Source: a candidate division FCPU426 bacterium | GTDB taxonomy: Bacteria > Oederibacteriota > JAAXVQ01 > JAUVAV01 | Length of the DNA: 64,000 nucleotides | Assembly (NCBI GenBank): GCA_030637655.1 | Contig: DAOWGI010000027.1 | Span: 40,329 to 104,328 of the forward strand | Direction: 5' to 3' | Shown: positions 1 through 64,000 of the stretch, in pieces | How positions within the stretch are numbered: position 1 is the first letter of the stretch | Layout: each line of letters opens with the position of its first letter | The notes under the pieces: model-generated | What the model saw: only the letters and a program-made list of their open reading frames with translations | What the model was told of the DNA's origin: nothing | Databases searched by the model: none | Made by a program: the position numbers and the translations under genes

Positions 1-67
1 TTATCTGCGTCTATCTGCGTTCATCGGCGGCTAATTTTGGTTCCATTAGTTCACTGACATGTTACGC
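1..67. repeat. Partial copy, truncated by the window edge, of a palindromic about 140-bp repeat family P. It ends with cattagttcactgacatgttac.
   Basis: Near-identical to 8441-8494 (tatcggcgttcatcggcgg.taatttt..ttccattagttcactgacat.ttac). The inverted arm of the same sequence is at 8371-8400 and at 31365-31395. Confidence 0.5.
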
Positions 68-97
68 GGTCCGGCCACATGTCAATCAAGCGACTGT

Positions 98-691
98 TTA
101 TTTTAAGCCGCGACTGCCGGGCTTAACAATAGGAATCCCTTGCCGGCAAAGCGGACACGTTTCAGGTGAATAAATATCCGCCTGAACTTTCAGCAATGAG
201 GTCAAGGGTGCTCCCAAATCCGGAGTCGTGACACTGCGATCAACAAACGCAGCCACACCGGCCAGCTCGCCGCCTAAAGACTTGGCTAAGTCCATGGCTT
301 CTTTAACCGACCCGCCGGTAGTCACCACGTCCTCAACTGCCAAAATTTTTTCTCCGGGTTTAATGGCAAAGCCGCGGCGCAACGTCATTTTGTTGTCCAC
401 CCGTTCGCAAAAAATTGCCCGAACCTTTGAATTTCCGGCCCGCGTGATGGCTTGGGCCACCTCTTGCGCAATCACAATCCCGCCCACGGCCGGACCCAAG
501 ACCACTGAGACCTCCGTAGCAACAATCTTTTGCGCCAAAGCATCCGCCAATTGAGCGGCCATGACCGGTTGTTGTGTCACCAAAGCGCATTGCAAATACC
601 GGTTGGAGTGCTTCCCGGAACTTAACAGAAAATGTCCGGAGAGCAGCGCTTGGGCTGATTCAAATATTTTTTGTACCTCTGGACCGGTCAT
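98..691 (-). CDS. pyrE: Orotate phosphoribosyltransferase
   Basis: 197 aa. Type I PRTase PRPP-binding motif (ILAVEDVVTTGGS). Last gene of the pyr cluster. Its start overlaps the pyrF stop. Confidence 0.85.
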   Translation of the reverse strand: MTGPEVQKIFESAQALLSGHFLLSSGKHSNRYLQCALVTQQPVMAAQLADALAQKIVATEVSVVLGPAVGGIVIAQEVAQAITRAGNSKVRAIFCERVDNKMTLRRGFAIKPGEKILAVEDVVTTGGSVKEAMDLAKSLGGELAGVAAFVDRSVTTPDLGAPLTSLLKVQADIYSPETCPLCRQGIPIVKPGSRGLK

Positions 692-1416
692 TGACCTGCC
701 TCCTCAATCTCTTGATAAATCGAGCGTGCCACCTGTAATGGGTCCGGTGCTTGGTAAATGGGCCGGCCGACTACAATATAATCCGCACCCGCGGCAATGG
801 CTTGACCGGGTGTCATAATCCGTTTCTGATCCCCTTTGGCGGCTCCTCTTGGCCGGATACCAGGTGTTAAAATAATAAATTCCGGTCCACATGCTTTGCG
901 AATGGCTTTGATCTCCTGAGGACTTGCTACCACACCGTCGAGCCCGGCCGCTTTGGCCATTTTGGCCAGATGCACCACATAAGTCTCTATCTTTCGCCGC
1001 AAACACAACTCGGTTTCCAGTATCTGTTGATTTATCGAAGTAAGTATGGTCACTCCCAAAACCATGGTTTTTGGTTGGCGCAATTTTTTAGAAACAGCCA
1101 CTGCCGCTTTGGCTGCTGCTGCCATCATGGCACTGCCTCCGGAAGTGTGTACATTCACAATGGTCGCTCCGATGCGGCAAGCCGATGTCACGGCTGCCTC
1201 TACCGTATTGGGGATGTCATGAAATTTCGCGTCATAAAATACACCAAATCCCCGGCGCCGCACATGCATAACCGCTTCCGGTCCGGCCGCGGACAACAAT
1301 TGCGCTCCTAATTTGTATTGAGTTACCACACCTTGCATTCGATTCATTAATACATCCGCTGCCTTGATATCATCCAAATCCAAAGCAACAAACAAACGAT
1401 CTTTTGTATTTACCAT
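688..1416 (-). CDS. pyrF: Orotidine 5'-phosphate decarboxylase
   Basis: 242 aa. N-terminal LFVALD motif and overall ODCase similarity. Lies in the pyr cluster. Confidence 0.85.
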   Translation of the reverse strand: MVNTKDRLFVALDLDDIKAADVLMNRMQGVVTQYKLGAQLLSAAGPEAVMHVRRRGFGVFYDAKFHDIPNTVEAAVTSACRIGATIVNVHTSGGSAMMAAAAKAAVAVSKKLRQPKTMVLGVTILTSINQQILETELCLRRKIETYVVHLAKMAKAAGLDGVVASPQEIKAIRKACGPEFIILTPGIRPRGAAKGDQKRIMTPGQAIAAGADYIVVGRPIYQAPDPLQVARSIYQEIEEAGQ

Positions 1417-1419
1417 GTA

Positions 1420-2574
1420 CTACTTTCCTTTCTGTGCTTGGGCCGGTTGCACATTCACCAGCCGGCTTTGCATATAGCGTTCACTATCTTTTTTAGCTTG
1501 CGCAGTAATCACCAACAAGTTTGCGCCGCGTGTCCAAGCCGGCCGGAAAGTCATTTCAATGCGGCCGAGTTGCTTGACATACTTTACCAAAACAGGTGAT
1601 TGACCGCGCCGTACTTGAATGCTGGATACGAGAAGTCGTTTGACAAATTCCGGATCCAAATCCACATAGGCCCGGGTCAAGGGACCGGCAACCAAAACTC
1701 CAAGCGGGGGCTGCCACACTACTACCGGCAGCTCTTGAGTATATAATATTTTCCGGAATGTTGTCTCACGCATTCCGCGTAAAATCATAGTTCTTTTCAG
1801 CGCTTGTCTTAAGGTACGTTGGCTATTGGTGCCCGGATTCACGGTGAAACAAAATTTATAGCCGGCCTCGGTCGCGACCTCCGCGACAGTTTTATCCCAA
1901 AGTCCATAAGGATATGCCAGCGCCATCACTTCCCCTTTAGACCAGGCCTGTAATTTTTTCCGGGAACCATGCAATTCTTTCTCCAGGCGGATACGATGTG
2001 CTGCCGCCGATTCACCGGAACGCAATTTGTTCAGCTTAGGATGCGTGGCCGAATGGGATCCAACAGCAAAACCTTGCGCTTGTAATTCCAGCAAATCCCG
2101 GCGAGACAAACCCAGTCGCGAACCTATAAAATCCGTATAAATAAACAAGGTCGCCGGGTAGCCGTACTTTCGTAAAACCGGTTCAGCCTGCTTACGAAAA
2201 TCTTTGTACCCGTCATCCACAGTAATTAACATCGCTTTTTTCGGCAAAGGTGTGGTGCCCTGCCAACCGGCCTGCAATTGGTCCAACGTGATTGGTACAA
2301 ATCCTTCTTCCGTAATAATCTCCAATTGCCGGGTAAATTCTTGAACGCCTACAGAATAAGCATCTTTGGCGCCGTACTTGCCAAAGCGGTGATAGCACAA
2401 AACCGGAACATACTGCTGCCGGGCCTGCCCCGTAGACGCTGATATACTTTCCCGGTTACCGGCGGATTCCATCGGCGATTGGGCGGCCAGAACGGGGCTG
2501 CACAGCAGCCAGGGTATCAGCATGACCCCCGGCAATATTCGCCAAAAATGTGTTGTGTTATTATTTGTTCTCAT
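1420..2574 (-). CDS. Secreted polysaccharide deacetylase family protein (NodB homology)
   Basis: 384 aa. N-terminal signal peptide. NodB motif ITVDDGYKD. Sits inside the pyr operon between pyrD and pyrF. Confidence 0.7.
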   Translation of the reverse strand: MRTNNNTTHFWRILPGVMLIPWLLCSPVLAAQSPMESAGNRESISASTGQARQQYVPVLCYHRFGKYGAKDAYSVGVQEFTRQLEIITEEGFVPITLDQLQAGWQGTTPLPKKAMLITVDDGYKDFRKQAEPVLRKYGYPATLFIYTDFIGSRLGLSRRDLLELQAQGFAVGSHSATHPKLNKLRSGESAAAHRIRLEKELHGSRKKLQAWSKGEVMALAYPYGLWDKTVAEVATEAGYKFCFTVNPGTNSQRTLRQALKRTMILRGMRETTFRKILYTQELPVVVWQPPLGVLVAGPLTRAYVDLDPEFVKRLLVSSIQVRRGQSPVLVKYVKQLGRIEMTFRPAWTRGANLLVITAQAKKDSERYMQSRLVNVQPAQAQKGK

Positions 2575-3194
2575 AACTTCCCGTCCCTATCCTTTCCTGC
2601 CATAACCGCGACAGTGGGTGTTGAGTCCCGGGGCCAAAGCATACGACTTAGCCTGTACAACCCCCAGCCCAAAGTAATTCCAATACCATACCCGACTAAC
2701 ACATCAGCCGGATAGTGCCCGCCGGAATAAATAGTTCCTAAACCAATCAACAAAGCAAATATGACAGCCCAGATTCGCGTTCTGGCATCCAGAGAACCGG
2801 CCACCATAGCCAGCGCGGCGGCACTGGCAGCGTGAGTCGAAGGAAAAGAGAGCGAAACACTGAATAAATCATTGAGCGGCACACACAAATGAACATCCGA
2901 AAGGATCATAAACGGCCTCGGCCTGTTAAAAAACAACTTTAATAGTTGATTATGGAGCAGATTGGAAACCAGCACCGCTGTTCCTCCCCACAGCCCAAGC
3001 GCTAAGGCTTTGCGCCAGCCGGCCCACACACCATAGCCGGCCATGACTACCAGCAAAAAGAGTAAAATCAATTGGTCGCGTGCTAAGAGATACGTAAGAT
3101 CAGCCAACACACGAACATACAACGTATCATTGATAAAACGAAAAAGGGCAACATCTATATGAACCATTTTTTCTACAAAAATCTGAAAACTCAC
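2571..3194 (-). CDS. PAP2-family membrane phosphatase (undecaprenyl-diphosphatase or phosphatidate phosphatase-like)
   Basis: 207 aa with multiple TM segments. PAP2 motif SFPSTHAA. The ORF overlaps both neighbouring genes by 4 nt. Confidence 0.6.
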   Translation of the reverse strand: MSFQIFVEKMVHIDVALFRFINDTLYVRVLADLTYLLARDQLILLFLLVVMAGYGVWAGWRKALALGLWGGTAVLVSNLLHNQLLKLFFNRPRPFMILSDVHLCVPLNDLFSVSLSFPSTHAASAAALAMVAGSLDARTRIWAVIFALLIGLGTIYSGGHYPADVLVGYGIGITLGWGLYRLSRMLWPRDSTPTVAVMAGKDRDGKL

Positions 3195-4114
3195 AATTGT
3201 GCTGCTCCAATGATTTTATTCAAGGACGCCATACGATGTTGTTTGAGATAAGCCGTGATGCCGGACACAATGGTCTCGGCGATTTTCGGATCCCGAAACG
3301 TGCCGGTTCCGATCTGAATAGCGCCGGCTCCGGCCAATATAAATTCCAGCGCGTCCTCCGCGGTTTCAATACCGCCCACACCAACGATTGGAATTGATAC
3401 CGCTTGCTTTACTTTATAAACCAGATGAATGGCCACCGGCTTAACCGCCGGCCCGGACAACCCACCAATAGTATTGGCCAATATAGGCCTCTGTTTTTCT
3501 ACATCAATGCGCATGCCGATCAAGGTATTCATTACAGTCAAGGCGTCGGCGCCACTCTCTTCCGCCGCACGGGCCAGAGTTACCATATCCGTAACATTAG
3601 GCGAAAGTTTTACCCACAACGGCAAATGCGTTTTTCGACGTACAGCTTTAACCAATCGCGACAACACGACCGGATCCCGGCCAAACTCAATTCCACCAGC
3701 CTGTACATTAGGACAAGATACATTAAGCTCAATTCCTGCCAGCGGTTTCCGGTCCGCCAATCGTGTCACCACTTCCAAATATTCCGTTGGGGTTGATCCG
3801 GCTACATTCGCAATAACCGCACAGGACAATTTTTTCAAAGCCGGTAGTTTATCGTGACAAAAAGTGTCCACCCCTACATTAGCCAACCCAATGGCATTCA
3901 GCATACCGGCCGCGCACTCCACCACGCGCGGCATGGCGTTTCCCTCTCGCGGCTGCAGGGTAATACTCTTGGCCACCAACCCGCCAAGAGCTTGAAAGCC
4001 AACCAAGCCTGAGAGTTCTGTGCCGTAGCCACAGGTTCCGGAAGCCAAAAGCACAGGGTTTCGCAACTGCACGCCGCCAATATTTATTTTTAACGATGGT
4101 TGTTTTGCCCTCAT
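3191..4114 (-). CDS. pyrD: Dihydroorotate dehydrogenase catalytic subunit (class 1B)
   Basis: 307 aa. N-terminal GVQLRNPVLLASGTCGYG, typical of PyrD. Adjacent to pyrK. Confidence 0.85.
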   Translation of the reverse strand: MRAKQPSLKINIGGVQLRNPVLLASGTCGYGTELSGLVGFQALGGLVAKSITLQPREGNAMPRVVECAAGMLNAIGLANVGVDTFCHDKLPALKKLSCAVIANVAGSTPTEYLEVVTRLADRKPLAGIELNVSCPNVQAGGIEFGRDPVVLSRLVKAVRRKTHLPLWVKLSPNVTDMVTLARAAEESGADALTVMNTLIGMRIDVEKQRPILANTIGGLSGPAVKPVAIHLVYKVKQAVSIPIVGVGGIETAEDALEFILAGAGAIQIGTGTFRDPKIAETIVSGITAYLKQHRMASLNKIIGAAQL

Positions 4115-4127
4115 TTTATTCCCTTTC

Positions 4128-4341
4128 GTAACTACTCAGGTCTGCAAAAAGCGGGTCACTTTGGTCTTTTTTTAAGCGTGGCAGCGGTAACTGCAAAGAT
4201 GTGGTTTAGAAAAACCCATCCCCCTATTGCCCGTTATCAGCCTAGACCTTGGTTTTCCGCTTTGCCATGCTGGAAAAAAGACCAAAGTGACCTGCCCGAC
4301 GTGAATATTTGAATACTTTTTTTACACTCCTGAGTAGTTAC
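4128..4341. repeat. Copy 1 of a 214-bp hairpin-forming repeat (family R1) with terminal inverted repeats gtaactactcagg / cctgagtagttac
   Basis: About 88% identical to 5118-5331. Internal long-range inverted repeat ggtcactttggtcttttt (4156-4174) / aaaaaagaccaaagtgacc (4282-4300). The right terminus contains the pyrK stop codon TAA (4338-4340). Confidence 0.7.
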
Positions 4342-5093
4342 TCCCATTCAACCTCAAAGGCATTAAATACCGGCCCGTCTTTGCATACCCGCTGATAGGT
4401 TCCAGCTACGCGAACCACACACCCATTGCACACACCCATTCCACATGCCATAACTTCTTCCAATGAAACTTCCGTTGGAATCGCGTGCTTACGGGCAATC
4501 TGAGTTACAGCCCGTAACATCGGATTAGGTCCTGCGGCGGCAATTATTACCTTATGCTTCAGTTGACTAAGCCGCTCTTCCAATACTTGCGTGACCAATC
4601 CCCGGGCGCCAAAACTTCCATCTTCGGTCGCGCAAGCCAAGGTGGCTCCCGCCTGCCTTAGCTCTCGGCGTAACAGCAAGTCTTTTTTACAACGACCGCC
4701 CATCAGCACTTCCGCCGAACGACCTTGCGCTTTCACTTTATCCAAGAGAAACAGTAAGGGCGCTATGCCAAAACCACCGCCAACCAAAAGCCTGGGGGTT
4801 TTTCCGGATAGTGTAAATCCGTTGCCAAACGGACCGGTGATATCAATATCATCTCCCAGGCTTTGCTGAGCAAGAAGTTGCGTGCCCCTGCCCACGGTTT
4901 TGACGAGCAGCTCAATAGTTGTGGCCGTGGCGCGACAAATCGAAAAAGGACGGCGCCAAAACGGCGATTGCTCTCCTGCCACTTTTATCTCCACAAATTG
5001 CCCGGGTTTGGCTGCGCGAGCAATGCTCGGAGCGTTAAACACCAAATAATGGTACACACCTAAACGCTTATGTTTTATTAAAACAGCTTTCAT
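4338..5093 (-). CDS. pyrK: Dihydroorotate dehydrogenase electron-transfer subunit
   Basis: 251 aa. FAD/NAD-binding fold and C-terminal 2Fe-2S cysteine cluster (CGMGVCNGC). Confidence 0.8.
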   Translation of the reverse strand: MKAVLIKHKRLGVYHYLVFNAPSIARAAKPGQFVEIKVAGEQSPFWRRPFSICRATATTIELLVKTVGRGTQLLAQQSLGDDIDITGPFGNGFTLSGKTPRLLVGGGFGIAPLLFLLDKVKAQGRSAEVLMGGRCKKDLLLRRELRQAGATLACATEDGSFGARGLVTQVLEERLSQLKHKVIIAAAGPNPMLRAVTQIARKHAIPTEVSLEEVMACGMGVCNGCVVRVAGTYQRVCKDGPVFNAFEVEWE

Positions 5094-5117
5094 GTTACTT
5101 CCTTATACTTCTTTTTT

Positions 5118-5331
5118 GTAACTACTCAGGTCTGCAAGGAGCAGGGCGCTTTGGTTTTTTTTCAAGCGTGGCAGCGGTAACTGTGTAGATGTGGTTTAGA
5201 AAAGCATATCCCCCTATTGCCCGTTAGCAGCCTGGACCTTGGTTTTCCGCTTTGCAATGCTTGAAAAAAGACCAAAGTGACCTGCCAGGTGTGAATATTT
5301 GAATACTTTTTTTACCCACCTGGGTAGTTAC
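5118..5331. repeat. Copy 2 of repeat family R1, with TIRs gtaactactcagg / cctgggtagttac
   Basis: Same architecture and length as copy 1. The right terminus contains the pyrC stop codon TAA (5328-5330). Confidence 0.7.
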
Positions 5332-6635
5332 TCTTTTTTGGTTGGCGTTTTTTCTCGTTGATAGACTATTTTCCCGGCAACCAGGGTTGCTGCTACTTCT
5401 CCTTTTACCTTCCAACCTTCAAACGGTGTGTTGTACGACTGGCTCTGGAACTGTGCTGCTTGAATGGTGCGTTCCGCTTTGTCGGCAAAAACCACCACAT
5501 CCGCATCCGCATTAACTGATAACGTGCCTTTGGGGATTTTGAGAATCTTGGCTGGTTGATAACTCAAACAATTGATAGCATCCAATAGCGACACGCCTTG
5601 ACCTTCCACCAACGCTGTGAGCGTTAAGGACAACGAGGTCTCCAAACCACAGATGCCCGGCGCAGACAGCGCAAATTCCCTTTCTTTCTCACGACGTGAG
5701 TGCGGCGCGTGATCCGTGGCAATCGCATCAAGCGTCCCGTCTTTCAATCCAGCCAGCAAAGCCTGCTGATCCGATTGTTCGGAAATAGGCGGATTCACCC
5801 GGATATTGGTATCATAGTCGCTTAAACATTCATCCGTCAATACCAAGTAATGCGGAGCTGTCTCCGCCGTCACCGGCACACCACGTGCTTTAGCTTCCCG
5901 GATAATACGCACCGCGCCGGCAGTGGAAACGTGCGGTATGTGAATCCGGCTTCCGATCTCCTCGGCCAATAATACATCACGCGCGATCATCACTTCCATG
6001 GCAGAACGTGGAATTCCTGCCAAGCCTAAGACGGTTGCCATAAACCCGGCATGCGCAACCCCTTTACCGGACAGCGCTTTTTCCTCAGCATGATTAATAA
6101 TCAACAGGTCCAACATACCGGCATACTGCATGGCACTGCGCATCAAGACCGGCGAGCTTACCGGATCGCCGTCATCAGAAACCGCAATTACGCCGGCGGC
6201 TTTGAGTTCACCCATCTCTGTTAGTTTGTTTCCTTCACGGTTGCGGGTGATACATGCCACCGGAAAAACATTCACCACACCCTGACTTTTTGCTTTGGAA
6301 AGAATTAGTTCCACCATGGCCAGATTATCAATGGGCGGATCGGTATTGGGCATGCACGCCACACTGGTAATACCACCAGCCGCGGCTGCCCGGGTGCCGG
6401 AGGCAATAGTTTCTTTATATTCCGCTCCCGGCTCACGTAAATGCACATGCATGTCCACCAAACCGGGAGCAACCACTTTGCCTGTGGCCTCTATGGTCTG
6501 GTCTTGCTTCCCGGTTTTTATTGCGTTTAGTTTGGTAAGCGCGGTAATTTTTCCTTTTTCCATCCAGAGATCACCTACCGCATCGTGCCCGGAAGCCGGA
6601 TCCAGAATCCTACCGCCTTTAATCACTGTTCTCAT
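5328..6635 (-). CDS. pyrC: Dihydroorotase
   Basis: Metal-binding DMHVHLREPG motif. Start taken at MRTVIKGG (ATG 6635, GGAGGTG RBS) rather than at the upstream ORF-track start. Confidence 0.85.
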   Translation of the reverse strand: MRTVIKGGRILDPASGHDAVGDLWMEKGKITALTKLNAIKTGKQDQTIEATGKVVAPGLVDMHVHLREPGAEYKETIASGTRAAAAGGITSVACMPNTDPPIDNLAMVELILSKAKSQGVVNVFPVACITRNREGNKLTEMGELKAAGVIAVSDDGDPVSSPVLMRSAMQYAGMLDLLIINHAEEKALSGKGVAHAGFMATVLGLAGIPRSAMEVMIARDVLLAEEIGSRIHIPHVSTAGAVRIIREAKARGVPVTAETAPHYLVLTDECLSDYDTNIRVNPPISEQSDQQALLAGLKDGTLDAIATDHAPHSRREKEREFALSAPGICGLETSLSLTLTALVEGQGVSLLDAINCLSYQPAKILKIPKGTLSVNADADVVVFADKAERTIQAAQFQSQSYNTPFEGWKVKGEVAATLVAGKIVYQREKTPTKKE

Positions 6636-7557
6636 CGGACTCACCTCCAGATAACAAATATAGAACGGCCATTCGCACAGCCACACCATTGGTCACCTGA
6701 TCCAATATAACCGCATTCGGACCATCGGCTACACGGGGTGATATTTCAATGCCGCGATTCATGGGACCTGGATGCATAATCAGAACATCCGGTTTGGCCA
6801 GTTTTAAACGACGCGCGTTCACACCATACAAGTGCGCGTATTCTCTGGCACTGGGAAAGCAATGCCCGTCTTGCCGTTCCAGCTGAATACGCAGAATATT
6901 TATTACATCCGCGCCGGCAATCGCTTCTTCCAGGCGATAATAGACTTCCACTCCCAATTTGGCAAAACTTTTAGGAATCAAGGTGGCCGGACCGACGATC
7001 CGGACTTTAGCTCCAAGTTTGAGCAATCCTCTAATGTTGGAGCGTGCCACGCGTGAATGCGTGATATCCCCCACCAAGGTCACAATCAAATCCGTAAATG
7101 ATTTTTTATATTCACGAATGGTGTACAGGTCCAGCAAACCCTGCGTGGGATGCGCGTGCGTTCCATCCCCGGCGTTAATCACAGAGGCTTTGCTGTTTTT
7201 GGCAACCAGTCCAACCGCGCCCGAACAGGAATGCCGCATGATAATCGTATGCACATTCATGGCTTCTATATTACTTACGGTGTCCAGCAAACATTCACCC
7301 TTCACCAGCGATGACGCGGAAGCGGTAAAATTAACCACATCCGCCGAAAGCCGCTTGGCCGCTAATTCAAAAGAAGTCCGTGTGCGCGTTGATGGTTCAA
7401 AAAATAGATTCACTACTGTTTTCCCGCGTAAGGCCGGCACTTTCTTGATGGGACGCTGTCCCACTTCTTTAAAGGACTTGGCGGTATCCAATATTTCTAT
7501 AATTTCTTCCACGCTTAGCGCATGCAGGGTTAATAAGTCCTTGCTTTTCAGTCCCAA
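6619..7557 (-). CDS. pyrB: Aspartate carbamoyltransferase catalytic subunit
   Basis: STRTRTSFE carbamoyl-phosphate motif. The true start is probably TTG at 7557 (AAGGGGG RBS), giving MGLKSKDLLTLHALS and about 312 aa. The ORF-track start at 7653 would overlap pyrR by 80 nt. Confidence 0.8.
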   Translation of the reverse strand: MGLKSKDLLTLHALSVEEIIEILDTAKSFKEVGQRPIKKVPALRGKTVVNLFFEPSTRTRTSFELAAKRLSADVVNFTASASSLVKGECLLDTVSNIEAMNVHTIIMRHSCSGAVGLVAKNSKASVINAGDGTHAHPTQGLLDLYTIREYKKSFTDLIVTLVGDITHSRVARSNIRGLLKLGAKVRIVGPATLIPKSFAKLGVEVYYRLEEAIAGADVINILRIQLERQDGHCFPSAREYAHLYGVNARRLKLAKPDVLIMHPGPMNRGIEISPRVADGPNAVILDQVTNGVAVRMAVLYLLSGGESDENSD

Positions 7558-7573
7558 GCGCTTGTCCCCCTTT

Positions 7574-8131
7574 TCATTCTTTGCTCCCTGGAGCTTGTAA
7601 CTGTATGACGTCCGGTTCCGGGCCTTCCTGTAATTGCACCACAACTTTTTCACTTCGGGCCGTAGGCAAATTCTTGCCTACAAAATCAGCATGAATTGGC
7701 AACTCACGATGTCCTCGATCCACCATCACCGCCAACTGAATTTGTTGCGGCCGTCCGTAATTATTGAGTTCATCCATGGCAGCTCTAATAGTTCGGCCGG
7801 TAAACAACACGTCATCGACCAGGACCACGCGTTTCGCTTCCAAATCAAAAGGTAAATGTGTGGGTTGCTTACTCGCTTGTCGTTTCGCATTTCTATGCGC
7901 GTCATCGCGATGAAACGTGATATCCAAGGCGCCGACCGGAGGTGTTGTGCCTTCAATGGCACCAATGTGTTTAGCAATACGTTTGGCAATTATATCCCCG
8001 CGTTTTAGAATTCCGATCAAAACCATGTTTTCCACTCCGTGATTGCGTTCACAAATTTCATGCGCAATACGAGACACTGCCCGTCTTATGGTTTCAGCAT
8101 CCATGACTTGCTTGGTTTTTATTTCCGACAT
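7574..8131 (-). CDS. pyrR: Bifunctional pyr operon regulator / uracil phosphoribosyltransferase PyrR
   Basis: PRTase motif VLVDDVLFTGRT. Start ATG 8131 (MSEIKTKQV) preceded by a GGAGGG RBS. First gene of the operon. Confidence 0.85.
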   Translation of the reverse strand: MSEIKTKQVMDAETIRRAVSRIAHEICERNHGVENMVLIGILKRGDIIAKRIAKHIGAIEGTTPPVGALDITFHRDDAHRNAKRQASKQPTHLPFDLEAKRVVLVDDVLFTGRTIRAAMDELNNYGRPQQIQLAVMVDRGHRELPIHADFVGKNLPTARSEKVVVQLQEGPEPDVIQLQAPGSKE

Positions 8132-8145
8132 GGTTTCCCTCCGTT

Positions 8146-8260
8146 GGCCAAAAAAAAACCTCCCCTGTGTCTTGCCAAATGGGAGGTTTTCCAGCTGTAG
8201 CATTAGTCTAAAACAGCACCCTTTCCAGTCTCGCAGAACCAGTTTAAAGGATTGTTTTTT
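8146..8260 (-). promoter_or_regulatory. pyr leader with candidate PyrR-dependent transcription attenuator (terminator hairpin plus U-run directly upstream of pyrR)
   Basis: On the minus strand the hairpin aacctcccatttggcaagacacaggggaggtt (8183-8152) is followed by nine U (8154-8146). Upstream leader contains CUGCGAGACUGGAAAGG, resembling a PyrR binding loop. Confidence 0.45.
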
Positions 8261-8342
8261 CGTTTCTGACAATACCCCGGCTTTGACTTTCTGTCAAGGA
8301 AGATTGCCGGAGAAAATTATCATGTGAGTGAAGCGGGAAAAA

Positions 8343-8494
8343 CCTAATCCGGATAAATCGGAACCAAAATTAGCCGCCGATAAACGCAGATAGACGCAGA
8401 TATTTATAGCTTAAGAGATAAAATAATTTTAATCTATATTTATCGGCGTTCATCGGCGGTTAATTTTCTTTTCATTAGTTCACTGACATATTAC
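8343..8494. repeat. Full copy of palindromic repeat family P (MITE-like)
   Basis: Left arm cctaatccggataaatcggaaccaaaattagccgccgataaacgcagata pairs with right arm tatcggcgttcatcggcggttaatttt. Ends with cattagttcactgacatattac. Related copies at 1-67 and 31365-31488. Confidence 0.6.
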
Positions 8495-8564
8495 GGAGAA
8501 AAGATAATATAATGGCGCAGAGGCGGTTGTCTTTGGTTTGTTATTTTATGGCCCTAAATAAAAA

Positions 8565-8596
8565 CCGGGGGAACAAAATTGTTCCCCCGCTTTTTA
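8565..8596. terminator. Rho-independent terminator (ccgggggaacaaaattgttcccccg plus T-run)
   Basis: Perfect 10-bp stem with a T-tract on either strand. Lies just downstream of the small K-rich ORF on the minus strand. Confidence 0.5.
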
Positions 8597-8626
8597 GAAC
8601 TTATAATTCACCTGCTGGTGCATAAA

Positions 8627-8737
8627 TTATTTCTTTTTCTTTGCGACTTTCTTCTTCACGACTTTCTTCTTCACCACTTTTTTCGCCGCGACTTTCTTCT
8701 TCACCACTTTCTTCGCCGCTTTCTTTTTCACTGGCAT
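8627..8737 (-). CDS. 36-aa lysine-rich small protein (MPVKKKAAKKVVKKKVAAKKVVKKKVVKKKVAKKKK), not in the ORF track
   Basis: ATG at 8737 is preceded by a perfect AGGAGGTGA Shine-Dalgarno with 6-nt spacing. Terminator immediately downstream. Composed of KKV(V/A) repeats. Confidence 0.5.
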   Translation of the reverse strand: MPVKKKAAKKVVKKKVAAKKVVKKKVVKKKVAKKKK

Positions 8738-8920
8738 TCTCTCACCTCCTTTACGTAATGGTTGTTTTTTTAGCCATCACTTAGTTTAATTATTTATAAC
8801 ACAGATTGTTCACTTTAATAAATATTTTTTTGTTCTTTGCTGATTTTTTTTAAAACAAAATATATTTTCTTACTTACTAAAGAGTATCGTGATAATTTTA
8901 TTTTTAATTAAATTGTTTTT

Positions 8921-9484
8921 CTATCGCACTGTTATTTTTTTCATCACGTCGCCAATTTTTATCGTTTGTACAACATCCATACCCGTAGTGACTTGACCAA
9001 ACACCGTGTACTGTTCGTCCAGATGAGGACTTCTATTTAAGCAAATATAAAATTGGCTGCCCGCGGAATCAGGATCCTGCGCGCGTGCCATAGCCACTGT
9101 GCCGACAAGGTGTTTTTGCCGGTTGAACTCGGCCTTAATTGCATAACCCGGGCCGCCGCTGCCGTCTCCTTTAGGACAGCCTCCTTGCACAACAAAATTA
9201 GGAGCCACTCGATGAAAGGTCAAACCATCATAAAAACCTTTTTGTGCCAGCTTAATAAAATTCGCAACCGTGTCCGGCGCGTCTTCGGGATAAAATTTAA
9301 AAACAATTTCACCCTTCTCGGTTTGAATGACCGCTTCAGTAAATATTTTCGCTTCTGCTTTCGGTGTTTCGCTCATTGGTTTTGCTTTCTCCTCCTTGTC
9401 AGCTTGATCCGGGGGCACGCTCGCGCAACCACCCAAGAGCAGCACCATCACGCCGGCTGCCGCGATCCATTGTCTTATTAGCAT
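8921..9484 (-). CDS. ppiB: Cyclophilin-type peptidyl-prolyl cis-trans isomerase, lipoprotein
   Basis: FHRVAPNFVVQGGCPKGDGSGGPGY cyclophilin signature. Start taken at MLIRQW (ATG 9484, GGAGGG RBS). Lipobox LLGGCAS. Confidence 0.8.
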   Translation of the reverse strand: MLIRQWIAAAGVMVLLLGGCASVPPDQADKEEKAKPMSETPKAEAKIFTEAVIQTEKGEIVFKFYPEDAPDTVANFIKLAQKGFYDGLTFHRVAPNFVVQGGCPKGDGSGGPGYAIKAEFNRQKHLVGTVAMARAQDPDSAGSQFYICLNRSPHLDEQYTVFGQVTTGMDVVQTIKIGDVMKKITVR

Positions 9485-9575
9485 AATTATTTCCTCCCTC
9501 TGTAAAAATAGCGATGTGTCATCATACCTTAAAATAATGTTTTTTAAAAATAAAAATTCGCGTAATTTATTTCCA

Positions 9576-9619
9576 CCATAAATGTAGGGGCACGGCATGC
9601 CGTGCCCCTACATTTATGG
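9576..9619. terminator. Perfect 44-bp palindrome ccataaatgtaggggcacggcatgccgtgcccctacatttatgg (bidirectional terminator or protein-binding site)
   Basis: Perfect dyad symmetry, followed by a T-run (9620-9635). Lies between convergently ending genes. Related gtaggggc..gcccctac palindrome at 28649-28675. Confidence 0.5.
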
Positions 9620-9656
9620 TTATTATTTTTTGCAAGCCTACCCGGCACTTAAACAA

Positions 9657-10766
9657 TTAATATTTATACAACACCATTTTTCGCAATTCTTTGGCTTGAC
9701 CATCTAGTATCACACGATAGAAATAAATACCGCCTGCTAAAGAGTTGGTATTAAAAGCAATGCGATTCAATCCGTGCCGGCAATCCGCAGTAACCAGACC
9801 AACGCGTTCTCCGGCCGGATTATATATAACAATGCGCACCGGACAGTCTTGGTTAACGTATTTATCCTCACTTACTTTTATTAAGAAATAGGTTGGCCTG
9901 CCGATTTTTACCGGATTGGGATAGAAATAAGCCTCCTCGAATTCCTCCCAAGGCCGCTGCGTCCAGGTTGCGGTTACGCGCGGCGTATGGCTGGAGGTGG
10001 GAGATATTGTTGGTGTTAAGGTAACTGTTAGAGTAGCCGATATCGTTGGTGTAATAGTAACGGTTGCCGACGGAGTAAAAGTAGAAGTATTCGTATACGT
10101 AGCTGAATACGTAGCTGTCATAGTTTCAGTTGGGGTGTTGGTATTAGTGCCGGTCCAGGTAGGTGTCATAGTCACTGTGGGCGAATAATACGGTGTTTCT
10201 GTTTCGGTTGGCGTCATTGTTCTTGTCATAGTCGCGGTTTCTGTTTCAGAGGCAGTTGGAGTTGCTGTCTCGGTATTTGTCCAAGTCAGTGTGGCGCTCG
10301 CTGTTTCAGTAAACGTCTTGGTTGGTGTATCCGTCGGTGTGGGACTTGAAGTTATGGTTTCTGTCGCTGTCAGAGAAGGTGTCAGACTTATCGTTATTGT
10401 ATTGCTGGGCGTGTTACTAGGTGTTAATGTTGGACTAATCGTTATGGTCTCGCTCGGTGTACTGGTTGGAATAGAAGTAGGCGTTGGCGTAGGTGTGTTG
10501 GTTGGAATTACAAATAATTGCGCATGCAGAAATCCTGCAAAGTTAATATAATTTGTCGAATACACGCTATCTGCACCGGCCTGACTTATCGCAGTTATGA
10601 TACCATAATTAGTAGACCACGCCAGCTCCCCGCCGCTGTCCTGCACATCATCCACACCAGTGTAATTAGTTGAGGAGAAATTGCTATGCGCCCGAAGGTT
10701 GTGTGTCATGCCAATCAACAAACAGCTCAAGCACAATATTATCTTTATTACACAAGTATCCTTCAT
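9657..10766 (-). CDS. Secreted protein with Thr/Pro-rich linker repeats and a T9SS-type C-terminal sorting domain (TIGR04183-like)
   Basis: Signal peptide. About 180 aa of TPTPT/TETAT low-complexity repeats. C-terminus YFYPNP..VRIVIYNPAGERV..GGIYFYRV..KMVLYK matches the Por secretion CTD pattern. Confidence 0.65.
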   Translation of the reverse strand: MKDTCVIKIILCLSCLLIGMTHNLRAHSNFSSTNYTGVDDVQDSGGELAWSTNYGIITAISQAGADSVYSTNYINFAGFLHAQLFVIPTNTPTPTPTSIPTSTPSETITISPTLTPSNTPSNTITISLTPSLTATETITSSPTPTDTPTKTFTETASATLTWTNTETATPTASETETATMTRTMTPTETETPYYSPTVTMTPTWTGTNTNTPTETMTATYSATYTNTSTFTPSATVTITPTISATLTVTLTPTISPTSSHTPRVTATWTQRPWEEFEEAYFYPNPVKIGRPTYFLIKVSEDKYVNQDCPVRIVIYNPAGERVGLVTADCRHGLNRIAFNTNSLAGGIYFYRVILDGQAKELRKMVLYKY

Positions 10767-10787
10767 GCCACCTTCCCCAATCTTGAA

Positions 10788-12056
10788 TTAAAACGCCGGA
10801 TACAGTGCACCTGTACTGTCTTGATTGCAAATACCGCTTGGACCACCATAGCCCGGCACAATGGCAGCTCCGGTTATAGTATCCACATAATCAAAAGCCG
10901 GATTCCCGTTATAGGTCACGTTAAAGCTTACGCGCCCCATACCGGGCGGACCACCGCCTGCAACACCAATACCGATCGATGACCCGGGTCCACCTGAACT
11001 TTGATATAACACAGAATTTTCCAAAATAAAAATGTGCGGCGCTTGAGTGCCGCCGTCGGTAATACCGGAACAACCCATCGCGCTGGCTGTTCTCAGGTCA
11101 ACAACGCAATTTTCAACTCTGCAATTTAAACTACCCCCCGCCAATATTCCAGTAACTTGTGCGCCTGCCGCCGCATAGAAGATTGTCGTGTCCACAATAT
11201 CCGCCCCTGTTGAGCCGCTAATATCAATGGCAGGCGCATTGGAATCTGAAACATATTCTATCTTACATTCCCGCACATACGGATAACTTATTCCTGATGC
11301 TATTACTACCGGATTTCCTGAACTGGTTATCATTAACGATTCCAAGACTGATCCGTCTGCCAACGCGATCCGCCCGCTTCCCAAAGCCAACTCGGTTGCA
11401 TTCCAACCTTGCCCGCGCACGGTCACCCAAGCTGGTACAAAAACTATTCCACCGCCACCAAATGTTCCGGGTTCACTATAACGGCCGGCTTTTACCTCAA
11501 TTACCCATTGTGTGCTAATACTAGGCGCCGGGGCAAGTGCAGTGGTAAAAGCACCCTGCCCCAGGAGCATGTCAATGGCGCCACTGACCGTACATGTATC
11601 ACCGCCATCGTGCGCCACAGTCAAAACCTGTTGGTATACCACTTTCCTGGCTGCCATGGCATAGGCGGCATTGGAAAGCAAATGTTGGGGTGCCATAGTC
11701 TCCCACGACGTTGTGGTAGGATGGTATACTTCAATTTCCAAATAATATGGTTCCCGAAAAGTCTCAGCAATCATTACCGGCGAACTGACAGACTCGCCCA
11801 ATACGACATTAAAAATACCATTAATTATGGCAACACTGTTGTGGGTTTCAACCCAATTTAAGGCTGTGCCGCCGGCATCATACAGCCGGAAGCGAAGATT
11901 CCTGGTTCCATTGATCGGAGTTTTCGTGGCGGAGTCGATCAAATATCCCTGATAATTCATTTTCTTGGAAATTTGAATCGTAGCCGTAGCTGAGAGAGTA
12001 AAGGCCAACAGACATACCAGGGCAAGTATTAGTGTGTTCAGTTGTTTCTTAAACAT
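10788..12056 (-). CDS. Secreted right-handed beta-helix (pectate-lyase-like) repeat protein
   Basis: Signal peptide. Gly/Ser/Ala-rich segments with NCxV-type parallel beta-helix repeats. Function unknown. Confidence 0.45.
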   Translation of the reverse strand: MFKKQLNTLILALVCLLAFTLSATATIQISKKMNYQGYLIDSATKTPINGTRNLRFRLYDAGGTALNWVETHNSVAIINGIFNVVLGESVSSPVMIAETFREPYYLEIEVYHPTTTSWETMAPQHLLSNAAYAMAARKVVYQQVLTVAHDGGDTCTVSGAIDMLLGQGAFTTALAPAPSISTQWVIEVKAGRYSEPGTFGGGGIVFVPAWVTVRGQGWNATELALGSGRIALADGSVLESLMITSSGNPVVIASGISYPYVRECKIEYVSDSNAPAIDISGSTGADIVDTTIFYAAAGAQVTGILAGGSLNCRVENCVVDLRTASAMGCSGITDGGTQAPHIFILENSVLYQSSGGPGSSIGIGVAGGGPPGMGRVSFNVTYNGNPAFDYVDTITGAAIVPGYGGPSGICNQDSTGALYPAF

Positions 12057-12224
12057 TTACTTATCCTCCTCAGGAATAATAACAAATATGTAAATTATAA
12101 ACCCATTGACAAAAGATGCAATCTTTTTTCCATTTCGTTTGTAATATATCAGTGAAGTGCTGTGTTTTGTCAAATAACCCGGAAACATACGGTCTGCTAA
12201 TTTATTTTTTAGGTTAAGTAGCGG

Positions 12225-14318
12225 TTATTGGTTTAATGATTTTTTTAGGTAGTTCAAGGTGCCGCCGGCCAGTATGATTTCTAATTGCCGGGCGGAAAGT
12301 TTGCAATCCATTTCCCATTCAGCGCCTGTGGTCTTGTTTTTCACCAATACCGGCTTACCGGTTATCAGACGAATCTTCAGGCCCGGCAAACTCAATTCAT
12401 GTCCTGGTTCAATCTTGCTGTAGTCTTTAGGATCAATAAAACACAGCGGTAATATTCCGAAATTAATTAAATTGGCAAAATGAATACGAGCAAAGGATTT
12501 TGTCAACACAGCCCGAACTCCCAAATACCGGGGCGCGAGCGCTGCGTGTTCGCGAGACGATCCTTGGCCATAGTTTTCTCCCCCCACCACATAGCCGCCC
12601 TGCAGGGACTTAGCCCGAACGGAAAATCCGGCATCTATTCCGGAAAACACAAAGGCTGAGATGGCGGTAATATTGGAACGTAAGGGCAGTATTTTGGCTC
12701 CTGCGGGCATGATATCATCAGTGGTTATGTTGTCTCCGAATTTGGCCAGCACTTGACCGTTGTCCTCATCCGGCAGTTCGTTAAAATGCGGCAAGGCTTG
12801 AATGTTGGGACCGCGCACGACATCAACCTGCTTACCCTTGGCCGAGGGTTTGAGCATTAGGCTGTCTGAGATCTCCGCGCGTTTGGGAAAGGCAAACTTT
12901 TTTATACTCTTTATTTGCCTGGGGTCCGCGACTTCTCCCAACAAAGCAGCGGTAGCTGCGGTTTCCGGCGAAACCAAGTAGATTTCTGCGTCAGCTGTTC
13001 CGGAACGTCCTTTGAAGTTCCGGTTAAAGGTCCGCAAACTCACTGCTTTAGTGCCGGGTGCCTGTCCCATACCTATGCAGGCACCACACGCCGGTTCCAG
13101 CACGCGTGCGCCCGCGGCCAGCAAGGAAGCCAACGCTCCGTTCTTGGCCAGGGCAGTGAGTACTTGTTGTGATCCGGGATTGATAACCAAGGAGACAGTT
13201 GGATGCACCTGCTTCCCTGCCAGCATTCCGGCTACAGTAATTAAATCCTGCAACGAAGAATTGGTGCATGAGCCAATCGCTACTTGCTGAGGTTTCAAGC
13301 CCTTGAGTTCCCGCACCGGTACTACAGCATCCGGCGAATGCGGTTTGGCAACTAAAGGTTCTACTTTGGAAAGATCAAGGGTAATTTCTCCACCAGTATA
13401 CGCAGCGCCGGGATCTGCAGCCAGCGGTGTGTAATCTTTTATTCGGCCTTGGTAATGCAAAAATGCTTTGGTCACTTCATCCGACGGAAACACGCTGGTG
13501 GTTGCCCCGGTTTCCGCTCCCATATTGGTAATGGTTGCTCTTTCCGGAATGGTCAAGGTTTTTACGCCGGGCCCGGCATATTCCAATATTTTTCCCACGC
13601 CGCCTTTTACCGAAATCCGGCGCAGCACTTCCAGAATAACGTCCTTGGCAGAAACGTTTTTTTTCAACTTACCAATAAGCTTGATTTTAATAATTTCAGG
13701 AAAAGTTAAATAAAAAGGCGCACCACCCATGGCTGCCGCCACATCCAATCCACCCGCACCAATCGCAATCATGCCTAATCCTCCACCGGTGGGTGTATGC
13801 GAGTCTGAACCCAATAAGGTTGCCCCGGGTTTGCCAAATCGTTCCAAATGCAATTGGTGACAAATACCGTTGCCCGGACGCGAAAACAAGGCCCCGTATT
13901 TTTTTGCCATGCTCTGCAGGAAAGCATGGTCATCCGCGTTTTCAAAACCGGTCTGCAGCGTATTGTGATCCACATAGGAAACCGACAATTGAGTGCACAC
14001 GCGCGCACATCCCAGGGCCTCAAACTGGAGCCACGCCATGGTGCCCGTAGCATCTTGGGTTAGGGTCTGGTCTATCCGCATTGCCATGGGTTGTCCGGGC
14101 GTACAAACTCCTTCCCCACAATGCGCAGCCAATATTTTTTCCACAACCGTCTTAGGCTTGCTTTTTTCCACAACTTGTTTGGCTATATTTTGCGGATGAA
14201 TATCAACTTTCTTTTTTGCGTTTTCGGCGGTTTTGGTTCTGTTTTTCGTTGTAATTATTTTTTTTGTCTGGCGTTTCATCCGACTATTCCTTTCGATAAG
14301 CCTGTGGGCCCTGTTCAA
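12225..14318 (-). CDS. acn: Aconitate hydratase (aconitase family, fused catalytic and swivel domains)
   Basis: 697 aa. Fe-S ligand cysteines (GSCTNS, CGACIG). C-terminal swivel domain. Lys-rich N-terminal extension, so the exact start is uncertain. Part of the TCA gene cluster. Confidence 0.75.
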   Translation of the reverse strand: MNRAHRLIERNSRMKRQTKKIITTKNRTKTAENAKKKVDIHPQNIAKQVVEKSKPKTVVEKILAAHCGEGVCTPGQPMAMRIDQTLTQDATGTMAWLQFEALGCARVCTQLSVSYVDHNTLQTGFENADDHAFLQSMAKKYGALFSRPGNGICHQLHLERFGKPGATLLGSDSHTPTGGGLGMIAIGAGGLDVAAAMGGAPFYLTFPEIIKIKLIGKLKKNVSAKDVILEVLRRISVKGGVGKILEYAGPGVKTLTIPERATITNMGAETGATTSVFPSDEVTKAFLHYQGRIKDYTPLAADPGAAYTGGEITLDLSKVEPLVAKPHSPDAVVPVRELKGLKPQQVAIGSCTNSSLQDLITVAGMLAGKQVHPTVSLVINPGSQQVLTALAKNGALASLLAAGARVLEPACGACIGMGQAPGTKAVSLRTFNRNFKGRSGTADAEIYLVSPETAATAALLGEVADPRQIKSIKKFAFPKRAEISDSLMLKPSAKGKQVDVVRGPNIQALPHFNELPDEDNGQVLAKFGDNITTDDIMPAGAKILPLRSNITAISAFVFSGIDAGFSVRAKSLQGGYVVGGENYGQGSSREHAALAPRYLGVRAVLTKSFARIHFANLINFGILPLCFIDPKDYSKIEPGHELSLPGLKIRLITGKPVLVKNKTTGAEWEMDCKLSARQLEIILAGGTLNYLKKSLNQ

Positions 14319-14838
14319 ACAGATTCCCGCCTTTTAAGTCTATTGCCACTACCGCCGGAAAATTCTCTACTTTTAAACTATAGATTGCTTCCGGTCCCAG
14401 TTCCTCATAGGCAACAACCGCAGCGCCATGGACTTTTGCGCCGTAAAACGCTCCTGCGCCGCCGGCCGCAGAAAGATAGATCACTCCCCGGCGTTGGAAA
14501 TCAGCTACTGTGGTTTTTGACAATGGTCCTTTGCCCATGACTGCCACAACTCCCGCATCCAGGATGGCCGGCAGAAACGGTTCCATACGCCGGCTGGTGG
14601 TGGGGCCGGCTGAACCTACCGGTTCTCCCGGTGCCGGAGGTGTGGGGCCGACAAAATATATAAGTTGTTCTTTCAAATCAATGGGCGGTTGTTTTCCTTC
14701 TGTGACCAGGGCATGAATTCGTTTCAAAGCCTCATCGCGCGCTGTATACAAAGAACCGGTAAGATTAACCCATTCTCCGATTTTTATATCCTGTAATGCT
14801 TTTTTATCCAACGGCAGTTGCAACCATACTCCGCTCAT
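14284..14838 (-). CDS. fumB: Class I fumarate hydratase, beta (C-terminal domain) subunit
   Basis: Fe-S hydro-lyase beta-type sequence. Start ATG 14838 overlaps the alpha-subunit TGA (ATGA). GGAGGTG RBS. Confidence 0.8.
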   Translation of the reverse strand: MSGVWLQLPLDKKALQDIKIGEWVNLTGSLYTARDEALKRIHALVTEGKQPPIDLKEQLIYFVGPTPPAPGEPVGSAGPTTSRRMEPFLPAILDAGVVAVMGKGPLSKTTVADFQRRGVIYLSAAGGAGAFYGAKVHGAAVVAYEELGPEAIYSLKVENFPAVVAIDLKGGNLFEQGPQAYRKE

Positions 14839-15677
14839 AGTTTCACCTCCGCCAAACGATGACTGTGACATTCAAAGTTGACCGCCACCGGCATGGAAAC
14901 TATATGACAAGGCGCTGTTTCAATGGCCACTGACAGCGCTGTCGTGGATCCGCCCCAGCCTTGCGGCCCTACACCTAAAGTATTAATTTTTTCCAGAATA
15001 ATTTTTTCCAATTCCGCCGTTTCAACATCCGAGGATGCCTGACCAATTGGCCGCAGTAGAGCTTTCTTGGCCAACCAGGGGGCTGTATCAAAACTGCCGC
15101 CCACGCCAATGCCTAAGATTAAGGGCGGGCATGAGGCAGCGCCGTTTTCTCGGACGGCATTTACAACAAAATCTTGAACTCCCGTGTCACCGGCCGAGGG
15201 AAGCAGCATAGCAGATACGCTGGCATTCTCGCTTCCTCCGCCTTTGGCCATTACGTAAATTTTACAACCCTTGCCCGGAACAATTTGATAGTGCACTACC
15301 GCGGGGGTATTATCGCCGGTGTTGACACGCTTAAACGGATGTACGGATATGGAATGACGCAAACGCCCTTCCTCTGTGGCCTGACGCACACCGGCTTGTA
15401 ACGCTGCTTCCAGGTCACCGCCAATCACGTTTACTTCTTGACCCATTTCCACAAACAGAATGGTCATGCCGGTGTCCTGGCAAAGCGGATGTACTCCGGC
15501 TGCGGCCATTTTAGCATTTTCCAGCAACAACTTAATCGCCTGCCGGCCCAGCGGGGAAGCTTCGGTCTCGCCGGCTTGTTGCAACGCCGCTTTTAAGTCC
15601 GGTCGAATGTGATAATGAATGTTTTTTATGGCATTGACTATTGCAGTCTGGATTTCTCGAACATGGATCTTCCGCAT
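14835..15677 (-). CDS. fumA: Class I fumarate hydratase, alpha (N-terminal domain) subunit
   Basis: Fe-S hydro-lyase alpha-type sequence (CQDTGM). Start taken at MRKIHVREI (ATG 15677) behind a GGGAGGGAG RBS. Confidence 0.8.
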   Translation of the reverse strand: MRKIHVREIQTAIVNAIKNIHYHIRPDLKAALQQAGETEASPLGRQAIKLLLENAKMAAAGVHPLCQDTGMTILFVEMGQEVNVIGGDLEAALQAGVRQATEEGRLRHSISVHPFKRVNTGDNTPAVVHYQIVPGKGCKIYVMAKGGGSENASVSAMLLPSAGDTGVQDFVVNAVRENGAASCPPLILGIGVGGSFDTAPWLAKKALLRPIGQASSDVETAELEKIILEKINTLGVGPQGWGGSTTALSVAIETAPCHIVSMPVAVNFECHSHRLAEVKL

Positions 15678-15729
15678 CTTTTCTCCCTCCCGGTATTTAC
15701 CCATCCCGGCATCGCGGCCGACGGCTTGC

Positions 15730-16669
15730 CTAATTTAACCATTCGTCCACTTGACGACATAATGGTTGTGTCACTCCGGCAGACTTGGTTAATGCTTCTT
15801 TGTCTTGTGCTTCGAGTTGAATTTCCACCACCCGTTCAACACCTTGGCAACCTATGATAACCGGCACACCCAACACAATGTCTGCAAAGCCATATTCGCC
15901 CTGCAGTAAGGTGGCGCAAGGCAACAGCGCTTTCTCGTCATTCAATACTGCCGCGACCATCCGCACGGCAGCTGCGGCCGGCGCATAATAAGCGCTTCCG
16001 GTCTTTAGTAACTTGACAATCTCGCCGCCACCGGTACGGGTACGTTGGGCTATTTTCTCTAATTGTTCCAGAGACATTAATTCAGTTATCGGAGCGCCGG
16101 CCACACGGGTTAAACTGACACACGGTACCATCTCATCGCCATGTCCGCCCAAAACCATGGCCTCAATCACGTGTTGGGACACCTGGAGTGCTTCTGACAA
16201 AAAATACCGATAGCGCGCGGAATCCAATATTCCGGCCATACCAAAGACGCGCTCTTTGGGACAGTTCGCGGTTTTTAAAGCCGTATACGTCATGACATCC
16301 AAGGGATTGGTAACTACGATAATGATGGCCTGGGGCGAGGCCGAGGCAGCGTGACCAACCACAGCCTGGATAATGGCAAAATTTGTTTTAAACAAATCAT
16401 CCCTGCTCATCCCCGGTTTACGAGGTGACCCGGAGGTCACCACAATAATATCTGAATCTATGGTCTCTTCATAGTTTTGAGTGCCCACAACTCTGCCTTG
16501 GTATCCCAGGATGGGGCCGGACTGATTCATATCCAGCGCCTTGCCTTGGGCCAGTCCTTCGGCAATATCGACTAGTACCACGTTACCTAAATTTTGTGCC
16601 AATACCTGCCGGGCAACCTCTGCCCCGACGTTTCCCGCGCCAATTATCGTGATTTTTTTGCGTGCCATG
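15730..16669 (-). CDS. mdh: Malate dehydrogenase (LDH-like MDH family)
   Basis: Rossmann motif IIGAGNVGA. Substrate-specificity Arg in SPRKPGMSRDDL indicates MDH rather than LDH. Start taken at MARKK (ATG 16669, AAGGAGGA RBS). Confidence 0.85.
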
Positions 16670-16729
16670 GTATCCTCCTTGGCCGGCGATACTTCTGTTT
16701 TGGTAATAACTGCATGGTCACTCCACGGT

Positions 16730-16987
16730 CTAATGATGGTGGGAATGAACATTTGAAGAGTGCTCTGTTTGCTGCTGTGTGAGTTCAGCTTGGATTTCCG
16801 CTACAATCAACTCTAGATTTTCCAAGCGCATTTCCATATTAAACAGTGTCTCTTGAACATCCTGCTGCAAATTATTCAAGTTCTCTTCCAACCCCTTAAA
16901 CCGGGCTTGGATTGCTTTGAGAAGATATTCCGTGGTCTTGCTTTTTTTGTTCATCCCTTGTTTTGGTTTGGCTGTTTTCTTTTTCAT
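16730..16987 (-). CDS. Hypothetical small coiled-coil protein with a His-rich C-terminus
   Basis: ORF only; sits between icd and mdh in the same orientation. No recognisable domain. Confidence 0.3.
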   Translation of the reverse strand: MKKKTAKPKQGMNKKSKTTEYLLKAIQARFKGLEENLNNLQQDVQETLFNMEMRLENLELIVAEIQAELTQQQTEHSSNVHSHHH

Positions 16988-17122
16988 GGCAAGAACTTCC
17001 TTTGTTGAACTTTATATGAGGTGAAAGCGCGTTTTCTCTTTCGTTTAAATAGGCCTGAGTATCGTTTGAATTATATCCCGGCAACAGAATCAGCCTGTGG
17101 CCGGGACGCTGATCTTTTTTCG

Positions 17123-18367
17123 CTAAGCTAAATTCTCAATAATCTTCTGAGCAAAAACACTGCATTTTACTTCGCAAGCCCCGTCCAATTGACGGGCCAA
17201 ATCGTAGGTTACAACTTTACTCAAAATGGTTTTTTCCAAAGCCGCTTTAATCGCTTGGGCCGCTTCGGTCCAACCCAAGTGCTCCAGCAGCATAACGCCT
17301 GAGAGTATTAATGATCCTGGATTCACTTTGTCCTGACCAGCATACTTTGGCGCTGTCCCATGCGTGGCTTCAAACAAGGCTACTCCATCTGCCAGGTTGG
17401 CGCCTGGGGCCATACCCAGACCACCTACTTGGGCGGCACAGGCATCTGAGAGATAATCCCCGTTGAGGTTTGGAGTGGCAATCACCGAGTATTCATCCGG
17501 ACGTAATAACACTTGTTGAAACATGGCGTCGGCAATCCGGTCTTTAATCAGGATTTTTCCTTCCGGCATTTTGCCGGCATACTTTTCCCATAAATCCTTC
17601 TCACTAATAGTCTCTTCCGCAAATTCCAGAGCAGCCACCTCATAACCCCAGTCACGAAAAGCACCTTCGGTAAATTTCATGATGTTGCCTTTGTGCACCA
17701 AGGTCACATCAGGGCATTGGTGTTCAATCGCATAACGAATGGCAGCGCGCACGATACGATGTGTGTTTTTCCGGGTCATCGGTTTGATGCCGATTCCTGC
17801 TTCTTCGCTCACCGGTTTACCCAATTCATGCGTGATAAAACCCGCCAGTTTTTTTGCTTCTTCGCTGCCGGACGGCCATTCAATCCCGGCATAGACATCC
17901 TCCGTATTTTCGCGAAAAATCACTACCTTCAGTTTCTCCGGATGTTTGACCGGAGCAGGCGTGCCTCCATAATATCGCACCGGACGAACGCAAGCATACA
18001 AATCCAATAATTGGCGCAAACTTACATTTAAGGAACGAAAAGCTCCTCCCACCGGCGTGGTCAACGGCCCCTTGATAGCTACGCGGTATTTCCGGATGGC
18101 CTCCAGGGTTTCGTCCGGCAAGGCCGAAACTCCGGCGTTTACTGCTTTTTCACCGCATAAAATTTCCATCCATTTGATTTTTTTTCGGCCGTTATAGCTT
18201 TTAGCCGTTGCCGCGTCCAGCACTTGTTGGGTGGCTGCCCAAATATCCGGACCAATGCCATCTCCCTCAATAAAGGGAATAATCGGTTTGTCCGGAACCT
18301 GCAGCGAATTTTCTTTCCAGCCAATTATCTGACCGCCTGGTGGCTCCTCATAATTTAACTTCCGCAT
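17123..18367 (-). CDS. icd: Isocitrate dehydrogenase (NADP-dependent, homodimeric type)
   Basis: 414 aa. [15 protein letters not shown]-terminal motif and overall IDH similarity. Confidence 0.85.
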
Positions 18368-18370
18368 ACC

Positions 18371-19762
18371 TTAACCTCTTTCATGATGCGCGACGCCGAC
18401 CCATTCGGAAAAGTGAATGCGTGCCTGCTCCCACATTTCTTCATCCGAAATACCTGTGACACGGCCGTCTTCATACTCTTTATCCACCCATTCTTTGATG
18501 GCAGTAACGCCGGGATCTTTTTTCTCAATCTTGAATTTTTCCGGAATTTTCAAACGGGCATTGATCCAATAGGCAATACCAGCCGCCCCGGATTTGTCCA
18601 TGATCCCAATATCCACCGGACGATTCAGCACTTTTTCCGTATCAAAAATATTGTATATTTCATGATCTTTCATCAAACCATCAGCATGGATGCCTGCTTT
18701 GGTTACATTAAAATTGGCTCCCACCAACGGCTGATTGGCCGGCACTTTGTAATTCATCTCTTTTTCAAAGTATTCAGCCACTTCGGTGATCACCGAAGTA
18801 TCCATCTCCGCCATATCGCCGCGCAGTCCGATGTATTCGATCAGCAAGGCTTCGATCGCTGTGTTGCCGGTTCGTTCGCCAATGCCCAACAAGGTTCCAT
18901 TGACTGCTGAACACCCGTACATCCACGCGGCTACTGAATTGGTTAAAGCACGATAAAAATCATTATGACCATGCCATTCCAAAAGTTCGGAAGGTACTCC
19001 GGCGTATTTAACTAAACCATGAATAATTCCATTCACATTTCTGGGAAGCATGACGCCCGGCACACTCACACCATAGCCTAAGGTATCACAGGCCCTAATT
19101 TTAACCGGGATACCGGATTCGCGGGATAAACGCATCAACTCCTGGGCAAAAGGAACTACAAATCCATAAAAATCAGCCCGGGTGATGTCTTCAAAATGAC
19201 AGCGTGGAATAACTCCTATTTCCAAAGCGCTGCGCACAATCTCCAAATAGCCATCCAAGGCCTGTCGCCTGGTTTTTTTCAGTTTGTTGAAAATATGATA
19301 ATCAGAAGCAGAGGTAAGAATTCCGGTCTCTTTCAGCCCGAGCTCTTTTACCAGCTTTAGATCCTCTTTTTTGGCACGAATCCAACCGGTCACTTCCGGG
19401 AATTCATGGCCGCGCTCCATACATTTATTCACAGCTTCTTTATCTTTGTCCGTATACAAGAAAAACTCGCTCTGACGAATAATGCCATTGGGACCGGACA
19501 TTTTGTGCATCAAATCGAATAATTTGACGATCTGATCCACAGTAAAAGGAGGCATGGCTTGCTGGCCATCCCGAAAAGTGGTATCTGTGATCCAGATGTC
19601 TTCAGCCGGCGTCAAGGGTGATACCCGGTGATTGAAGCACATCAAAGGCGGCATTTCATACGAATAGATATCCCTAAACAGGTTTGGCTCCTGAACTTCC
19701 TGGAGATCATAGCAATATTCTTCCCGCATCAAGGTTCGGCGGTGTTTATCAAATTTTATCAT
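18371..19762 (-). CDS. DRE-TIM metallolyase of the homocitrate / 2-isopropylmalate synthase family; candidate Re-citrate synthase
   Basis: 463 aa. TDTTFRDGQQ substrate-binding motif. First gene of a co-directional cluster with icd, mdh, fumarase and aconitase, and no Si-citrate synthase in the window. Re-citrate synthases of Clostridium kluyveri and Dehalococcoides belong to this family. Confidence 0.55.
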   Translation of the reverse strand: MIKFDKHRRTLMREEYCYDLQEVQEPNLFRDIYSYEMPPLMCFNHRVSPLTPAEDIWITDTTFRDGQQAMPPFTVDQIVKLFDLMHKMSGPNGIIRQSEFFLYTDKDKEAVNKCMERGHEFPEVTGWIRAKKEDLKLVKELGLKETGILTSASDYHIFNKLKKTRRQALDGYLEIVRSALEIGVIPRCHFEDITRADFYGFVVPFAQELMRLSRESGIPVKIRACDTLGYGVSVPGVMLPRNVNGIIHGLVKYAGVPSELLEWHGHNDFYRALTNSVAAWMYGCSAVNGTLLGIGERTGNTAIEALLIEYIGLRGDMAEMDTSVITEVAEYFEKEMNYKVPANQPLVGANFNVTKAGIHADGLMKDHEIYNIFDTEKVLNRPVDIGIMDKSGAAGIAYWINARLKIPEKFKIEKKDPGVTAIKEWVDKEYEDGRVTGISDEEMWEQARIHFSEWVGVAHHERG

Positions 19763-19857
19763 ACTCTCCCCTCCCTAATTAAATAAATAACCCCCAGTTC
19801 CCCGGGGGAGTAACAATATACGAGAGGCCATGATGATTGTCAACCTAGGAAAGATGC

Positions 19858-19890
19858 TTTTTGCAACATGTCAGTGAACTAATGGAAAGA
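19858..19890. repeat. Solo terminal fragment of the MITE family (caacatgtcagtgaactaatggaaagaa)
   Basis: Reverse complement of the family-P right end (cattagttcactgacatgttac). Downstream sequence diverges. Confidence 0.4.
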
Positions 19891-20058
19891 ATATTAGATT
19901 CGCCCCTACGGCATCCGGGGCATTCACGGGCGATTTCGCGATTCGTCATCGCCCACTTTCATAGGGGCGATCCTTGTGATCGCCCTCACATCACAGATGA
20001 TTACATGCTTTGCCCCTTCGATATCGTTTGTGATTTTTCTTTCATTCCTTTTTTGACA

Positions 20059-20607
20059 CTACCTGGATTTATATTCCTGTTTTGTAAACAAACCATTGAA
20101 AATCAAGTATATTATTGCCAAAGCAGACAGTGCCAGTAAAAACCACTTTGTTGCTGATGCAATTGATGCCAACAATAAAAGATTGGCATCAGGAATCCAA
20201 CCCGCAGAGAGCATTATAATATGTAAGCTGTTTTCAATGTAATCAAAGGGGATTGCCAATATCGGCAGACTGCAAAGCAAAAAGTGAGTATTAGTCAGTA
20301 TAGCGCCTTTTCGCAGGGCTAAAAAAGCTAAAACTCCGGCTAAAAACAGACCATAGGTTGCTGCATATATAAAATCCATCCAAATATTTTGCAAATACGA
20401 TTCAATTCCATCAGAACCCCAAATGGCTATTATCTTTAATGCTCTGGTTACTTTAAAGGACAATTGTAATTCCGGGAGGTATTTGCTCACTTGTGGCAAT
20501 TGACTGAACTGCATGGTACAGAACATGCCTATCATGGCAAGTCCGGAAACAAGAATAATTGGGAGGCGGGAAATTTTTTTATATATATATTGAAGAAACT
20601 GGTACAT
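20059..20607 (-). CDS. Hypothetical integral membrane protein
   Basis: 182 aa with about 5 predicted TM helices. No recognised motif. Confidence 0.45.
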   Translation of the reverse strand: MYQFLQYIYKKISRLPIILVSGLAMIGMFCTMQFSQLPQVSKYLPELQLSFKVTRALKIIAIWGSDGIESYLQNIWMDFIYAATYGLFLAGVLAFLALRKGAILTNTHFLLCSLPILAIPFDYIENSLHIIMLSAGWIPDANLLLLASIASATKWFLLALSALAIIYLIFNGLFTKQEYKSR

Positions 20608-20660
20608 ATTTCCCCCCTAAAATATGTGATCAGGCTGAAAATCCAAATCTTTGGTGATTG

Positions 20661-21443
20661 CTACTCATCTTCCCAAATCTCAGAAGATCGTACCCAACCT
20701 TTATAACCCTCTTGCGCTAACCCGATCGCTTTCCACTCTTTTTCATAACCTAATACCAGGACCTCGCGTCCTTCGGGTACGGTAAATCCAACCTGATTCT
20801 CTTCGCCTGGTCCATTGCGTGCTTCAGCTTGATTCACGACTATAACCCCCCAGCGCACATTACGCTCTTTTACTATACGCAGGCAGGCCCAAGTCGCCAG
20901 CAGCAAAAAAACAACGCCAATTATACTTCCGGTCCATCGCCAAAAAAATCCTTTGCCGCGCTGCCAAATAAACATTGCTATACTGCTACAAAAAATAATA
21001 TATGTAACCAGTGCCAAGAGTGCCAAGGTCTGCCCGGAAAACCGCTGCATAAGCGCTTGGAAAAGTTTGGTCAGAACACCGGTTTTATCTTCCGGTCGTG
21101 GTACCATGCTCCTGGCGTACTTTAAATTATACTGGATATCCGCATCGCCAGGTGCCCGTTTTTGTGCTTGACGATAATAAGCAATCGCTTTTCCAATATG
21201 TCCGTATTTAAATTCCGTGTTACCTAAATTATAATACAATTGAGAACTTTCCAAACCCTGTTTTTTCAACTCCAGATATTTCTTAAGGGCTTGAGTATAT
21301 TCCCCTTGATCATACGCTATTCTGGCTTCTTCCGCTTTTTGCTCAAAAACACCCTGTACTTCCTGCGCCCGGCTCCAGGAGGTCATGTTTACTATAACGA
21401 TAAGAAGGAAAAAAACTCTTTTCATGCGCTTGCTCCTTGCCAA
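20661..21443 (-). CDS. BatE-like protein (signal peptide, TPR repeats, TM segments, C-terminal SH3b-like domain)
   Basis: Domain order and position at the 3' end of the Bat operon match BatE of Bacteroides-type aerotolerance operons. Confidence 0.5.
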   Translation of the reverse strand: MARSKRMKRVFFLLIVIVNMTSWSRAQEVQGVFEQKAEEARIAYDQGEYTQALKKYLELKKQGLESSQLYYNLGNTEFKYGHIGKAIAYYRQAQKRAPGDADIQYNLKYARSMVPRPEDKTGVLTKLFQALMQRFSGQTLALLALVTYIIFCSSIAMFIWQRGKGFFWRWTGSIIGVVFLLLATWACLRIVKERNVRWGVIVVNQAEARNGPGEENQVGFTVPEGREVLVLGYEKEWKAIGLAQEGYKGWVRSSEIWEDE

Positions 21444-21467
21444 ACAGTCATTACCTGTTTGGCAGCT

Positions 21468-23351
21468 CTATTTACTTAAAATCCGGCCCAATTGCGTTAA
21501 TAATTCTATAGCCTTTTGTTCATCCGCGGCCATGGCTGCGGATTCGCGTTCACTGGGCGCAAACCGGGCAAAATCGGTTTCATCAAACAATTCCGACAGT
21601 TCGGTTATTAGTTGTTCCTTGGCTCCGCGCTTATGCAATTGCCACAGAATTTCTCTCTGGGTAATACCACTGCGGGAGGCTCCCATCTCATCAGCCAGGT
21701 AACCTATTAAAGCTTGCGCCAAGGCTGCATAGAATTCCTTGGCATCGTGCCGCAAACGCGCGCTGCTGGCCTGTTTTAAGGCCCTTTGCGCGCTGCGACC
21801 GGCAGTTATTTTTCGGGCATACCGGGGATCTGCTGCCAAGCGATCGCGCTGTTTTTGCCAGGCCCGGAAACCCAATAATCCCAGCGGAGGAAATAAAAAA
21901 CCCGCGATCCAAAATAGCGGAGGCAAAGGCGGTGCTTCGGGATGCAGAGGAATTTCGGTTTTCAGATAACGGATATCCTGGGCAATAATTTTAACACCCG
22001 CTCCTGTAGTCTGCGGTAGAGTGCCAACTACCGGAACCAGCGTAGGCACTTCCCCGGGCAATACTTTCAAATGCAGACTGGGCACTTTGACCTGTTCAAA
22101 TTTTTTCCGGCGCGGATTGAAATAACTGTACGTTATCGGTGGAATGGATAATGTTCCAGTGACTTCCGGGCGCAGCAAGGTGCGATATATCTTCACCCCT
22201 TGAATAGTATCCGCTTTTTTTTGTACTTCAGACGAGGAAATCGTCTCATACACTTTAAATCCGGTAAGCGGCGGCAACCGCGGTTTGCCCACGGATTTCA
22301 CATTACCTTGACCAAAAATACGCACTTCTAAGGTAACCGCCTCTCCCACCTTGGCTTCTGTGCGGTCCAGGCCGGCTGACAGGGACCACTTGCCCACGGT
22401 TCCGGTAAAATCCCGGGGCCGTTTTGTGGCTGGTACTGGTTGTACCTGCATGGTAATCGGTTTGGATTGCAGGTTAACCCGTTGTCCGGTAGAAAAAAAG
22501 TTTCTAAAAAAACTATCGGAAAAAGGATCCCGTATCTTGCGCTGAAAATCCTGGATATGCACAGTCAGCTCTGCCGGTCCAATAGTTAGCTTCCCAGATG
22601 TGGTCGGAAACAAGACCTGGCGAATCTCAATTACTTTATATTCCCTTCCCTCAATATGCGTCATGTATTCCCGTTGGGGTGGTAAATCTTCCGCCCAAAA
22701 ACCACTGGTGTCCGGTGCTGTATACTGAGGTTGTGATAATGCCGGGATGCGTGAGTACCAGCGAAATGTCAGAATCACCGGTTCATTGACATACACCGAA
22801 CGTCTATCCACGGTTGTGGTCACAAAAATCGCTTTGTTTTCTTTTTGCGCCGCATCGCCAGGTGGTCCTGCTTGAGGTCGCGAGCGCGCCTGAGGCTGTG
22901 AGCGCTGTACACTTCCGGGACGACCGGGTGGGGTGAAGCCTTGCGCTGCCCCGGTAACAGTCATCTGTATGGGCTGGGTGGAATAGGTCTTGCCTTTGTA
23001 CTCAATACTAATCGGTCCAAGCGTAAATTGACCGGCACGCTTGGGAACCATGACATACGTAAATTGCAGTGTTGACGACACTTGGCCGTTAATAAAAGAA
23101 AAATTCGAGGAACGTCCTCCCCCGTACACTTGAAAATCCGGTAAATCCGGAAGCTGGGGCACGTTGCGTAGATTCGCTTTACCCTCGATAGCTACAACCA
23201 GTTGTATATGCCGGCCAACACTTGCTTGCTTGGGCTTTACCACCGCTTTGATGGAAATATCCTGCGCGGATGTCAAGAGCGGCTGATTAAACAGCAACAC
23301 AGCCAGTCCTATACTAATTTTCAATAGAGATTCCCAAAACAAATGCCTCAT
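21468..23351 (-). CDS. BatD-like oxygen-tolerance protein
   Basis: 627 aa. Signal peptide, large periplasmic domain, two TM segments, cytoplasmic tail. Lies between batB and batE-like. Confidence 0.55.
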   Translation of the reverse strand: MRHLFWESLLKISIGLAVLLFNQPLLTSAQDISIKAVVKPKQASVGRHIQLVVAIEGKANLRNVPQLPDLPDFQVYGGGRSSNFSFINGQVSSTLQFTYVMVPKRAGQFTLGPISIEYKGKTYSTQPIQMTVTGAAQGFTPPGRPGSVQRSQPQARSRPQAGPPGDAAQKENKAIFVTTTVDRRSVYVNEPVILTFRWYSRIPALSQPQYTAPDTSGFWAEDLPPQREYMTHIEGREYKVIEIRQVLFPTTSGKLTIGPAELTVHIQDFQRKIRDPFSDSFFRNFFSTGQRVNLQSKPITMQVQPVPATKRPRDFTGTVGKWSLSAGLDRTEAKVGEAVTLEVRIFGQGNVKSVGKPRLPPLTGFKVYETISSSEVQKKADTIQGVKIYRTLLRPEVTGTLSIPPITYSYFNPRRKKFEQVKVPSLHLKVLPGEVPTLVPVVGTLPQTTGAGVKIIAQDIRYLKTEIPLHPEAPPLPPLFWIAGFLFPPLGLLGFRAWQKQRDRLAADPRYARKITAGRSAQRALKQASSARLRHDAKEFYAALAQALIGYLADEMGASRSGITQREILWQLHKRGAKEQLITELSELFDETDFARFAPSERESAAMAADEQKAIELLTQLGRILSK

Positions 23352-23378
23352 CGTATCAAGTGCTCGCTTCTGGTTATA

Positions 23379-25157
23379 TTACCAAGTGGCTTTTCTTCGA
23401 CCCTCTGGTTGTTGCTGTCGCTTCTGCATGCGTTTTCGGTGCGCGTCTTTTTCCGCCTCGCGCACCGCGTCGAGTATTGTTTCCGCTTCTTCCGGCCGCA
23501 TCTCTCCCGGCCGGGGTTTTTTTGGCTCTTTCTCCTCCGGTGTGTTCTGCTCTTGTCCGGAATCCGCTTTTTGCTCGCCTTTATCATCCGCTTGGTCCGG
23601 CTCTGATTCGTCTTTGGACTTGCGCGGATCCTGATCCTTTAGATCCTGCTCTTTTTTCCGCCCACCAGCTGATTGCTGCTGCTGATTTTTCTGATCCTGC
23701 TTATCATCTTTGTTCTGTTGCTCTTGTTGCGACGACGGATTTTTCAGCATTTGAATCGTCTGAGCTAAATTATAAATCGTATCCTCATCCTGGGGAGCTA
23801 ATTTTAAAGCTTCCCGGTAATGTTTGGCTGCTTCCTGATATTTTTGGGAGGCAAAATACGTATTTCCCAGGTTGTACAAAATTTCAGCGCGCATTTTTTC
23901 ATGCTTACTCTTTAATGCCCGTTGATACGATTTTTCCGCCTCGTCAAAGCGTTCTTGCTGATGCAGGCTGTTTCCAATATTATAGTTCACCTTGGGCTCA
24001 TCCGGACTTTTAATTTGCGCCTCCCGGTAGGCTTCCAGCGCTTCTTCGTATTTGCCTTGTTTATATTTGCGATTTCCTTTATTAACCTCCTCGGCCGTGC
24101 CGGCCCAAGCTAATTGCGGTAATAATAGCATAACCAGAAATATAGTTAACCAGGAACCTTTCCGTTTTGGTAACCAAAAAGCAAAAAGCAATAATAATAA
24201 CGCGGGCAAAAGTACATATTGATAGCGATTCTCGTTTGCTCCGTATTGTCCGCCGGTCACCTCCCGTTTTCGCATTTGCGCTATAAGATCCACAATTTGT
24301 TTGGCTTCTAAGCTGCCGTGATGCGCCGGTAAGTATACACCCCCTGTCATATCCGTGATTTTTTTTAAAGTTGCTTCATCCAATCGGGACATCACAGTTT
24401 TTCCATTTTTATCTTTAACATAATCGACGATCTCACCTTTGGCATTACGAATCGGTATGGGCTCCCCGCCGGGAGATCCGAAACCAATACTGAGTATTTT
24501 CACTCCCGCGGCTTTAGCTTCTTGGGCAGCTTCTATGACTTTCGAATCATGATCCTCTCCATCGGTTAGCAAAACCAAAACACGGTAGCCTTCTGATCCC
24601 TCAGGAAAAATTTCCAAGCCGGCCCTAATGGCGGTCCCCAATTCGGTCCCAGCCACAGACACGGATTGGGGAGATAAATAGTTTAAAAACATCTTGGCCG
24701 CAACATAATCCGTAGTCAGAGGACAGGCCACCTGAGCGGAGCCGGCAAAAGCAATGATTCCGACCCGATCCCCGCCCAAATGATCAATAAACGCTCCCAG
24801 TTCTTGCTGCGCGCGTTCCAGGCGATTGGGACGAACATCTTCAGCCAACATGGATTGTGAGACATCCAAGATAATAATGACATCCACACCTTGCCGTAGC
24901 ACTTCCACCATTTTCACCCCATATTGTGGTCCTGCCAATGATAACCCGAGCAGAAATAACCCCGCCAAGAGTGCCAGCCCTTTTAGAACCCGGCGAGTAT
25001 TGGACAGGTCTTGTATCAATTGGTCCACCAAAGACTGATTTCCAAAAACCCGCAGATCGCGTTGGCGTTGCCAGCGCGCCCACAGGGCAATGATTACCAG
25101 AGCGGGCAGCAGAATTCCCAACACCAGGTAAAAAATAACCGGGTAAACAAATTGCAT
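23379..25157 (-). CDS. BatB-like protein (VWA domain plus TPR repeats, with a K/E/Q-rich acidic tail)
   Basis: VWA MIDAS motif (DVSQSM). TPR repeats. Start taken at MQFVYPV (ATG 25157, GAGAGGA RBS), downstream of MITE copy A. Confidence 0.7.
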   Translation of the reverse strand: MQFVYPVIFYLVLGILLPALVIIALWARWQRQRDLRVFGNQSLVDQLIQDLSNTRRVLKGLALLAGLFLLGLSLAGPQYGVKMVEVLRQGVDVIIILDVSQSMLAEDVRPNRLERAQQELGAFIDHLGGDRVGIIAFAGSAQVACPLTTDYVAAKMFLNYLSPQSVSVAGTELGTAIRAGLEIFPEGSEGYRVLVLLTDGEDHDSKVIEAAQEAKAAGVKILSIGFGSPGGEPIPIRNAKGEIVDYVKDKNGKTVMSRLDEATLKKITDMTGGVYLPAHHGSLEAKQIVDLIAQMRKREVTGGQYGANENRYQYVLLPALLLLLFAFWLPKRKGSWLTIFLVMLLLPQLAWAGTAEEVNKGNRKYKQGKYEEALEAYREAQIKSPDEPKVNYNIGNSLHQQERFDEAEKSYQRALKSKHEKMRAEILYNLGNTYFASQKYQEAAKHYREALKLAPQDEDTIYNLAQTIQMLKNPSSQQEQQNKDDKQDQKNQQQQSAGGRKKEQDLKDQDPRKSKDESEPDQADDKGEQKADSGQEQNTPEEKEPKKPRPGEMRPEEAETILDAVREAEKDAHRKRMQKRQQQPEGRRKATW

Positions 25158-25213
25158 ACTTAAATCATCCTCTCTGAGAATAGAACAAAAGAGCAATAGA
25201 AAAAGCTCAATTG

Positions 25214-25439
25214 CGGTAACATGTCAGTCATGCGTTTTTTTGTTTATCATCCATGAATGCAACCCCACCCTGTCATCCCCGAATGCTCTTATCGGGGATA
25301 TGGTTTAAAAAACCAGATTCCTGCCGAATGCGTCCCTATATATCTTTTCCGGTCGGGGCCGATTAAACCCTCGGGAATGACAACCTTTGTTAACCGCAAT
25401 TCGCTGACATGTTACTACTAAATGCTCAAGCTCCTAGGG
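25214..25439. mobile_element. MITE-like repeat, family 3 copy A, with TIRs ggtaacatgtcag / ctgacatgttac plus a flank ctaaatgctcaagctcctagg
   Basis: The internal 160 bp (gtcatccccgaatgc..tatcggggata..ccgattaaaccctcgggaatgac) is near-identical to 27557-27710 and, in reverse orientation, to 29780-29895. The batA stop codon lies in the right flank. Confidence 0.65.
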
Positions 25440-26423
25440 AATACGTCGAAAAACGGTTTGCTGTAACAAGGCGCCCAGCACCAATAATAAAAATCCCGCA
25501 GCCAACCAGCCGAAATACAGATCCCGATAGCTGGTGAATTCCACAATCTTGTATTCGCTTTTTTCCATGCGATTGATTTTTTCGAATATTTTTGCCAAGC
25601 CTTTGGGGTCTTTGGCGCGAAAATACCTGCCATTGGCCGCATTGGCCACCCGTCTCAGGGTCTCTTCATCCAGGTCATTTTTCATGGGTACCATACGTGT
25701 TCCGTACACTGGATGCTGCATAGGCATCAAACCACCTTCCAACGACCCTGCGCCTACAGCATATATCTTAATCCCCAGTGCGGCCGCAGCCTTGGCGGCT
25801 GTCACCGGATCAATCTGACCCATATTGTTTCGTCCATCGGTCAGAAGCAGGATAACCCGGCTGGCAGCTTTGGATTCACGCAAGCGATCCGCGGCTGTCG
25901 CAATGGCCATACCAATCGCCGTGCCATCCACTTCAGTCATATCAATTGCAACATGCTTCATATATTCCAGCAAGGCTCTTTTATCCGAGGTCAAAGGGCT
26001 CACAGTCATGGAGGTCCCTCCAAAAACAACTAAACCTATTCTGTCTCGTACACGACTTTCGATAAATTTGAGCGCCACTTCTTTGGCCGCGCCTAAACGA
26101 TTCTGGGGTTTAAAATCCACGGACCGCATGGAACCTGAAGTATCCAGACACAGAATAATATCCACACCTTTGCCTGAAATTTGTTCGGTCTTAAGCCCAA
26201 ACTGGGGACGAGCCATAGCCGTTACCGTTAAACATAAACCAATAACCGTAAGCAGCCCTATGATCTCATCCGGACCCAGCCTGGTTTGGGAAACGCTCTT
26301 TTCAATACCAGTCAATTCAGGGAAGCGAATCCCGTTCGGTTTGCGTGCCCGCAACCACCACAATACTGCTAATCCGGCAATTGGAAGCAGAAGTAAAAAC
26401 CACCAGGGATTCGCGAACTTCAT
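25434..26423 (-). CDS. BatA-like VWA-domain membrane protein
   Basis: N-terminal TM segment then VWA with MIDAS motif (DTSGSM). Start taken at MKFANPWW (ATG 26423, GAGGAGAAA RBS). Confidence 0.7.
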   Translation of the reverse strand: MKFANPWWFLLLLPIAGLAVLWWLRARKPNGIRFPELTGIEKSVSQTRLGPDEIIGLLTVIGLCLTVTAMARPQFGLKTEQISGKGVDIILCLDTSGSMRSVDFKPQNRLGAAKEVALKFIESRVRDRIGLVVFGGTSMTVSPLTSDKRALLEYMKHVAIDMTEVDGTAIGMAIATAADRLRESKAASRVILLLTDGRNNMGQIDPVTAAKAAAALGIKIYAVGAGSLEGGLMPMQHPVYGTRMVPMKNDLDEETLRRVANAANGRYFRAKDPKGLAKIFEKINRMEKSEYKIVEFTSYRDLYFGWLAAGFLLLVLGALLQQTVFRRIP

Positions 26424-27448
26424 GGCTTCTGTTTCTCCTCTTGCTCCTGTTGTTGTGTTTCCTGCATTATCCGCGTAGTATGCTCCACGGCTTCGTAGAT
26501 TTGTATCCAATCCGCTTGCGCTTCTTTTTCCATTGGCTGAAATTTAGCAAACTTGACCATATCACTTTGTTCCAATACATTACGAATCGCATTCACATCC
26601 TGGCGGGGGATGGCTGTTCCTTTGATTTCCCGCAGCAACTCATGTGTCGTGCGATCAATGGCCGGAATACGGAACTGGTTTTCAATGTAATGTCGTGCTA
26701 TCCCTGACAGTTCACTATAATACTTCTTCCATTGCCCCTTTAAAATAAGCGTTGAGTTTCGCAAAGCCAGCAAGCGTTCTTTGGCAATTTCATCGGCCGG
26801 CCGGGTCGGCGCTGCCGACGCTTCGGTCTGTTGCCTTAGCTTACGATATCGGTCAAACCAAAACAGCGCCGCGGCAAGCACACCTGCTGCCAACAACACA
26901 CTGCCCAGCAACCACCAGGACGTCATTCCTCGCGGATCCTTAAGACCGCGTATTTTTCCCGGTTCATCATTCTCTCGTGGCAACAGGTGCTTTACTTTAA
27001 TTATTATCGGCGCAGAATGAAATTCCGAAGCTTTTCCATCCGGGCCGGAAAACTTTTGGATCAAAGCGGGTATCTGCACTTCTCCTGACACAAAGGTTTG
27101 CAGAGTTAAAATATCTTTACGCACAAATTGCCCGTTCACATAGTCGGGTTTGCCAAGTTGGGCATACACCACTTCCCAATCATTTAGTGTTTCCGGATAC
27201 TCCATTTTTTCCAGCGTGATCGAGGGTTGCGCTTCAACCAAAACCTCCACGAGCACACGATCCCCTATTTTGGGATTTTCGGTCATGGGTGTAAGTGTAA
27301 TACGCATTGGACCCTGAATGTCCGGACAACGCCTGGCAGTCACTGTGGCGCTGATTGCGTCAGCTGCTCCGCGCTCTATTTTCACGGCTGAACCAGAACC
27401 CGGCAGCCCTAACACTATGGCAATAAATAACAGCACTATTTTTTTCAT
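26420..27448 (-). CDS. Bat-operon membrane protein (signal peptide, periplasmic domain, single TM, cytoplasmic tail)
   Basis: Occupies the position of the DUF4381-type hypothetical protein in Bat operons. Start taken at MKKIVLLF (27448). The ORF-track N-terminal extension is encoded by MITE copy B and is probably not translated. Confidence 0.45.
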   Translation of the reverse strand: MKKIVLLFIAIVLGLPGSGSAVKIERGAADAISATVTARRCPDIQGPMRITLTPMTENPKIGDRVLVEVLVEAQPSITLEKMEYPETLNDWEVVYAQLGKPDYVNGQFVRKDILTLQTFVSGEVQIPALIQKFSGPDGKASEFHSAPIIIKVKHLLPRENDEPGKIRGLKDPRGMTSWWLLGSVLLAAGVLAAALFWFDRYRKLRQQTEASAAPTRPADEIAKERLLALRNSTLILKGQWKKYYSELSGIARHYIENQFRIPAIDRTTHELLREIKGTAIPRQDVNAIRNVLEQSDMVKFAKFQPMEKEAQADWIQIYEAVEHTTRIMQETQQQEQEEKQKP

Positions 27449-27505
27449 GTTCTTATCTTCATTTCGTTCCTGGTTTCTTCGCTTCAATCTCCGGGCTGAG
27501 TACTT

Positions 27506-27745
27506 CCTAGGAGTTTGAGCATTTAGTCTGTTTTTTGGTAACAGGTCAGTCATGCGTTTTTTTGTTTGTCATCCCCGAATGCAGCCCCCACCCTGTCATC
27601 CCCGAATGCTTGTATCGGGGATACGGTTTTAAAAAACCAGATTCCTGCCGAATGCGTCCCTATATATCTTTTCCGGTCGGGGCCGATTAAACCGTTCGGG
27701 AATGACAACCTAAAAAAACCGCCTAAATGCTCAAACTCCTAATGG
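27506..27745. mobile_element. MITE-like repeat, family 3 copy B, with outer TIRs cctaggagtttgagcatttag / ctaaatgctcaaactcctaatgg
   Basis: Internal core identical to copy A. Lacks the inner right ctgacatgttac segment (about 20-bp deletion relative to A). The DUF58 gene stop codon lies in the right terminus. Confidence 0.65.
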
Positions 27746-28617
27746 AACCGTTTGGCACGCATGCGAAAGAACTTAACTAATGGTCCAATATATGACCGAT
27801 CGGTCTGCAATTCAATTCCATCCATATTTATTTTTCGGAACAGATCACGTCGCGCTTCCCGCTGATCCCGGTTATATTGAGCATAGGCTTTTCGAACTGC
27901 CGCCGAACCGGTCGGCACCAAACGACTGGTTCCCCGTTCCGAATCCTCCATAACCACATACGGAATGTTTGGCAAGGTCTCTTCCCGCGGATCACGTATT
28001 TCTATGGCAATCACATCATGCCTGCGGTTGGTCACAGCCAACGCGCGTTCATAGCCGTGGACATGGAAATCGGAAATTAAGAAAACAATGCAGCGCCGCT
28101 TTAAAACCTCATTTAAATACTCCAGAACGGGATTGAAATCCGTGCCGTGACCTTCGGGTTGCGCGTATAGCACATCCCGCAAAATTCTGGATAGATGCGA
28201 GCCGCCCTTGGCCGGCGGAATAAATTTTTCAATTTGATCAGTAAACAACAATGCGCCTACGCGATCATTGTTTTTAATGGCCGTATAACTGAGCACTGCC
28301 GCGATCTCTGCTGTCATTTCCGCTTTGGTTTGCGATTGCGTACCAAATCTTTGTGAGGCCGAAGCATCCACCAACAGCATAATATTAAGTTCGCGTTCCT
28401 CAGTAAATTTCTTGATGTGCGGATGTCCGGTGCGCGCGGTAACATTCCAATCAATGGCACGAATATCATCTCCGGGAAAATACTCCCGAACCTCATCAAA
28501 TTCCATGCCTCGTCCTTTGAACACACTCTCATATTGACCGGCAAATATTTCGTTTACAATACGGCCGGTTCTAATTTCCAGACGCCTGATTTTGGCAATG
28601 ATTTCTTTGGGTAACAT
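27739..28617 (-). CDS. DUF58 (VWA-like) protein, MoxR partner
   Basis: 292 aa. Conserved DUF58 block (DIRAIDWNVTART..KKF..E). Directly downstream of moxR. Confidence 0.75.
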   Translation of the reverse strand: MLPKEIIAKIRRLEIRTGRIVNEIFAGQYESVFKGRGMEFDEVREYFPGDDIRAIDWNVTARTGHPHIKKFTEERELNIMLLVDASASQRFGTQSQTKAEMTAEIAAVLSYTAIKNNDRVGALLFTDQIEKFIPPAKGGSHLSRILRDVLYAQPEGHGTDFNPVLEYLNEVLKRRCIVFLISDFHVHGYERALAVTNRRHDVIAIEIRDPREETLPNIPYVVMEDSERGTSRLVPTGSAAVRKAYAQYNRDQREARRDLFRKINMDGIELQTDRSYIGPLVKFFRMRAKRFH

Positions 28618-28677
28618 ATCGTTATTACATTCCTTCGCAGATTGTCGTGTAGGGGCGAGGTTACCTCGCCCCTACGA

Positions 28678-29667
28678 TCATGGGACTTCCACCCCGTCAA
28701 ACACGGATTTTACAATATCCTCTGAGGTCAATTGCTCGGCCTCGGCTTCATAAGTCACAATGATCCGGTGTCTCAGCACATCCGGTCCAATGGTTTTGAC
28801 ATCTTCCGGAGTAATAAATCCACGACCGGATAAAAAGGCGTACGCCTTGGCTGCCATGGTAAGACTAATAGTTGCTCGAGGAGAAGCGCCATAGGCTATA
28901 AGTTCGCGCATATCTTTCAAGCCTGCTTGTTCCGGTTCGCGCGTGGCAAATACCAAGTCCACGATGTAGTTTTGCATTTTTTCATCAACATAAATTTGAG
29001 CGACTATTTCACGTGCTTTGAGTATTTCTTTGGTGGATATCTTGTTTTTCACTTTTGGCATCTCACCCACGGTCATACGCTTGAGTATCTCTTTTTCCTC
29101 TTCCCGGGTGGGATAACCAATTTTCAATTTCAAAAGAAAGCGATCCACCTGGGCTTCAGGCAAAGGATAGGTCCCTTGTTGTTCAATCGGATTTTGGGTG
29201 GCCATCACCAAAAACGGTTTATCCAAAGGAAAGGTTGTATCACCAATGGTGACTTGGCGTTCTTGCATGGCCTCTAACAAAGCGCTCTGCACTTTGGCCG
29301 GTGCCCGGTTGATTTCATCGGCTAGAATCAGATTGGAAAAAATCGGACCGCGCTTAACACTAAAACCAGCACCTTTGGGATTGTAAATCATAGTTCCAAT
29401 TAAATCCGCGGGTAATAAATCCGGGGTAAATTGCAAGCGCTGAAAATCAGCGTCAATGACTTCTGACAGGGTTTTAATGATCAGTGTCTTGGCCAAACCA
29501 GGAACACCTTCCAACAAAACATGTCCATCAGCCAGCAGTCCAATCAACAGGCCGTCGACCAGAGTGTGCTGCCCTACAATAACACGGCCTATTTCCTGGC
29601 GTAATTCTTCCACAAAAACGCTTTCTTTTTTGACTTTTTCGTTCAAGGCACGAATATCTTTATTCAT
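28678..29667 (-). CDS. moxR: MoxR-family AAA+ ATPase
   Basis: Walker A GVPGLAKT, Walker B LLADEINR, overall MoxR similarity. First gene of the Bat operon. Confidence 0.85.
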   Translation of the reverse strand: MNKDIRALNEKVKKESVFVEELRQEIGRVIVGQHTLVDGLLIGLLADGHVLLEGVPGLAKTLIIKTLSEVIDADFQRLQFTPDLLPADLIGTMIYNPKGAGFSVKRGPIFSNLILADEINRAPAKVQSALLEAMQERQVTIGDTTFPLDKPFLVMATQNPIEQQGTYPLPEAQVDRFLLKLKIGYPTREEEKEILKRMTVGEMPKVKNKISTKEILKAREIVAQIYVDEKMQNYIVDLVFATREPEQAGLKDMRELIAYGASPRATISLTMAAKAYAFLSGRGFITPEDVKTIGPDVLRHRIIVTYEAEAEQLTSEDIVKSVFDGVEVP

Positions 29668-29755
29668 ACTTACTTCCCTCCCAACAATGCGATTTTTCTG
29701 TACAATAACTTATTCAAAAACATAACGCTTGTCAAGTCCTGAAGCTAAAAATAAG

Positions 29756-29920
29756 TAATATGTCAGTGAAGTGCGTAGTTAAACAAAGATTGTCATTCCC
29801 GAGGGTTTAATCGGGAATCTGGTTTTTTAAACCGTATCCCCGATACAAGCATTCGGGGATGACAGGGTGGGGGCTGCCTTCACGGATGACAAACAAAAAA
29901 ACGCTTCACTGACATGTTAC
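29756..29920. mobile_element. MITE-like repeat, family 3 copy C (inverted orientation), with TIRs gtaatatgtcagtgaag / cttcactgacatgttac
   Basis: The core is the reverse complement of the copy A/B core. The right terminus TTAC supplies the TAA stop codon (29917-29919) of the downstream NlpC/P60 gene. Confidence 0.65.
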
Positions 29921-31254
29921 AAAAATAAAATAGCCGTAATTCGCGTGCGCAAAGATCCCTTTTGACTGCCTTCTCCCAGGGAAAGGTCTGATACCAGAAC
30001 ACGCGCTACCCGTTGAATGTAATCACCTTCTGAATCACGCGCGTGAATGCCATACAGATTGTGAATCACATAGGTTCTGCCCTGGACATTTCCCAATACC
30101 AGCATAATATGCCCAGGTAGGTAGAGCAGACACCTTCCTCCTGTCAACCGGCTGAGCTGTTCCGCCTTTTGCCGGCTATTGCCGGAAAGTTGTTCTTTCG
30201 GCAATACAGCCTGCATACCCATTGTGCTCCGTGGCAACTCAAGACCGCAGGTAAGTCCGATACGCCGAATGAATTCCGAGCAATCACCGTAGCCTCCTCC
30301 TCCTCCCCAGCTATAGGCTTCACCTAACAAAATGAAGGCCTGCTCAAGTATGACACGCGCTGTGCCCGGACGTGGTCCAAAATGAAGCGCAGCTCTCTCC
30401 TTGACTGTGACCGGTATGAAATACAGCTTTCCTTGCTGATCCCGGCGGGGAAAAGCCAGTTGGTTGCCCTTTTTTTTATAGAATGCCAATTGGCAGCCCA
30501 TTCTGGCTCGATCTTCCGTTTCTTTTTTTTTCCATTGTATGAACGAGATTTCCTTACCGACAACAATGGTCTGGGATTGCCGCACCTGCTCTCGCAAAGC
30601 GCTTTTACTGACCATGACCCCTGCATCCTGTGCTTTGATCCAGCCGCGAGCAATCGTAGTAGCTACAAAAAACCATTTTTTATCCGTACTGCTGTGCAGT
30701 ATTGCCAACGGCTCGGATAAACGCAGGCCGGAAATCAACAGCATATTAAATTCCGTATCCAAGGGCTTGGTGGTAATTATTTCTTCGGTTGGAAACATAC
30801 GCAACTGCGTCCGGCGAACTGTCATTCCCCACACAACCGGATTAGACCCCTGCAGGCTTGCCAGGTTCACATTTTTTTTTATCGCTTGGTACGCCTGCTG
30901 TTGCATTGCCTGCCCTTGTTCATTAAAGCGCCCTACTCGCTGCAAATAAGAAAAATCGCTTTTTAGCCACTCGCGCAGTGTGTTGCAAGACAATTGGTCC
31001 GGCAGCACAAAAATATCAATAAAATATCGTGTATGTTTCCATTGCGCCGGCTGTTTTTGCGCCGGCTTTTTGGCAAACAACAGTTGATCCGGTTTTTCCA
31101 ACCGCTCAATCCAATACTGCGCGGTTTCCATGTTTTTTTCAACATAGGGCAGGTTGTCAGGTCCTGCCTGAATGCGGAGTTCTGTTTGTACTCCCTTTGG
31201 CAATACGACCAGAAAAAAACTAAAAAAAACGATTACCAGCTTGTTTTTGTTCAC
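29917..31254 (-). CDS. Secreted NlpC/P60 (C40) family peptidase with a large N-terminal domain
   Basis: Signal peptide. C-terminal catalytic motifs GDCSEF (Cys) and GHIMLVLG (His). Paralog of 31486-32949. Confidence 0.6.
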   Translation of the reverse strand: MNKNKLVIVFFSFFLVVLPKGVQTELRIQAGPDNLPYVEKNMETAQYWIERLEKPDQLLFAKKPAQKQPAQWKHTRYFIDIFVLPDQLSCNTLREWLKSDFSYLQRVGRFNEQGQAMQQQAYQAIKKNVNLASLQGSNPVVWGMTVRRTQLRMFPTEEIITTKPLDTEFNMLLISGLRLSEPLAILHSSTDKKWFFVATTIARGWIKAQDAGVMVSKSALREQVRQSQTIVVGKEISFIQWKKKETEDRARMGCQLAFYKKKGNQLAFPRRDQQGKLYFIPVTVKERAALHFGPRPGTARVILEQAFILLGEAYSWGGGGGYGDCSEFIRRIGLTCGLELPRSTMGMQAVLPKEQLSGNSRQKAEQLSRLTGGRCLLYLPGHIMLVLGNVQGRTYVIHNLYGIHARDSEGDYIQRVARVLVSDLSLGEGSQKGSLRTRITAILFL

Positions 31255-31364
31255 TTTTTACACCATGTCCGTTTTGAAGCTTTTGAGGAGATATTCCTGT
31301 TTTCTACATTTATAAATATAGCCTCTTAGGCACTTACAAATGAAATTCTTTCAAAAATGGAAAG

Positions 31365-31488
31365 AAAATTAACCGCCGATGAACGCAAATAAACGCAGAT
31401 ATTTATAGCCTAATGGATAAAAAAGATTTTAATTTGCGTGTATCCGCGTGTATCGGCGGCTAATTTTGGTTCCGGTTTATCCGGGTTA
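31365..31488. repeat. Copy of palindromic repeat family P (variant lacking the ctgacatgttac terminus)
   Basis: aaaattaaccgccgatgaacgcaaataaacgcagatatttatag .. gcgtgtatcggcggctaattttggttccggtttatccgggttagg. Arms match 8343-8400 and 1-40. Confidence 0.6.
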
Positions 31489-32949
31489 GGGACGCAAAAA
31501 ATTAATGGTTTTTAATCGTTCCAACAAAGATCCTTTGGTGCTTCCCTCTCCCAGGGATAAATCCGAAACCACAACTTCTCCAATAATTATTTTACGATCT
31601 TTTTTTGGTTTGTCCAACACCCGATACGCCCAAATATCATGTATCGCGTAGTATATATCTCCTTCGCTCCCAAGATAAAGCATGATATGTCCGGGAAATT
31701 GCAGCAGCACCGGATGCTTGATCTTGTTCAGTTTTGCTTGTCTTTGCCGCGTATTGTTCTTCCTGGCAAACGTATACCGGCCGCTTCCTACCCTGGCTTG
31801 GGACGACGAATTGCGAGGCAAAATAAATCCCATGGTGGCATACACATCCATTATCACTTGTGAGCAATCCCGGTACTCATTCATCCCGCCCCAAGCGTAT
31901 GGTGTGTGTAGGAGTTTGAACGCCTGTTGACATATATTACGTGGCGTATATGCCAAGTACCCTTGGTGCACATCCGCTGCTCGGGAAATATATATTTTCC
32001 GACGAATAATATCACCGTTCTTCTTTTTTTTCGGAAATCCGACAACATAATATGCTTTCGTTCTGCCCAGCAAGGGACACACGGTTCCCATATAGAGTTT
32101 CTCCGCCACTATGGTGGTGCCGGGCGCTTCAACTGCTTCCACCTTATGTCCGGTAATCACAAGAAAACGCTTAGGCTTGATATACCGCTCCAATTTTTTT
32201 GGATTGCAGTCTTCTAAAATATCACTCCGTTTTATCCAGCCACGACAATACGCGGTGACCACAAATACCCAGGCTTGATCACGACTGCTGTGCATAATGG
32301 CCAGGGGTTGCAGAGCCCTGACTGAGGAGACTTGTACAATGTCAAAATTTACATTCCAACGCTTTCCGGTGACTAAAAGCTCAGTCGGATAATATCGCAC
32401 ATTGGTTCTTCGCAGGGTGAGTCCATATCGAACCGGATTGTTTTCCTGAATGGCGTTCAGATTCAGGTTGTCATCCAAAGCGGCAAATGTTTTCTGACAA
32501 ATCGGCTCTCCTCCACTATCCCACCGCTGTTTGCGTTTGATCCGTTCGGTCTCGTCTTTGAGATAAGTATATAGTGTATACCCTTCCAATATACCCGGGC
32601 TATAGGCTGAAGGACGTTCCAAATTCCATTCCCACTCCGGATTGTCCTCTCCGGGTCGATCGACCTCCACATAGCGATAATCCCATAATTTATCCGTAAA
32701 CACATTGGTCAACAAACCCCGCGTGATATTTTTGCGATTGATTTTCCTGATTTGCTTTTTTGTGAGCAATAAGTGATCGCGAAAAATATATTTGTTTATC
32801 CAATATTCGGGCTGATCCATTTCCAAAGTACAATTAAACAACGGCAGTGTTGCCCGCTCTTGATAAGGCGGGCCTGCTGGAATCTGCAGCGAAGCGCAAC
32901 CAGACAGATTGACGAGCAAAAAGCAGAGGATAATATATTTTCGCAACAC
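31486..32949 (-). CDS. Secreted or lipoprotein NlpC/P60 (C40) family peptidase, paralog
   Basis: Signal peptide with cysteine (LSGCAS). Catalytic motifs RDCSQV and GHIMLYLG. Shares the C-terminal tail VSDLSLGEGS.KGSL with the upstream paralog. Confidence 0.6.
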   Translation of the reverse strand: MLRKYIILCFLLVNLSGCASLQIPAGPPYQERATLPLFNCTLEMDQPEYWINKYIFRDHLLLTKKQIRKINRKNITRGLLTNVFTDKLWDYRYVEVDRPGEDNPEWEWNLERPSAYSPGILEGYTLYTYLKDETERIKRKQRWDSGGEPICQKTFAALDDNLNLNAIQENNPVRYGLTLRRTNVRYYPTELLVTGKRWNVNFDIVQVSSVRALQPLAIMHSSRDQAWVFVVTAYCRGWIKRSDILEDCNPKKLERYIKPKRFLVITGHKVEAVEAPGTTIVAEKLYMGTVCPLLGRTKAYYVVGFPKKKKNGDIIRRKIYISRAADVHQGYLAYTPRNICQQAFKLLHTPYAWGGMNEYRDCSQVIMDVYATMGFILPRNSSSQARVGSGRYTFARKNNTRQRQAKLNKIKHPVLLQFPGHIMLYLGSEGDIYYAIHDIWAYRVLDKPKKDRKIIIGEVVVSDLSLGEGSTKGSLLERLKTINFLRP

Positions 32950-33129
32950 TCGGTTACTCCTTTGGCGCCGGCATCTGCAAAAAAATTTAAATAATAAATT
33001 TATTATAGCAACTTTTGTATGTTGGAGAAAATTTTTTTAACTTCCTTCCCGGTTGTCACCAGGTAAATCCCTATATTTTTCCACCCTCTGCTTACAGAAA
33101 CAATTTAGCCTTGCTCTGTCCAGTTGGTG

Positions 33130-34560
33130 TCATCCCCTCCGCAGGACATCCCGGGCTTGCCCGTGGGGCTCCCTAATATGATATTGCTTCATTTTAGTGA
33201 ATAATGTTTTGTAATCAATTTCCAACCAGCGAGCGGTTTTAACCTTGTTCCCGCCACTACGTTCCAATGCTCGCTGGATTAATTCCTTTTCTAAGTGGGA
33301 AATCACTTCGCGGGAAACTTCTTTCATTGGCCGGTTTTGCTCTAAATTCGCCTGAATGAAAAAGGCAGCTGGCCGGCTGTTGGCGGCAATTTCCTTGGAC
33401 AAATGCTCTGTACGTACGCAGTCAAAAGCAAAAATAACCGCCCGTTTAATAGTTGACTGCAATTCACTTATGTTTCCCGGCCAGGAGTACGCGCACAAGC
33501 ATGCTTCTGCTTCCGGGGACAGGGTGACTACGTTTTTCTTAAACACTTGGTTATATTTATCTAAAAAATATTTACTCAACATTCGGATATCCTCACCACG
33601 TTCCCTTAGCGACGGGACTTGCAGCGAAAACTCGTTTAGGCGATAATACAAATCCTGATGAAATTTACCCTGCTTCATCATCGTTCTCAGATCCTGCTGA
33701 CTGGCAGCAAGCAGCCGGATGTCCAACGACTTTGAAGCACGGTCTTCTTTTAATCCCATATCTTGTTCCTCTAAAAATAACGCCAATTGCGTTTGCGCTG
33801 AGTAGGATAATTGTTCAATATCCTTAATAAAAAGCGTACCCACCGTCGCTTTGGCTAATAGTCCGTTACTTTTCATAGGATAACCCGCAGCTTCGGTCAT
33901 TTCCTTGCCAAACAGTATCGCTGCTGTATCTTTTTTTGCCAACAGACTACAATCCATGCTGATAAAAGACATCTGTGATCGACTACTACTGGCATGTATC
34001 GCATGGGCTATAGACTCTTTCCCGGTTCCGCGTTCACCCAGGATGCAAACAGAAATCGGATTTTGACTCACCTGCTCTATTTGCTGACGAATATTGACTA
34101 TTGCCGGGCAGTCCCCGATGATTTGGTCCGCATCCCCTGCTTCCTGAATTTGCCGCTTCAGAGTTGTTACCTCTTGGGCCAATTTTCTGGTATGCAGAGC
34201 ATTTCTTATAGTAATCATTGCCTCGTTAATATTCACTGGTTTTAATAAGAAATCGTAGACCCCAAACCCACAGATATCACTTAAATTCTCTCGTGTGTGT
34301 GTTGAAGTAAGCATTATTATTAGGGCGCTTTGATGAACTTGCCGCACTTTAGCAATCAGAGACGTTCCGCATAAGTCCGGCATGCGCAATTCCAGTATGA
34401 CGATCTCCGGATGTTCTTGAGCCATTATTTCTAATCCGGTTTGCGCCGTACTTGCCCTAAGTGCGATTTGCCCTTCTGACTCAATCACTTTTACCAGCTG
34501 CTGGCAGCTTTCTACGTCAAAATCCAGTACTAATATTTTCAATCTTTGCTTGCTTCTCAT
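33130..34560 (-). CDS. Atypical NtrC-family regulator: receiver domain with Glu at the phospho-acceptor position, AAA+ domain lacking GAFTGA, Fis-type HTH
   Basis: REC motifs (VLDFD, LTS, KP) but ILELRMPD in place of the DxxMP Asp. Walker A GERGTGKE. GAFTGA replaced by TEAAGY, and Walker B hhhhDE replaced by FIKDIE. C-terminal HTH. No adjacent histidine kinase. Confidence 0.75.
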   Translation of the reverse strand: MRSKQRLKILVLDFDVESCQQLVKVIESEGQIALRASTAQTGLEIMAQEHPEIVILELRMPDLCGTSLIAKVRQVHQSALIIMLTSTHTRENLSDICGFGVYDFLLKPVNINEAMITIRNALHTRKLAQEVTTLKRQIQEAGDADQIIGDCPAIVNIRQQIEQVSQNPISVCILGERGTGKESIAHAIHASSSRSQMSFISMDCSLLAKKDTAAILFGKEMTEAAGYPMKSNGLLAKATVGTLFIKDIEQLSYSAQTQLALFLEEQDMGLKEDRASKSLDIRLLAASQQDLRTMMKQGKFHQDLYYRLNEFSLQVPSLRERGEDIRMLSKYFLDKYNQVFKKNVVTLSPEAEACLCAYSWPGNISELQSTIKRAVIFAFDCVRTEHLSKEIAANSRPAAFFIQANLEQNRPMKEVSREVISHLEKELIQRALERSGGNKVKTARWLEIDYKTLFTKMKQYHIREPHGQARDVLRRG

Positions 34561-34869
34561 GGCGTTTTTTTATCCTTGGATTGGAAATCAAAGCATTAGT
34601 TACTCTATTCAGAATAACCACTTATTTTTCTGTAGCTTCTTACTCTTCTTGATTACTATTAGTATGAAACCCCTGCCGCTTTCTAAAAACACCTTTGTTT
34701 TATTCGGTTTTTATTCTGTTCTCATTGTGAATCAATAATAATTGATTTTTAAACGTCCCGCACCACATACCTGGTTTGAAATAAAAATCCCACAGGCGTG
34801 CGCCTGTGGATTTTTATCAATATTTATACGTTTTGGAAAAACACTTCCCAATCTATCTGTTTTCTATTA

Positions 34870-35355
34870 TTAATCATAAGCACCTTGATCAACCTGCCAC
34901 CAGGGAAAATATAGTCTCCATCTCATTTTCGGACTCCTTAAGGCCGCTCGCAATTTTTGTCGCGGGTCTTCATTACCATGTAGATATATCGCTCTTGGTT
35001 GAATTTGATATCCCACTGTTTCTGCAGTGCGTAAATGACCTGGTTCCCAAGTCAGTGATTGTAGTCGCCTGGATCGCATTGTACCCCTCTCCGCAAAGAA
35101 TGCTTATTCTGTTTTTAAACGCCACCAGGGAAAAAAGTCTGCAATTTGCCAGTCATTGTCAACTCGCTTGACTGTACTGGATTGCTGGTAATAATCTGAT
35201 CGATGTACAGTGGTTTTTTTCCATAGAAGCGCTGGGTGTGTGCTACCTTCCGGATACCAAGCCAGACGCCCAGGTACTGTTTGGTTAATTTCTCTTGGCA
35301 TGATCATCCCCCCGTACACTTCAATAAAGCAAAATGCATGCCTGCTTTTTTCCAT
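34870..35355 (-). other. Tandem pair of small paralogous ORFs (83 aa and 69 aa) sharing a C-terminal W(R/Q)(I/L)..FPWW motif
   Basis: ORFs 35104-35355 and 34870-35079. Repeated DNA block gccaccagggaaaa..tct.ca.tt. No RBS or domain evidence. Confidence 0.2.
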
Positions 35356-35565
35356 TTTACCTTCGTCGAAAAACTTTAAATATCAATCGTTTTTTTGACT
35401 GTTCTTTTTTACAGCTAAACTTTGCTCCTGAAGTATGTAACCAATTCCACACTTCAGGAGCTTTCACTATGGAATGCACTACCCTGTTCAATATTTAGAA
35501 TTTAGAATCCGGTTATTGGCGCTAAAAACGATCGCCTAGGAGTGTGAGCAATTAGTCGGTTTTTT

Positions 35566-35791
35566 GTAATATATTAGCCGTTCGGTAGTTACGTCTACTT
35601 GCTTGAAAAGCCCTGAGGTCTGGTTCTTTTTTCAAAAAAGCGAGGTTTCAGGAAATACCACTATTATTAATAAGTTTTAACCGGCTTCGTACTATGATTA
35701 CGCTAGCTGTTCCCGATTACTATTTAATGCCGTTAGCGTTTTGAAAAAAGAACCAGACCTCAGGACTTGCACTGAACAGCTAATATATTAC
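35566..35791. repeat. 226-bp element with TIRs gtaatatattagc / gctaatatattac and an internal 29-bp inverted repeat (MITE-like or structured RNA)
   Basis: Outer 13-bp perfect inverted repeats. Inner pair ccctgaggtctggttcttttttcaaaaaag (35612-35640) / cttttttgaaaaaagaaccagacctcagg (35740-35768). Single copy in the window. Confidence 0.45.
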
Positions 35792-36016
35792 GATTTTTTT
35801 AATTTCTGAGCAATTGAGTTTTTTTATTGCTCTATTGGCCAATTGGTGAATTGTAAACACAAGTGCAACATTACGGGATTAAAAAAAGAGTCCCTTTACT
35901 CAACAAAACCTGATAGCGTGTAGGTGTGAACCAAACACTAAAACCAGGGGAGCAAAGGCACAATAAAAAAGGGCTAAGGAGTTTTGTCTCCCCAGCCCTT
36001 TTTCAATAGCTACGCC

Positions 36017-36862
36017 TTATCCCTTATGCAAACGATCCAATTTTTTCAGATCCTCGTCCCGGCCCAGGATCACCAGGGTGTCATCCTTGCCAACCTCATG
36101 ATCCGGGGTAACCAAAACATCATAATACGCTTCCTCGTGACCCACACCTTCTTTATCCAGCTCCAACTTCCTGTGTTTTAAGGCGATCACATTCACATTG
36201 AACTTATTACGCAATTTGGTCTCGCGCAGGGTTTTACCAATAATATCCGCCGGCGCCGGCACTTCCACCACAGAAATCCCTTCCGCCAACTGGAAATAAT
36301 TCAGAACTCTGACTGCTGTGAGTTCACCAACCAAGTCAATGGCAGCTTCCCTTTCCGGAAACACAACCCGGTCAGCTCCCACTTTGTCCAGAATTTTCGC
36401 ATGCAGAAGATTAGTAGCTTTGGCAATAATTTCCGGCACATCCAATTCCTTTAAGATCATCACAGCCAAAACCGAGGCCTCAATATTTTCACCGATAGAC
36501 ACGATGGCTGAATCCACGGCATCTACACCGGCAGCGTGTAAGGCTTTGACATCTGTTACATCAGCAGTAAGGGATTGGGTAACCAGATCTGACATTTCTT
36601 CAATACGTTCGGAATTGCTATCTATAGCCAATACTTCTACTTTGGCGCGAATCAACGCTTCAGCTACATTTTGCCCGAAATTACCAAGTCCCAAAACAGC
36701 AAACGAACGCCGTTTTTTAGATTCCATTCGCGTGGACAATGGCCGCACTGATTTTAACCAATCGTCAAATTTAAACCAATCCAGATCCTGTTTTACAGTA
36801 TTTTTGCCATTGGCTTTGGCACCTGCGGCTTTACCGCTCTTTTTCTTTTTGGACGCGCTCAT
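36017..36862 (-). CDS. trkA: TrkA/KtrA-type potassium uptake regulatory subunit (TrkA-N plus TrkA-C) with a Lys-rich N-terminal extension
   Basis: Rossmann motif VLGLGNFG. RCK_C domain. Overlaps the trkH stop. Confidence 0.8.
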   Translation of the reverse strand: MSASKKKKSGKAAGAKANGKNTVKQDLDWFKFDDWLKSVRPLSTRMESKKRRSFAVLGLGNFGQNVAEALIRAKVEVLAIDSNSERIEEMSDLVTQSLTADVTDVKALHAAGVDAVDSAIVSIGENIEASVLAVMILKELDVPEIIAKATNLLHAKILDKVGADRVVFPEREAAIDLVGELTAVRVLNYFQLAEGISVVEVPAPADIIGKTLRETKLRNKFNVNVIALKHRKLELDKEGVGHEEAYYDVLVTPDHEVGKDDTLVILGRDEDLKKLDRLHKG

Positions 36863-38229
36863 CCGATACTCACTCTCCCCTCAGGATATTTCACTTGTGG
36901 ATGCTGGGACTGGAAGGCTGCTGCCAGCCCCAAAGTTAATGGTCCTAAACGACCGATAAACATGGTGATTACAACCAATAGTTTTCCCGGGGTGGAAAAC
37001 AAGGCGGACAAGCTGAGATTTCCGCCATCCCCCAAGGACAAACCCACGGTCCCTATGGCTGATGCCATCTCAAATAACACCTGCCCAATACTACGATTCT
37101 CCAACAACTCTAAGGTTAGCGTTAACCCTATCAAGCTAATGCTCATAACCACAAAAATCATTAACGCTTTGAAAATCGTCTCAGCGTTTATACGGCGGTG
37201 AAAAGCAGTTACTTCATTTTTTCCGCGAAGTGTGGCCCAAATTGCCATGATAACAATCGCGAAAGTGGTGGTCTTAATCCCGCCTCCGGTTCCTCCGGGC
37301 GAGGCGCCTATAAACATCAGCGGGATCAACAGCGTCTGGGAGCGAAACGCCAACGCGCTGGTATCCTGAATATTAAAACCAGCAGTGCGAGCCACTGAAG
37401 ATAAGAAAAAAGCCTGTCCCCAATTCATCTCCGCGGTAAAATACAGCCCAATCGCTCCCAGCACGCTAAGCGCGAGGGTTGTAATTAATACAATTTTGGT
37501 ATGCACGGATATTTTCTTGCGCTTACCGCGCAGAATATAAATAAACTCATGAAACACAAAAAATCCCAGCCCGCCTAAAACAGCCAAAAACAGAATGGTT
37601 GTTATAACCACAGGATTTCCACCCTCGCCCATTAAATTGTCGGAAAACAGGCAAAAACCGGCATTGTTGAAGCCTGAGACGGCATGAAACACCCCCAGCG
37701 CCGCTGCCCTGCCAAACGTATGGTCACCTAGGAACGAAAACGTAATCACAATCGCGCCCAGCAATTCCGCTCCGAGGCTGACAAATATCACGTTGCGTAC
37801 AAAGCGTCCCATGCCTTCTGTGGTATCCAAATTCAAGGCCTGTTTGATGGTTGCTCTTTCATTTACTCCCATTTTTCTTCCCAATAATACTGCCGCGGAA
37901 GTAGCTAATATCATATACCCCAAGCCGCCCACTTTAAAAAGCAGAAGAATAACACCCTGGCCAAAAGGAGTGAACGCGGTAGCTGTATCGCGTACAATCA
38001 GCCCGGTAACGCAGACTGCCGAGGTGGCTGTAAACAAGGCATCCACCCAAGTAATGGATTGATCCTTAGGCACTGACCAGGGCAAAAGCAGCAGTAATGT
38101 TCCCAAGAGAATAATAACCGCAAAAGACAGAACCAAACGCTGCGGTGGAGAGCTGCCAAGGGTTTTTCCCCCTGCTGCCGCACGGCGCGCGGTAAATATA
38201 TCTTTTATGAATTCTTCCGTTGTTTTCAT
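36859..38229 (-). CDS. trkH: TrkH/KtrB-family potassium transporter membrane subunit
   Basis: 456 aa, polytopic. Repeated selectivity-filter-like GxG segments (GFNAG, TAGFN, TVGLSLG) typical of the Trk/Ktr/HKT family. Confidence 0.8.
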   Translation of the reverse strand: MKTTEEFIKDIFTARRAAAGGKTLGSSPPQRLVLSFAVIILLGTLLLLLPWSVPKDQSITWVDALFTATSAVCVTGLIVRDTATAFTPFGQGVILLLFKVGGLGYMILATSAAVLLGRKMGVNERATIKQALNLDTTEGMGRFVRNVIFVSLGAELLGAIVITFSFLGDHTFGRAAALGVFHAVSGFNNAGFCLFSDNLMGEGGNPVVITTILFLAVLGGLGFFVFHEFIYILRGKRKKISVHTKIVLITTLALSVLGAIGLYFTAEMNWGQAFFLSSVARTAGFNIQDTSALAFRSQTLLIPLMFIGASPGGTGGGIKTTTFAIVIMAIWATLRGKNEVTAFHRRINAETIFKALMIFVVMSISLIGLTLTLELLENRSIGQVLFEMASAIGTVGLSLGDGGNLSLSALFSTPGKLLVVITMFIGRLGPLTLGLAAAFQSQHPQVKYPEGRVSIG

Positions 38230-38672
38230 GATTTCACCGTCGGAACAGTATCTTGCGCAATAAAAATCCTTTCGCTTTTAAATTTCCACGCCCAACGAAC
38301 TAATAAAAAATATCCGACCGGACGAATCCCATTGCCAAATTGATCAAGCAATAAGTGGTGGAACAAACCAAAAGCCAGACCACCGGTGATGGCAGGAGCC
38401 ACACCCAACCAGGCCGCGCCTGCCAATATAAGAATATACTCTATACCATGAAAAAACAGGTATAAACGCGGTTCTTTATAGTTCATCCAAAACTCGAAAA
38501 AATCCCGAATAGAAACCCATTTCCGGCGAATCCCGAAATATTCAACCACATGATCCAAATCCACCAGTACTCCGCTGAACACAGAACAGGCGGCAGCCTG
38601 CCAGGAGCCCAGCAGGCTGCCTACCAGCACACCACCGATGATTGATACTGTTACATGAACACTAGGTCGCAT
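38226..38672 (-). CDS. Small membrane protein, YdjM/DUF457-like (membrane-bound metal-dependent hydrolase family)
   Basis: 148 aa, 3-4 TM segments. LVDLDH motif resembling the YdjM LPDIDH motif. Weak assignment. Confidence 0.4.
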   Translation of the reverse strand: MRPSVHVTVSIIGGVLVGSLLGSWQAAACSVFSGVLVDLDHVVEYFGIRRKWVSIRDFFEFWMNYKEPRLYLFFHGIEYILILAGAAWLGVAPAITGGLAFGLFHHLLLDQFGNGIRPVGYFLLVRWAWKFKSERIFIAQDTVPTVKS

Positions 38673-38683
38673 AGGTAGTCTCT

Positions 38684-40222
38684 CTATTTGAACAATTCGT
38701 CAGATTCCGGCACATGGTCGGTCTTTAACCGGGAGGTTTCCCAAGGATACACAGACAGCATTATACCTGTTACCAGGGTGGCAATCAGCCAGGTCACTCC
38801 AATACCTAACAGTGCGCTGACCGAATATCCTCCATAGCCTTTACTGAGTTCCGTATACAGGGAGCGGACCAACATGACCAGTAAAATGGCAGGAGTAAGA
38901 TACTTTATCATAAAATCCCATACCCAGGTCAATTTAACCCGGGCTGTCGCATTAATATGGTTGCGGAGCACCTTGGTTTTCAAAACATATCCCACCACTA
39001 AACACTCCAGCAAACCGGCCAGGACCAAACCATATTGATTCAGGAAATGATCTACAATATCCAGCCAAAACAGACCTCCACCGGTTGTGAAAATAAGGGA
39101 CCCAAATAAACCAATCATACACAAGGCTGTCACAATCCATTTCCGGGCAAGCTTAAATTTATCCATAATCGCACTGGTCAGCGCCTCAACAATCGAGACC
39201 CCGGAAGAAAGGCCGGCCACGGTCAGGGCAGAGAAAAAGAGCACACCAAAGACTTCACGCAAAAACGGGAGCTTGGATATGGCTTCCGGGAAAACCACAA
39301 ATGCCAGGGTAGGCCCGGATTTAATCACCTGATCAATTGGCAGACCTTTGGAATACGAGAGATATCCCAATATTGAAAAAACAGCAAACCCGGCCACAAA
39401 CGAGTACAAACAGTTGGTCAAGGCGACAATCCAGGCATTTTGCACCAAGTCTGTCTTTTTGGGCAGATAACTGGCGTACGCGATCATAATTCCAAAAGAA
39501 ATGGACAAAGTAAAGAAAATTTGACCATACGCTGCCATCCAGACTTTAAAATCGAGTAACTTTCCCCAATTGGGCTTTAAGTAATATTCAATTCCTTTGG
39601 CTGCTCCGGGCAGGGTTAAACCCCATACCACTAATATGATCGTAGTAACCAACAAAACAGGCATAAATATTTTGCACGCCCGTTCAATTCCCCGGTGTAC
39701 TTCCTGGTAAGTAATAAACCAGGTCACAAACCACATGAGTGCAGTGGCTGTCGCAATGATCCCTTGCAGACCACCCAGCTCACCCGGACCTTTGGTAATG
39801 CCTAAAAATTGGTTCAGAAAAAAGTCCTGCGTATCACTGCCCCAGGCCAGATTAAAGGAAAAAATCGTGAAGTTCGCGCACCAGCCAATAACCACTTGAT
39901 AATAAAACATAATGCCAAACATAACAAAAATGGGCATCCACCAGCCCAGCCATTCCATCCGCCGGCTCAGCTTGGCAAACGCCAAGGGCGCTGAGGCTTT
40001 TTCACGGTGACCCAGACCATATTCCAGCATCAGCAAAGGAATGCCTGCTGAAAAAAGCGCCACAAAATAAGGAATCAGAAACGCTCCGCCGCCATTATCA
40101 TAGGCCATATAAGAAAAACGCCAAATGTTTCCCAGCCCAATGGCTGAGCCAATGGCTGCCAGAAGAAATCCCCAATTTGACGAAAAAATACCGCGTTTGT
40201 GTTCAGTTGAGGAAGTGTTCAT
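38684..40222 (-). CDS. Sodium-dependent transporter of the NSS/SNF (SLC6) family
   Basis: N-terminal signature GLGNIWRFSYMAYDNGGGAFLIPY. 12 TM segments. Confidence 0.8.
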   Translation of the reverse strand: MNTSSTEHKRGIFSSNWGFLLAAIGSAIGLGNIWRFSYMAYDNGGGAFLIPYFVALFSAGIPLLMLEYGLGHREKASAPLAFAKLSRRMEWLGWWMPIFVMFGIMFYYQVVIGWCANFTIFSFNLAWGSDTQDFFLNQFLGITKGPGELGGLQGIIATATALMWFVTWFITYQEVHRGIERACKIFMPVLLVTTIILVVWGLTLPGAAKGIEYYLKPNWGKLLDFKVWMAAYGQIFFTLSISFGIMIAYASYLPKKTDLVQNAWIVALTNCLYSFVAGFAVFSILGYLSYSKGLPIDQVIKSGPTLAFVVFPEAISKLPFLREVFGVLFFSALTVAGLSSGVSIVEALTSAIMDKFKLARKWIVTALCMIGLFGSLIFTTGGGLFWLDIVDHFLNQYGLVLAGLLECLVVGYVLKTKVLRNHINATARVKLTWVWDFMIKYLTPAILLVMLVRSLYTELSKGYGGYSVSALLGIGVTWLIATLVTGIMLSVYPWETSRLKTDHVPESDELFK

Positions 40223-40344
40223 AAATCCCCTTTAAAAATAACAAAGCAGGCCGCGAAAACTTCTTCACAGCCTGCACTTAATGCTTAAGGTGAAATGATA
40301 CGCACTAACCTAAACCCTGTCAAATGGAAAAACGAGAATTTTGG

Positions 40345-40575
40345 AACATGTCAGTGATGGTACTGGGAGCCTTGTCGAATTTTACTCTTTCTCCCCCTTT
40401 TGTAAAGGGGGCAGGGGGGATTTAATCAATAAAACGCCCACTTTTATAATAAAATCCCCCTCAATCCCCCTTTTTAAAAAGGGGGAAGAGTGTTTAAAAT
40501 CCGCTTTTGTGCCTAAATCCAACAGGCTCCTAGCAAACCTGAAAAACCTTTCTAGTACCATCACTGATATGTTAC
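40345..40575. mobile_element. 231-bp MITE with 22-bp TIRs aacatgtcagtgatggtactgg / agtaccatcactgatatgttac and internal G/C-tract palindromes
   Basis: Near-perfect TIRs sharing the catgtcagtga core with families P and 3. Internal cccccttttgtaaagggggcaggggggatt and aatccccctttttaaaaagggggaag hairpins. ORF-track ORFs 40341-40595 lie wholly inside it and are judged spurious. Confidence 0.7.
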
Positions 40576-40707
40576 GGAATATTATAATCAGTTAGTTTCA
40601 GTTGCGGAAAGACTGTTTTTTAAAAAAGCCTTTTTAGCCGTCATCCCGGCTAAAATCATGCCAGGCGGTTTTCAAAATGGTATCCCCGGAATGAATTATA
40701 ATTATAA

Positions 40708-41436
40708 CTAATAACCCCACTCTTCATGCGCCAATGGTGTGCTGTTCAATATCTTTTTCTGCATTTCCCATTTGGGATAAAACTTGTCCATATATGCTTT
40801 GAATTTATCATTATGCAGGCGTTCGAGCAGATGAATCATTTCATGAACAAGAATATACTCAAGACATTCTATTGGTTTCTTGGCTATTTCAAGATTGATC
40901 CAGACACGTTTGTCTTTTATATTGCACGTTCCCCAGCGGGTGCGCATTCTTTTAACGCTCCAGTCATTTACTTTAACACCAATGACCTGCTCCCATTTGG
41001 TAATCAATTCGGGTAATTGCTTTTTCAGATGATCACGATACCATTCATAGAGCGCAAGCTCTCGATTCTTTCTTGTTGTTCCGGGGTTGACATACAAAAT
41101 CAATTTCGTATTATTCTTCATCACAACTTCATGCCTTCCATAACGTTCATTAACTTCGAGCAAATAACGTCTTCCCATGAAATAATGGCTTTCACCGGAT
41201 ACAAATTCCCTGGCTGATTGTCTGGGTTGGTCTATAAACTTCGACTGATGTCTTTTTATCCATCTCATTCTGGTAATAATAGCCAATCGGACGTTATCAT
41301 CATCCAGCTGATTAGGTACTGCAACTCGAATTCTGCCATTTGGCGGATACACAGCCAAATGAAGATTTTTAATTGGTTTACGTACCACTTCCACTTCAAG
41401 ATTGCTTACTGTAATGAAATGTTTGCTAGTACTCAT
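40708..41436 (-). CDS. YgjP-like (DUF45 / SprT-like) zinc metallohydrolase, a common type I RM accessory gene
   Basis: HExxH motif (VHEMIHLLERLH). Start taken at ATG 41436 (MSTSKHF) because the upstream ORF-track start is a TTG. Overlaps the hsdR stop. Confidence 0.65.
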   Translation of the reverse strand: MSTSKHFITVSNLEVEVVRKPIKNLHLAVYPPNGRIRVAVPNQLDDDNVRLAIITRMRWIKRHQSKFIDQPRQSAREFVSGESHYFMGRRYLLEVNERYGRHEVVMKNNTKLILYVNPGTTRKNRELALYEWYRDHLKKQLPELITKWEQVIGVKVNDWSVKRMRTRWGTCNIKDKRVWINLEIAKKPIECLEYILVHEMIHLLERLHNDKFKAYMDKFYPKWEMQKKILNSTPLAHEEWGY

Positions 41437-44400
41437 GCTGATTAACCACCAATTCAAATATTGCTTCTACCAGGCTATCTTCTGCACTATCCCCACCTAG
41501 TTCCTGACGAATAGCACTACGTACTTCCCGTTGTTTGAATCGATTAGACCTAAATCCTTCACGTACGGTATGGCGGACAACAGTATCAATCCGAATTGCC
41601 AATTCCTCATTTTTATCCAAGTTATCATAAAGTGCACGTTGGGCCGGAGTATTCATAGACGTCGGATAGCCTGATGTTTTCTCGGGTTTTTTTAACCGCT
41701 CAGCTAATTCCTTAATACGTTCCAGATATTCTTCGTATCGCAGTGCCTGTTCTTTCCTCTCTTTTATCAATGCTTCCAATAATTTTGACAAATTCTCATA
41801 ATACGCAGGATTGGTTGAGTACTCATCAATAATAACTTTTCGAAAATTATTTTCAATTGTATCAGCCATGGCTTCCTGATTATCACGAATAGACTTAGGC
41901 AGTTTGTTAAGACCATCAAGACCATTCTCAACAATTAGTTCTACCAGCCCCAGCTCTTCAAATTCTGATATTTTTTTACTTTCATCTGCCTGTACATACG
42001 TATCAAGCAGATGGCGCATGGCAGGTTCAAAACGTTTCATGTCAAGGTAATCACCACTAGCGATTTTTATTTCCTCACGAACTTTACTGTAATAAGTTAC
42101 TTCTTCTTTAATTGTCTTTATTTCCTCATCATTATATCCGGCATCTTTCATCTCATTTGCCAGATTGGCATACGCTCTTATAAATGATGCAACAAGTTTA
42201 TAAAGCACAACACGTTTTGATTCGTTTTTCTTCAAAGCATCTTTATCATCCTCAGGTAAAGAGCAAAAATAATGAATATAATCGGAAATATTTCTTGGCA
42301 TAGCCACAGGTTCACAAAGTGCTTTAACAGCTTCACGTACTTCATCCAATCGTTCTTTGCCTTTTTCCAATCGATCTGACAGAAGCCCTGCTACATCTTC
42401 TTTGTCATATCCGGCAAATGCATCCCCGGTATAATCATTGAGCGCACCACATAAGCTATTGAACAAATCTTTATAATCAATAATATAGCCATATTCTTTA
42501 TCTTCACCATCCAGGCGGTTAACACGACAGATGGCCTGAAATAGACCATGATCATGCATAGACTTATCAATATAAAGATAGGTTGCAGAAGGCGCATCAA
42601 AACCTGTCAATAATTTATCCACTACAATTAGAAGACGCATCTGGCCAGGTTCATCAACAAACCTTTTTTTCACCTCTTCTTCAAATTTTTCCACTTTGGA
42701 CATTGCTTTATCCGCTGATTCATCAAAATAATCTGCCAACATTTTGCGATAGATCTCATACTGTCTCAATTTTTCAGTCATACCTTCGCCTGATTCTTCC
42801 AGCTTAATATCCGCAGGTGATGGTTTGTAACTGGTGATGATGGCACATCTTCCTGCCAGATCGGTTTTGGTAAAAAGTTCAAAAACTTTGCAAGCCTGAT
42901 AAATGCTGGAGCATACAAGCATGGCATTACCTCCGCCATTCATTAAACGAGGTTTAAGTGCCATATCAAGCAGAATATCGGCAACGATCTTTTCAAGTCT
43001 ATTCTGACTTGAAAGAATTTTTTGCATGGTTCCCCATTTTTGTTTTAGCTGAAATTTGGCCACATCAGTAAGATTTCTGGTTTTGGCTTTAAACCATTGA
43101 TCTATTTTGTCTTTCGACGTTAGACTTTGGTCAATGTCTCTGGCCTCATAACACAAATCAAGAACAACTTTATCGTTTACCGCTTCGTCATATTTGTAAG
43201 TATGAATATAGGGACCAAAGGTTTCTATACTCATTTGCTTATCAGTTCTTAAAAGCGGTGTACCTGTAAAGCCTATACTCATACTATTAGGCAATATTTC
43301 TTTCATGGCTTTATGCAATATACCTGATTGGGTACGATGACATTCATCAATAAATACAAAAAGTTCACCCTTAGGCTTAAAATCTTTTTTTAGAAATTTA
43401 TTAAGCTCAGCAATATATTGCTCCATAGCTTGATCTTCTGTTCTGCCAAATTTGTGGATTAACGAACAAATAAGCCAGGGTTTGGTACTATTGAGATTAT
43501 CCATAAGATCGGAACCGCTCTTTGTTCTGTAAATTTCTTCATCAATTCCAAAGAAAACACCTTCGATCTGCTCATCCAATTCTGTTCGATCCGTAATGAT
43601 CAATACTCTGGTATTGGTAACATTTTCACGAATCCACTTGGCTAGCCAAACCATGATCAGACTCTTACCAGATCCTTGGGTATGCCAGATAATGCCGCCT
43701 TCGCGCTTTTTAACATGATCTTGTGCTGCTTTTACACCATAGTATTGATTGTGACGCGAGACCTTTTTTATGCCTTTATCAAAAACAATAAAATCATGAA
43801 TCAATTCCAAAAATCGCTTTTTATTACAAAGCTGGGTTAAATCACGATCAAGGAGATTGGCAATATCACTGGATGCTTTCCATTTGAGGTAATACTTTTC
43901 CTGTGTTTCGATCGTTCCATAGCGCAAGCCTTGGGTATCATTGCCGGCCATAACCAATTGCATGGTCGTAAAAAACGGCCTGATAAATTCTTTTTTTTGA
44001 TTATCCAGATTTTGACGGATGCCGTTTTCCAGGGTTACGCTGGAGCGTTTGAGCTCGAGAATGGCAAGGGCAATACCATTGACATACAGCACAATATCCG
44101 GCCTTTTGTTATACTTGCCAAGTACAGTTACTTCTTCCGCTATGGCAAAATCATTCTTTTCCGGTTCTTTCCAATTAATCAGCCATACTGTCTGATAGTT
44201 ATCACCTGCGCCTTCTCTGACCTTAACACCATAGCGCAGCTTACTATAGACTTCTTTGTTGGCATCATAGAGATTGCGGCCGTCACCAATAGCTGATGCT
44301 TTATCCAAATCATAGAGCGCTTTATTGATCAGTGTCTCATTAACACCCTGCTTAGCAAGCCAATGCTTTAATATCTCAGGTTCAATATTGCGGTTATCAG

Positions 44401-44495
44401 GCCTATCTTTCCAATCACCAAGATAGCGATAATTCAGTTGTTTGGTAAAAAGCTCAATTACCCGGTTTTGTGTGTGTCGTTCAGTTGCCAATGAT
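41426..44495 (-). CDS. hsdR: Type I restriction enzyme R subunit
   Basis: SF2 helicase motifs (TQGSGKS, DECHR, TGTP). C-terminal HsdR domain. Proposed start TTG 44495 (MATERHTQNR), 6 nt after a perfect AGGAGG and just after the Bro-N gene stop. The ORF-track GTG at 44563 would overlap the upstream gene by 62 nt. Confidence 0.85.
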
Positions 44496-44501
44496 GACCT
44501 C

Positions 44502-45344
44502 CTATTTATCGCCCAGCTTTTTTCTTTTATCTTGTTCAAGGTAATTCTGTTTTGATACCACACTTCTGCCTAATTCTTTTTCTGTTGCTTTGCGGGCATT
44601 GCCGGCAACTTTTCCGCCTCGTTTGGCGACTTTTTTATTTTTCTCAAAGGTAGTGGGTTTTTCTTTTTTTGAAATCTCGGTTGTAACGCGCTCGCCCAAC
44701 ATATTAAAGATCAATTCCAGATCATCCATGTGATCCCGTAAATTGGCTTTTGATTTTTCAGGAATATTTTTATGCTTCATATATCCAGTTGGTGTCATGC
44801 CAAAAGTTGCTTTTGAAATCTCGGCAGTTAAAATAGAAAACTCTTTTTGACCTTCAATTCCCCGCTCTTTCCACTCATCAGTCAGATTCTGACGAATGGC
44901 AATACCCCTAAGTCGTTTATCTATCCAATCCTTTGGGTATCCTTTTTGTTCGTATATTTCTTTCATCCGCTGTTGAGCCAACTCGGGATTTTCGATTTCA
45001 TCAAGCCTGTCCTGTCCAACCTGAGCCAACCAGCGTTTGAATGGTTCAGCTTTTTGGGAGGGAATTGACTGGATCAAGCGCAAAGCACTTTTGGTATTCA
45101 CACAGTCAGTTTGACGCATTTTCCCATCCTCGGCAGGTAATTTCAACTGTACCCAAATTGGGGACAGTTGAAGCTGAATAAACTCTCTTTCCTTCAATTT
45201 GCCCCAATATTGCCTTGGTGTAGGGCTTTCGGTTAGCGCTGAGATAATATCCACCACCGAATAGTACCACTCATCTTCATACCATAGCCTTCGAATTTCC
45301 TTACTTTGAAAAATCACAAGTTTGTCAGTATGTTCTTTTGACAT
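44502..45344 (-). CDS. Bro-N domain protein (DinD / antirepressor-like) embedded between hsdS and hsdR
   Basis: N-terminal Bro-N pattern (VIFQSKEIRRLWYEDEWYYSVVDIISAL). AGGAGG RBS. 280 aa. Confidence 0.55.
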   Translation of the reverse strand: MSKEHTDKLVIFQSKEIRRLWYEDEWYYSVVDIISALTESPTPRQYWGKLKEREFIQLQLSPIWVQLKLPAEDGKMRQTDCVNTKSALRLIQSIPSQKAEPFKRWLAQVGQDRLDEIENPELAQQRMKEIYEQKGYPKDWIDKRLRGIAIRQNLTDEWKERGIEGQKEFSILTAEISKATFGMTPTGYMKHKNIPEKSKANLRDHMDDLELIFNMLGERVTTEISKKEKPTTFEKNKKVAKRGGKVAGNARKATEKELGRSVVSKQNYLEQDKRKKLGDK

Positions 45345-45402
45345 CTTTACATATTCCTCCTCTATGTAGAATTTTTGGTTCTACACAGTTAGCCCGATAT
45401 TT

Positions 45403-46719
45403 TTAAATTTCCTTGCAATATTTATCAATTATCCTCGTTTTTCCGGTAAGTAATTCCTGCATCATGCCCTGCTTAATCGCCTTGGTCTTAGCACGCCGCG
45501 CTTCTAAAGCTGTTATATCAGCATCCATGTCTGAAAGAACGGAAGCAATGGCGGATTGTTCGCTTTCATTTCTTGGCAACGCAATTTTGAAAACAGACAA
45601 ATCTTTATTTGTAAGTTGATTTATTGTCGCACCCATGACTTCATTTATCTGTCGTTGAATAATATTTGATTGAAATTGATAAAAAATATATTGGCTATAT
45701 TTACTTCTATATAAAGACATAAATGCACCAAATGCACTCCCAACCACATGCTTATTAATTAGAGCGCATTTACCTATTAACTGGCGGCTTCCATTTCGCA
45801 CACAAATAAGAATGTCACCTTCTCTTACCATTACTCGATCCGGCAGATTCATCTCTACAAACACATTATCTTCAAATGCCAATTTACCATTTTGAACATT
45901 CGAAGAACGAAGAACAAGTACGCCATAATCTTTTACATCTCTCGGACTATACGTCAATCCTATTAAGCTGCAACCAACATCACCTAGCGGTACATTGTCC
46001 CAATCTTCTGGTATCTCTCCAACCTCTGTCTGTTTATATCCTTTTCCTTCACCAAACCCCGGCAGGCGTTTTTTGCCTGTCAGCAGTTGCTGCATGGTGG
46101 CAATTTTGATGGCGCGTTTTTTGGTGATGAGTTTATCGAGGGATGAAATCAGATCATCAATATCAGAAAGCGCAGTGGCGATTAAACGTTGTTCGGACGT
46201 TTCTTTTGGAAACCCGACCGGTAATTGATGCAGTATACTTCCTTTTATTCCTTTAGCCGTACTTCCTGAAGAATGATCACCTAATATTTGTTGAAATACA
46301 TCTGACATTAAATAGTACTTCAAATAATCATTACGAAGTAAATCCGCATTAGCTCTATATTTAATAACCCTCTGAGCTAATGCAACATTCTCTTTATCAA
46401 CTTCAGCAACATTACCTAATGGCGCTTCAGTTGTTATTAACACATCACCTTTTAAAGGATATCCACGTCTCATTATTGTTTGATACTCTTTTTCGGAAAC
46501 AAATTCCTCTGATATTGAATAATCAATAAATCCAAAACGAATATTTTTAGCGGTTACAAGTACGACGCCATCTTTTGTCTTTCTTGGCGTTTTACCTCTA
46601 TAATCAACATAATTTGTACATCGATTTATAGGAAGTGTCTCCCAACCCTCCGGAATCTCTCCAACCTCTGTCTGCTTATATCCTTTTTTCAATTGTCCAT
46701 TATCCATTGTCAATTCCAT
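45403..46719 (-). CDS. hsdS: Type I RM specificity subunit with two target-recognition domains
   Basis: Duplicated conserved segment KGYKQTEVGEIPE(G/D)W preceding each TRD. Conserved coiled-coil spacers. Start overlaps the hsdM stop. Confidence 0.8.
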   Translation of the reverse strand: MELTMDNGQLKKGYKQTEVGEIPEGWETLPINRCTNYVDYRGKTPRKTKDGVVLVTAKNIRFGFIDYSISEEFVSEKEYQTIMRRGYPLKGDVLITTEAPLGNVAEVDKENVALAQRVIKYRANADLLRNDYLKYYLMSDVFQQILGDHSSGSTAKGIKGSILHQLPVGFPKETSEQRLIATALSDIDDLISSLDKLITKKRAIKIATMQQLLTGKKRLPGFGEGKGYKQTEVGEIPEDWDNVPLGDVGCSLIGLTYSPRDVKDYGVLVLRSSNVQNGKLAFEDNVFVEMNLPDRVMVREGDILICVRNGSRQLIGKCALINKHVVGSAFGAFMSLYRSKYSQYIFYQFQSNIIQRQINEVMGATINQLTNKDLSVFKIALPRNESEQSAIASVLSDMDADITALEARRAKTKAIKQGMMQELLTGKTRIIDKYCKEI

Positions 46720-49154
46720 TGAAGTCCCATCTTCTTCAGATGCGCATCAACCTTAACACTTAATGTTTCCACTTTTTCCACCAATTGCGCTAGTGGTTCG
46801 GCATAGCGTTCTTCCAGCACTTTAATCCTTGTTGCCAATTGCTGGGTAATGCGTTCGATCTCGGACTCAATGGATTCTTTCATCGTAGCCAGCCATTTGT
46901 CTTCTATAATTAATGTTTTGATTTCATCTATTGTTACTTTTTGATATTTGGCCAACACTTTTTCACCAAGTACTTTCTGTGCTGTTTTTATTTTATTACT
47001 GGCTTCTGTTTCTTTTTCCATGAGTTCATGGCATTTGGTTAGGACAGCCATTTCTTCCTGATTGTCTTCCTGGTTTTTGACTTCTGCAATTGTTGTTTTT
47101 AGAGTAGCTTTAGTTATTTTGCCTTTATCATTCTTGGCATCTTCCAGAACGCTCTCTTCTCCGCTATGTTCTTCTATAAAAGATTCCAGTTCCTGGGTAA
47201 TCGTATCTTTATCTGATTGCAGTTCATCAAGTGCTTGCTGCTCTTTGCTAAAGAACCGATTAACAATAAGCTGCGGCGGAATAAGGTCCATTTTGAATTT
47301 CAGTTTATCAATAATCAGGTCCGGTGTTTCTTTTTGCTTTTCGCCGTTTTTCGGTTTTTCTAGTTTTCGCACTTGTTTGCCTGCTTGCCAGCCATCCTGG
47401 ACAATTATATAGACATCATCCTGCATGGTTTCCGACCAATAGTCCATGAGATGCTGATAAATATCATAGGGATTGATGAGTTTTGCTTTGAAAAACGTTG
47501 CGAGCAGATTTTCTGATAATTTATTAATAAGCTCTTTAGGCTTATCTTTTATTTTAATAGCTTCCAATTGTTCTTTATGCTCTTTTTCCCAGGCCTTGTA
47601 TAATTTCATAATCCCTTTGGAAAAGAATTGATACTCTTCATGCTTTAAAATATTTGCTTTAACCTGATTGGCCGGTACCAATGCTTTGATATACCCTGCT
47701 CTATTGCCTTTGGCAAACAGCTGATTACGCACATTTGGGAATAATTTCCAGTATTTATCCAATGCTTCAATATCTGCTTCCGGTATACCGCCTTTTAAAT
47801 GAGCTGGAAGATCATGCAAGTCTTCTGGCTCACTTGAATCAATGTAGCGGGGTATATTTAGATTGAATTCATTTTTTTCAATTTCCGCAAAAGGCACCAT
47901 GCGAGAATACCCGGCAACTTCTGATTGTTTGGTAAATATATCGACTATTTTATGTATATCCTGGCTACGCAGACGGTTTTTATTGCCATCCTTCATAAAG
48001 CCCTTGCTGGCATCAATCATAAAGATGCCCCGTCTGGCCTGGGCGTGTTGTTTGTCTATGACAATGATGCACGCCGGGATGCCGGTACCATAGAAGAGAT
48101 TGGCCGGCAGGCCTATGATGCCTTTGATATAGCCTTGCTTGATCAGATTGCGTCTGATGTCTGATTCAGTATTGCCCCGAAACAAGACTCCGTGGGGTAG
48201 AATGATCGCGCCTTTTCCGGTACTCTTCAATGATTTGATAATATGCAGCAGAAATGCATAGTCGCCGTTTTTAGCAGGCGGCACACCATACTCAAAGCGT
48301 TGGTACTGATCCTCTGTGGGTTTAATTCCTGTGCTCCAGGATTTATAGGAAAAAGGCGGATTGGCTACGGCAAAATCAAATTGTTTAAGGCTTTTACTAT
48401 CTGGATTTTTAAAGTGTGGACTTGATAACGTATTTCCTTTCCATATTTCGGCATATGGAGCATTATGCAAAAACATATTCATTCTTGCCAAGGCATAGGT
48501 GGCATTATCATTTTCCTGGCCATAGATGGAAAGTCCTCGCGGCGCTTGATCATTGGCTTTGAGTAGTAATGAGCCTGATCCGCACGTTGGATCATAGATT
48601 GTGCATTTTTGTGAAGTCGTTTCATCTATTCCAATTACTTCGGACATGACTATTGACACTTCAGCCGGTGTATAAAACTGTCCCTTACTCTTGCCCGATT
48701 CTGTGGCAAAGTGTCTCATTAGAAATTCATATGCATCTCCCAGTAAATCATCGTCACCTGCACGATTGGAGCCTAAATCAAGTCCTTCAAATATGGCGGC
48801 CAACTTGGTAAGTCTGTCTACCATTTCCTTACCTTTGCCAAGTTTATCCTCATCATTAAAATCAGCTATATCAATAACACCTTGCAGATCATTGTCTTTG
48901 GCAAGCCGGCCAATAATTTTATTAATCTTGTCGCCAATTTCTTTATCATTTTTGATTTTTATTATATCCGTAAAAGAACTGCCTGATTTAACAAGAATAG
49001 AATCATCGGCTTTACCGGTTGATTTGTCAGAGGCATATTTTACAAATAATAAGGTGAGTACATAATCTTTATACTGCGAGGCATCCATGCCGCCCCGTAA
49101 TTCATCACAGCTAGCCCATAGTGAGCTGTATAATTCGTTTTTTTTGATCGCCAT
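46710..49154 (-). CDS. hsdM: Type I RM N6-adenine DNA methyltransferase subunit (long form, about 300-aa C-terminal coiled-coil extension)
   Basis: HsdM N-terminal domain. Catalytic NPPF motif (VANPPFSYK). SAM-binding motif DPTCGSG. 814 aa. Confidence 0.85.
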   Translation of the reverse strand: MAIKKNELYSSLWASCDELRGGMDASQYKDYVLTLLFVKYASDKSTGKADDSILVKSGSSFTDIIKIKNDKEIGDKINKIIGRLAKDNDLQGVIDIADFNDEDKLGKGKEMVDRLTKLAAIFEGLDLGSNRAGDDDLLGDAYEFLMRHFATESGKSKGQFYTPAEVSIVMSEVIGIDETTSQKCTIYDPTCGSGSLLLKANDQAPRGLSIYGQENDNATYALARMNMFLHNAPYAEIWKGNTLSSPHFKNPDSKSLKQFDFAVANPPFSYKSWSTGIKPTEDQYQRFEYGVPPAKNGDYAFLLHIIKSLKSTGKGAIILPHGVLFRGNTESDIRRNLIKQGYIKGIIGLPANLFYGTGIPACIIVIDKQHAQARRGIFMIDASKGFMKDGNKNRLRSQDIHKIVDIFTKQSEVAGYSRMVPFAEIEKNEFNLNIPRYIDSSEPEDLHDLPAHLKGGIPEADIEALDKYWKLFPNVRNQLFAKGNRAGYIKALVPANQVKANILKHEEYQFFSKGIMKLYKAWEKEHKEQLEAIKIKDKPKELINKLSENLLATFFKAKLINPYDIYQHLMDYWSETMQDDVYIIVQDGWQAGKQVRKLEKPKNGEKQKETPDLIIDKLKFKMDLIPPQLIVNRFFSKEQQALDELQSDKDTITQELESFIEEHSGEESVLEDAKNDKGKITKATLKTTIAEVKNQEDNQEEMAVLTKCHELMEKETEASNKIKTAQKVLGEKVLAKYQKVTIDEIKTLIIEDKWLATMKESIESEIERITQQLATRIKVLEERYAEPLAQLVEKVETLSVKVDAHLKKMGLQWN

Positions 49155-49253
49155 TTTTTATGTAATTCCTTTATTTGATTTACTCCACGCTGTGCGGAGA
49201 ATATTTTGCGCAATGTTTTATTGTGGTCCTGTCAAAAAAAACCTCTGCTTTTT

Positions 49254-50798
49254 TCAATGCTTCTTGCTTTGCTTCTTTATGTACTCAGCGCCTTTTTTAG
49301 TAAGACGATATTTTTGCAAACGGCTGTTGGGCTTTTCGGGGATGGTTCGCTCTATCAGACTATTTTCCAAAGCAATGCTGAGGTATTGCTTCTCAAAATT
49401 ATCACGCCCCTTTAAATGCATCGCCTCCATTATCTCTTTGCGGCTCATTTCCTGATTTTTCAAGCATCTCAACAACTTTCCGACTTGCCCTGTGACTTGC
49501 CCTGTGACTTGCCCTGTGACTTGCCCTGTGACTTGCCCTGTGACTTGCGGGGCTATCCCACCAACAGCCTCAAAAGCGCGCCCGGATTTCCGGCGAATCG
49601 TTATCACAAATCCGTCTGTTAGCCGGAACTCCGGTTCCTTGAGTCCTGCTTCGCGGCAGCGTTCAACCATATCGCTGATGCCGGTTCCCATGCGCTCAAT
49701 ATACTTTGTCAGATATAAAGGCTCGGCAATCAACGGATTGACAGGCACTGATCCATGCGGCTGGCGCAGCTTTTCCAATGTGAGCGGGGGCGGAAGAGTA
49801 CCGGGATTCCACACTTCCAGCCGGTCGGAAAAAAGCATGACCTGCACACTGCCATTGCTGGTATAGTCGCGATGCGCCACGGCATTGACGATCGCTTCGG
49901 AAACCACTTCCGGGGGGATTTCATACGCCACCGGCGCCTGCGGTCCGCGAGCGCGCGTACCCACGGCTAAATCAATTTTTGAAAGAACAAAATTGACCGA
50001 CTGATTCACCAGATCAAACAATGTTCCCTTAAAGATTTGATAGAAAGGAATGGGTTTTGAAACGCTTGTGCCGTGAAAATGGGCGCATTTCACTTCAGAC
50101 GAAATTAGAAAACGCTGCGGATTTTTCCCGAATAGAAGCATGGCCGCGTTGGTCGGGAGATCGTTTTTAAGCAAATTCAAATGCGCCAGCACATCCCGCA
50201 TCTTGGTGTCGTCCGTCAAGGGTAATCCGCGCGAGTGACGGGCAAGTTGAAGAAACCAGCTGATTTTCTCTTCAGATAGGTCTTCCAGTTTCGCATCACG
50301 GCACAGCGCGGCGTCAAACGGCACGTCGCGAAGCAACTCATGCGCTGCCAAATAATCCACCAGCGCCGCGTAAACTCCTGCCATGAGCTCTGAAAATGTT
50401 GAAAATCTCCGGCGGATAAGCTGTGCGCCGGCGTGTTGCACGAGTGCGCGCATTTTCGGATGGCGTTGGCTGTCATCCAGACCTTTGACAAATATCAAAC
50501 GATATTTTCCGCGCCTGGTTGCTTCATCAAACTCCTGATGCGTGGCCGAAAAACCATTCGCATCTTCAGTCCCGTATTGATTCCCGAAAATGCCAATATA
50601 AACCTCACATTGCCCGATTTCGTTCATGTACAATGCCACCGCTGATTGATCCGCAGCAGCTTTGTCTTCAAACACAAACGGCTCAAAAAACCTCCGCAAC
50701 ATTGGATCAGCGCGCAAATACTCGCGCAGGGCTGCGCGCTCCGCTTCAAACTCTTTTTGAACACTGCTAATGAATATTTTAAATTTCATCCGCGTCAT
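49254..50798 (-). CDS. Fusion protein of N-terminal DUF4062 (TIR-like) with a COG2865-type module (Schlafen-like AlbA_2 DNA-binding domain, HATPase_c_4, C-terminal wHTH); candidate defense protein
   Basis: N-terminus KIFISSVQKEFEAER matches the DUF4062 / TIR-like FISS..E pattern. Central and C-terminal region resembles COG2865 regulators (..AHRDYTSNGSVQVMLFSDRLEVWNPG..). (QVTGQ)x5 linker, then wHTH. The likely true start is M4 (ATG 50789) behind AAGAGGG. Confidence 0.6.
   Translation of the reverse strand: MTRMKFKIFISSVQKEFEAERAALREYLRADPMLRRFFEPFVFEDKAAADQSAVALYMNEIGQCEVYIGIFGNQYGTEDANGFSATHQEFDEATRRGKYRLIFVKGLDDSQRHPKMRALVQHAGAQLIRRRFSTFSELMAGVYAALVDYLAAHELLRDVPFDAALCRDAKLEDLSEEKISWFLQLARHSRGLPLTDDTKMRDVLAHLNLLKNDLPTNAAMLLFGKNPQRFLISSEVKCAHFHGTSVSKPIPFYQIFKGTLFDLVNQSVNFVLSKIDLAVGTRARGPQAPVAYEIPPEVVSEAIVNAVAHRDYTSNGSVQVMLFSDRLEVWNPGTLPPPLTLEKLRQPHGSVPVNPLIAEPLYLTKYIERMGTGISDMVERCREAGLKEPEFRLTDGFVITIRRKSGRAFEAVGGIAPQVTGQVTGQVTGQVTGQVTGQVGKLLRCLKNQEMSRKEIMEAMHLKGRDNFEKQYLSIALENSLIERTIPEKPNSRLQKYRLTKKGAEYIKKQSKKH
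49484..49560. repeat. In-frame 15-bp tandem repeat (tgacttgccctg..), about 5.5 copies, encoding a (QVTGQ)n linker
   Basis: Directly visible perfect tandem array cctgtgacttgccctgtgacttgccctgtgacttg.. inside the DUF4062-COG2865 gene. Confidence 0.8.
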
Positions 50799-50919
50799 AC
50801 CCTCTTAAATAAAGCCTTGCCGTGAAAGTCCGCATATCAGTAGGGACTTCTCCGTCTTCATACCCCCATATGCTGCTATGCGCAAATATTGGGGCAAGCA
50901 ATTAAATGTTTTTTAGGGG

Positions 50920-51120
50920 CTACCCTCGCCGCATTCGCAGATACGCCTCCACACTCCGGTCATAGGTTTTTTCGGTTTTGGCATCAAAATAACAAGCCGG
51001 CAGTTCGCCTAAGCGCCTGTGATATTGTACGCACTCGCAACATATACCTTTACGTGAACAAGGATAGGTGCAATTGCAGTAACTCATGTTTTTATCCTTT
51101 TTGCATTCCATCAAAATCAC
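50920..51120 (-). CDS. Small Cys-rich protein (66 aa, nine Cys including CNC, CxxxxxCC, CxxC patterns)
   Basis: ORF with a probable metal-binding cysteine arrangement. No confident family assignment. Confidence 0.35.
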
Positions 51121-51239
51121 CTCCTGTTACTCTCAATCAAACTGTACTACTTTTTATTGCGTTCGTTTTTGTGGTTTCATCTTTTACCCGCATTTTCCTC
51201 AGCGTTCTCTGTGCCTCTGTGCCTCTGTGGTAAACGCTT

Positions 51240-51653
51240 TTATTCCCCCATCACTTTAATCACCAACCGCTTGGGACGTTGGCCGTCAAACTCCGCGTAA
51301 AACACTGCTTGCCAAGGACCTAAATCCAAGCGTCTTTTGGTAATGGGAAGTATAACCTGATGATGAACCAGCAAGTTTTTTAAATGCGCATCTCCATTGG
51401 TTTCACCGGTCCGGTGATGGTGGTAATCATCCTTATAAGGCGCCAAACCTTCCAACCACTCATCAATATCCTGATGTAGGCCGGGTTCATTATCATTCAC
51501 AAATACCCCGGCAGTGATGTGCATGGCTGAGACCAGCGCCATTCCCTCCTGCACCTTGGAAGCTCTCACTTCTTTTTCTACGTCTGAAGTGATATTGATA
51601 TACTCGCGATGTTTGGCAGTATTAAAGGTTCTATAGGCAGTATGGCTTTTCAT
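51240..51653 (-). CDS. yjbQ: YjbQ/UPF0047 family protein (secondary thiamine-phosphate synthase-like)
   Basis: 137 aa. Conserved YjbQ blocks ([30 protein letters not shown]). Confidence 0.7.
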
Positions 51654-51801
51654 TGATTCCTCCTTTTTGTCTAAAATTAAACACAGGGGCCTGGCATGCC
51701 CGGGGGACTTTATAGTGAGAATAATAGCAAATCAAAAAATAGAATGTTAGTAATTTATGTGATTTTTACATAAATAGCTGCCCGGCACAGAATAAAATTG
51801 C

Positions 51802-52155
51802 TGAATTGTAACCACAAGCGCGACAGTTATTAAGTTGTCATTGAACCTAATAACTGTCGCTGAATCACAATACTGATTTTAAGGTCCTTTTAGCTCGTCA
51901 TCCCCCGACCGGAAAAGATATATAGGGACGCTTCGCAGCCGGCATTTCGTCACCCCGGTATGCAGTTAACCGGGGCGGGATCCAGGACGGCTACTTACAA
52001 ACGAAGGATTTCCTGGACCCCGGATAAAATCGTTCCGGGGTGACGAACTTTAAAGAAAAAACCTTTTTTACCAAGATCAGGTATGTTGCAATATGAGTTA
52101 CAATCTGCCGGTTACCTTCTAACTTACAACATGTTGCACTTGTGGTTACAATTCA
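51802..52155. repeat. Composite 354-bp element bounded by 20-bp inverted repeats tgaattgtaaccacaagcgc / gcacttgtggttacaattca, containing a 42-bp palindrome and a degenerate family-3 core
   Basis: TIRs at 51802-51821 and 52136-52155. Palindrome gcgacagttattaagttgtcattgaacctaataactgtcgc at 51819-51860. 51890-51960 resembles the reverse complement of the family-3 core (ccgaccggaaaagatatatagggacgc). Confidence 0.4.
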
Positions 52156-52289
52156 CCAGCTTTTATAAATATTCTATTGGATTTTTCATTCCGTATCATT
52201 AGACTGGGCTCAGAATGGCAAATTTCGCGAGCATTATTTTATGCGGAAACTGGAAAAAGTCCGCCCGGTTTCCAATAAACTAAGCTTTT

Positions 52290-53450
52290 CTAGCTTTCCA
52301 AATCCTTTATTTTCTGCACGGCATGCACGATATCATCCGCCAGATGGGGTGGAGCATACCGAAGAAAAAGTTTATAAGCTTCTACTGCTTTACTAAGCCG
52401 GCCGGATTTCTCGCAGCTTAAAGCCTTATCAAAATAGATTCGCGCTGAATCCGGTTGGATCTGCAAAGCTTTATTAAAATCTTCGATTGCCCGAATATAA
52501 TCGCCTTTCCTGTAATAAATCACTCCGCGGTCGTGGTAGGCTTCACCATTATTTGGCTGTATTTCCAATACTTTGTTAAAGTCTCGAATCGCCTGTTCAT
52601 AGTTATTTTGGGCGCAATAAGCAATTCCCCGATTTCGGTATGCGGTTTTATCCAAAGTATTTATTTTCAAGACATGATTGAAGTCAACAATGGCATCTTC
52701 ATATTGTCTGTTTTTGAGATAAGCTATTCCGCGATGCTTGCAGGCATCCGCATCTTCCGGCTTTAGATCCAAACTTTGGTTGAAATCATCAACTGCTTTA
52801 GCGCATTTGTTTTTAAACAGATAAGCTAATCCCCTATGGTAATAAGCGTCAAAATATTTCGTATTGAATTTCAGCGCTTGATTAAATTCGGCAATTGCTT
52901 TATCGAACGAGGCGCCGGCTAAATAAGTTAATCCCCGGCAAAAATAGGCTTCAGCGTTATTGGGCTTGATTTTTAAAGCCCTGTTAAAGTCGTCAAGCGC
53001 CGGCGGGTATTTGCCTAGATTGTAATAGACTTTACCCCTCAGCACATAAGCTGAAAAATATTCAGGGTCAATTTCCAATGCTTTAGTTAGATTTTGATCC
53101 GCCTGGAAAAAATCACATTTCAGCGAATAAATCAGTCCTAAATTGTGATAAATGCCGGGGCTTTTGGATTGAATTTCCAATACTTTTTTTAACTCGGCAA
53201 TGGCCCGGTCATACTTCTTATTATTCACATAGACTGTCACGCGGTTGTAGCGGTCTTTTATCGCCTTTTGCTCTTTTTCGGCAGCTTTATTTAACTTGGA
53301 AACTGCTAGACCAGTACCATCTTGCCTGACATTGAATTTTGCATTTAAATTTTCAGGAATTGCATAACTTTTGAAACCTAATATGACTGCCATAATAAAA
53401 AGCACTGTTTTAATCAGTGTAAATTTTATTATATTCATCAGAATCAACAA
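52290..53450 (-). CDS. Secreted TPR-repeat protein (about 9 TPR units)
   Basis: Signal-peptide or TM N-terminus. Regular 34-aa TPR repeats (AxxYxxxGxxYxxxxxYxxAIxDFNKAL). Confidence 0.7.
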   Translation of the reverse strand: MLILMNIIKFTLIKTVLFIMAVILGFKSYAIPENLNAKFNVRQDGTGLAVSKLNKAAEKEQKAIKDRYNRVTVYVNNKKYDRAIAELKKVLEIQSKSPGIYHNLGLIYSLKCDFFQADQNLTKALEIDPEYFSAYVLRGKVYYNLGKYPPALDDFNRALKIKPNNAEAYFCRGLTYLAGASFDKAIAEFNQALKFNTKYFDAYYHRGLAYLFKNKCAKAVDDFNQSLDLKPEDADACKHRGIAYLKNRQYEDAIVDFNHVLKINTLDKTAYRNRGIAYCAQNNYEQAIRDFNKVLEIQPNNGEAYHDRGVIYYRKGDYIRAIEDFNKALQIQPDSARIYFDKALSCEKSGRLSKAVEAYKLFLRYAPPHLADDIVHAVQKIKDLES

Positions 53451-53639
53451 CTTTCTTTTTTGGGAGGAGGGGGAATGGAAGAAAATTCGGAGGAATCCTA
53501 TTTTTTTAAACCAACAACCAAAACCATTCCATTTTACATCTATTATAAATATAGCACATATTTATTGGGATGCAAATTTCTCTGATTATTTTCACCAATC
53601 TGCCGGTGTGAGGTGATAAAATTGCCATTAACCAATTCA

Positions 53640-53858
53640 AATTTCTATGCAATAATGGCGTGGTTGGTGCAAAGGCCGGTTGTTGGGAACTGTCGAAGCG
53701 GAGCTTTCAGGGGGACCGCAGGTCCCCCTGACGCAAACGCCGATGCGTTTTGCTGGCCCCTCCTATCCGATTCAGGGGCTCCGCCCCCGAACCCCCGCTC
53801 TCTATTTTTATAGAGAGCCGCTGCCAATAGGCGGCAAATCATGATGAAAGGCACCTGT
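53640..53858 (+). ncRNA. Candidate structured RNA or regulatory leader: GC-rich run of four consecutive hairpins upstream of the SDR gene
   Basis: Hairpins cagggggaccgcaggtccccctg, gcaaacgccgatgcgttttgc, ctctctatttttatagagag and gccgctgccaataggcggc. About 60% GC versus about 45% elsewhere. No match to a known family could be made by eye. Confidence 0.25.
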
Positions 53859-53859
53859 T

Positions 53860-54576
53860 ATGCCAAAAACTATTATTGTAGGTGCCACCTCCGGTATTGG
53901 CTGCGAGTTAGCGCGTCAATTAGCCCAGGCAGGTTGGACACTCGGTCTTACCGGCCGCCGCCTGGAACGCTTGGAAGCTTTAAAAACTGAACTTCCCGGA
54001 TCTGTTTTTATTCAGGCTATGGATGTAAGTCAAACCTCCCGGGCTATTTCTGCTTTGCAGCAATTGATACAGACCATGGGCGGAATGGACCTGCTTATTA
54101 TTAGTGCCGGCATTTCACATCGTAACGCCTCCTGGGAACAGGCAAATGAAATCATTAAAATCAATGTCCAAGGCTTTGCTGCCATTGCTCACGTTGGTTT
54201 CTCTTTTTTTAGTGAGCAAGGCTTTGGCCGGCTGGTTGGGCTCTCCTCAATTTCCGCGATTCGGGGCCGGGGAGAAAACATAGCTTACTCAGCGAGCAAA
54301 GCTTTTGTTTCCAATTATCTTCAGGGGCTTAGGCAAAAAACCGCGCGCGCTAATAAAAAAATCATCATCACAGACATTCTTGCCGGTTGGATCAATACTC
54401 CCTTAATCCGCAGAGGTGGCTCCAAACGATTTTGGGTGGCACCGGTTGATGTTGCTGCTCGTCAAATTATCACAGCCATTCAGAAGAAAAAATCCCGCGC
54501 TTATGTCACCCGCCGATGGAAACTCATCGCCTGGTTCTTGCTCCTGATTCCGGATTGGTGGCATAAAAGATTGTGA
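53860..54576 (+). CDS. Short-chain dehydrogenase/reductase (SDR) family oxidoreductase
   Basis: N-terminal cofactor motif GATSGIGCELA. Catalytic YSASK. 238 aa. Confidence 0.8.
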   Translation: MPKTIIVGATSGIGCELARQLAQAGWTLGLTGRRLERLEALKTELPGSVFIQAMDVSQTSRAISALQQLIQTMGGMDLLIISAGISHRNASWEQANEIIKINVQGFAAIAHVGFSFFSEQGFGRLVGLSSISAIRGRGENIAYSASKAFVSNYLQGLRQKTARANKKIIITDILAGWINTPLIRRGGSKRFWVAPVDVAARQIITAIQKKKSRAYVTRRWKLIAWFLLLIPDWWHKRL

Positions 54577-54607
54577 TATTTGTAGAGACGCGTCTCTACA
54601 GCCAAAT

Positions 54608-54637
54608 AAAAAAGCCTCCTTGAGAAGGAGGCTTTTT
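54608..54637. terminator. Bidirectional rho-independent terminator (aaaaagcctccttgagaaggaggctttttt)
   Basis: 9-bp GC-rich stem flanked by an A-run and a T-run. Lies between the convergent SDR gene and tRNA-fMet. A second palindrome gtagagacgcgtctctac lies at 54589-54606. Confidence 0.55.
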
Positions 54638-54643
54638 TATATA

Positions 54644-54718
<75 letters not shown>

Positions 54719-54813
54719 TCATTAGCATAATGAGGATGGAATTTAACACATCATGTATGCAATGTCTAGAAAAAACTTGATTTTTACTTAAAACCATTTT
54801 TCTTTAAAACACC

Positions 54814-55563
54814 CTATTTTTTTACTGATCCCTGGGCTGCTACTGCGGCTTGGGCCTTGGCAATGGCTTCCTGATCCCCCAAATAATAGTGTTTGATTAC
54901 TTTGAAATCATCATCAAACTCATAGACCAAAGGAATACCTGTGGGAATATTCAGTTTCACAATCTCCTCATCAGACATATTGTCCAAATGCTTGACTAAA
55001 GCACGCAGAGAATTCCCGTGTGCAGCAATCAAGATCTTTTTGCCGGCTTTAAGTTCTGGAAAAATTACATCCTTCCAATACGGCAAGGCGCGTTCCAGCG
55101 TCTTTTTCAAATCCTCGGTAGCCGGACGTTCCTCAGGCGAAAGATCCGCATAACGAGGATCGTGATTGGGATGACGCTCATCGGATTCTTCCAAGACCGG
55201 TGGTGGTATATCATAACTGCGGCGCCAGATCTTGACCTGGTCTTCTCCAAATTTTTCCGCGGTCTCGGATTTATTCAACCCCTGTAATTCTCCGTAATGA
55301 CGCTCATTCAAACGCCAAGTACGTATCACAGGAATCCACATGAGATCCATCTCATCCAGGGTAATCCAGAGCGTACGAATCGCGCGTTTGAGAACAGAGG
55401 TATAGGCTACATCAAAGGTAAATCCCTCTTTTTTAAATAATTTTCCTGCCGCCTCTGCTTCTTGTAGCCCTTGTTCGGACAAATCCACATCCGTCCAGCC
55501 GGTGAACTTATTTTCCAGGTTCCACGTGCTCTGCCCATGGCGCAGCATGACCAATTTCGTCAT
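54814..55563 (-). CDS. gpmA: 2,3-bisphosphoglycerate-dependent phosphoglycerate mutase
   Basis: N-terminal [12 protein letters not shown] with catalytic His. 249 aa. Confidence 0.85.
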
Positions 55564-55826
55564 AATAGTAACCTCCTAACCCGGACAAGCCGGAACCAAA
55601 AATATTTGATAGGATTAACAGAATATACGGGATTTTAAATAAATCCTGTCAATCCTGTTATCCTGTCAAAAAAAATTCTTTGCGCTCTTTACGGCGAATG
55701 ATTTTCTGCCATAAAAAGTACGAATTTGAAAACTAAGATACTAAGATGTAAAAACGCAGGAATTATATCATATTAGGTCTGGGAGAAAAGCCTTTTTTTG
55801 TTAAAATTTCAGATGTGAACCCCTGA

Positions 55827-57350
55827 TTAGTGGCTGACCTCATAAAATCCCCGGGTGGAGATGTTGGGTTCGCTGGTCAAATTGAGACCCAAACGCCGTA
55901 ATCCAGCCTCATCACCGGGCGTGGGAATATGGGTCATGTGTACTTCGCACCCCTTCAGTTCTTTTAACTTTTCTAAAGCCGTTTTCGCGGTCGGATTGGT
56001 CGTTGCGCTGATACTCAACGCGATCAAGGCTTCGTCTAAATCCAGGCTGGCTGATTTTGATTGCATGATATCTTCTTTAAACTCGGATATAGACTCAATA
56101 ATATTCCCGGACAATAAATGGATACTATCCGGCACACCTGACAGCTTTTTTGCTGCATTGAGAATTAAGCTGGACGCCGCATGCAGTAATGGCTTGTTCG
56201 TCCCTGTTTCAATGGAGCCATCCGGTAATTCTATGGCCGCACCGCAATACACCCCTTGATGCCCTTTGCCTTTTTCCGGCGCTTCTGCGGCAGCCTTACG
56301 CGCAGCTCCAACCACCAAGCGGTCTTCCGGTTTGGCGTTGACTTCCTTCATTATAAGCTCTGCCCGTTGTACCGACTCGCTATCGCCCATGCCCAGGGTA
56401 TACTCGCAACAGGCACGAAAATAGCGCCGGATGATTTCCTGGATAGCCGCCTGGCGCACAGCCTCGTCCTTGACAATCCCAAAGCCGGCCCGGTTCACAC
56501 CCATATCCGTAGGTGATTTGTAGATGGATTCCGCACCGGTGATTTTTTCTAAAATCCGCTTCAAAACCGGGAAAATTTCTACATCCCGGTTGTAGTTAAT
56601 GGTTTTTTCATTGTACGCTTCCAGATGCCAGGGATCAATTTCATTATAATCCTTCAAATCCACGGTGGCAGCTTCATATGCCACATTAACCGGATGCTTG
56701 AGCGGAATATTCCAGATCGGAAAGGTCTCGAACTTGGCATACCCGGATTCAATGCCCCGGATGTGATCATGATACATTTGGGAAAGGCAGGTCGCCAATT
56801 TACCGCTGCCCGGTCCGGGGCCGGTTACAATTACCAGCTTATTCTTGGTTTCCACATACTCATTTGCTCCATAGCCTTCTTCGCTCACAATCCTATCCAC
56901 TTCCGTAGGATAGCCCTTGGTAAAATAATGCTTGTATACCGGTATGTTTTGTCGTTCGAGCCTGTTTTTAAATATCCGGACAGCCGGTTGATCCTCATAA
57001 CGCGTTATGATTACCGCAGTTACTGCAATCCCCCAGTCTTTGAGATCATCGATTAGTTTGAGCGCGTCTACATCATAGGTGATGCCAAAATCCGCGCGAA
57101 CTTTACGTCGGGCAATATCTCCGGAATAGATGCAGAGAATAATGTCCGCCTCGTTCTTCATTTGCTGGAGCAAACGCATTTTGACGTTCGGATCAAATCC
57201 CGGCAACACACGCGAAGCATGCATGTCATACATAATTTTACCGCCAAATTCCAGATACAATTTGTTGCTGAATTTTTCCAGGCGTTCCCGGATGGCTTCG
57301 GCCTGTTCTTTTAAATATTTTTCATTATCAAATCCAACTTCAATCGGCAT
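55827..57350 (-). CDS. UPF0371 / DUF1846 family protein
   Basis: N-terminal IEVGFDNEKYL..KLYLEFGGK..HASRVLPGF matches the family consensus. Start taken at MPIEVGF (ATG 57350, AAGGGAG RBS). Confidence 0.6.
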   Translation of the reverse strand: MPIEVGFDNEKYLKEQAEAIRERLEKFSNKLYLEFGGKIMYDMHASRVLPGFDPNVKMRLLQQMKNEADIILCIYSGDIARRKVRADFGITYDVDALKLIDDLKDWGIAVTAVIITRYEDQPAVRIFKNRLERQNIPVYKHYFTKGYPTEVDRIVSEEGYGANEYVETKNKLVIVTGPGPGSGKLATCLSQMYHDHIRGIESGYAKFETFPIWNIPLKHPVNVAYEAATVDLKDYNEIDPWHLEAYNEKTINYNRDVEIFPVLKRILEKITGAESIYKSPTDMGVNRAGFGIVKDEAVRQAAIQEIIRRYFRACCEYTLGMGDSESVQRAELIMKEVNAKPEDRLVVGAARKAAAEAPEKGKGHQGVYCGAAIELPDGSIETGTNKPLLHAASSLILNAAKKLSGVPDSIHLLSGNIIESISEFKEDIMQSKSASLDLDEALIALSISATTNPTAKTALEKLKELKGCEVHMTHIPTPGDEAGLRRLGLNLTSEPNISTRGFYEVSH

Positions 57351-57663
57351 TATACGCTCCCTTATGATCACAAAAATGAATACTCCGGTCTTGGCAACAG
57401 GAGCGGAAATTTTATAACCGTTTCATTTAATTGTATATATTTTTTCATTCTTGTCATTATTTTTCAATTTGCTTTGTCCCGTTCGGATTGTATGTTTTTT
57501 TGAGTAAACGCGTTTAAACGTGATAAGAATGGCTTGGGATAAACTATCAGGAATGATTGCCGGATAAAAAAAGCGCACTTCCCTCGTACTGCTCCAACCA
57601 GCCCAAAATCACTTGAAGAAAAGCGCCTTTTTACAAAAAAATATATTTCACAAACCCCTTAGT

Positions 57664-57876
57664 TTAATTACGATAAAACGCTGCTTGGCGTTTAGGCCAT
57701 TTTGACTTAATAAAAACAATGATTTTCTCGAATTTATTAGTATCTTTGGCAACCGCCTTAATAAACGCCTTACGCAGCTTTTCTCTTTCTACTGCCCGTA
57801 TCAAATCTAAAGAAGCCTTATTCAACAGAACTAAATAATTGTTTTCAGTATCAGGAATCGGTAACATTGGTATCAC
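57664..57876 (-). CDS. Hypothetical 70-aa protein
   Basis: ORF only. Weak RBS. Confidence 0.2.
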   Translation of the reverse strand: MIPMLPIPDTENNYLVLLNKASLDLIRAVEREKLRKAFIKAVAKDTNKFEKIIVFIKSKWPKRQAAFYRN

Positions 57877-58208
57877 CCATTCTTTTGTTTATTTACTATA
57901 ACTAAGTATAGCATACAAAACAACAAAAACCGAATTTAGGAGTTGATATTAAACCCTTTAAAAACAGACTTTTTATCCAATCGTCCCCCCTGTGTGTCTT
58001 CACGCTCACCTGAGTGGAGTCAATGTAAGTATAGACACCAAAAAACGTTTTTTGCTGAACCGTAATCACCCTCTTATCGTGCCGGCGCGAACACAATGGG
58101 CGTGAGACCATTACGGTGGATTCTAAAGTTTTCTTACTCAGAGCCGTTAATTTAATTGAGGCAACTGGCAGGGTTCGACAACACCTAAAATAAATGGAGA
58201 CGTTAATC

Positions 58209-58769
58209 ATGGCCAGACATAAAGGCAATAGTATATTTACCCTGCGAAAATTATTTAAAACGAAAGGCGAGCCCTTTTTCCAAGCATTCCTGGGCCGGCT
58301 TTCCCCGGAAGCAAAAAAAGACTTTTTAAGCGCCATTTCCGTGACCTGGGTTGATATCGAAATTTATGCCGAAATCATAGAAAAAGCCGCACCGCTCATT
58401 TACCCGAACGATTCTAAGTGCCTTGAAAAACTGGGGACGTATCTGGTCAAAGAACATTTGCCAAAATTGTATAAGATTTTTTTTCCGGTTTTTTCCCTAA
58501 AATTTGTTATAACAAAATCCACTAGGATATGGCCTCACTATTATGATACGGGTGCTTCCCATATAGAAAATTTCGCGGTCAAGGAAGGGGGACAGGGGTA
58601 TCGGCTAACTATGGTGGTAACTGGCTTTCCTGAATTACCCAAGGTTTTAAGAAAACTTGTCAGCGGCTGGATCTATGGAATGATGGAAATCTGCGGCGAA
58701 ACTAATTTTATTATTAAGCTTGATGAAAGTAATCCCAACGCATGGAGTTGGACTGCAGACAACCGTTGA
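58209..58769 (+). CDS. Hypothetical protein (about 186 aa)
   Basis: One of only two plus-strand genes. Start taken at the second ATG (MARHKGN) behind GGAG. No recognisable motif. Confidence 0.4.
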   Translation: MARHKGNSIFTLRKLFKTKGEPFFQAFLGRLSPEAKKDFLSAISVTWVDIEIYAEIIEKAAPLIYPNDSKCLEKLGTYLVKEHLPKLYKIFFPVFSLKFVITKSTRIWPHYYDTGASHIENFAVKEGGQGYRLTMVVTGFPELPKVLRKLVSGWIYGMMEICGETNFIIKLDESNPNAWSWTADNR

Positions 58770-58880
58770 GCTGTGCAAATAGTTAAGAGTTCTGTTGATT
58801 ACTCCTATCTCGGGTTGCACACAATTTCGCGCAGGCTTCTTTTAATGTTCATCACAAAAATGTGGAACATGGCAAGCTTT

Positions 58881-60524
58881 TTATTTCCTGCTTTTATAAA
58901 AATTGATTAATCCATTGGTTGAAGAATCATGGGTTGTAATGGTCGCGTCGCTCTCCAATTCAGGAATAATGGCCTTTGCCAGTACCTTACCCAGCTCTAC
59001 TCCCATTTGGTCATATGAATTGATCCGCCAAATAATTCCCTGCGTAAATATCTTGTTTTCATACAATGCGATTAAAGCGCCCAACGTCTCTGGTTTCAAT
59101 TCCTTAAAAAACAACACATTGGAAGGAATATTTCCCAAAAAGGTTTTGGCCCGAACTAACGTTTCCGATTTTTCACCCTCAATACCTTGGGCTTCCAATT
59201 CCTCGCGCGCTTGCTCTTCGGTCTTGCCTTGCATCAAAGCTTCCGGCTGGGCAATGAAATTTGCCAGCAAATAGGTGTGGTGTTTTCCCAGCGGATTATG
59301 CGATTTTATTGGAGCTAAAAAATCACAGGGAATGAGCTTGGTGCCCTGATGAATCAGCTGATAAAAGGCATGCTGTCCGTTAGTTCCGGGTTCTCCCCAG
59401 ATGATCGGGCCGGTGGAATAATCCACCCATTCTCCTGCTTTGTTCACACGCTTGCCATTGCTCTCCATATCGGCCTGCTGGAAATAGGCGGGAAAACGGG
59501 CCAGGTACTGGTCGTAGGGTAAAATCGCATGGCTTTCCGCCTGGAAAAAATTATTGTACCAAATACCCAGCAGCGCCATGAGCACCGGGATGTTTTCCTT
59601 GAATTCCGCAGTGCGAAAATGTTCATCCACCTGATGCGCGCCTGTTAGCATTGCTTCAAAATTGTCCATCCCAATGGCCAGGGCAATGGACAACCCAATG
59701 GCTGACCACAAGGAATAACGTCCTCCGACCCAGTCCCAGAATTCAAACATATTTACCGTATCTATCCCGAATTTGGCAACTTCTTTGGCATTAGTGGACA
59801 TGGCTACAAAATGCCTGGCCACTCTTTTTTCATCTTTGGCTGTCTGTAAAAACCAATCTCTGGCACTATGCGCATTGGCCATGGTCTCCAGGGTGGTAAA
59901 GGTCTTGGAGGCAATTAAAAAGAGCGTGGTCTCCGGATTAACACGCTTCAAGACCTCGGCAATATGCGTCCCATCCACATTGGATATAAAATGAAAATTC
60001 AAATCCGGCTGCACGTACGGGGTCAGGGCAGAAACCACCATCTGCGGCCCTAAGTCAGAGCCGCCGATGCCAAGATTAACCACATCTGTAATTCTTTTCC
60101 CCGTATATCCTTGCCATTCTCCTGAGCGCACTTTTTCAGTAAACACGCGCATTTTTGCCAATACTGCGTTTACTTTTGGCATGACATCCTGTCCATCCAT
60201 CTGAATGGGCCGGTTGGAACGATTGCGCAGCGCGATATGCAAAACCGCCCGGTTTTCGGTGGTGTTAATCTTTTGACCTGAAAACATGGCATTTATTTTT
60301 TCTTTCACTCCTGTCTGTTCGGCTAATTGTATGAGCAGCAAAAGCGTTTCATCCGTAATCCGGTTTTTGGAATAATCAAAAAGAATGTCCTGAAAACACA
60401 GTGAGTATTTTCGGAACCGCTCCGGATCCGCGGCAAAGAGATCCCGCATATGCGTATCCTTGCTGGACTGATAATGTTTAGATAGGGCTTGCCAGGCCGG
60501 GGAAGTTGTAAGTTGGGACATCAA
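58881..60524 (-). CDS. pgi: Glucose-6-phosphate isomerase
   Basis: 547 aa. Strong overall PGI similarity, including the conserved active-site region. Confidence 0.85.
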
Positions 60525-60526
60525 GA

Positions 60527-63500
60527 TTATTTTCCTTTCTTTTTTGCTGGTTGCTGCTGCGAAAAGGTTGTTTTATGAATGAAAACTTGCTCGTGCTTCG
60601 TTTTTTTAGAGAATATTATCTCCTCTGCACTCTCTTTACTAAACCAGCGTTTGCAGTGTATCCTGGCATTCATGGACATAACCAGAAAGCTGGGAATAAT
60701 AAACAATGTAACGCCTGTGGCAAAAACCAGCCCCCAGGAAAAGACCATGGCCATGGGACGAATAAAGGGCTCTTCCCCGCCAAACCAACCATAGGCCAAA
60801 GGAAACAAGCCGACTGCAGTGGTGACTGTGGTTAACATGACCGGACGCAGACGGGTTTTAGCGCCCTCCAACACAGCTTCTTCCACTGCTTTCCCTTCTT
60901 TAATAAGCTTTTTAATAAAGTTAACCAAAATCAGGGAATCATTGACCACCACGCCGGATAAGCCTACAAACCCCATAAAAGCCATAAAAGAAATCGGCAT
61001 CCCGTGAATAAGCAGGGTCAGCATGACTCCAATAAAACCAAAGGGTATGGCCAGCATAATAATGAGCGGCTGAGCAATTGAATTGAACAGGGTCGCCAGG
61101 ATAATAAAGATCAAGAAGACGGCCAGAATAAAGGCTTTGCCCAGATCCATAAATCCTTCCATCATTTCCTGGTGTTCGCCGCCCACTTCAAACTCAATGT
61201 CCGAAAATTTTTCCCGGAACGATTCCAATACTTTGAGCACTTTCCGGTTCACGGCATTGACCTTGGTCTTTTGTTGGTCAATGGACCCAATTACAGAAAT
61301 CGAGCGGTTTCCGTCCTGGTGGATCAAGGTTGCAAAAGAAGCGCCTTTTTCCACCTCAACAATCTCTCTGAGCAAAATACGGTTCCCAAATTTGTTGGGC
61401 ACACGCAGCTCCAGTAAATCATCAACGGTTTTAATGGATTGCTCGTTTACGCGTATCATTACATCAATATTCTCTCCGAGCTTTTTAATGGTTTTCAATT
61501 TAATCCCAGCCACTGCCGCGCGCAAAAGACTTCCGGCCTGAGTGAGACTGACTCCTGCCAAACTGGCTTTGGCTTCATCAATTTTAAAACGAATCTCGGT
61601 TTTTCCTTCCTCAAAATCCGTCTTAATTTCTTTGACCGGTTGAAACATTTTCGTCTTCGCTTTATTCTGTTCCTTGTTTGGAACCGGAACCTCAATGGCT
61701 TTGATGACTGCCAGTACTTCTTGAGAAACATTGTCTAAGGTTTCGTAATCCTTCCCAATCACTTTCACATCAATAGCCGCCCCGGCCGGTGGACCGCCTT
61801 TCATGGCCTCAATATCTAATTCGCGTATACCCTCCGGCATACCGATCCACTCGCGCAGCTGATTGACAATCTTGTTCGCGTCCTTAATCCCGCGCTTATC
61901 CTCAATGTGCAACAAAACCATGATCTGAGCAATGTTGGGCGCGAACCTGGGCGGACCATGACGGTCATCGGCCATACCCACATAGCTGTTCACCACATCC
62001 AGGTCTTGGTCCGAGAGACGCATCACTTGTTTTTCAATATTCATCACAGCACGTTCGGTATCGTCAACGGAATAGTCTTTGTCTGTTTTTAGGATAATGT
62101 TAATTTGCTGCATCTGCGCGTCCGTAAACACAATCCCGTTCTTCAGCTCAAAGAACGTAGCCACTACCAGCAAAATCAGAATCATCAAGGCAAACAACAG
62201 CCGCCGGTGCAACACCCAATTTAAAACCTTGCCATAAAACTCCCGCAATATATCAAACCAATGTTCCTGGCGTGATTCCATACGTAAATCTTTCTTGGGT
62301 TTCACAAAATCCGCCAAATGCGAGGGCAGAATAATGAAGCACTCCAACAAGGAGGCGGCTAAGGCAATAATGATCACTTTGGGAATAGCCGAAAGAAATT
62401 CGCCCATCATGCCGCCCACCAGAAGCAAGGGCGAGAAAGCGGCAATAGTTGTGGAGACTGAGGCAATGACCGGCATAAACATTTCCTGAGCTCCCGCCAC
62501 TGCTGCTTCCAGGGGCGGTTTCCCTTCCTCAATATGGCGGTACACATTTTCCCCAACCACAATCGCGTCATCCACCACCATACCCAGGACCATGATGTAT
62601 CCCAAAATGGACATCATGTTTAACCCCATACCCATGCTATGGGCCACGTAAAAAGCGCCGGCAAAAGCAACCGGCATGCCCAGGGCAGTCCAAAAAGCTA
62701 CAGATGGCCGCAGCAACAGCAGCAACATAACCATCACTAGGACCGCTCCAAATAGGCCGTTGGAATAGAGTACTGTCAACCGGTTTTTCAAGTAGATGGA
62801 CATATCATTGGAAAAGGTAATTTCCACACCTTCCGGCAATTCGTCCTTTATCTCCTTTACCAGTTTGCGCAGGTTCCGCACCATTTTGATGGTGTCATAA
62901 TTTTTCTGTTTTTTGATTTCCAATAAAATGGCGCGTTTGCCTTGCGCGCGCATATAAAAATCCTCGTCCTTGTAGCCGTCCGTAACAATTGCCACATTAC
63001 GAACACGGACATGATTGCCCATCTCATTGGACCGGATAATCACATTGCGTACATCTTGGGCATTATCCATGGGCAAGGACATGCGAATCGCGTTTTCACT
63101 TTTGCCAAACACTTTATTTCCGGCAGGCATGGATATGTCACGATCTTTCAGCACATTAATAAAATTGAACAGCGTCAGTCCATATTCCGAGAGTTTACGA
63201 CGGTCCGCGTCCACCCAAATCGCCCGGTCATAGTAGCCGTTTTTAGTAACCTCTCCCACACCCTTTAGGTTTTCAAACTTGTCTTCCAAGTGTTTTGCCG
63301 CCGTGCGGAGTTCTGAATAATTTTTGCCGCCGGACACGGAAACATTTATCAGAGGAAACATATCGGTCGAGATCTCTATTATTTCCGGATCTTCCACCTC
63401 ATCCGGAAAATCCTGAATTTTGTCGATCTCATCTTTTACCTCATCCAGTACGGCTTTGACATCTTTAACACTGGGCAGCAACTCAATGCCGATCATGGAA

Positions 63501-63763
63501 AGTCCCTCACTGGACCAGGAGGTCATACGTTTCACACCCTCCACATCTTCTAAAGCATTTTCAATGGGTATGGTAATTAATTTCTCAATTTCACCGGCCC
63601 CGGCTTGCGGATAGACTACCCAGGCGGCAATGTAGCCAAACCTGATCTGGGGAAAGACTTCTTTGGCTGAGGTTAAAAAAGTATATCCGCCCACAATTAA
63701 TATGAAGACTACCATCAAATTGACAAAAACACTCTTTTGCGCGAAATAACGTATAAATCCCAT
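60527..63763 (-). CDS. RND-family efflux transporter permease (AcrB/HAE1-like)
   Basis: 1078 aa. 12 TM segments with two large periplasmic loops. Typical AcrB-family N-terminal TM1. Confidence 0.8.
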
Positions 63764-63767
63764 GGCG

Positions 63768-64000
63768 TTACTCCTTTATAAAAGCTTGGCTGTAGTTGTT
63801 GTATTTACCGGTTAATTTTCTCCAGGTATTTAGGGCCTTGATAAATTCGAAATACGAGCTGATCTCAGAAAATTGCGCGCGGTGAAAATCACTTTGTGCC
63901 ATAAGCAGCTCACGGGTAGTGATACGACCTTGGGAAAAATGACGGTTCTGAATAGTCAGGGTTTTTTCATACAGTTCCCGGGCCTCCACTTTGAGCTGAT
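63768..64000 (-). CDS. Partial (C-terminal part only) TolC-like outer membrane efflux protein, truncated by the window edge
   Basis: C-terminal alpha-helical repeat pattern typical of outer-membrane factor proteins. Immediately upstream of the RND gene. Confidence 0.4.
   Translation of the reverse strand, partial: QLKVEARELYEKTLTIQNRHFSQGRITTRELLMAQSDFHRAQFSEISSYFEFIKALNTWRKLTGKYNNYSQAFIKE

Follow-up and report, generated by a model that had tools for sequence, protein, structure and literature searches.

The pyr operon and its repeat

The window analyzed here, the whole 64-kb stretch of DNA, carries a pyr operon whose genes all lie on the minus strand and were identified with NCBIfam models as pyrD, pyrK and pyrC, followed by pyrB and pyrR. 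Two of the junctions between these genes are occupied by copies of a 214-nt repeat, R1, which are oriented alike and spaced 990 bp apart (R1-A and R1-B; Table 1). Specifically, the two copies align without gaps with 23 differences (89% identity, BLAST E 1e-74), and their likeness ends precisely at the ends of their terminal inverted repeats (TIRs). The TIR of R1-A comprises 13 perfect nucleotides and extends to 23 nt at 87%, and a perfect core of about 19 bp sits inside the 33-nt internal inverted repeat of R1. These features confirm the original prediction, which had described two copies with 13-bp TIRs and an internal 19-bp inverted repeat, and show that the repeats reach 23 and 33 nt.

The 13-mer GTAACTACTCAGG, searched for with up to two mismatches, is found at four sites in the window, these being the four R1 ends and no others, compared with 0.62 expected (four or more occurred in 0 of 100 shuffles). 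R1 itself is non-coding: stop codons interrupt all six frames, NCBIfam models gave no match to the ORFs that overlap it, and its concatenated six-frame translation gave no match among 5.8 billion proteins. The stop codons of pyrK and pyrC are the TAA within the terminal G-TAA-C of R1-A and R1-B, respectively, and the coordinates thus bear out the claim that the R1 termini provide both stops. The L010 gene call gives a pyrC product of 435 aa, placing its start near 6635. A metagenome from cold-seep sediment also contains the pyr locus with both R1 copies (99.93% identity), and the PyrK of the host is closest to that of candidate division FCPU426 / Firestonebacteria.

Table 1. Genes, R1 copies and associated features of the pyr operon, in window coordinates
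Feature	Position	Strand	Description
pyrD, dihydroorotate dehydrogenase B catalytic subunit	3191-4114	-	NF005574, E 6.6e-122
Relic pre-insertion pyrK stop	4116-4118	-	TAA downstream of R1-A, 1 nt before pyrD ATG (4114-4112); from empty-site reconstruction against L013/L015
R1-A duplication, left	4120-4127		TCCCTTTC; sense strand GAAAGGGA, the Shine-Dalgarno region of pyrD; 7/8 against 4342-4349
R1-A	4128-4341		Between pyrK and pyrD; bounds from TIRs and flanking 8-bp duplication
Left TIR, R1-A	4128-4150	+	GTAACTACTCAGGTCTGCAAAAA; first 21 nt equal the ends of full-length IS66-type elements
Internal inverted repeat, R1-A	4151-4295		33-nt arms 4151-4183 and 4263-4295, 79-nt center, 88% complementary
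Right TIR, R1-A	4319-4341	-	Holds the pyrK stop TAA (4338-4340, minus strand)
R1-A duplication, right	4342-4349		TCCCATTC; sense strand GAATGGGA, the last pyrK codons (E-W-E)
pyrK, electron-transfer subunit	4338-5093	-	NF000799 and related models; stop supplied by R1-A
Relic pre-insertion pyrC stop	5103-5105	-	TAA downstream of R1-B, 9 nt before pyrK ATG (5093-5091); from empty-site reconstruction
R1-B duplication, left	5110-5117		TCTTTTTT; 8/8 against 5332-5339
R1-B	5118-5331		Between pyrC and pyrK; ends from TIRs and perfect 8-bp duplication
Left TIR, R1-B	5118-5137	+	GTAACTACTCAGGTCTGCAA
Internal inverted repeat, R1-B	5141-5285		33-nt arms 5141-5173 and 5253-5285, 85% complementary
Right TIR, R1-B	5319-5331	-	GTAACTACCCAGG, 1 mismatch; holds the pyrC stop TAA (5328-5330, minus strand)
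R1-B duplication, right	5332-5339		TCTTTTTT; sense strand AAAAAAGA, the last pyrC codons
pyrC, dihydroorotase	5328-6689	-	TIGR00857, 426 bits; stop supplied by R1-B

Target duplications, empty sites and shared ends

Each copy of R1 is flanked by an 8-bp direct repeat, a feature that the original prediction had missed. The repeat is perfect around R1-B, and the single mismatch of the R1-A duplication falls in its non-coding copy; the sequences duplicated at the two sites are not the same. Two relatives, whose PyrK proteins are 72% and 64% identical to that of the host, have the same gene order and lack R1, with pyrC–pyrK spacers of 9 and 62 nt and, between pyrK and pyrD, a 1-nt spacer and a 4-nt overlap. 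In the relative L013, the pyrC–pyrK junction consists of TAA, 9 nt and then ATGAAAGCTGTTTTA, and the C-terminus of PyrK (...FEVEWE*) is identical to that in the window. When R1 and one duplication are removed in silico, the reconstructed empty sites (...GAATGGGAATAAAATGAG and ...TAAGGAAGTAACATGAAAGCTGTTTTA) are colinear with L015 (GAGTGGGGAATAAAATGAG) and L013 (TAAGGATAGACAATGAAAGCTGTTTTA), and the 9-nt and 1-nt gene junctions of the relatives are restored.

The ends of R1 are not exclusive to this operon. When its terminal 20-mer was scanned against 596 Gb of genomes, only three loci were found. One of these (L004, 2321-4162) is a complete 1,842-bp element with the 20-mer at both ends and a 476-aa ORF that matches PF03050 (DDE_Tnp_IS66, E 1.2e-40); in the other two (L003 and L005), the terminus and the subterminal sequence are the same and lie close to contig ends. 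Scanning metagenomes with the 20-mer added four loci, three of them bounded elements of ~1.84 kb and one (L009) with a single end; the element at L007 lies within a perfect 8-bp duplication, AGCACGGC. Thus, over its terminal 20–21 nt R1 shows no difference from the ends of these ~1.84-kb elements, which carry a gene for a PF03050 (IS66) transposase. At the left end, similarity to these insertion sequences (ISs) can be followed by eye up to about nucleotide 32, and at the right end only the first 13 nt are shared. BLAST of R1 against the full-length ISs aligned the terminal 20–21 nt only, and R1 therefore does not appear to be an internal deletion of these particular elements; such an origin is not required of MITEs. 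The elements with R1-identical ends come from Bacteroidales MAGs (Muribaculaceae, Porphyromonadaceae) and metagenomes, whereas the host of R1 belongs to a different lineage. The matches among related transposases bear the names Bacteroides, Prevotella and Rikenellaceae.

In a wider comparison, an end of the GTAACTAYTCAG type is common to single-ORF IS66-family elements of five phyla, which are flanked by 8-bp duplications that are mostly perfect. The GTAACTAYTCAG core was seen in elements from Bacteroidota, Bacillota and Cyanobacteriota as well as in the published Deinococcus element ISDge4. Examples are found in Segatella copri (end GTAACTACTCAGC, duplication GAAGCGTT), in Geobacillus as ISGst1 (end GTAACTATTCAGCC, duplication AAAAGAAC), in Acaryochloris (end GTTACTGCCCAGG, duplication CTTCATTC) and in Bacillus cereus, where the end is again GTAACTACTCAGC and the flanks match at only 6/8; the metagenome loci L020 and L022 have GTAACTAYTCAG-type ends as well. 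Perfect 8-bp duplications surround the full-length relatives at L007, L016, L018, L019, L020 and L022. Three further environmental relatives possess the core TIR and lack the extended end of R1. The duplicated targets have no common motif, be it in R1 (TCTTTTTT, TCCCATTC) or in the related ISs (AGCACGGC, GAAGCGTT and others).

These observations agree with what is known of the family. The TIRs of IS66 are described as beginning with GTAA and being accompanied by 8-bp direct repeats (PMC11946415), and for ISDge4, a member of the ISBst12 group, the published TIRs are GTGACTACTCAGCA/GTAACTGCTCAGCA and the direct repeat is 8 bp long (PMC12898284). R1 matches each of the published ISDge4 TIRs at 11 of 13 positions, or at 12 of 13 if the variant bases of both ends are merged. 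The ISBst12 group of the IS66 family (ISBst12, ISGst1, ISDge4) has the terminal GTAACTACTCAG(G/C) in common with R1 and, like R1, duplicates 8 bp at target sites that follow no consensus; R1 differs in that it is 214 bp long, encodes nothing and has an interior that is unrelated past about nucleotide 32.

Searches for further copies and for a partner enzyme were negative. The window contains two copies of R1; the exact 20-mer scans of genomes and JGI metagenomes, collections that lack the source genome, found no others, the matches being full-length ISs in other taxa, nor did a TIR-pair pattern search of a viral collection, a BLAST search of plasmids or the six-frame protein search, which would have picked up ORFs called spuriously on other R1 copies. 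The ORF list and an ORF scan revealed no IS66-type transposase in the 64-kb window, no RAYT-like protein was present among the ORFs scanned there, and a homologue search with the L004 transposase returned Bacteroidales-type proteins only, none of them tied to the host of R1. Metagenome contig breaks at R1 were considered as a sign of many genomic copies; this was rejected, as the two local copies suffice. With respect to the original prediction, the picture is therefore mixed: only two copies were found and they show no covariation, yet transposase-bearing elements with matching ends do exist in other organisms.

Folding, substitutions and alternative readings

As had been proposed, the whole of R1 can fold into a long stem, and both copies, read in the sense of the pyr mRNA, fold much more stably than shuffled sequences do (R1-A, -92.4 kcal/mol, z -9.1; R1-B, -67.0 kcal/mol, z -4.0). 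This potential follows from its inverted repeats, terminal and internal, and is not in itself evidence of RNA function. A simple promoter/terminator scan found no sigma-70-like promoter in R1, no terminator-like site on its sense strand and no promoter-like site on the + strand reading into it; its matches inside R1 were two weak + strand hairpins (4139-4157 and 5312-5327).

The stability of these folds, the placement of both copies between cistrons in the same orientation, and a sense strand free of predicted terminators, which makes co-transcription plausible, invite the view that R1 is a functional RNA of the pyr mRNA: a REP/BIME-like stabilizer, an RNase III site or an intercistronic regulator under selection. 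However, all 15 of the pairs that differ between the copies in the mRNA sense are broken in one copy, and no pair is altered on both sides, so that compensatory change between R1-A and R1-B is absent. Likewise, stems diverge about as much as loops (16 changes in 154 nt versus 7 in about 60 nt), the operon of the relatives has junctions of 1–9 nt and no R1, and the transposon inverted repeats fully account for the hairpin. Rfam gives nothing for R1 at the gathering threshold, and the only match at the E-value threshold is a chance, sub-threshold one in which an animal miRNA model recognizes a generic hairpin (27 bits versus 80). The stabilizer or processing role that had been suggested is thus unsupported, and we consider it distinctly improbable that R1 functions as an RNA in this way. 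The strand antisense to the operon behaves differently, in that 11 of its 16 variable pairs retain a standard pair by way of G·U, as opposed to 0 of 15 on the other strand, and R1-B folds to -86.8 kcal/mol rather than -67.0. All 11 retained pairs are transitions and all five broken pairs are transversions; under a 50:50 null, retention at every one of the 11 stem transitions would be expected with P of about 0.001 (two-sided). The earlier idea that changes between the copies partly preserve pairing consequently holds for this strand only, and the A-to-G difference in the TIR that was expected to keep a G·U pair does so in a + strand transcript but leaves a C·A mismatch in the pyr mRNA. It could be argued from this that the + strand is functional, as antisense RNA or as folded single-stranded DNA, with pairing selected through the G·U wobble. 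The three transitions at unpaired positions share the same direction, however (R1-B has G or T on the + strand), which points to mutational bias rather than structure; in addition, conservation in stems does not exceed that in loops, the five pair-breaking transversions are tolerated, the scan revealed no + strand promoter-like site leading into R1, and the comparison is one of two sequences only, with structures derived from R1-A. On balance, a selected + strand function strikes us as very improbable.

Two other readings concern how R1 came to lie where it does. Its terminal GTTAC recalls the TTAC target of some IS200/IS605 members, and the original prediction drew this analogy; R1 would then be a PATE-like derivative inserted beside TTAC by a Y1 HUH transposase. 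Elements of that family have no TIRs, generate no target duplication and insert with one end beside a fixed tetranucleotide or pentanucleotide such as TTAC. None of these three traits is seen in R1, which has 13–23-nt TIRs, distinct 8-bp duplications and flanking targets without a shared motif, and the boundary motif TTAC/GTAA is the only thing it shares with IS200/IS605 elements and PATEs. Moreover, GTAAC lies inside the TIR and is common to the PF03050-bearing IS66-family elements; TTAC/GTAA is the terminus of R1 itself and not its target. The analogy fails, membership is rejected on anatomy, and we give this origin almost no credence. It is similarly conceivable that the two copies reflect local segmental duplication or recombination in the operon and not two transpositions, as they lie close together, in the same orientation and at analogous positions. 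Against this, the copies resemble each other up to the TIR ends and not a base beyond, the 8-bp duplication around one differs from that around the other, the intervening pyrK is single-copy, and each reconstructed empty site fits the native junction of the relatives; such a history can for practical purposes be set aside.

R1 as a probable IS66-type MITE

The reading we favor is that R1 is a non-autonomous MITE with the TIRs of IS66-family ISs (single-ORF, ISBst12-like), inserted twice in the pyr operon, and we regard this as very probable. R1 is short and non-coding, and has TIRs, copy-specific duplications and empty orthologous sites, as befits a MITE, a designation that the original prediction had already entertained; its GTAA/GTAACTAYTCAG ends and 8-bp duplications are those of the IS66/ISBst12 type. 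A common mobilizing enzyme with a preference for TTAC/GTAA ends had also been envisaged, and here the shared enzyme type stands, although it is an IS66-family DDE transposase and not one resembling IS200/IS605. A second MITE family in the window has the TIR GTAACATGTCAGTGA and a perfect 8-bp duplication.

In this model, a DDE transposase of the IS66 family, encoded elsewhere, would have recognized the GTAACTACTCAGG... ends and mobilized R1 in trans, with two insertions into pyrR-pyrB-pyrC-pyrK-pyrD that each duplicated 8 bp of target. Both insertions cut within the region of the upstream gene's last GAA (Glu) codon, just past its "GA", such that the first bases of R1, G-TAA, complete a GAG (Glu) codon and add an immediate in-frame stop. 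The product of pyrK thereby remains unchanged (...EWE*), and PyrC is one residue shorter (from an ancestral ...KKEV* to ...KKE*). Directly after R1, the duplicated or adjacent sequence retains the next gene's ribosome-binding site together with its start codon. Two insertions in a biosynthetic operon may thus have survived because the GTAA end gives a stop and the ribosome-binding site and start of the next gene are retained; R1 is probably co-transcribed with the operon and is likely to be nearly neutral.

The strong strand asymmetry of the substitutions speaks against this model, as a purely passive MITE does not predict it. Its simplest explanation is a mutation bias toward A>G and C>T changes on a single strand; among other inverted repeats in the window, G·T and A·C mismatches number 2 and 2, too few informative sites to reveal a window-wide strand bias. 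Alternatively, the asymmetry could be a trace of selection on one strand, either because an antisense RNA or single-stranded DNA fold was kept or because the mRNA hairpin was weakened, which we hold to be improbable. Were it true, this essential operon would harbor a co-opted or tamed MITE, and in the hairpin-weakening variant an intercistronic mRNA hairpin would have been loosened with the repeat still recognizable at the DNA level.

It is informative to compare R1 with other small repeats of bacteria. REP elements are imperfect palindromes of ~35–40 nt that occur in clusters, lack target duplications and are associated with RAYT (Y1) transposases. REP and BIME sequences are, like R1, intergenic palindromic repeats inside operons that are able to form mRNA hairpins, whereas the 214 bp of R1 are bounded by TIRs and flanked by 8-bp duplications of the DDE-transposon type; membership in this group was rejected on anatomy, and the ORFs scanned in the window include none that is RAYT-like. 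Bacterial MITEs such as the Correia elements of Neisseria, RUP, MITEAba12 and MITEPsy are a closer match: like R1, they are small and non-coding and have TIRs and target duplications, and R1 likewise lies between operon genes, is probably co-transcribed and can form a long hairpin. They differ from R1 in their parent IS family, and R1 is documented in two copies only. A shallow literature search found no description of a MITE derived from IS66/ISBst12.

R1 opens no new mechanism. It is a commonplace mobile element that happens to sit in a neat place, and nothing observed points to a dedicated RNA regulator. Nonetheless, it puts MITEs of the IS66/ISBst12 type on record for a little-known lineage, that of a cold-seep bacterium, and its ends, being those of an IS clade from Bacteroidales MAGs, hint at a wider distribution of this clade than current matches indicate. 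For annotation, R1-like elements explain odd "spacers" of ~220 nt and metagenome contig breaks in the pyr operon. More generally, IS66-type elements, with their GTAA terminus, bring along a stop codon in one of three frames on either strand, and the 8-bp duplication carries the ribosome-binding site of the next gene across the insertion; R1 is thus a clean natural case in which a transposon's own end renders an insertion in an operon harmless.

IS66-type ends and target duplications

The two copies of R1 align without gaps at 89% identity (23 differences, BLAST E 1e-74), and each lies between 8-bp direct repeats particular to that copy, a feature overlooked in the original prediction. With up to two mismatches, the 13-mer GTAACTACTCAGG is found solely at the four R1 ends, against 0.62 sites expected by chance, and none of 100 shuffles reached four. 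These observations bear out the picture of two 214-bp copies with TIRs and an internal inverted repeat; the TIR of copy A reaches 23 nt at 87%, and the internal repeat (33 nt, 85–88%) encloses a 79-nt centre. No further R1-like sequence was found within the 64-kb window, and R1, which has stops in all frames, gave no match in protein-family searches or against Rfam.

The terminal 20-mer of R1 was scanned in 596 Gb of species-representative genomes and matched three loci, where about one is expected by chance. At one of them (L004) a 1,842-bp element encoding an IS66-family transposase (PF03050, E 1.2e-40) is bounded by it at either end, and the other two (L003 and L005) have the same terminus and subterminal sequence close to contig ends. 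A metagenome scan yielded four more loci with the R1 terminus, three of which contain a bounded element of ~1.84 kb; the 8-bp duplication is perfect at L007, and one of 8–9 bp is present at L006. Over 21 nt the R1 left end matches these IS ends exactly, with similarity on to about nt 32, and the right end has the first 13 nt in common.

The core GTAACTAYTCAG with 8-bp duplications is a signature common to single-ORF IS66-family elements of several phyla. Perfect duplications accompany it in Geobacillus ISGst1 (terminus GTAACTATTCAGCC, duplication AAAAGAAC), in plasmid elements of Segatella copri (GTAACTACTCAGC, GAAGCGTT) and Acaryochloris (GTTACTGCCCAGG, CTTCATTC), and in the metagenome elements L020 (GTAACTATTCAGG, TCGAGTTC) and L022 (GTAACTATTCAGG / GTAACTACTCAGG, AGATATAT); in a Bacillus cereus plasmid element (GTAACTACTCAGC) the flanks agree at 6/8 only. 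IS66 TIRs have been described as 20–30 bp long, with a GTAA start and accompanying 8-bp direct repeats (PMC11946415). ISDge4 of Deinococcus geothermalis, assigned to the ISBst12 group of this family, encodes one 449-aa transposase; its TIRs are GTGACTACTCAGCA/GTAACTGCTCAGCA and its direct repeat is 8 bp long (PMC12898284).

Given these ends and duplications, and the lack of coding capacity or an Rfam match, R1 is a MITE whose ends are of the IS66/ISBst12 type, and its grouping with IS66-family, ISBst12-group elements is made on end sequence and duplication length. It passed the MITE tests on coding capacity, TIRs, target duplications and empty sites, as predicted, and behaves like any other bacterial MITE. 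The proposed IS200/IS605-like origin is rejected: R1 is without the defining features of such derivatives.

At 4128–4148 and 5118–5137, the R1 left ends are identical over 20–21 nt to those of the IS66-type clade (L003–L009), whose other occurrences are in MAGs of Muribaculaceae and Porphyromonadaceae. The host of R1 is a cold-seep candidate-phylum bacterium, and remoter relatives have just 12–13 end nucleotides in common, which suggests that the clade is wider than apparent or was horizontally transferred. The L004 transposase ORF (2402–3977) is 476 aa long versus 522 aa in close homologues, and a 65-aa ORF (3780–3977) overlaps its upstream end; this copy may have a frameshift or a different start.

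Coordinates of R1, the pyr genes and other features (window positions unless stated)
Feature	Position	Strand	Detail
R1-A	4128-4341		214 nt
R1-A duplication	4120-4127, 4342-4349		TCCCTTTC / TCCCATTC, 7/8
R1-B	5118-5331		214 nt
R1-B duplication	5110-5117, 5332-5339		TCTTTTTT / TCTTTTTT, 8/8
pyrD	3191-4114	minus	
pyrK	4338-5093	minus	
pyrC	5328-6689	minus	
pyrR	7574-8131	minus	
RF00515 match	8150-8254	minus	44.1 bits
GC-rich hairpin	8566-8589		10 bp, perfect
Tandem 15-nt unit	8619-8723		TTCTTCTTCACSACT-like, ~5 copies
Second-family MITE	1-65, duplication copy 66-73		full element L010 9897-9697
233-bp element	40343-40575		TIR GGAACATGTCAGTGATGGTACT / GTAACATATCAGTGATGGTACT, 20/22
GTAACATGTCAG-ended repeats	25216-25415, 27538-~27720, 8355-8495, 31354-31495		copies or fragments
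102-nt periodic repeats	52456-53219		in 386-aa ORF (52290-53450, minus)

Insertion at the ends of pyrC and pyrK

NCBIfam matches, together with the genes called on a nearly identical metagenome scaffold, place all operon genes on the minus strand, in the order pyrR, pyrB, pyrC, R1-B, pyrK, R1-A, pyrD, PAP2 phosphatase, polysaccharide deacetylase, pyrF, pyrE. The closest relatives, two JGI metagenome loci (PyrK 72% identical in L013 and 64% in L015), have the same gene order without R1; their pyrC–pyrK spacers are 9 and 62 nt, and pyrK and pyrD are separated by 1 nt in L013 and overlap by 4 nt in L015. The ancestral junctions of the window were rebuilt by deleting R1 together with one member of each duplication pair. 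The pyrK–pyrD junction then reads ...GAA TGG GAA TAA A ATG (PyrK end ...EWE*, spacer 1 nt) and the pyrC–pyrK junction ...AAA AAA GAA GTA TAA GGAAGTAAC ATG (PyrC end ...KKEV*, spacer 9 nt), colinear with L015 (GAGTGGGGAATAAAATGAG) and L013 (TAAGGATAGACAATGAAAGCTGTTTTA).

From this comparison and reconstruction, both insertions split a terminal GAA codon after 'GA'. Joined to 'GA', the G-TAA of the element gives GAG (Glu) and then a stop, and the expectation that R1 ends supply the stop codons held: the TAA of the terminal G-TAA-C lies at 4338–4340 for pyrK and 5328–5330 for pyrC. PyrK is unaltered by R1-A, and PyrC is one valine shorter through R1-B. Insertion in either of the remaining frames would have lengthened the upstream protein, by 5 or 34 residues. 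The former stop codons are still present downstream of the elements (4116–4118 and 5103–5105), and the downstream ribosome-binding sites (GAAAGGGA for pyrD, within the duplication, and AAGGAAG for pyrK) still immediately precede the start codons.

The match to the PyrR-binding-site RNA directly upstream of pyrR falls below threshold (gathering score 54, E 7e-4) and fits a candidate PyrR-controlled attenuator of the operon. The GC-rich hairpin, which separates the cyclophilin gene from the pyr leader, is bordered by T/A runs at either side and looks like a bidirectional terminator.

RNA folding and the substitution pattern

Because of their inverted repeats, the two copies form strong folds whichever strand is read (copy A, -92.4 kcal/mol in the mRNA sense and -92.8 on the + strand; copy B, -67.0 and -86.8). 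The copies had been thought to differ in ways that partly preserve pairing. This is so on the + strand, where G·U pairs keep 11 of 16 variable pairs, and fails in the mRNA sense, where each of the 15 variable pairs is lost in one of the copies. No pair is altered on both sides, and stems are not better conserved than loops (16 changes in 154 nt versus 7 in ~60 nt). With no double changes, sense pairs broken, and relatives that manage without R1, the suggested REP/BIME-like RNA function is therefore unsupported; R1 also fails the defining features of REP/BIME elements. No sigma-70-like promoter was predicted in R1, nor any terminator-like site on its sense strand. A U5 run follows the inner stem of copy A on that strand and, judged from sequence, could cause some polarity.

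All 11 pairs kept through G·U are transitions, with the G·U in copy B for nine and in copy A for two, and all five broken + strand pairs are transversions. If the Watson-Crick pairs are taken as ancestral, every stem transition is A>G or C>T on the + strand (two-sided binomial ~0.001; 0.016 with the seven transitions of the outer and inner stems alone). It is possible that selection for the + strand fold, or against an mRNA hairpin, produced this pattern. The three transitions at unpaired positions, however, run in the same direction, so that the pattern is most simply read as a strand-biased, deamination-like mutation spectrum. Since GC skew and gene orientation mark the minus strand as both leading and non-template, a bias arising in situ would be expected on the other strand, and source copies elsewhere may thus be where the mutation bias arose. 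The remaining inverted repeats of the window offer too few sites to show a general strand bias.

Neighbouring repeats and the persistence of R1

A second MITE family (~201 bp) lies just downstream of pyrE. Its TIR is GTAA(C/T)ATGTCAGTGAA, its 8-bp target duplication GCGGTCCG is perfect, and it too is probably of IS66 type. The 233-bp element has a 22-nt TIR with the same core, and its flanks AGAATTTT/GGAATATT, agreeing at 6/8, look like a decayed 8-bp duplication. Some GTAACATGTCAG-ended repeats are missing an end, and a clear duplication is seen at none of them. As one such fragment (8355–8495) lies in the region upstream of the pyr leader, the locus carries at least three MITE-type insertions, with a fourth just downstream of pyrE. 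The 102-nt periodic repeats resemble degenerate protein repeats, and their period is TPR-like.

Sediment metagenomes from the Site F cold seep, South China Sea (PRJNA707313), contain the locus at 99.93% identity across 9,761 nt, and R1 shows no difference there. The nearest named relatives of its PyrK (55–60% identical) belong to candidate division FCPU426 and Candidatus Firestonebacteria. A shallow literature search found no earlier description of an IS66-derived MITE; R1 is a fresh example of a known element type, modest in interest. Both insertions persist because GA joined to G-TAA gives a stop and the next ribosome-binding sites are kept; nothing hints at design, and their persistence is a matter of survivorship.

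Follow-up and report, generated by a model that had tools for sequence, protein, structure and literature searches.

A predicted Clostridium kluyveri-type Re-citrate synthase heads a cluster of TCA cycle genes in a bacterial lineage close to candidate division FCPU426

The window analyzed here is a 64,000-nucleotide stretch of DNA from an uncultured bacterial lineage near candidate division FCPU426. It contains seven intact ORFs that follow one another on the minus strand from position 19762 to 12225, in agreement with the first-pass annotation, which had recognized a co-directional TCA gene cluster within these limits. The cluster consists of a predicted Re-citrate synthase (Re-CS), icd, a small ORF, mdh, the genes for the alpha and beta subunits of a fumarase, and acn, with spacers of 3, 135, 61, 52, −4, and 4 nt, respectively, and a Shine-Dalgarno-like purine run is found at every gene start. 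The first gene (18371..19762, minus strand) encodes a DRE-TIM Claisen-condensing enzyme of 463 aa, whose assignment as a putative Re-CS (EC 2.3.3.3) of the C. kluyveri/Syntrophus aciditrophicus type rests on identity, clade membership, and signature residues, as discussed below. It is followed by icd (17123..18367, minus strand), encoding a 414-aa NADP-dependent isocitrate dehydrogenase of the homodimeric prokaryotic type (TIGR00183, 646.4 bits; cut-off, 567.3), and by the small ORF (16730..16987, minus strand; 85 aa). The next gene, mdh (15730..16668, minus strand), encodes a 312-aa malate dehydrogenase of the LDH-like family (TIGR01763, 401.7 bits against 351.85) with the motif PRKPGMSR, which contains an arginine that we take to mark MDH rather than LDH. 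Its start at 16668 matches the gene calls on identical contigs, and the 340-aa ORF in the mechanical ORF list begins too early.

The two fumarase genes had been labeled fumA and fumB, as if they were paralogues; they instead encode the two subunits of a single class I (Fe-S) fumarate hydratase, alpha (14835..15677, minus strand; 280 aa; NF004885, 355.2 bits versus a cut-off of 276; Pfam Fumerase at 1.5e-101) and beta (14284..14838, minus strand; 184 aa; TIGR00723, 164.4 bits versus 145.15; Pfam Fumerase_C). The beta start overlaps the alpha stop (ATGA, 4 nt). The last gene (12225..14279, minus strand) encodes a 684-aa aconitate hydratase of the ~640-aa 'PRK07229' type (NF005558, 926 bits against 612). 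By equivalog cut-offs, the icd and acn products are a true isocitrate dehydrogenase and a true aconitase, not homoisocitrate or isopropylmalate enzymes. Together, the cluster covers five of the eight classical TCA cycle steps, and their gathering around Re-CS makes the locus well suited to expression studies.

Upstream of Re-CS, some 50 nt from its start codon, lies a promoter-like site (19815..19843, minus strand) with the arrangement TTGACA-17 nt-TATATT, matching the consensus at 11 of 12 positions. The pattern TTGACA-17-TATA(T/G)T recurs at the equivalent place upstream of Re-CS in four of six relatives; three of these four (L091, L092, and L005) also have the block around the hexamers in common, with divergence in the remainder of the spacer. 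Since Re-CS and icd are only 3 nt apart, no promoter separates them, an interruption that the first-pass annotation had named as counting against its reading. Its description of short gaps throughout holds for this junction and for the 4 nt between the fumarase beta gene and acn; it does not extend to the interval between icd and mdh, which measures 454 nt and contains the small ORF and a stem-loop. This stem-loop (17075..17107, minus strand) begins 15 nt after the icd stop, has a predicted energy of −21.4 kcal/mol (z = −3.05), and lacks a U-run. A stem-loop of different sequence follows icd in all five relatives (−14 to −32 kcal/mol), with a U-run in L005 and L092, and the element is possibly a weak terminator or an RNA-stabilizing structure. 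The promoter-like site and the tight Re-CS/icd, alpha/beta, and beta/acn junctions would fit a single operon, whereas the hairpin after icd, together with the 454-nt gap, suggests that the cluster may comprise two or more transcription units.

The first-pass annotation had placed the 463-aa protein in the IPMS/HCS family rather than with Si-citrate synthases and proposed it as a candidate Re-CS; our comparative analysis bears out both points. The motif ITDTTFRDGQQ occupies residues 58–68, Pfam finds an HMGL-like domain only (3.4e-29), and the Citrate_synt domain of Si-type enzymes (GltA) is absent both from this protein and from the window ORFs of at least 150 aa outside the cluster. In the alignment, D60, H264, and H266 fall on the conserved D and HxH positions of CimA, LeuA, and NifV, for which we assume a metal-ligand role from CMS and IPMS structures. 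Compared with reference sequences that were taken from an OCR transcription of Table S1 of PMC12016533 with some letters lost, so that true identities are probably slightly higher, the protein is 55.4% identical to CKL_0973 of C. kluyveri (over 428 aa, E 5e-167; BLAST) and 55.1% identical to SYN_02536 of S. aciditrophicus (over 459 aa, E 2e-180), and reaches 62% with a C. thermocellum homologue; values for LeuA, NifV, CimA, and the type-II Re-CS of Dehalococcoides and C. difficile are about 26–29%. In a simple neighbor-joining tree of 437 columns with only seven outgroup sequences, all 300 bootstraps place it inside the clade that CKL_0973 and SYN_02536 span. The protein also carries around 50 clade-specific residues, defined as at least 90% conserved in the Re-CS clade and absent from all seven outgroups, as well as two clade-specific insertions, one of them after CDTLGYG. 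On these grounds, we consider it very probable that this protein acts as a C. kluyveri-type citrate synthase with Re-face specificity; its catalytic activity, stereochemistry, and metal and oxygen sensitivity are inferred.

Re-CS enzymes form citrate from acetyl-CoA and oxaloacetate with Re-face stereospecificity and depend on Mn2+ or Co2+. The C. kluyveri enzyme CKL_0973 was reportedly characterized by Li and colleagues in 2007, and SYN_02536 is said to have been identified as the S. aciditrophicus Re-CS by Kim and colleagues in 2013. Like the window protein, both feature an N-terminal extension of ~55 aa (EPNL.RDI..Y), the two insertions, and the altered active-site motifs RDGQQ, FNVT.AGIHADG, and EWHGHND, and lack the LeuA regulatory domain. 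SYN_02536 (622 aa) differs in a C-terminal extension of ~170 aa that is missing here, and neither reference enzyme comes from an uncultured lineage such as ours. Oxygen sensitivity has been described for Re-CS (Li et al. 2007, as cited in PMC6115520), and homologues in Kuenenia and C. thermocellum, 55% and 61% identical to CKL_0973, have been assigned the same role (PMC8027424, PMC6115520), in C. thermocellum with support from 13C-labeling. The first-pass annotation had listed a canonical gltA elsewhere in the genome among the findings that would count against the assignment; since both citrate synthase types occur together in C. thermocellum and C. kluyveri (PMC6115520), such a gene would offer no valid ground for refutation.

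Two unrelated Re-CS clades exist (PMC12016533). The type-II enzymes, namely CAI83711 of Dehalococcoides mccartyi, AksA of C. difficile, and HM1_2993 of Heliomicrobium, catalyze the same reaction with the same stereochemistry (PMC12016533) and belong to the same superfamily, but form a separate clade nearer to NifV and LeuA and are only 27–29.5% identical to the window protein (28–29.5% by BLAST), which falls outside their group in the tree. Of the family precedents cited in the first-pass annotation, the C. kluyveri type therefore applies, whereas the Dehalococcoides type does not. The window protein is a new example of a known enzyme, and the cluster opens no new question.

In the proposed pathway, D60, H264, and H266 would hold a divalent metal to which oxaloacetate binds, acetyl-CoA would be enolized, and Re-CS would condense the two and release citrate. 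Aconitase would then convert citrate to isocitrate, and the NADP-dependent Icd, presumably translated from the same message as Re-CS, would yield the 2-oxoglutarate needed to make glutamate. Fumarate, malate, and oxaloacetate would be linked by malate dehydrogenase and the Fe-S fumarase, which would either feed oxaloacetate to Re-CS or serve as the reductive arm in a split ('horseshoe') TCA pathway; the direction of flux and an anaerobic host lifestyle are presumed. The oxidative branch to 2-oxoglutarate invoked by the first-pass annotation is supported for Re-CS, aconitase, and Icd, but mdh and the fumarase genes are not part of it. Their presence, superfluous on the way from oxaloacetate to 2-oxoglutarate, and the concentration of so many cycle steps in one cluster would fit a different role, in which the locus encodes the soluble enzymes at the core of a complete cycle, running oxidatively or in reverse (with the synthase cleaving citrate when CO2 is high), and the remaining enzymes are encoded elsewhere. 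The Kuenenia homologue, which adjoins succinate-CoA ligase (PMC8027424), would also be compatible with such a role. However, no OGOR/ODH, sucCD, or sdh/frd gene was found within the 64-kb window, reversal is on record in the cited literature only for Si-type synthases (PMC9324843, T. takaii), and the same literature assigns the Re-CS of anaerobes to an oxidative branch that is incomplete (PMC8027424, PMC6115520). We therefore regard a complete cycle as unlikely and favor the branch from oxaloacetate to 2-oxoglutarate.

A disagreement between databases bears on the identity of the first enzyme. NCBI names the exact protein (MCK5241700.1) '2-isopropylmalate synthase', whereas IMG calls a 93% homologue 'citrate (Re)-synthase'. 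If the NCBI label were right, or if the enzyme were instead a citramalate or homocitrate synthase, it would act on a 2-oxo acid other than oxaloacetate. LeuA, NifV, and CimA indeed share with it the DRE-TIM fold, the metal ligands D...HxH, and the Claisen condensation of acetyl-CoA, and differ in the 2-oxo acid substrate. The top NCBIfam matches of the protein are NifV, LEU1_arch, and LeuA models (E ~1e-42), and its sequence and fold neighbors in the PDB are CMS, HCS, and IPMS; Foldseek ranks HCS, MAM synthase, CMS, and IPMS highest. No Re-CS structure was found in the PDB copy searched, and the AlphaFold model of the protein is poor (pLDDT 68, active-site loops below 50). Against the NCBI name, the protein scores below one third of every curated cut-off (for example, 143.4 against 484.75 bits). 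LeuA was rejected at 138.7 against 517 and 108.2 against 598.7 bits with the best LeuA-type models and for want of a LeuA_dimer domain in Pfam, homocitrate synthase (NifV/LysS) at 145.5 against 462.9 (TIGR02660) and 103.1 against 413.55 bits (TIGR02146), and (R)-citramalate synthase at 76.1 against 950 (NF042433) and 61.3 against 450 bits (TIGR00977). With LeuA, NifV, and CimA the protein shares just 26–27% identity, compared with 55% for characterized Re-CS, and the phylogeny that had been suggested as a check splits the protein from all three in 300 of 300 bootstraps. Its motifs have diverged as in the Re-CS clade, with RDGEQ changed to RDGQQ and HESGIH to T-K-A-G-I-H, and its neighbors are citrate-pathway enzymes rather than leuBCD. 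The NCBI name, like the two related activities, is thus very unlikely to be correct, and the main value of a Re-CS assignment lies in annotation: the current label would mislead metabolic reconstruction of this candidate-phylum lineage, from which one would wrongly conclude that citrate is not synthesized.

The gene order of the cluster is kept in five relatives, whose Re-CS proteins are 92, 89, 88, 80, and 79% identical to ours. The shared arrangement is not due to chance, given this range of relatives and an upstream flank that is different in L005 at the least. Among 80 species-level homologue loci, the same aconitase type lies 1.4–2.1 kb downstream of the Re-CS start in 22, an Icd-family gene lies within 4.3 kb in 26, and one or both are linked to Re-CS in 35; Re-CS-aconitase-icd and Re-CS-icd are more widespread than the seven-gene order, and one homologue adjoins glutamate synthase. 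That the seven genes are mere neighbors expressed separately, so that their adjacency carries no functional information, would find some support in the long icd–mdh interval, its unrelated small ORF, and the stable hairpin that follows icd in every relative, but is extremely improbable in view of the tight junctions within the cluster, the order preserved across relatives, and this recurrent linkage.

Clostridial clusters, such as what we take to be the C. acetobutylicum Re-CS cluster (CAC0970-0972), likewise have Re-CS linked with an Icd-family dehydrogenase and with an aconitase of the same short type. They show the order Re-CS-acn-icd instead of Re-CS-icd-...-acn, their dehydrogenases are only 32–40% identical to the Icd found here, which is of the NADP type and akin to the E. 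coli enzyme, and they do not include mdh and the two fumarase genes. Outside the lineage, these three genes accompany Re-CS at only one of the surveyed loci, from Firestonebacteria (L014), where they are divergently oriented. In C. thermocellum, Re-CS adjoins aconitase (PMC6115520). As the distribution of homologues shows, the C. kluyveri-type enzyme is widespread, occurring in Endomicrobiales, Elusimicrobia, Firestonebacteria, anammox Planctomycetes, Armatimonadetes, Nitrospirae, Syntrophales, and many Clostridia.

The 85-aa protein encoded between icd and mdh is lysine-rich, probably helical with heptad-like leucines, and ends in HHH; it has no Pfam or NCBIfam match. Homologues occupy the equivalent position in L091, L005 (46% identical), and L094 and are missing in L092 and L007. 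Because synonymous codon differences outnumber non-synonymous ones in the conserved core (12 versus 2, counted by hand from the alignment), the comparison points to a real gene that is fast-evolving but probably under selection. It is a long shot that this protein, like the aconitase tail an addition peculiar to the lineage, forms together with that tail a regulatory or organizing layer on the pathway, possibly through an RNA-binding 'moonlighting' aconitase or a scaffold that assembles the enzymes. The tail itself is specific to the FCPU426-like lineage, where it comprises 23–46 strongly basic, sequence-variable residues at the N-terminus, and it measures 46 aa in the aconitase of the window.

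The identities of seven clustered genes, the clade membership of the enzyme at their head, the conservation of their order and that of a promoter-like site upstream are established here. All seven open reading frames are intact and co-directional on the minus strand, running from 19762 to 12225, which bears out the tricarboxylic acid (TCA) gene cluster described in the first-pass annotation. The first encodes a 463-aa HMGL-like/DRE-TIM protein (18371-19762), read as a Clostridium kluyveri-type Re-citrate synthase and called Re-CS below. It is followed by icd for NADP-isocitrate dehydrogenase (17123-18367, 414 aa; TIGR00183, 646 bits versus a cut-off of 567), a small ORF (16730-16987, 85 aa), mdh for malate dehydrogenase (15730-16668, 312 aa; TIGR01763, 402 versus 352 bits), the genes for the alpha (14835-15677, 280 aa; NF004885, 355 versus 276 bits) and beta (14284-14838, 184 aa; TIGR00723, 164 versus 145 bits) subunits of fumarate hydratase, and that for aconitate hydratase (12225-14279, 684 aa; NF005558, 926 versus 612 bits). 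The spacers measure, in order, 3, 135, 61, 52, -4 and 4 nt, and a purine-rich Shine-Dalgarno-like run precedes every start. In the mechanical ORF list, mdh, both fumarase subunits and the aconitase begin upstream of their likely true starts; the shorter forms are backed by gene calls on four public contigs with an identical Re-CS gene, except that one of these calls a 697-aa aconitase form. The five enzyme genes after Re-CS, which encode four enzymes given the two-subunit fumarase, all pass curated NCBIfam cut-offs, and their products are thus citrate-pathway enzymes rather than paralogues from the leucine/lysine pathways.

The cluster had been interpreted as an oxidative branch toward glutamate/2-oxoglutarate in an anaerobe. 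Overall, this interpretation is supported at the level of sequence by the clade membership of Re-CS and by the presence of a true isocitrate dehydrogenase and aconitase as its neighbours. By analogy with characterised homologues, Re-CS would bind oxaloacetate at a divalent metal, condense it on the Re face with the acetyl-CoA enolate and release citrate; aconitase and NADP-Icd would then turn the citrate into 2-oxoglutarate, from which glutamate is made. Fumarate, malate and oxaloacetate are linked by Mdh and the Fe-S fumarase, which would either supply oxaloacetate or, as anaerobes with a split TCA pathway do, run reductively to fumarate/succinate. That the enzymes instead serve a complete or reversed TCA cycle is improbable: nothing within the window supports it, and genes for a Si-citrate synthase, a 2-oxoglutarate oxidoreductase, a succinyl-CoA synthetase or a fumarate reductase were not found anywhere in its 64 kb. 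The oxygen-labile Re-CS and class I fumarase types, a class 1B dihydroorotate dehydrogenase with an Fe-S subunit and a Bat-type operon suggest an anaerobic or microaerophilic host; the oxygen sensitivity of Re-citrate synthase is described by Li et al (2007), as cited in PMC6115520. The literature found on FCPU426 metabolism consists of community surveys only.

The sequence comparisons, without exception, support the assignment of Re-CS to the C. kluyveri-type Re-citrate synthases. Pfam detects the HMGL-like barrel alone (3.4e-29) and no LeuA_dimer domain. The best NCBIfam matches, to NifV (145.5 bits versus 462.9), archaeal LEU1 (143.4 versus 484.75) and LeuA (138.7 versus 517), lie far under their cut-offs, and the CimA models reach 61-76 bits versus cut-offs of 450-950, which marks the protein as a superfamily member outside the NifV, LeuA and CimA families. 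In BLASTP comparisons, Re-CS is 62.4% identical to its C. thermocellum homologue, 55.4% to the biochemically characterised C. kluyveri enzyme CKL_0973 (E 5e-167), 55.1% to the likewise characterised SYN_02536 of S. aciditrophicus (459 aligned residues, E 2e-180) and 53.5% to CAC0970 of C. acetobutylicum, whereas identity is 28-29.5% to the second Re-citrate synthase type (D. mccartyi, C. difficile AksA, Thermoanaerobacter, Heliomicrobium HM1_2993) and 26-27% to NifV, LeuA and CimA; the reported identities are slightly too low because the reference sequences, obtained by OCR of a PDF, lost a few letters. A neighbour-joining tree (Kimura distances, 437 aligned columns; Re-CS, 14 database homologues and 11 references) nests Re-CS in a clade with CKL_0973, SYN_02536, CAC0970 and the C. 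thermocellum protein, and all 300 bootstraps keep the seven outgroup sequences out of this clade. By grouping Re-CS with the characterised enzymes, away from LeuA, NifV and CimA, the tree supports its earlier designation as a candidate Re-citrate synthase.

At ~50 alignment positions, Re-CS has a residue that is shared by at least 90% of the clade and by none of the outgroups. Clade-specific residues include F63 and Q67 (TDTTFRDGQQ versus T-L-R-D-G-E-Q in others), W263 and G265 within EWHGHND, and T354 and A356 (FNVT-K-AGIHADG versus FAHESGIH in LeuA). Re-CS also carries two clade-specific insertions, 'GPNGI' and seven residues following CDTLGYG, as well as the conserved N-terminal extension of ~55 residues found in the clade. 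The family-wide residues D60, H264 and H266, which we take to be metal ligands from the structures of citramalate and isopropylmalate synthases, are kept. A LeuA, CimA or homocitrate synthase (HCS) function is highly unlikely, as scores, tree, motifs and neighbours all speak against it. The closest PDB relatives of Re-CS are the Leptospira citramalate synthase (1.3e-21), homocitrate synthases and isopropylmalate synthases. An AlphaFold2 model built from a 39-sequence alignment (pLDDT 68, active-site loops below 50) served for fold confirmation only; its Foldseek matches were those of the PDB sequence search, and given this agreement the fold is not in doubt. Judging from the PDB search, the structure of a Re-citrate synthase has apparently yet to be determined. 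The exact protein is deposited in NCBI as MCK5241700.1 under the name '2-isopropylmalate synthase [bacterium]', which needs correcting. The wrong name recurs among named homologues of several phyla because NCBIfam holds no model that the Re-CS clade passes; a 93% homologue in IMG already bears the correct name, 'citrate (Re)-synthase'. A sequence search of 1.84 billion representatives returned more Re-CS diversity and no functional information.

The full gene order is retained at five loci of relatives, L091, L092, L005, L094 and L007, where Re-CS identity is 92, 89, 88, 80 and 79%, respectively; an 89% homologue derives from a MAG labelled candidate division FCPU426, a candidate phylum in the NCBI listing. 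In L005, the neighbours upstream of the cluster are entirely different, and in L007 a cyclophilin gene directly follows the aconitase gene. The short intergenic junctions and the synteny retained across relatives make it barely credible that the seven genes are merely adjacent.

A scan of species-representative genomes yielded at least 80 further Re-CS loci at 57-67% identity, with no homologue closer than 67% among the matches listed. Hosts among the listed loci are Endomicrobiales, Elusimicrobia, Firestonebacteria, anammox Planctomycetes, Armatimonadetes, Nitrospirae, Syntrophales and many Clostridia. At 22 of the 80 listed loci, an aconitase of the type found here (56-59% identical) begins 1.4-2.1 kb past the Re-CS start, and at 26 of the 80 an Icd-family gene lies at most 4.3 kb away; one Endomicrobiales homologue has glutamate synthase genes within ~1.4 kb on the opposite strand. 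The C. thermocellum homologue adjoins aconitase, with 13C evidence of Re-type activity (PMC6115520), and the Kuenenia homologue, 55.1% identical to CKL_0973, adjoins succinate-CoA ligase (PMC8027424). This enzyme family, like its linkage with aconitase and isocitrate dehydrogenase (IDH), has been known since 2007-2010, and the C. thermocellum report together with the linkage counts identifies Re-CS plus aconitase/IDH as an already known module. Genes for mdh and fumarase are also near at only one of the 80 listed loci (a Firestonebacteria MAG), where they are divergently oriented; their addition within a single co-directional block is peculiar to the lineage of the window.

Upstream of Re-CS lies a TTGACA-17-TATATT site (19843-19815), and TTGACA-17-TATA(T/G)T occurs at the equivalent place in four of six relatives. 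The block around these hexamers is also common to L091, L092 and L005, with the rest of the spacer diverged, and provides reasonable footprinting evidence for a putative promoter. The short junctions between Re-CS and icd (3 nt), the fumarase subunits (-4 nt) and fumarase beta and aconitase (4 nt) point to co-transcription and probably translational coupling. A stem-loop 3' of icd (17107-17075; -21.4 kcal/mol, z = -3.05, without a U-run) has counterparts of differing sequence in every relative (-14 to -32 kcal/mol), with a U-run in L005 and L092. Re-CS-icd is therefore regarded as one unit, and the small ORF and mdh-fum-acn may form further transcription units or be a read-through product. Promoters separating Re-CS from icd, which the first-pass annotation would have taken as evidence against its proposal, are not at issue: the two genes are 3 nt apart, and the hairpin past icd leaves this point untouched.

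Past the conserved promoter and ahead of the Re-CS start codon is a G+C-rich hairpin with a U-run (19808-19791, minus strand), and a structurally similar leader element of other sequence at the equivalent place in L005 resembled covariation. We rejected it as a conserved leader attenuator: the hairpin is missing from L091, L092 and L007, and the window sequence folds no better than its shuffles do (z = 0.03). It is probably not a conserved regulator and may terminate upstream read-through or cap the mRNA 5' end. No riboswitch or leader was found in an Rfam scan of 11000-21000 (E up to 1). Just upstream of the promoter, five relatives have a conserved hydrophobic ORF of 55-56 aa (L005 9724-9891; L007 9657-9827; L091 8638-8808; L092 2843-3010; L094 5847-6014); in the window this gene appears degraded (~19870-20040), as its start codon is lost and the alignment is poor.

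The only unexplained features of the cluster are the small protein and a basic tail on the aconitase. The 85-aa protein between icd and mdh is lysine-rich, with heptad-like leucines and a terminal HHH; it is probably helical and gave no family match. At the equivalent position, L091, L005 and L094 (the last more diverged) encode homologues that share the core ...LQQ.(V/I/L)QETL..ME.RLENLEL.VAEIQAEL, and the protein is absent from L092 and L007. It evolves fast (46% identity versus ~88% for the flanking enzymes), and codon differences in its core are mostly synonymous. The first 46 residues of the aconitase (14142-14279, minus strand) are strongly basic (14 K/R) and sequence-variable, with 9-12 K/R in 23-40 aa in four relatives, whereas clostridial homologues lack such a tail and start a few residues ahead of the conserved core. 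This segment may be disordered and serve in nucleic-acid binding or interactions.

The flanks of the cluster are unrelated to it, with a MoxR/DUF58/BatA-D-type operon upstream and genes for secreted proteins, cyclophilin and pyrimidine biosynthesis downstream; all features described below up to the low-G+C region, and that region itself, lie on the minus strand. The directly upstream operon (20661-29667; MoxR AAA+, DUF58, BatA, VWA-TPR and BatD) is of the Bacteroides-aerotolerance type and is kept beside the cluster in L007, L091, L092 and L094, not in L005. Between the aconitase and cyclophilin genes, 9657-12056 encodes two unannotated proteins, the first (422 aa) with a hydrophobic, signal-peptide-like N-terminus and the second (369 aa) weakly matching a T9SS C-terminal sorting domain; the pair represents a lineage-specific insertion, as it is absent from L007. 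The pyrimidine biosynthesis cluster (98-8272) encodes OMP decarboxylase, dihydroorotase, aspartate carbamoyltransferase, phosphoribosyltransferases and the class 1B dihydroorotate dehydrogenase with its Fe-S/FAD subunit, and is interrupted by genes for a PAP2 phosphatase and a polysaccharide deacetylase. Further along, 29917-32949 holds a tandem pair of paralogues (445 and 487 aa) with SH3b plus NlpC/P60 cell-wall hydrolase domains. The region 40708-50798 has a low G+C content (0.37-0.40 versus 0.45-0.51 across most of the remaining window) and contains a type I restriction-modification system (hsdR 41426-44563, hsdS 45403-46719, hsdM 46710-49154) with a Bro-N domain gene inside it (44502-45344) and, beside it, genes for a YgjP-like metallopeptidase and a DUF4062/Fic-like_C protein (49254-50798); the stretch probably represents a defence island gained by horizontal transfer.

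Follow-up and report, generated by a model that had tools for sequence, protein, structure and literature searches.

Nested non-autonomous mobile elements with a putative Ssn-related hairpin core in a Bat/MoxR operon

Three copies between the genes of the operon

The stretch of DNA analysed here (the window, 64,000 nt in length) is from a candidate-division FCPU426-like bacterium and carries a Bat/MoxR operon in which three short, non-coding repeats, A, B and C, are located in the batA/batB gap, in the gap between the DUF58 gene and a gene for a Bat membrane protein, and 5′ of moxR, respectively (Table 1). The number of copies, their placement, essentially their coordinates, and the positions of the three adjacent stop codons are as given in the original prediction. 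Motif searches with the core of the repeat matched A, B and C only within the window, against 0–0.15 matches expected by chance. Identity between A and B is 92% over ∼182 nt, and both have a 38-nt insertion (25322–25359 in A) that is absent from C, with the elements ranging from 166 to 235 nt in size and having MITE ends of 15–19 nt, GTAACATGTCAGTGA(AG). The shared core had been put at about 160 bp, but the interval from GTCAT to ATGAC is 72 nt long in C, against 110–112 nt in the other two copies. The copies are indeed mosaics, as proposed, but the third kind of end ascribed to C does not exist, since C and A have the same GTAAC end: GTAACATGTCAG ends are present on both sides of A and of C, and B keeps one, mutated to CAGGTCAG.

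Table 1. Positions of the repeat copies and associated features within the window
Feature	Position	Strand	Remarks
Copy A, inner GTAAC-ended MITE, 200 nt	25216–25415	+	Both ends present; no target duplication
Core of A, 110 nt	25272–25381	+	C-type hairpin doublet plus 38-nt degenerate hairpin
Lone outer-element end at A, CTAAATGCTCAAGCTC then CTAG	25418–25437	+	Remnant outer inverted repeat
Native batA TAG stop, inside CTAG at A	25434–25436	-	Ancestral in relatives
Copy B, complete outer element	27507–27741	+	CTAG, GAGTTTGAGCATTTAG ... CTAAATGCTCAAACTC, reverse complement of TTAG
Sole remaining inner end of B, GTAACAGGTCAGTCA	27538–27552	+	Contains ATG of ORF extension
ATG creating 35-codon ORF extension at B	27551–27553	-	In inner end of B
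Core of B, 112 nt	27595–27706	+	A-type 38-nt insertion at 27646–27683
Native DUF58 TAG stop	27739–27741	-	Edge of outer element, TTAG target
Native moxR promoter, TTGACA, 17 nt, TAAGTT	29707–29735	-	Conserved in relatives without the element
Second copy of C target-site duplication	29747–29754	.	8-mer same as 29921–29928
Copy C, complete MITE, 166 nt, ends GTAACATGTCAGTGAAGCG / GTAATATGTCAGTGAAGTGCG	29755–29920	-	Absent from L098, L099 and L101
Core of C, 72 nt	29792–29863	-	Gene-less hairpin doublet; matches hairpins flanking ssn-like genes
TAA stop, SH3_6 gene (29917–31254)	29917–29919	-	From GTAAC end of C
C target-site duplication AAAAATAA	29921–29928	.	Identical 8-mer at 29747–29754

Comparison with three close relatives (L098, L099 and L101) revealed a C-site sequence without the element in all three, with gaps of 24–96 nt at the A site and 20–57 nt at the B site, as judged from gene coordinates. 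In silico excision of C, with the flanks joined across one 8-mer, restored the ancestral frame of the SH3_6 gene with a tail of ILFLASGLDKRYVFE directly before the stop; the tails in the relatives that match this C-terminus end GHELDKAWAFE, PGLDK and PGLDKERNFE. The end of C does therefore supply a new TAA, as had been predicted, the element having replaced the final 11 codons of this gene; the encoded protein is 445 aa long compared with 451–460 aa in the relatives. Copy C is an insertion of a GTAAC shell 5′ of moxR that landed within those codons.

Copies A and B comprise the MITE type of copy C nested, by position and presumably by mechanism, in a second element with GAGYTTGAGCATTTAG ends. 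In B the outer element surrounds an inner MITE from which one GTAAC end is missing. Copy A, with a single outer end and no duplicated target, appears to have been rearranged, and the history given for it is an inference. Both copies bear the 38-nt hairpin, which in A sits after the ATTCC of the right hairpin; hairpin-in-hairpin insertions occur at the equivalent point in L034 and L047, and this extra layer is a degenerate hairpin inserted within the right hairpin of the core.

The outer element adjoins CTAG or TTAG. The tetranucleotide CTAG is 8-fold depleted in the window (observed/expected 0.12), two of the three CTAGs between 24 and 31 kb are outer-element junctions, and the empty sites of L101 have CTAG at the batA stop and at the DUF58 stop. 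The duplication around the outer element of B, the single complete copy, is identical at three of four positions (TTAG/CTAG). It seems likely that CTAG/TTAG is the target of this element. The IS5 family uses a YTAR target (CTAG/TTAG/CTAA), and the flanks of the outer element are similar in this respect, but its ends (GAGTTTGAGCATTTAG) are unlike those of IS5. Since the CTAG/TTAG motifs overlap the TAG codons, A and B both come to lie against stop codons; the batA and DUF58 stops are in their ancestral position in relatives and, contrary to what had been supposed, were neither made nor moved by the repeat. The in-frame 35-codon N-terminal extension described at B exists as an ORF (26420–27553), and was used by the gene caller in one assembly (377 aa in L095), but the conserved start is the ATG at 27448, as in relatives, and the extension is probably an ORF-calling artefact.

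Mobility and the GTAAC shell

Copies A, B and C are insertions of small, non-autonomous mobile elements, as first suggested, the evidence being inverted ends, the 8-bp duplication at C, empty orthologous sites and assembly breaks. Alignment of the copies recovered inverted ends and, at C, a perfect target duplication, although A has none and that of the outer element of B is imperfect. Elements with the same ends as C are located at 8317–8494 of the window and at L120:2516–2716, with perfect 8-bp duplications GGAGAAAA and CGGACCGC, respectively. Against an expectation of 0.85, the inverted end motif was counted 12 times in the window, and ∼84 kb of sequence holds the three family copies together with at least eight elements that share these ends. 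Three assemblies made independently from one population break off within the cores. Neither a transposase gene nor an autonomous partner with matching ends turned up in the window or in 20 kb of flanking sequence.

The GTAAC shell is a cut-and-paste MITE centred on a hairpin doublet, with GTAACATGTCAGTGA ends and 8-bp target duplications. Elements of the IS66 family have inverted repeats starting GTAA(GCG) and generate 8-bp target duplications (PMC11946415, PMC12888890), and the shell resembles IS66-derived MITEs in its GTAAC start and 8-bp duplication. The likeness is limited to the first 4–5 nt of the ends (GTAAGCG... in IS66), and the shell may be described as IS66-like by the GTAA start and the 8-bp duplication only.

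The hairpin core and its likeness to Ssn-associated hairpins

The 72-nt core is formed by two convergent hairpins, GTCATCCCCGA..TCGGGGATAYGG and CCAGATTCCCGA..TCGGGAATGAC. In C the left hairpin reads GTCATCCCCGA-ATGCTTGTA-TCGGGGATACGG, followed by a short A/T spacer, and the right hairpin CCAGATTCCCGA-TTAAACCC-TCGGGAATGAC. The core recurs at more than 93 loci. The MAGs that carry it are labelled Schekmanbacteria, Nitrospirota, Syntrophales, Thermodesulfobacteriota, Calditrichota, Thiotrichaceae and others, although MAG taxonomy may be imperfect, and two viral contigs have it as well. The shells around it differ in their ends and have target duplications of 4, 8 or 9 bp, and at L030 one shell type holds a different GTCAT-type hairpin pair instead of the core. 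The conserved core is not specific to the GTAAC family, a point missed in the earlier reading, but is a putatively Ssn-related hairpin pair found across phyla in shells with different ends. Only one of 19 base pairs switches, from A-U to C-G, the others being invariant; with covariation almost nil, the hairpins are supported by sequence conservation and folding energy as opposed to compensatory change.

The closest parallel is with the NTS/SRM repeats and the SsnA-family GIY-YIG ssDNA nucleases (Nat Commun 2025, PMC11893778). The published NTS, CGTCATTCCCGCGMAVGCGGGAATCYRG, is bound and cut by SsnA as ssDNA, and ssn homologues in many phyla are flanked by related motifs (PMC11893778). Like NTS/SRM, the window repeats comprise hairpins that have a conserved GTCAT on the 5′ side, a stem rich in C/G (ATTCCCG/CGGGAAT) and an ATCYRG tail on the 3′ side, and are intergenic, multi-copy and cross-phylum. 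Six of six ssn-like gene loci from other genomes (five distinct proteins; those of the fetched loci were confirmed as Pfam PF01541) have TGGATYCCCG..CGGGRATGACA after the stop, and five of six have (T/C)GTCATTCCC[stem-loop-stem]GGGRATC just 5′ of the ATG, the upstream hairpin of L128 being degenerate only. Some of the downstream hairpins have a ATTCCCGA/TCGGGAAT stem and long loops, as in the window right hairpin, from which the second hairpin of the L104 doublet differs at two loop positions. Read on its own strand, the right hairpin (GTCATTCCCGA-GGGTTTAA-TCGGGAATCTGG) agrees with the NTS consensus at all shared non-loop positions and has the flanks of an SRM (5′ GTCWY, 3′ R-N-C-Y-N-B; NTS GTCAT...ATCYRG). 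The order in ssn units is also convergent, with hairpin, ssn and inverted hairpin, but the window doublet is without a gene between. Since both the arrangement of the core and its flanking sequence match the hairpins bracketing ssn-like GIY-YIG genes, the core is interpreted as a gene-less, Ssn-related doublet.

There are also differences from NTS/SRM. The loops in the window are 8–9 nt as opposed to 3–5 nt, the left hairpin has a ATCCCCGA stem and an ATAYGG tail, and in GTCATCCCCGA...TCGGGGATAYGG an A directly follows the palindrome, where a C is reported to be critical for SsnA binding. The published expression, HGTCWYN(0-2)YYVSBRHN(0-5)WNVSBRGN(0-2)RNCYNB, gave no match at A, B or C, because of the loop lengths and one differing stem position; it does match the hairpins beside ssn-like genes in L104–L114. 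The window doublet is, moreover, embedded in transposase-type MITE shells, which are absent from PMC11893778, a paper whose text contains none of the words MITE, REPIN and doublet. Neither the window nor 20 kb of flanking sequence contains an ssn gene, and when metagenomes were scanned for a GIY-YIG start with the exact left hairpin just 5′ of it, one chance match was all that emerged.

On balance, we put the probability at roughly 60% that these are nested non-autonomous mobile elements in which a gene-less Ssn-related doublet lies within a GTAAC MITE that, in A and B, lies in turn within an outer element. The core would correspond to both ends of a hairpin–ssn–inverted hairpin unit minus the gene, a relationship comparable to that of REPINs to RAYT. 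By analogy with SsnA and NTS, the hairpins would form in ssDNA, where an Ssn supplied in trans would bind them and nick the strand just upstream. The elements would be DNA parasites rather than regulators; the operon works without them in relatives. Neisseria intergenic mosaic elements (NIME), Correia elements and E. coli BIMEs are likewise intergenic mosaics in which hairpin repeats (dRS3/NTS or REP) are joined to other modules, sometimes beside promoters or gene ends, but those differ in sequence and phylum, whereas the nesting in the window is ordered (hairpin within doublet within MITE within MITE) and the target duplications are clear.

One alternative is that the repeats are ordinary MITEs in which the core is a passive passenger, spread by recent horizontal transfer and MITE recombination, with no Ssn acting and the likeness to its hairpins functionless. 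Whole GAGGCTCTTGCAAAA-type elements, ends and core together, hardly differ between MAGs from several phyla, as if transferred recently; the 93 core loci have no ssn gene nearby, save a distant pseudogene in L083; and the mismatch of the window hairpins with the SRM expression points the same way. However, conservation is highest in the core, and the ends needed by a transposase differ completely among the 4-, 8- and 9-bp shells, which is the reverse of what a passenger would show, and arrangement and non-loop bases match both ends of ssn units. This explanation is considered rather unlikely.

It is very unlikely that the repeats are cis-acting RNA or transcription elements selected for the operon, whether as terminator or attenuator, RNA processing or stabilising hairpin, or small RNA. 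They do fold strongly—copy C as ssDNA into one long branched hairpin (-31.1 kcal/mol, z = -5.7) and copy B at -49 kcal/mol (z = -7.3)—a short T run follows each hairpin, one of which was flagged as terminator-like, and all lie between genes of a single operon. Yet the same operon occurs in relatives without them, A and B are antisense to C with respect to transcription, orientation between co-directional genes in other genomes is 26:19, and the elements lie between divergent gene pairs more often than between convergent ones (13 vs 4). No Rfam family was matched even at E = 10, and terminator-like sites in the region are no commoner than in shuffled sequence. With opposite orientations, absence in relatives, one covarying pair in 19 and no Rfam match, the repeats do not qualify as intrinsic terminators or structured cis-regulatory RNAs.

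It is highly improbable that the repeats belong to a REP/REPIN family whose mobilising enzyme is not Ssn but RAYT, a Y1 transposase of the IS200/IS605 type. The core geometry, two inverted palindromes in one larger hairpin, and its multi-copy, intergenic dispersal are those of REPINs, which are likewise gene-less inverted doublets, built from the hairpins found on either side of a single-copy nuclease gene. However, a 5′ GTAG-type tetranucleotide is lacking, the 5′ motif being GTCAT, and the hairpins agree both with the flanks of the NTS/SRM consensus (GTCAT ... ATCYRG) and with the termini of GIY-YIG gene units, as opposed to the HUH/Y1 protein of RAYT. No RAYT was seen in any locus on an unsystematic look. 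REPINs are, furthermore, species-specific and not found inside MITEs with TIRs and TSDs, whereas the window core is shared across phyla. Finally, A and B lie 2.3 kb apart as direct repeats, but a purely local origin by duplication or gene conversion, without mobility, is refuted by the target duplication and exactly restorable empty site of C, the empty sites in relatives and the core in more than 93 other loci. The end motif present at least 12 times in the window and the independent assemblies that break within the repeats also speak against it.

Spacing of insertions from -35 hexamers

A strict spacing rule that was missed in the earlier reading governs the position of C 5′ of moxR. The end of C is exactly 19 nt upstream of the moxR -35 hexamer, and in all six evaluable, independent GTAAC-ended insertions the same 19 nt separate the element from a downstream -35 hexamer of the sigma-70 type, a distance equal to the 8-bp duplication plus 11 nt. 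At the empty sites for C and for an element at 19863, the promoter is a native one. To our knowledge, IS66 has not been reported to keep a strict 19-nt distance from -35 boxes, and a literature search found no such report. The transposase presumably binds CTGACA in its own end and also reads TTGACA in the target, with insertions inside genes being purged.

Position of the three copies and evidence for insertion

Repeat finding and a three-way alignment confirmed the presence of three related copies, A, B and C, in the Bat/MoxR operon (see table). Each contains a core of convergent left and right hairpins, 72 nt long in C and 110-112 nt in A and B, and within the window motif searches placed the core motifs in these copies only (chance expectation 0-0.15 matches). 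Copies A and B share 92% identity and a 38-nt insertion that is absent from C.

Operon genes, repeat copies and GTAAC-ended elements (window positions unless a fetched locus, L120, is named)
Feature	Position	Strand or orientation	Basis or duplication
batB	23379-25196	minus	
batA	25434-26510	minus	
membrane protein	26420-27448	minus	
DUF58	27739-28617	minus	
moxR	28678-29667	minus	
SH3_6 protein	29917-31254	minus	
copy A	25216-25415, extra inverted-repeat arm 25418-25437		repeat finding, three-way alignment
copy B	27507-27741		repeat finding, three-way alignment
copy C	29755-29920	inverted	repeat finding, three-way alignment
GTAAC-ended element	8317-8494		perfect 8-bp duplication GGAGAAAA
GTAAC-ended element	40343-40575		
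solo GTAAC end	12141-12155		
solo GTAAC end	19863-19877		
GTAAC-ended element across window start	L120:2516-2716		perfect 8-bp duplication CGGACCGC, seen with the other half fetched

The same operon was compared in three close relatives labelled candidate division FCPU426 (loci L098, L099 and L101), the MoxR proteins of which are 88-92% identical. In the relatives, short gaps of 24-96 nt (site of A) and 20-57 nt (site of B) take the place of the repeats, and the C site in all three comprises sequence without the element. Copy C is bounded on both sides by a perfect 8-bp duplication, AAAAATAA. Joining its flanks in silico across one duplication copy regains an ORF tail, ...ILFLASGLDKRYVFE*, that is homologous to the tails of the relatives (...ELDKAWAFE*, ...GLDK* and ...GLDKERNFE*). 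The SH3_6 protein now ends ...ILFL*, its stop being the TAA within the GTAAC end of C, indicating that the gene has lost 11 codons and that, as had been proposed, the element terminus supplies the stop. The empty sites in relatives and the duplication at C similarly support the mobility required of a non-autonomous (MITE) element. Independent assemblies of the same population terminate within the cores of A, B and C, which is the expected effect of multi-copy repeats. A blastn search with copy C against cultured plasmids and phages gave no match.

Copies A and B are further associated with an outer element. In B the inner MITE is flanked by a second inverted repeat, GAGTTTGAGCATTTAG, with ..CAT TAG next to one end and CTAG next to the opposite end, and A retains a single outer arm directly after CCC TAG. 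The original prediction placed the stop codons of two adjacent genes inside the repeat termini and suggested that the elements reshape the 3' ends of genes. The stops of batA and DUF58 are native, however, since they lie at the same, ancestral codon position in the relatives, and both are CTAG in L101; the outer element therefore inserted at CTAG or TTAG sequences overlapping them. The window contains eight times fewer CTAGs than expected (30 observed versus 242 expected, a ratio of 0.12), and of the three that fall between 24 and 31 kb, two are outer-element junctions. A rare CTAG/TTAG target overlapping stops thus accounts for the exact position of A and B at stop codons. Among other tetranucleotides in the whole window, TCGA is low (0.34) and CCGG enriched (3.27).

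The description of the copies as mosaics stands, in that A is without a target duplication and one outer arm and B is without one inner end, losses which indicate that both derive from a composite ancestor that was rearranged afterwards. In copy A, at 25207-25233 and 25393-25415, blocks AATTGCGG and GTAACATGTCAG are present at each end with their order swapped, perhaps a vestige of the event by which A was rearranged and lost its target duplication. The 35-codon N-terminal extension attributed to B survives only in part: the ORF exists, with its ATG in the inner end and a 377-aa call in one assembly, but the conserved start, with a signal peptide, is at 27448. For annotation, the elements are a source of assembly breaks and of spurious N-terminal extensions (the 377-aa call is one), and they can truncate genes, as with the SH3_6 tail.

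The gap between moxR and DUF58 is occupied by a perfect REP-like palindrome, GTAGGGGCGAGGTTACCTCGCCCCTAC (28649-28675), where L098 has only 4 nt, and the motif GTAGGGGCGA is found again within the element at approximately 19900. Other, unrelated inverted-repeat elements lie between moxR and DUF58 in two relatives (L099:10990-11346 and L101:3366-3543). Since relatives bear different inverted-repeat elements there, the intergenic gaps of the operon appear to be insertion hot spots clade-wide.

The GTAAC shell and its spacing from promoters

The inner terminus, GTAACATGTCAGTGA, occurs 12 times in the window versus 0.85 expected, and bounds elements with very different interiors. Perfect 8-bp duplications were identified at three GTAAC-ended elements (C, 8317-8494 and L120:2516-2716). 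Published hallmarks of IS66 ends are that they start with GTAA and generate an 8-bp duplication (PMC11946415, PMC12888890), and the GTAAC shell is alike in both respects; since no transposase for it was found in the window plus 20 kb of flanking sequence, the link to IS66 is one of resemblance. A further mosaic family (..ATCTGCGTNTATC..GGCGGCTAATTTTGG..), with or without a GTAAC end, was observed at 2-66, 8343-8495, 31354-31495 and 55575-55604, and probably corresponds to other repeat families of the original prediction.

On the gene strand, exactly 19 nt separate the element end from a -35-like hexamer downstream of it in all six evaluable independent insertions, namely copy C and the five GTAAC-ended elements and solo ends in the table. 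The order is GTAAC-type terminus, 19 nt, -35-like hexamer (TTGACA in four cases, TTGCAT and TTGAGT), 16-17 nt, -10-like hexamer (TATTGT, TATATT, TAAGTT, TATCAT, TATAAT or TACAAT) and start codon. The possibility that the element brought the -35 box with it was rejected, as promoters are already present at the empty sites of C and the 19863 element in relatives. Indeed, the native sequence of these sites comprises the promoter together with the preceding 11 nt, indicating that the shell integrates at a fixed distance, at approximately -55. The element end itself contains CTGACA, the TGACA of which starts 31 nt (about three helical turns) ahead of that of the promoter TTGACA. Targeting by the shell could feasibly be guided by sequence or by RNA polymerase, with gene-internal insertions presumably being purged. 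A literature search found no precedent for promoter-targeted insertion of this kind, and the 19-nt rule, if true, would mean that a bacterial transposon chooses its targets by promoter with unusual precision.

The hairpin doublet and small GIY-YIG nucleases

In Neisseria, the small GIY-YIG protein SsnA binds and cleaves the hairpin repeat NTS (CGTCATTCCCGCGMAVGCGGGAATCYRG) exclusively in its ssDNA form, and Ssn-related motifs (SRM) flank ssn homologues across phyla (PMC11893778, 2025); MITEs, doublets and REPIN-like forms receive no mention in that work. On its own strand the right hairpin of the window reads GTCATTCCCGA-GGGTTTAA-TCGGGAATCTGG and is identical to NTS at every shared non-loop position. 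The left hairpin is a variant, having ATCCCCGA as its stem and ATAYGG as its tail. The published SRM expression gave no match at the hairpins of A, B and C.

Six ssn-like loci, encoding five distinct single-domain GIY-YIG proteins of ∼95 aa, were collected from MAGs labelled Deltaproteobacteria, Omnitrophota, Latescibacterota and Kiritimatiellia and from metagenome contigs. The upstream layout is (T/C)GTCATTCCC, stem-loop-stem, GGGRATC, 0-14 nt and ATG; downstream, the stop is followed after 0-150 nt (usually 0-4) by TGGATYCCCG..CGGGRATGACA. The downstream hairpin is present in 6/6 loci and the upstream hairpin in 5/6, being degenerate in L128. The ATTCCCGA/TCGGGAAT stem and the long loops seen in the window recur in some of the downstream hairpins, and in L104 (JACREV010000153.1) a doublet directly follows ssn, its second hairpin differing from that of the window at two loop positions. 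From this layout and these sequence matches, the core is best interpreted as both ends of an ssn unit that lacks its gene.

There is no ssn gene within the window, and motif search and tblastn for GIY-YIG genes in the window and at the 93 core loci listed returned only a distant truncated pseudogene in L083. This gene (L083:6780-7059), in which the contig ends, follows seven tandem copies of GTGAGCCTGTCATG and an outer repeat, GGTTCTTTCTCATTTCAAGTGGGTAA, that also flanks core-bearing elements in L001 and L035. When metagenomes were scanned for an exact copy of the left hairpin ahead of a GIY-YIG start, the sole hit was a chance one to a further core, L119. In PDB and NCBIfam searches the GIY-YIG proteins matched UPF0213 structures and, below threshold, a model of a group I intron endonuclease, and nothing else. 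In several lineages (L105, L110-L118 and L126) a hairpin-ssn-hairpin cassette has an HTH_17 excisionase-like gene on one side and a large serine recombinase on the other, neighbours that place it inside an integrative element.

Distribution, folding and interpretation of the core

Scanning of the genome collection with the left hairpin identified at least 93 core loci in other genomes. Among the matches listed, core-bearing MAGs carry the labels Schekmanbacteria, Nitrospirota, Syntrophales and other Deltaproteobacteria, Thermodesulfobacteriota, Calditrichota and Thiotrichaceae, among others, and a module of 65-125 nt is conserved (GTCATCCCCGA-loop-TCGGGGATAYGGTTT...AAACCAGATTCCCG-loop-CGGGAATGAC). 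Sequence beyond the module differs, the outer inverted repeats among these matches being of eight or more kinds, with shell target duplications of 4 bp (GAGGCTCTTGCAAAA type), 8 bp (GTAACTATTCAGCAC type) and 9 bp (CAATACGGTTCACTTAAG type). A normal MITE family has conserved ends and a drifting interior; the core-bearing elements are the opposite. In L030, one shell type has a different, GTCAT-type hairpin pair in place of the core. In A and B a degenerate hairpin of the left type is inserted after ATTCC of the right hairpin, the same point at which hairpins are inserted in L034 and L047, such that B has four layers: a hairpin in a doublet in a GTAAC MITE in a CTAG-targeted MITE. Complete doublets were also observed on two IMG/VR viral contigs (L102:1291-1380 and L103:856-940), making phages a possible vehicle of cross-phylum spread.

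Single-stranded DNA of C and B folds into long branched hairpins (z = -5.7 and -7.3, respectively). Covariation analysis of 37 distinct cores with RNAalifold gave one compensatory pair of 19, the left hairpin being fixed by the search pattern and hence uninformative. A role as terminators was rejected on orientation, position and comparison with shuffles, against which terminator-like sites showed no enrichment. A and B are oriented opposite to C within one operon, and among the matches listed core orientation between co-directional genes is 26:19, with 13 cores between divergent pairs versus four between convergent pairs, and 62 of the 65 cores with called ORFs on both sides lie between ORFs. 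Rfam searches, at gathering thresholds for the window and at E <= 10 for 25100-30000, returned only a tRNA elsewhere and one chance match. The elements behave as DNA-level parasites rather than operon regulators.

The elements are rated as a MITE with Ssn-related hairpins, both kinds being already known. A more speculative joint reading, to which we assign a probability of roughly 0.3, is that Ssn-type doublets may be an independent module that is mobile or kept by selection, one that settles in the middle of palindromic MITEs of unrelated kinds in different bacterial phyla and so parasitises parasites, with a GIY-YIG ssDNA nuclease needed in trans, and that, separately, the GTAAC shell may be a transposon targeting approximately -55 of sigma-70-type promoters via the -35 hexamer or bound RNA polymerase. 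Gene-less doublets bear on the role of Ssn outside Neisseria and on the mobility of hairpin-ssn-hairpin units (PMC11893778). Their occurrence in MITEs with at least three duplication lengths, in many phyla and on viral contigs, gives a direct genomic basis for asking whether and by what route Ssn sites spread, and whether they help or exploit other transposons.

A second Ssn-like doublet was observed in the window at 51794-52163 (hairpins 51946-51975 and 52018-52047), inside another outer inverted repeat of 43 nt and with a variant stem, CGTCACCCCGG..CCGGGG, and tail TCCAGG; a similar pair is present elsewhere in the same genome (L123:21720-21810). Other repeats in the window comprise a 225-nt direct repeat (4119-4343 and 5109-5333; 88% identity, 990 nt apart) with a 33-nt inverted repeat in each copy, and tandem 12-nt (GACTTGCCCTGT, ∼6 units) and 15-nt repeats at 49470-49560 and 8619-8723, respectively, both probably inside coding sequence.

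Follow-up and report, generated by a model that had tools for sequence, protein, structure and literature searches.

A gene in the window (the whole 64,000-nt stretch of DNA that was analysed) encodes a 514-aa protein that joins a DUF4062 (TIR-like) domain to a GHKL ATPase, a repeat linker and a C-terminal winged helix. Judged by sequence, DUF4062-GHKL proteins are a widespread variant, with a predicted function, of two anti-phage families described in 2026. We favour, at a probability of about 55%, the reading that the gene encodes an autonomous single-polypeptide abortive-infection enzyme directed against phages or mobile elements. The N-terminal DUF4062 domain would hydrolyse NAD+ via Glu89, the GHKL (Bergerat-fold) ATPase core would be an inheritance from the COG2865 'Schlatpase' lineage, and the winged helix would hang on a flexible QVTG-repeat tether. 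The NADase would be kept inactive in the absence of infection. The winged helix and the ATPase core would read an infection cue, ATP-bound GHKL domains may dimerise or tetramerise, by analogy with RzAgo, a Schlafen-Argonaute that has this Pfam domain, and this oligomerisation would turn on the NADase. No paper describing the DUF4062-GHKL-winged helix architecture was found, in agreement with the first-pass annotation, which knew of no characterised system with such a fusion; the 'NIR' DUF4062 preprint (10.64898/2026.09.04.749371) may list it.

The gene is an intact ATG-initiated open reading frame on the minus strand, as seen in the ORF list and its translation, and the product starts with MTRMKFKIFISSVQKEFEAER. 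An exact database look-up of the 514-aa protein, with both start codons, returned no match, and the sole database record of the window's protein was a 288-aa variant on a 1.25-kb scaffold. The domains were placed as follows.

49254..50798, minus strand: whole ORF of 514 aa, DUF4062 - GHKL ATPase - repeat linker - winged helix (ORF list, translation, Pfam, AF2)
50343..50786, minus strand: DUF4062/TIR-like domain and the next helix, aa 5-152, putative NADase effector
50532-50534, minus strand: codon of the catalytic Glu candidate E89
49914..50327, minus strand: linker and N-terminal subdomain of the ATPase core, aa 158-295, homologous to the post-AlbA_2 region of COG2865
49590..49913, minus strand: GHKL (Bergerat-fold) ATPase, Pfam HATPase_c_4, aa 296-403
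49482..49548, minus strand: perfect 12-nt tandem repeat, 5.6 copies, encoding (QVTG)5, aa 418-439 (TRF, 100% matches)
49284..49481, minus strand: C-terminal winged helix-turn-helix, Pfam Fic-like_C, aa 440-505, putative sensor or adaptor

The DUF4062 assignment made in the first-pass annotation was borne out by a Pfam PF13271 match at aa 7-93 that exceeded the curated threshold (74.6 bits, cutoff 24.7), and the domain has a TIR-like alpha/beta fold. E89 and F9 were invariant in 50 sequences. Their counterparts are E87 and F11 in Evangelion Eva01 (bioRxiv 10.64898/2026.06.25.731849), which keeps the DUF4062 core with its aromatic motif and catalytic Glu. The family profile matched residues 5-180 of Swarozyc KpSwz (bioRxiv 10.64898/2026.05.01.722283; PDB 10wc) with an E-value of 4e-6, aligning E89 with the catalytic E97, and matched TEP1, whose catalytic Glu is E1008, at 0.024. 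Mutation of E97 in KpSwz abolished both NADase activity and defence (bioRxiv 10.64898/2026.05.01.722283). NAD+ hydrolysis in vitro has been described for KpSwz and TEP1, and NAD+ depletion in cells has been reported for Eva01. NAD+ depletion is now the activity to be expected of a DUF4062 domain (bioRxiv 10.64898/2026.05.01.722283 and 10.64898/2026.06.25.731849); this literature backs the suggestion made earlier that the protein might deplete NAD+, which for the 514-aa protein itself is a prediction. The domain does not guarantee NADase activity or defence, since only one of four human DUF4062 proteins, TEP1, was active in vitro and Eva02 gave no protection (bioRxiv 10.64898/2026.06.25.731849).

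It is improbable that the N-terminal domain is, instead of a NADase, a nucleotide/nucleoside N-glycosidase or deoxyribosyltransferase-like enzyme (MilB/BcmB/DNPH1 type) that depletes or modifies the nucleotide pool or makes a signalling nucleotide. BcmB and DNPH1 ranked high in Foldseek, and DUF4062 sequences fall between the TIR and NDT clans, but by sequence the domain groups inside DUF4062 and outside the NDT families. Moreover, NAD+ is the target of each of the three DUF4062 proteins whose activity has been reported (KpSwz, TEP1 and Eva01), and with TEP1 no cyclic or variant forms of ADPR were produced.

KpSwz resembles the 514-aa protein in its N-terminal DUF4062 domain followed by a helix, its single-gene organisation, its auxiliary region at the C-terminus, part of which has a winged-helix fold, and its placement in defence islands. 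In contrast, KpSwz has 326 aa, lacks a GHKL ATPase and shows no detectable similarity to the 514-aa protein past about residue 175-180. It is activated through binding of the phage portal, and its Swz-type auxiliary domain is absent from the 514-aa protein, whose C-terminal two thirds consist of the GHKL ATPase and Fic-like_C. Eva01 likewise differs in having a short auxiliary region and no ATPase, and HATPase, Schlafen and Fic domains are unmentioned in the Evangelion paper (10.64898/2026.06.25.731849).

The HATPase_c_4 domain and the C-terminal winged helix, both proposed in the first-pass annotation, were each matched by Pfam. The same annotation had also read a Schlafen-like AlbA_2 domain, and with it the full COG2865 architecture, into the protein, and this part did not hold. 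SLFN_AlbA_2 (PF04326) had no Pfam match in the 514-aa protein even at E<=1, whereas canonical COG2865 paralogues from related loci carry it at residues of about 3-131, before HATPase_c_4. BLASTP similarity to a canonical COG2865 paralogue began at residue 158 here and residue 127 there, past AlbA_2. Of the cluster representatives that have a DUF4062 domain and a length of 280 aa or more, the 75 closest included 47 with HATPase_c_4 and none with AlbA_2. Because homology to COG2865 begins only after AlbA_2, DUF4062 stands in place of the Schlafen domain and is no addition to it. On this sequence evidence, the protein is not a Schlafen protein, and the proposal that it targets nucleic acids via a Schlafen-like scaffold was dropped because the scaffold is absent.

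What the protein keeps of COG2865 is the GHKL ATPase and the HTH. 'Schlatpases' (COG2865) consist of SLFN_AlbA_2 and a GHKL domain (PF13749), usually followed by a C-terminal HTH, as described with RzAgo (10.64898/2026.05.29.728809); a crystal structure is available (3lmm, DIP2311). The C-terminal HTH is found in >90% of Schlatpases (10.64898/2026.05.29.728809) and in the 514-aa protein, which also retains the E-x-x-x-N motif. The effector differs: it is the Schlafen nuclease in RzAgo and would be DUF4062 in the 514-aa protein, which has no counterpart of the RzAgo Argonaute sensor. We infer that the protein descends from a Schlatpase whose Schlafen nuclease effector was exchanged for a predicted NADase effector. 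Exchange of Schlatpases with type I restriction-modification (RM) loci was noted by the RzAgo authors (10.64898/2026.05.29.728809).

The match to HATPase_c_4 (PF13749) included the E-x-x-x-N motif, and a GHKL fold was confirmed on the isolated domain. The motif residues E301/N305 (N-box-like), N331-P-G333 and G371-T-G373 were all invariant, and the ATPase was the most conserved segment of the protein. Classical GHKL ATPases have an adenine-contacting Asp at the position held here by Asn331, so ATP binding by the 514-aa protein is not certain. E301/N305 would match RzAgo E314/N318, by motif position only. In RzAgo, these two residues coordinate the ATP gamma-phosphate and Mg2+, the protein tetramerises on ATP binding, and the E314A substitution weakens defence (bioRxiv 10.64898/2026.05.29.728809). 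In this one studied case, the GHKL ATPase is an ATP-dependent oligomerisation switch and not a DNA-binding scaffold (10.64898/2026.05.29.728809).

The AF2 model of the whole protein had a mean pLDDT of 83.8, which fell below 50 at aa 417-434. The (QVTG)5 repeat is accordingly modelled as a disordered tether that joins the ATPase core to the winged helix; the number of xV[T/A]x units in the tether ranged from 0 to 12 among homologues. The winged helix has a MarR-like fold. A homologous C-terminal tether ('DQVTDQV') and winged helix (E-values 1.8e-13 to 3.9e-15) occur in the Fic-family protein Dde_2494 (PDB 4rgl), from which Pfam Fic-like_C derives, whereas the Fic (AMPylase) domain of that protein is absent from the 514-aa protein. 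Some relatives are labelled 'Fic family protein' because their C-terminal domain alone matches; only the Fic-like_C winged helix was matched by Pfam, with no Fic/DOC catalytic domain, and this identity was rejected. A RecG helicase identity (a JGI label on relatives) was also rejected, as no helicase family was among the Pfam matches; the label arose because the Pfam title of PF13749 carries the name.

The gene lies 99 nt upstream of hsdM-hsdS-[Bro-N]-hsdR-[YgjP] on the same strand. Coordinates and PADLOC/Pfam assignments agree with its reported position at the 5' flank of a type I RM operon.

40708..49154, minus strand: neighbouring low-GC type I RM operon, whole (context; partnership with the DUF4062 gene putative)
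46710-49154, minus strand: hsdM (PADLOC MTase_I, Pfam)
45403-46719, minus strand: hsdS (PADLOC Specificity_I, Pfam)
44502-45344, minus strand: Bro-N/PDC-S13 cargo gene (PADLOC PDC-S13, Pfam)
41426-44563, minus strand: hsdR (PADLOC REase_I, Pfam)
40708-41457, minus strand: YgjP-like metallopeptidase (Pfam)

GC content was 37-41% in the RM operon, about 48-50% in the DUF4062 gene and 46-48% in the left flank, a difference that points to separate histories for the gene and the operon. A promoter/terminator scan around the gene returned sites no more often than in shuffled sequences, and the stretch that separates the gene from hsdM had no promoter- or terminator-like site on its coding strand. 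Apart from an internal repeat of hsdS and the 12-nt array, repeats flanking the island were limited to short, chance-level matches. In PADLOC v2.0.0, no system-defining model and no PDC or HEC model matched the DUF4062 gene; partial matches at aa 156-384 came from Argonaute-associated models with the same ATPase core (E-values 1e-9 to 1e-13). For the downstream neighbours, the best 25 PADLOC matches were redundant RM models that added little beyond Pfam.

DUF4062-GHKL relatives with 48-65% identity were found in many bacterial and several archaeal lineages, a distribution that suggests horizontal spread. Related loci (n = 76) were compared using gene calls from a simple greedy-ORF procedure; these loci are phylogenetically non-independent, several being from Poribacteria. 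Same-strand type I RM genes were present in the flanks at 36 of the 76; they were directly adjacent at 27, and at 13 the gene lay inside the RM operon. The RM-associated copies involved at least three RM subfamilies and three positions (5' of the operon, between hsdM and hsdS, and between hsdS and hsdR). Same-strand type I RM genes were absent from the flanks examined at the remaining 40 loci, a subset of which was checked for other defence genes. Other relatives adjoin HmaA, DpdE or HKD and Snf2 genes, or sit between DUF1156_MTase and PLD_Helicase. The defence-island setting proposed in the first-pass annotation was thus recovered both here, at a type I RM operon, and among relatives, which recur in defence loci.

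Full-length homologues of the 514-aa protein were also found on about 13 Legionella plasmids, where the gene lies beside par/rep genes (parB/rep) and no RM genes are annotated within about 9 kb of it. Evangelion is plasmid-borne as well, and the same number of Legionella plasmids, about 13, is positive for it (10.64898/2026.06.25.731849). Phage genomes yielded no full-length homologue, only matches to the ATPase core. On the favoured reading, the gene travels as cargo of type I RM loci and of other defence loci based on DNA modification, without needing them. It had been suggested that the protein acts with or alongside the RM system. Cooperation is not required, since the Legionella plasmids carry the gene without annotated RM genes. 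These plasmid copies, together with a GC content unlike that of the adjacent RM operon, argue for the autonomy of the enzyme.

These loci also bear on a different account, in which the protein is linked, physically or in function, with the type I RM complex; the xVTx-repeat tether and the winged helix of Fic-like_C may make the connection. If the RM enzyme were then inactivated or disturbed by an anti-restriction factor from a phage, the NADase would fire and provide a second line of defence. The anticodon nuclease PrrC is a precedent for an abortive effector whose gene lies within type I RM operons or next to them, and the frequency and variety of RM associations among the 76 loci fit such a guard; chance adjacency to type I RM would be well under 1% by our own informal estimate. 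The short gap to hsdM, free of terminator-like sites on the coding strand, also fits, as does the recurrence of the tether and winged-helix module in the Fic protein 4rgl and in a smaller DUF4062 protein encoded within an archaeal RM operon. However, PrrC has unrelated domains and is almost exclusively RM-embedded, whereas roughly half of the DUF4062-GHKL loci are RM-linked. For about half of the relatives, no RM gene was seen in the flanks examined, the Legionella plasmid copies have none annotated nearby, and GC content gives the gene and the window's RM operon different histories. Because relatives also occur in Hma, Dpd and DUF1156-methylase loci, generic cargo of defence loci fits better than a specific partnership, and we regard the RM-coupled guard as unlikely. 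Equally doubtful is a broader form, in which the tether and Fic-like_C constitute a portable adaptor that docks DUF4062 NADases, Fic proteins and Schlatpases on the complexes of type I RM and other DNA-modification systems, or on the DNA that these act on. ATP-dependent assembly of the GHKL domains would then turn phage anti-restriction or stalled restriction into NAD+ depletion.

The position of the gene 5' of the RM operon, its place beside parB/rep on Legionella plasmids and the MarR-like fold of the winged helix could also indicate an ordinary regulator, for instance one that controls the RM operon, or a plasmid or island maintenance factor. In that case the winged helix would be a DNA-binding part, and the domains that resemble enzymes would serve regulation or be vestiges; relatives are indeed labelled 'predicted HTH transcriptional regulator' in source databases. 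We consider this very improbable. Vestigial domains would not be expected to keep the putative catalytic Glu and every residue of the GHKL motifs invariant, or to include the best-conserved segment, the ATPase, as is seen here. The variable position of the gene relative to the RM genes makes a poor fit to an operon controller, and the winged-helix-fold auxiliary domain of KpSwz binds a phage portal protein, not DNA.

If the autonomous abortive-infection reading is true, the GHKL 'Schlatpase' chassis would be a general ATP-dependent activator with exchangeable suicide effectors, a Schlafen tRNase in one protein and a TIR-like NADase in another, and two defence families first described in 2026 would be linked. 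The 514-aa protein is predicted to be a natural system for the gating of a TIR-like NADase by nucleotide-driven oligomerisation, a mode otherwise known from NACHT/STAND proteins. Should the portable-adaptor guard hold instead, the PrrC type of 'restriction failure sensing' would be a general and modular principle. The family is a strong 'guilt-by-embedding' defence candidate outside the coverage of PADLOC v2.0.0, because its members are spread over many lineages of bacteria and archaea, are carried by Legionella plasmids and are frequent cargo of type I RM operons.

The gene under study is a 514-codon reading frame with an ATG start on the minus strand of the window, identified from the ORF list and by translation. 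A type I restriction–modification (RM) operon, characterized with Pfam and PADLOC, lies 99 nt downstream on the same strand, which bore out the first-pass annotation's placement of the gene upstream of such an operon. The features of the locus were as follows:

54644–54718: tRNA-Met, the nearest tRNA (~4 kb off)
50920–51120, minus strand: small Cys-rich ORF (~63–66 aa), between a YjbQ gene and the DUF4062 gene
49254–50798, minus strand: DUF4062 gene (514 aa)
46710–49154, minus strand: hsdM (814 aa)
45403–46719, minus strand: hsdS
44502–45344, minus strand: Bro-N protein gene, between hsdS and hsdR, matching PADLOC candidate PDC-S13 at 8e-112 (PDCs are "guilt-by-embedding" candidates; Payne et al. 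2024)
41426–44563, minus strand: hsdR (1045 aa)
40708–41457, minus strand: YgjP-like metallopeptidase gene

GC content was ~48–50% in the DUF4062 gene, 37–41% in the RM operon (window 40000–49200), and 46–48% and 40–44% in the flanks. The difference between the gene and the operon argues for separate acquisition and suggests that the island is a mosaic put together by separate acquisitions.

The DUF4062 N-terminus, HATPase_c_4 domain and C-terminal winged helix described earlier were all matched in Pfam.

Pfam domains of the 514-aa protein, all well above the curated thresholds
DUF4062, aa 7–93, 74.6 bits
HATPase_c_4, aa 317–398, 76.5 bits
Fic-like_C, aa 438–500, 86.8 bits

The AF2 model had a mean pLDDT of 83.8, with low confidence confined to residues 417–434. 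An exact look-up of the full-length protein found no identical entry in the protein collection. A 1,251-bp scaffold (ZHAN22-2_SAMN18200491_METAG-scaffold_387700) encodes a 288-aa variant identical to residues 4–261, followed by a diverging tail not encoded in the window; this may represent a strain variant with a disrupted gene or else a short contig that is chimeric.

Sequence, fold and catalytic residue all place the N-terminal domain in the DUF4062 superfamily. DUF4062 was described in 2026 as a TIR-like NADase in phage defence in the Swarozyc (10.64898/2026.05.01.722283) and Evangelion (10.64898/2026.06.25.731849) systems. A profile of 50 family members matched both the Swarozyc protein KpSwz (PDB 10wc; E 4e-6) and human TEP1 (E 0.024). 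E89, within SATHQEFDEA, aligned to the residue changed to Ala in the deposited KpSwz E97A mutant, and both E89 and F9 (E87 and F11 of the Evangelion protein Eva01) were invariant across the 50 sequences. In KpSwz, E97 is needed for NADase activity and defence, and autoinhibition of the protein is lifted only when its auxiliary domain binds a phage portal (bioRxiv 10.64898/2026.05.01.722283). The fold scores do not separate an NADase from a different, N-glycosidase chemistry, but NAD+ is favoured both by placement in DUF4062 and by the activities reported for DUF4062 proteins, making an N-glycosidase quite unlikely.

The central part is a GHKL/Bergerat ATPase core (PF13749), the best conserved segment of the protein (mean column identity 0.87), with no variation in the family at E301, N305, N331-P-G333 or G371-T-G373. 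A 2026 preprint characterized the GHKL portion of COG2865 in the Schlafen–Argonaute protein RzAgo; its authors named the AlbA_2 and GHKL pair the "Schlatpase" supradomain (10.64898/2026.05.29.728809). In RzAgo, the same Pfam domain binds and hydrolyzes ATP, with E314 and N318 coordinating the gamma-phosphate and Mg2+; ATP binding leads to tetramerization and activates the fused Schlafen nuclease, and E314A impairs phage defence (10.64898/2026.05.29.728809). More than 90% of Schlatpases have a C-terminal HTH, and the same authors note exchange of the module with type I RM loci (10.64898/2026.05.29.728809). PADLOC v2.0.0 had no model for the 514-aa protein, and its weak matches to Argonaute-associated models (aa 156–384) may reflect the common ATPase core.

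The first-pass annotation had described a complete COG2865 module including a Schlafen/AlbA_2 domain, which did not hold: SLFN_AlbA_2 had no Pfam match in the protein even at E ≤ 1, and COG2865 homology starts only at residue 158. Canonical COG2865 paralogues adjoin family members in two loci of other genomes (L044 and L040), with SLFN_AlbA_2 at 3–131 and HATPase_c_4 at ~280–400. In BLASTP, residues 158–396 aligned with residues 127–356 of the L044 paralogue (32% identity, E 2e-33), beginning directly past its AlbA_2 domain. DUF4062 thus holds the Schlafen position of COG2865 proteins, indicating domain replacement rather than addition. In L044 (9992–14357, a Latescibacterota MAG), the DUF4062–GHKL gene is directly followed by two canonical Schlatpase genes (AlbA_2 and HATPase_c_4), so that the chassis occurs there with an NADase-type and with a Schlafen-type effector in neighbouring genes.

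Ahead of the winged helix, a perfect 12-nt tandem repeat of 5.6 copies (49482–49548, minus-strand coding) encodes (QVTG)5, which is predicted to be disordered. Homologues carry 0–12 tetrapeptide units of the form xV[T/A]x, and in-frame slippage may tune the length of the tether. The winged helix has a MarR-like fold and is homologous to the C-terminus of the Fic protein 4rgl (E 1.8e-13), where a similar kind of linker precedes it. Its conservation was the lowest among the folded parts (mean column identity 0.59), which fits a recognition role.

The domain identities, conserved residues and genomic associations are direct observations; as to enzymatic activities, trigger and outcome, we infer, with a probability of roughly 55%, an autonomous abortive-infection enzyme. 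Sensing would fall to the tethered winged helix, the ATPase core or both, and ATP binding would drive GHKL oligomerization and thereby gate the TIR-like NADase effector. TIR-like NADases as a rule require oligomerization for activity. By analogy with RzAgo, a GHKL switch tetramerizing on ATP binding could plausibly bring the DUF4062 domains together. The invariance of the two putative active sites speaks against a mere regulator or a maintenance factor, a role that we regard as very unlikely.

The architecture is widely distributed. The best 120 protein clusters all had the three domains, at 58–67% identity, and at least 80 loci were found among one genome per species, most matches running from the first residues to approximately residue 500. 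These 80 loci span many bacterial and several archaeal lineages, including the cultured Legionella shakespearei and Methanoculleus formosensis. A search with the DUF4062 domain alone yielded 104 representatives of protein clusters (E ≤ 1e-30); HATPase_c_4 was present in 47, Fic-like_C in 25 and AlbA_2 in none of the best 75 representatives of at least 280 aa, so DUF4062 plus GHKL forms a stable, sizeable clade. No full-length copy was found in phage genomes. One type I RM operon (L002:9302–12004, a Methanosarcinales MAG) contains two tandem DUF4062 genes between hsdM and hsdS: the first encodes a 342-aa DUF4062 and Fic-like_C protein without the ATPase, its DUF4062 53% identical to that of the window, and the second a full 505-aa DUF4062–GHKL–Fic-like_C protein.

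To describe genomic neighbourhoods, ORFs of the 80 loci were called by a simple procedure and searched with iterated profiles based on the RM proteins of the window. In 36 of 76 phylogenetically non-independent loci, the examined flanks contained type I RM genes on the same strand; they were directly adjacent in 27 of the 76 and on both sides in 13. For a random gene, we would expect adjacency to type I RM in well under 1% of cases, which is our own estimate and not a computed background. A Pfam scan of immediate neighbours agreed independently, with HsdR-type domains in up to 10 (ResIII 10, HSDR_N 9), HsdS in seven and HsdM in four of 68 downstream neighbours, and HsdS and HsdM in seven each upstream. 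Gene positions varied (hsdM-hsdS-[gene]-hsdR-ygjP, hsdM-[gene]-hsdS and [gene]-hsdR), as did RM subfamilies, some hsdM being 53–61% identical to that of the window and others only about 23–34%. Within the window's RM subfamily, the gene mostly lies between hsdS and hsdR (L003, L011, L052, L057), a slot filled in the window by the Bro-N gene instead. Some other family members adjoin different defence genes, of DNA-modification or helicase type.

Loci in which the family member has no type I RM gene as immediate neighbour
L069: between DUF1156_MTase and PLD_Helicase
L061: after HmaA
L027: after DpdE
L013, L016: after HKD+Snf2 proteins

Full-length copies (55–58% identity) were also present on 13 Legionella plasmids, such as NZ_CP021275.1 (35955–37526, L081) and NC_006365.1. 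On the two plasmids examined, the gene directly follows parB, close to rep, and the annotation lists no RM gene up to ~9 kb away. On ~130-kb pLPP-type plasmids, the match is split into two pieces with separate protein annotations, a pattern suggestive of a frameshift. Embedding in RM operons would suit a guard coupled to the RM complex, like the anticodon nuclease PrrC, but some copies have no RM genes close by and others lie in defence loci of other kinds, which makes this unlikely.

The literature search found no paper combining DUF4062 and HATPase, in line with the first-pass annotation, which was aware of no characterized system with this exact fusion; a third DUF4062 preprint from 2026, which reportedly renames the domain NIR, was outside its scope. 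HATPase, Schlafen and Fic domains are not mentioned in the Swarozyc and Evangelion preprints, and the Legionella copies were probably picked up in the Evangelion survey of plasmids through DUF4062 similarity. The protein shares its DUF4062 part with Swarozyc but is not Swarozyc proper, because its auxiliary region differs. It shares the GHKL core with Schlatpases but, having no Schlafen domain, is not a Schlatpase/COG2865 protein. The most fitting description is an effector-swapped Schlatpase or, just as well, a DUF4062 defence protein whose auxiliary module is a GHKL ATPase. The two parent modules and the idea of cargo genes in RM operons are already in the literature; the family itself is widespread and mechanistically suggestive.
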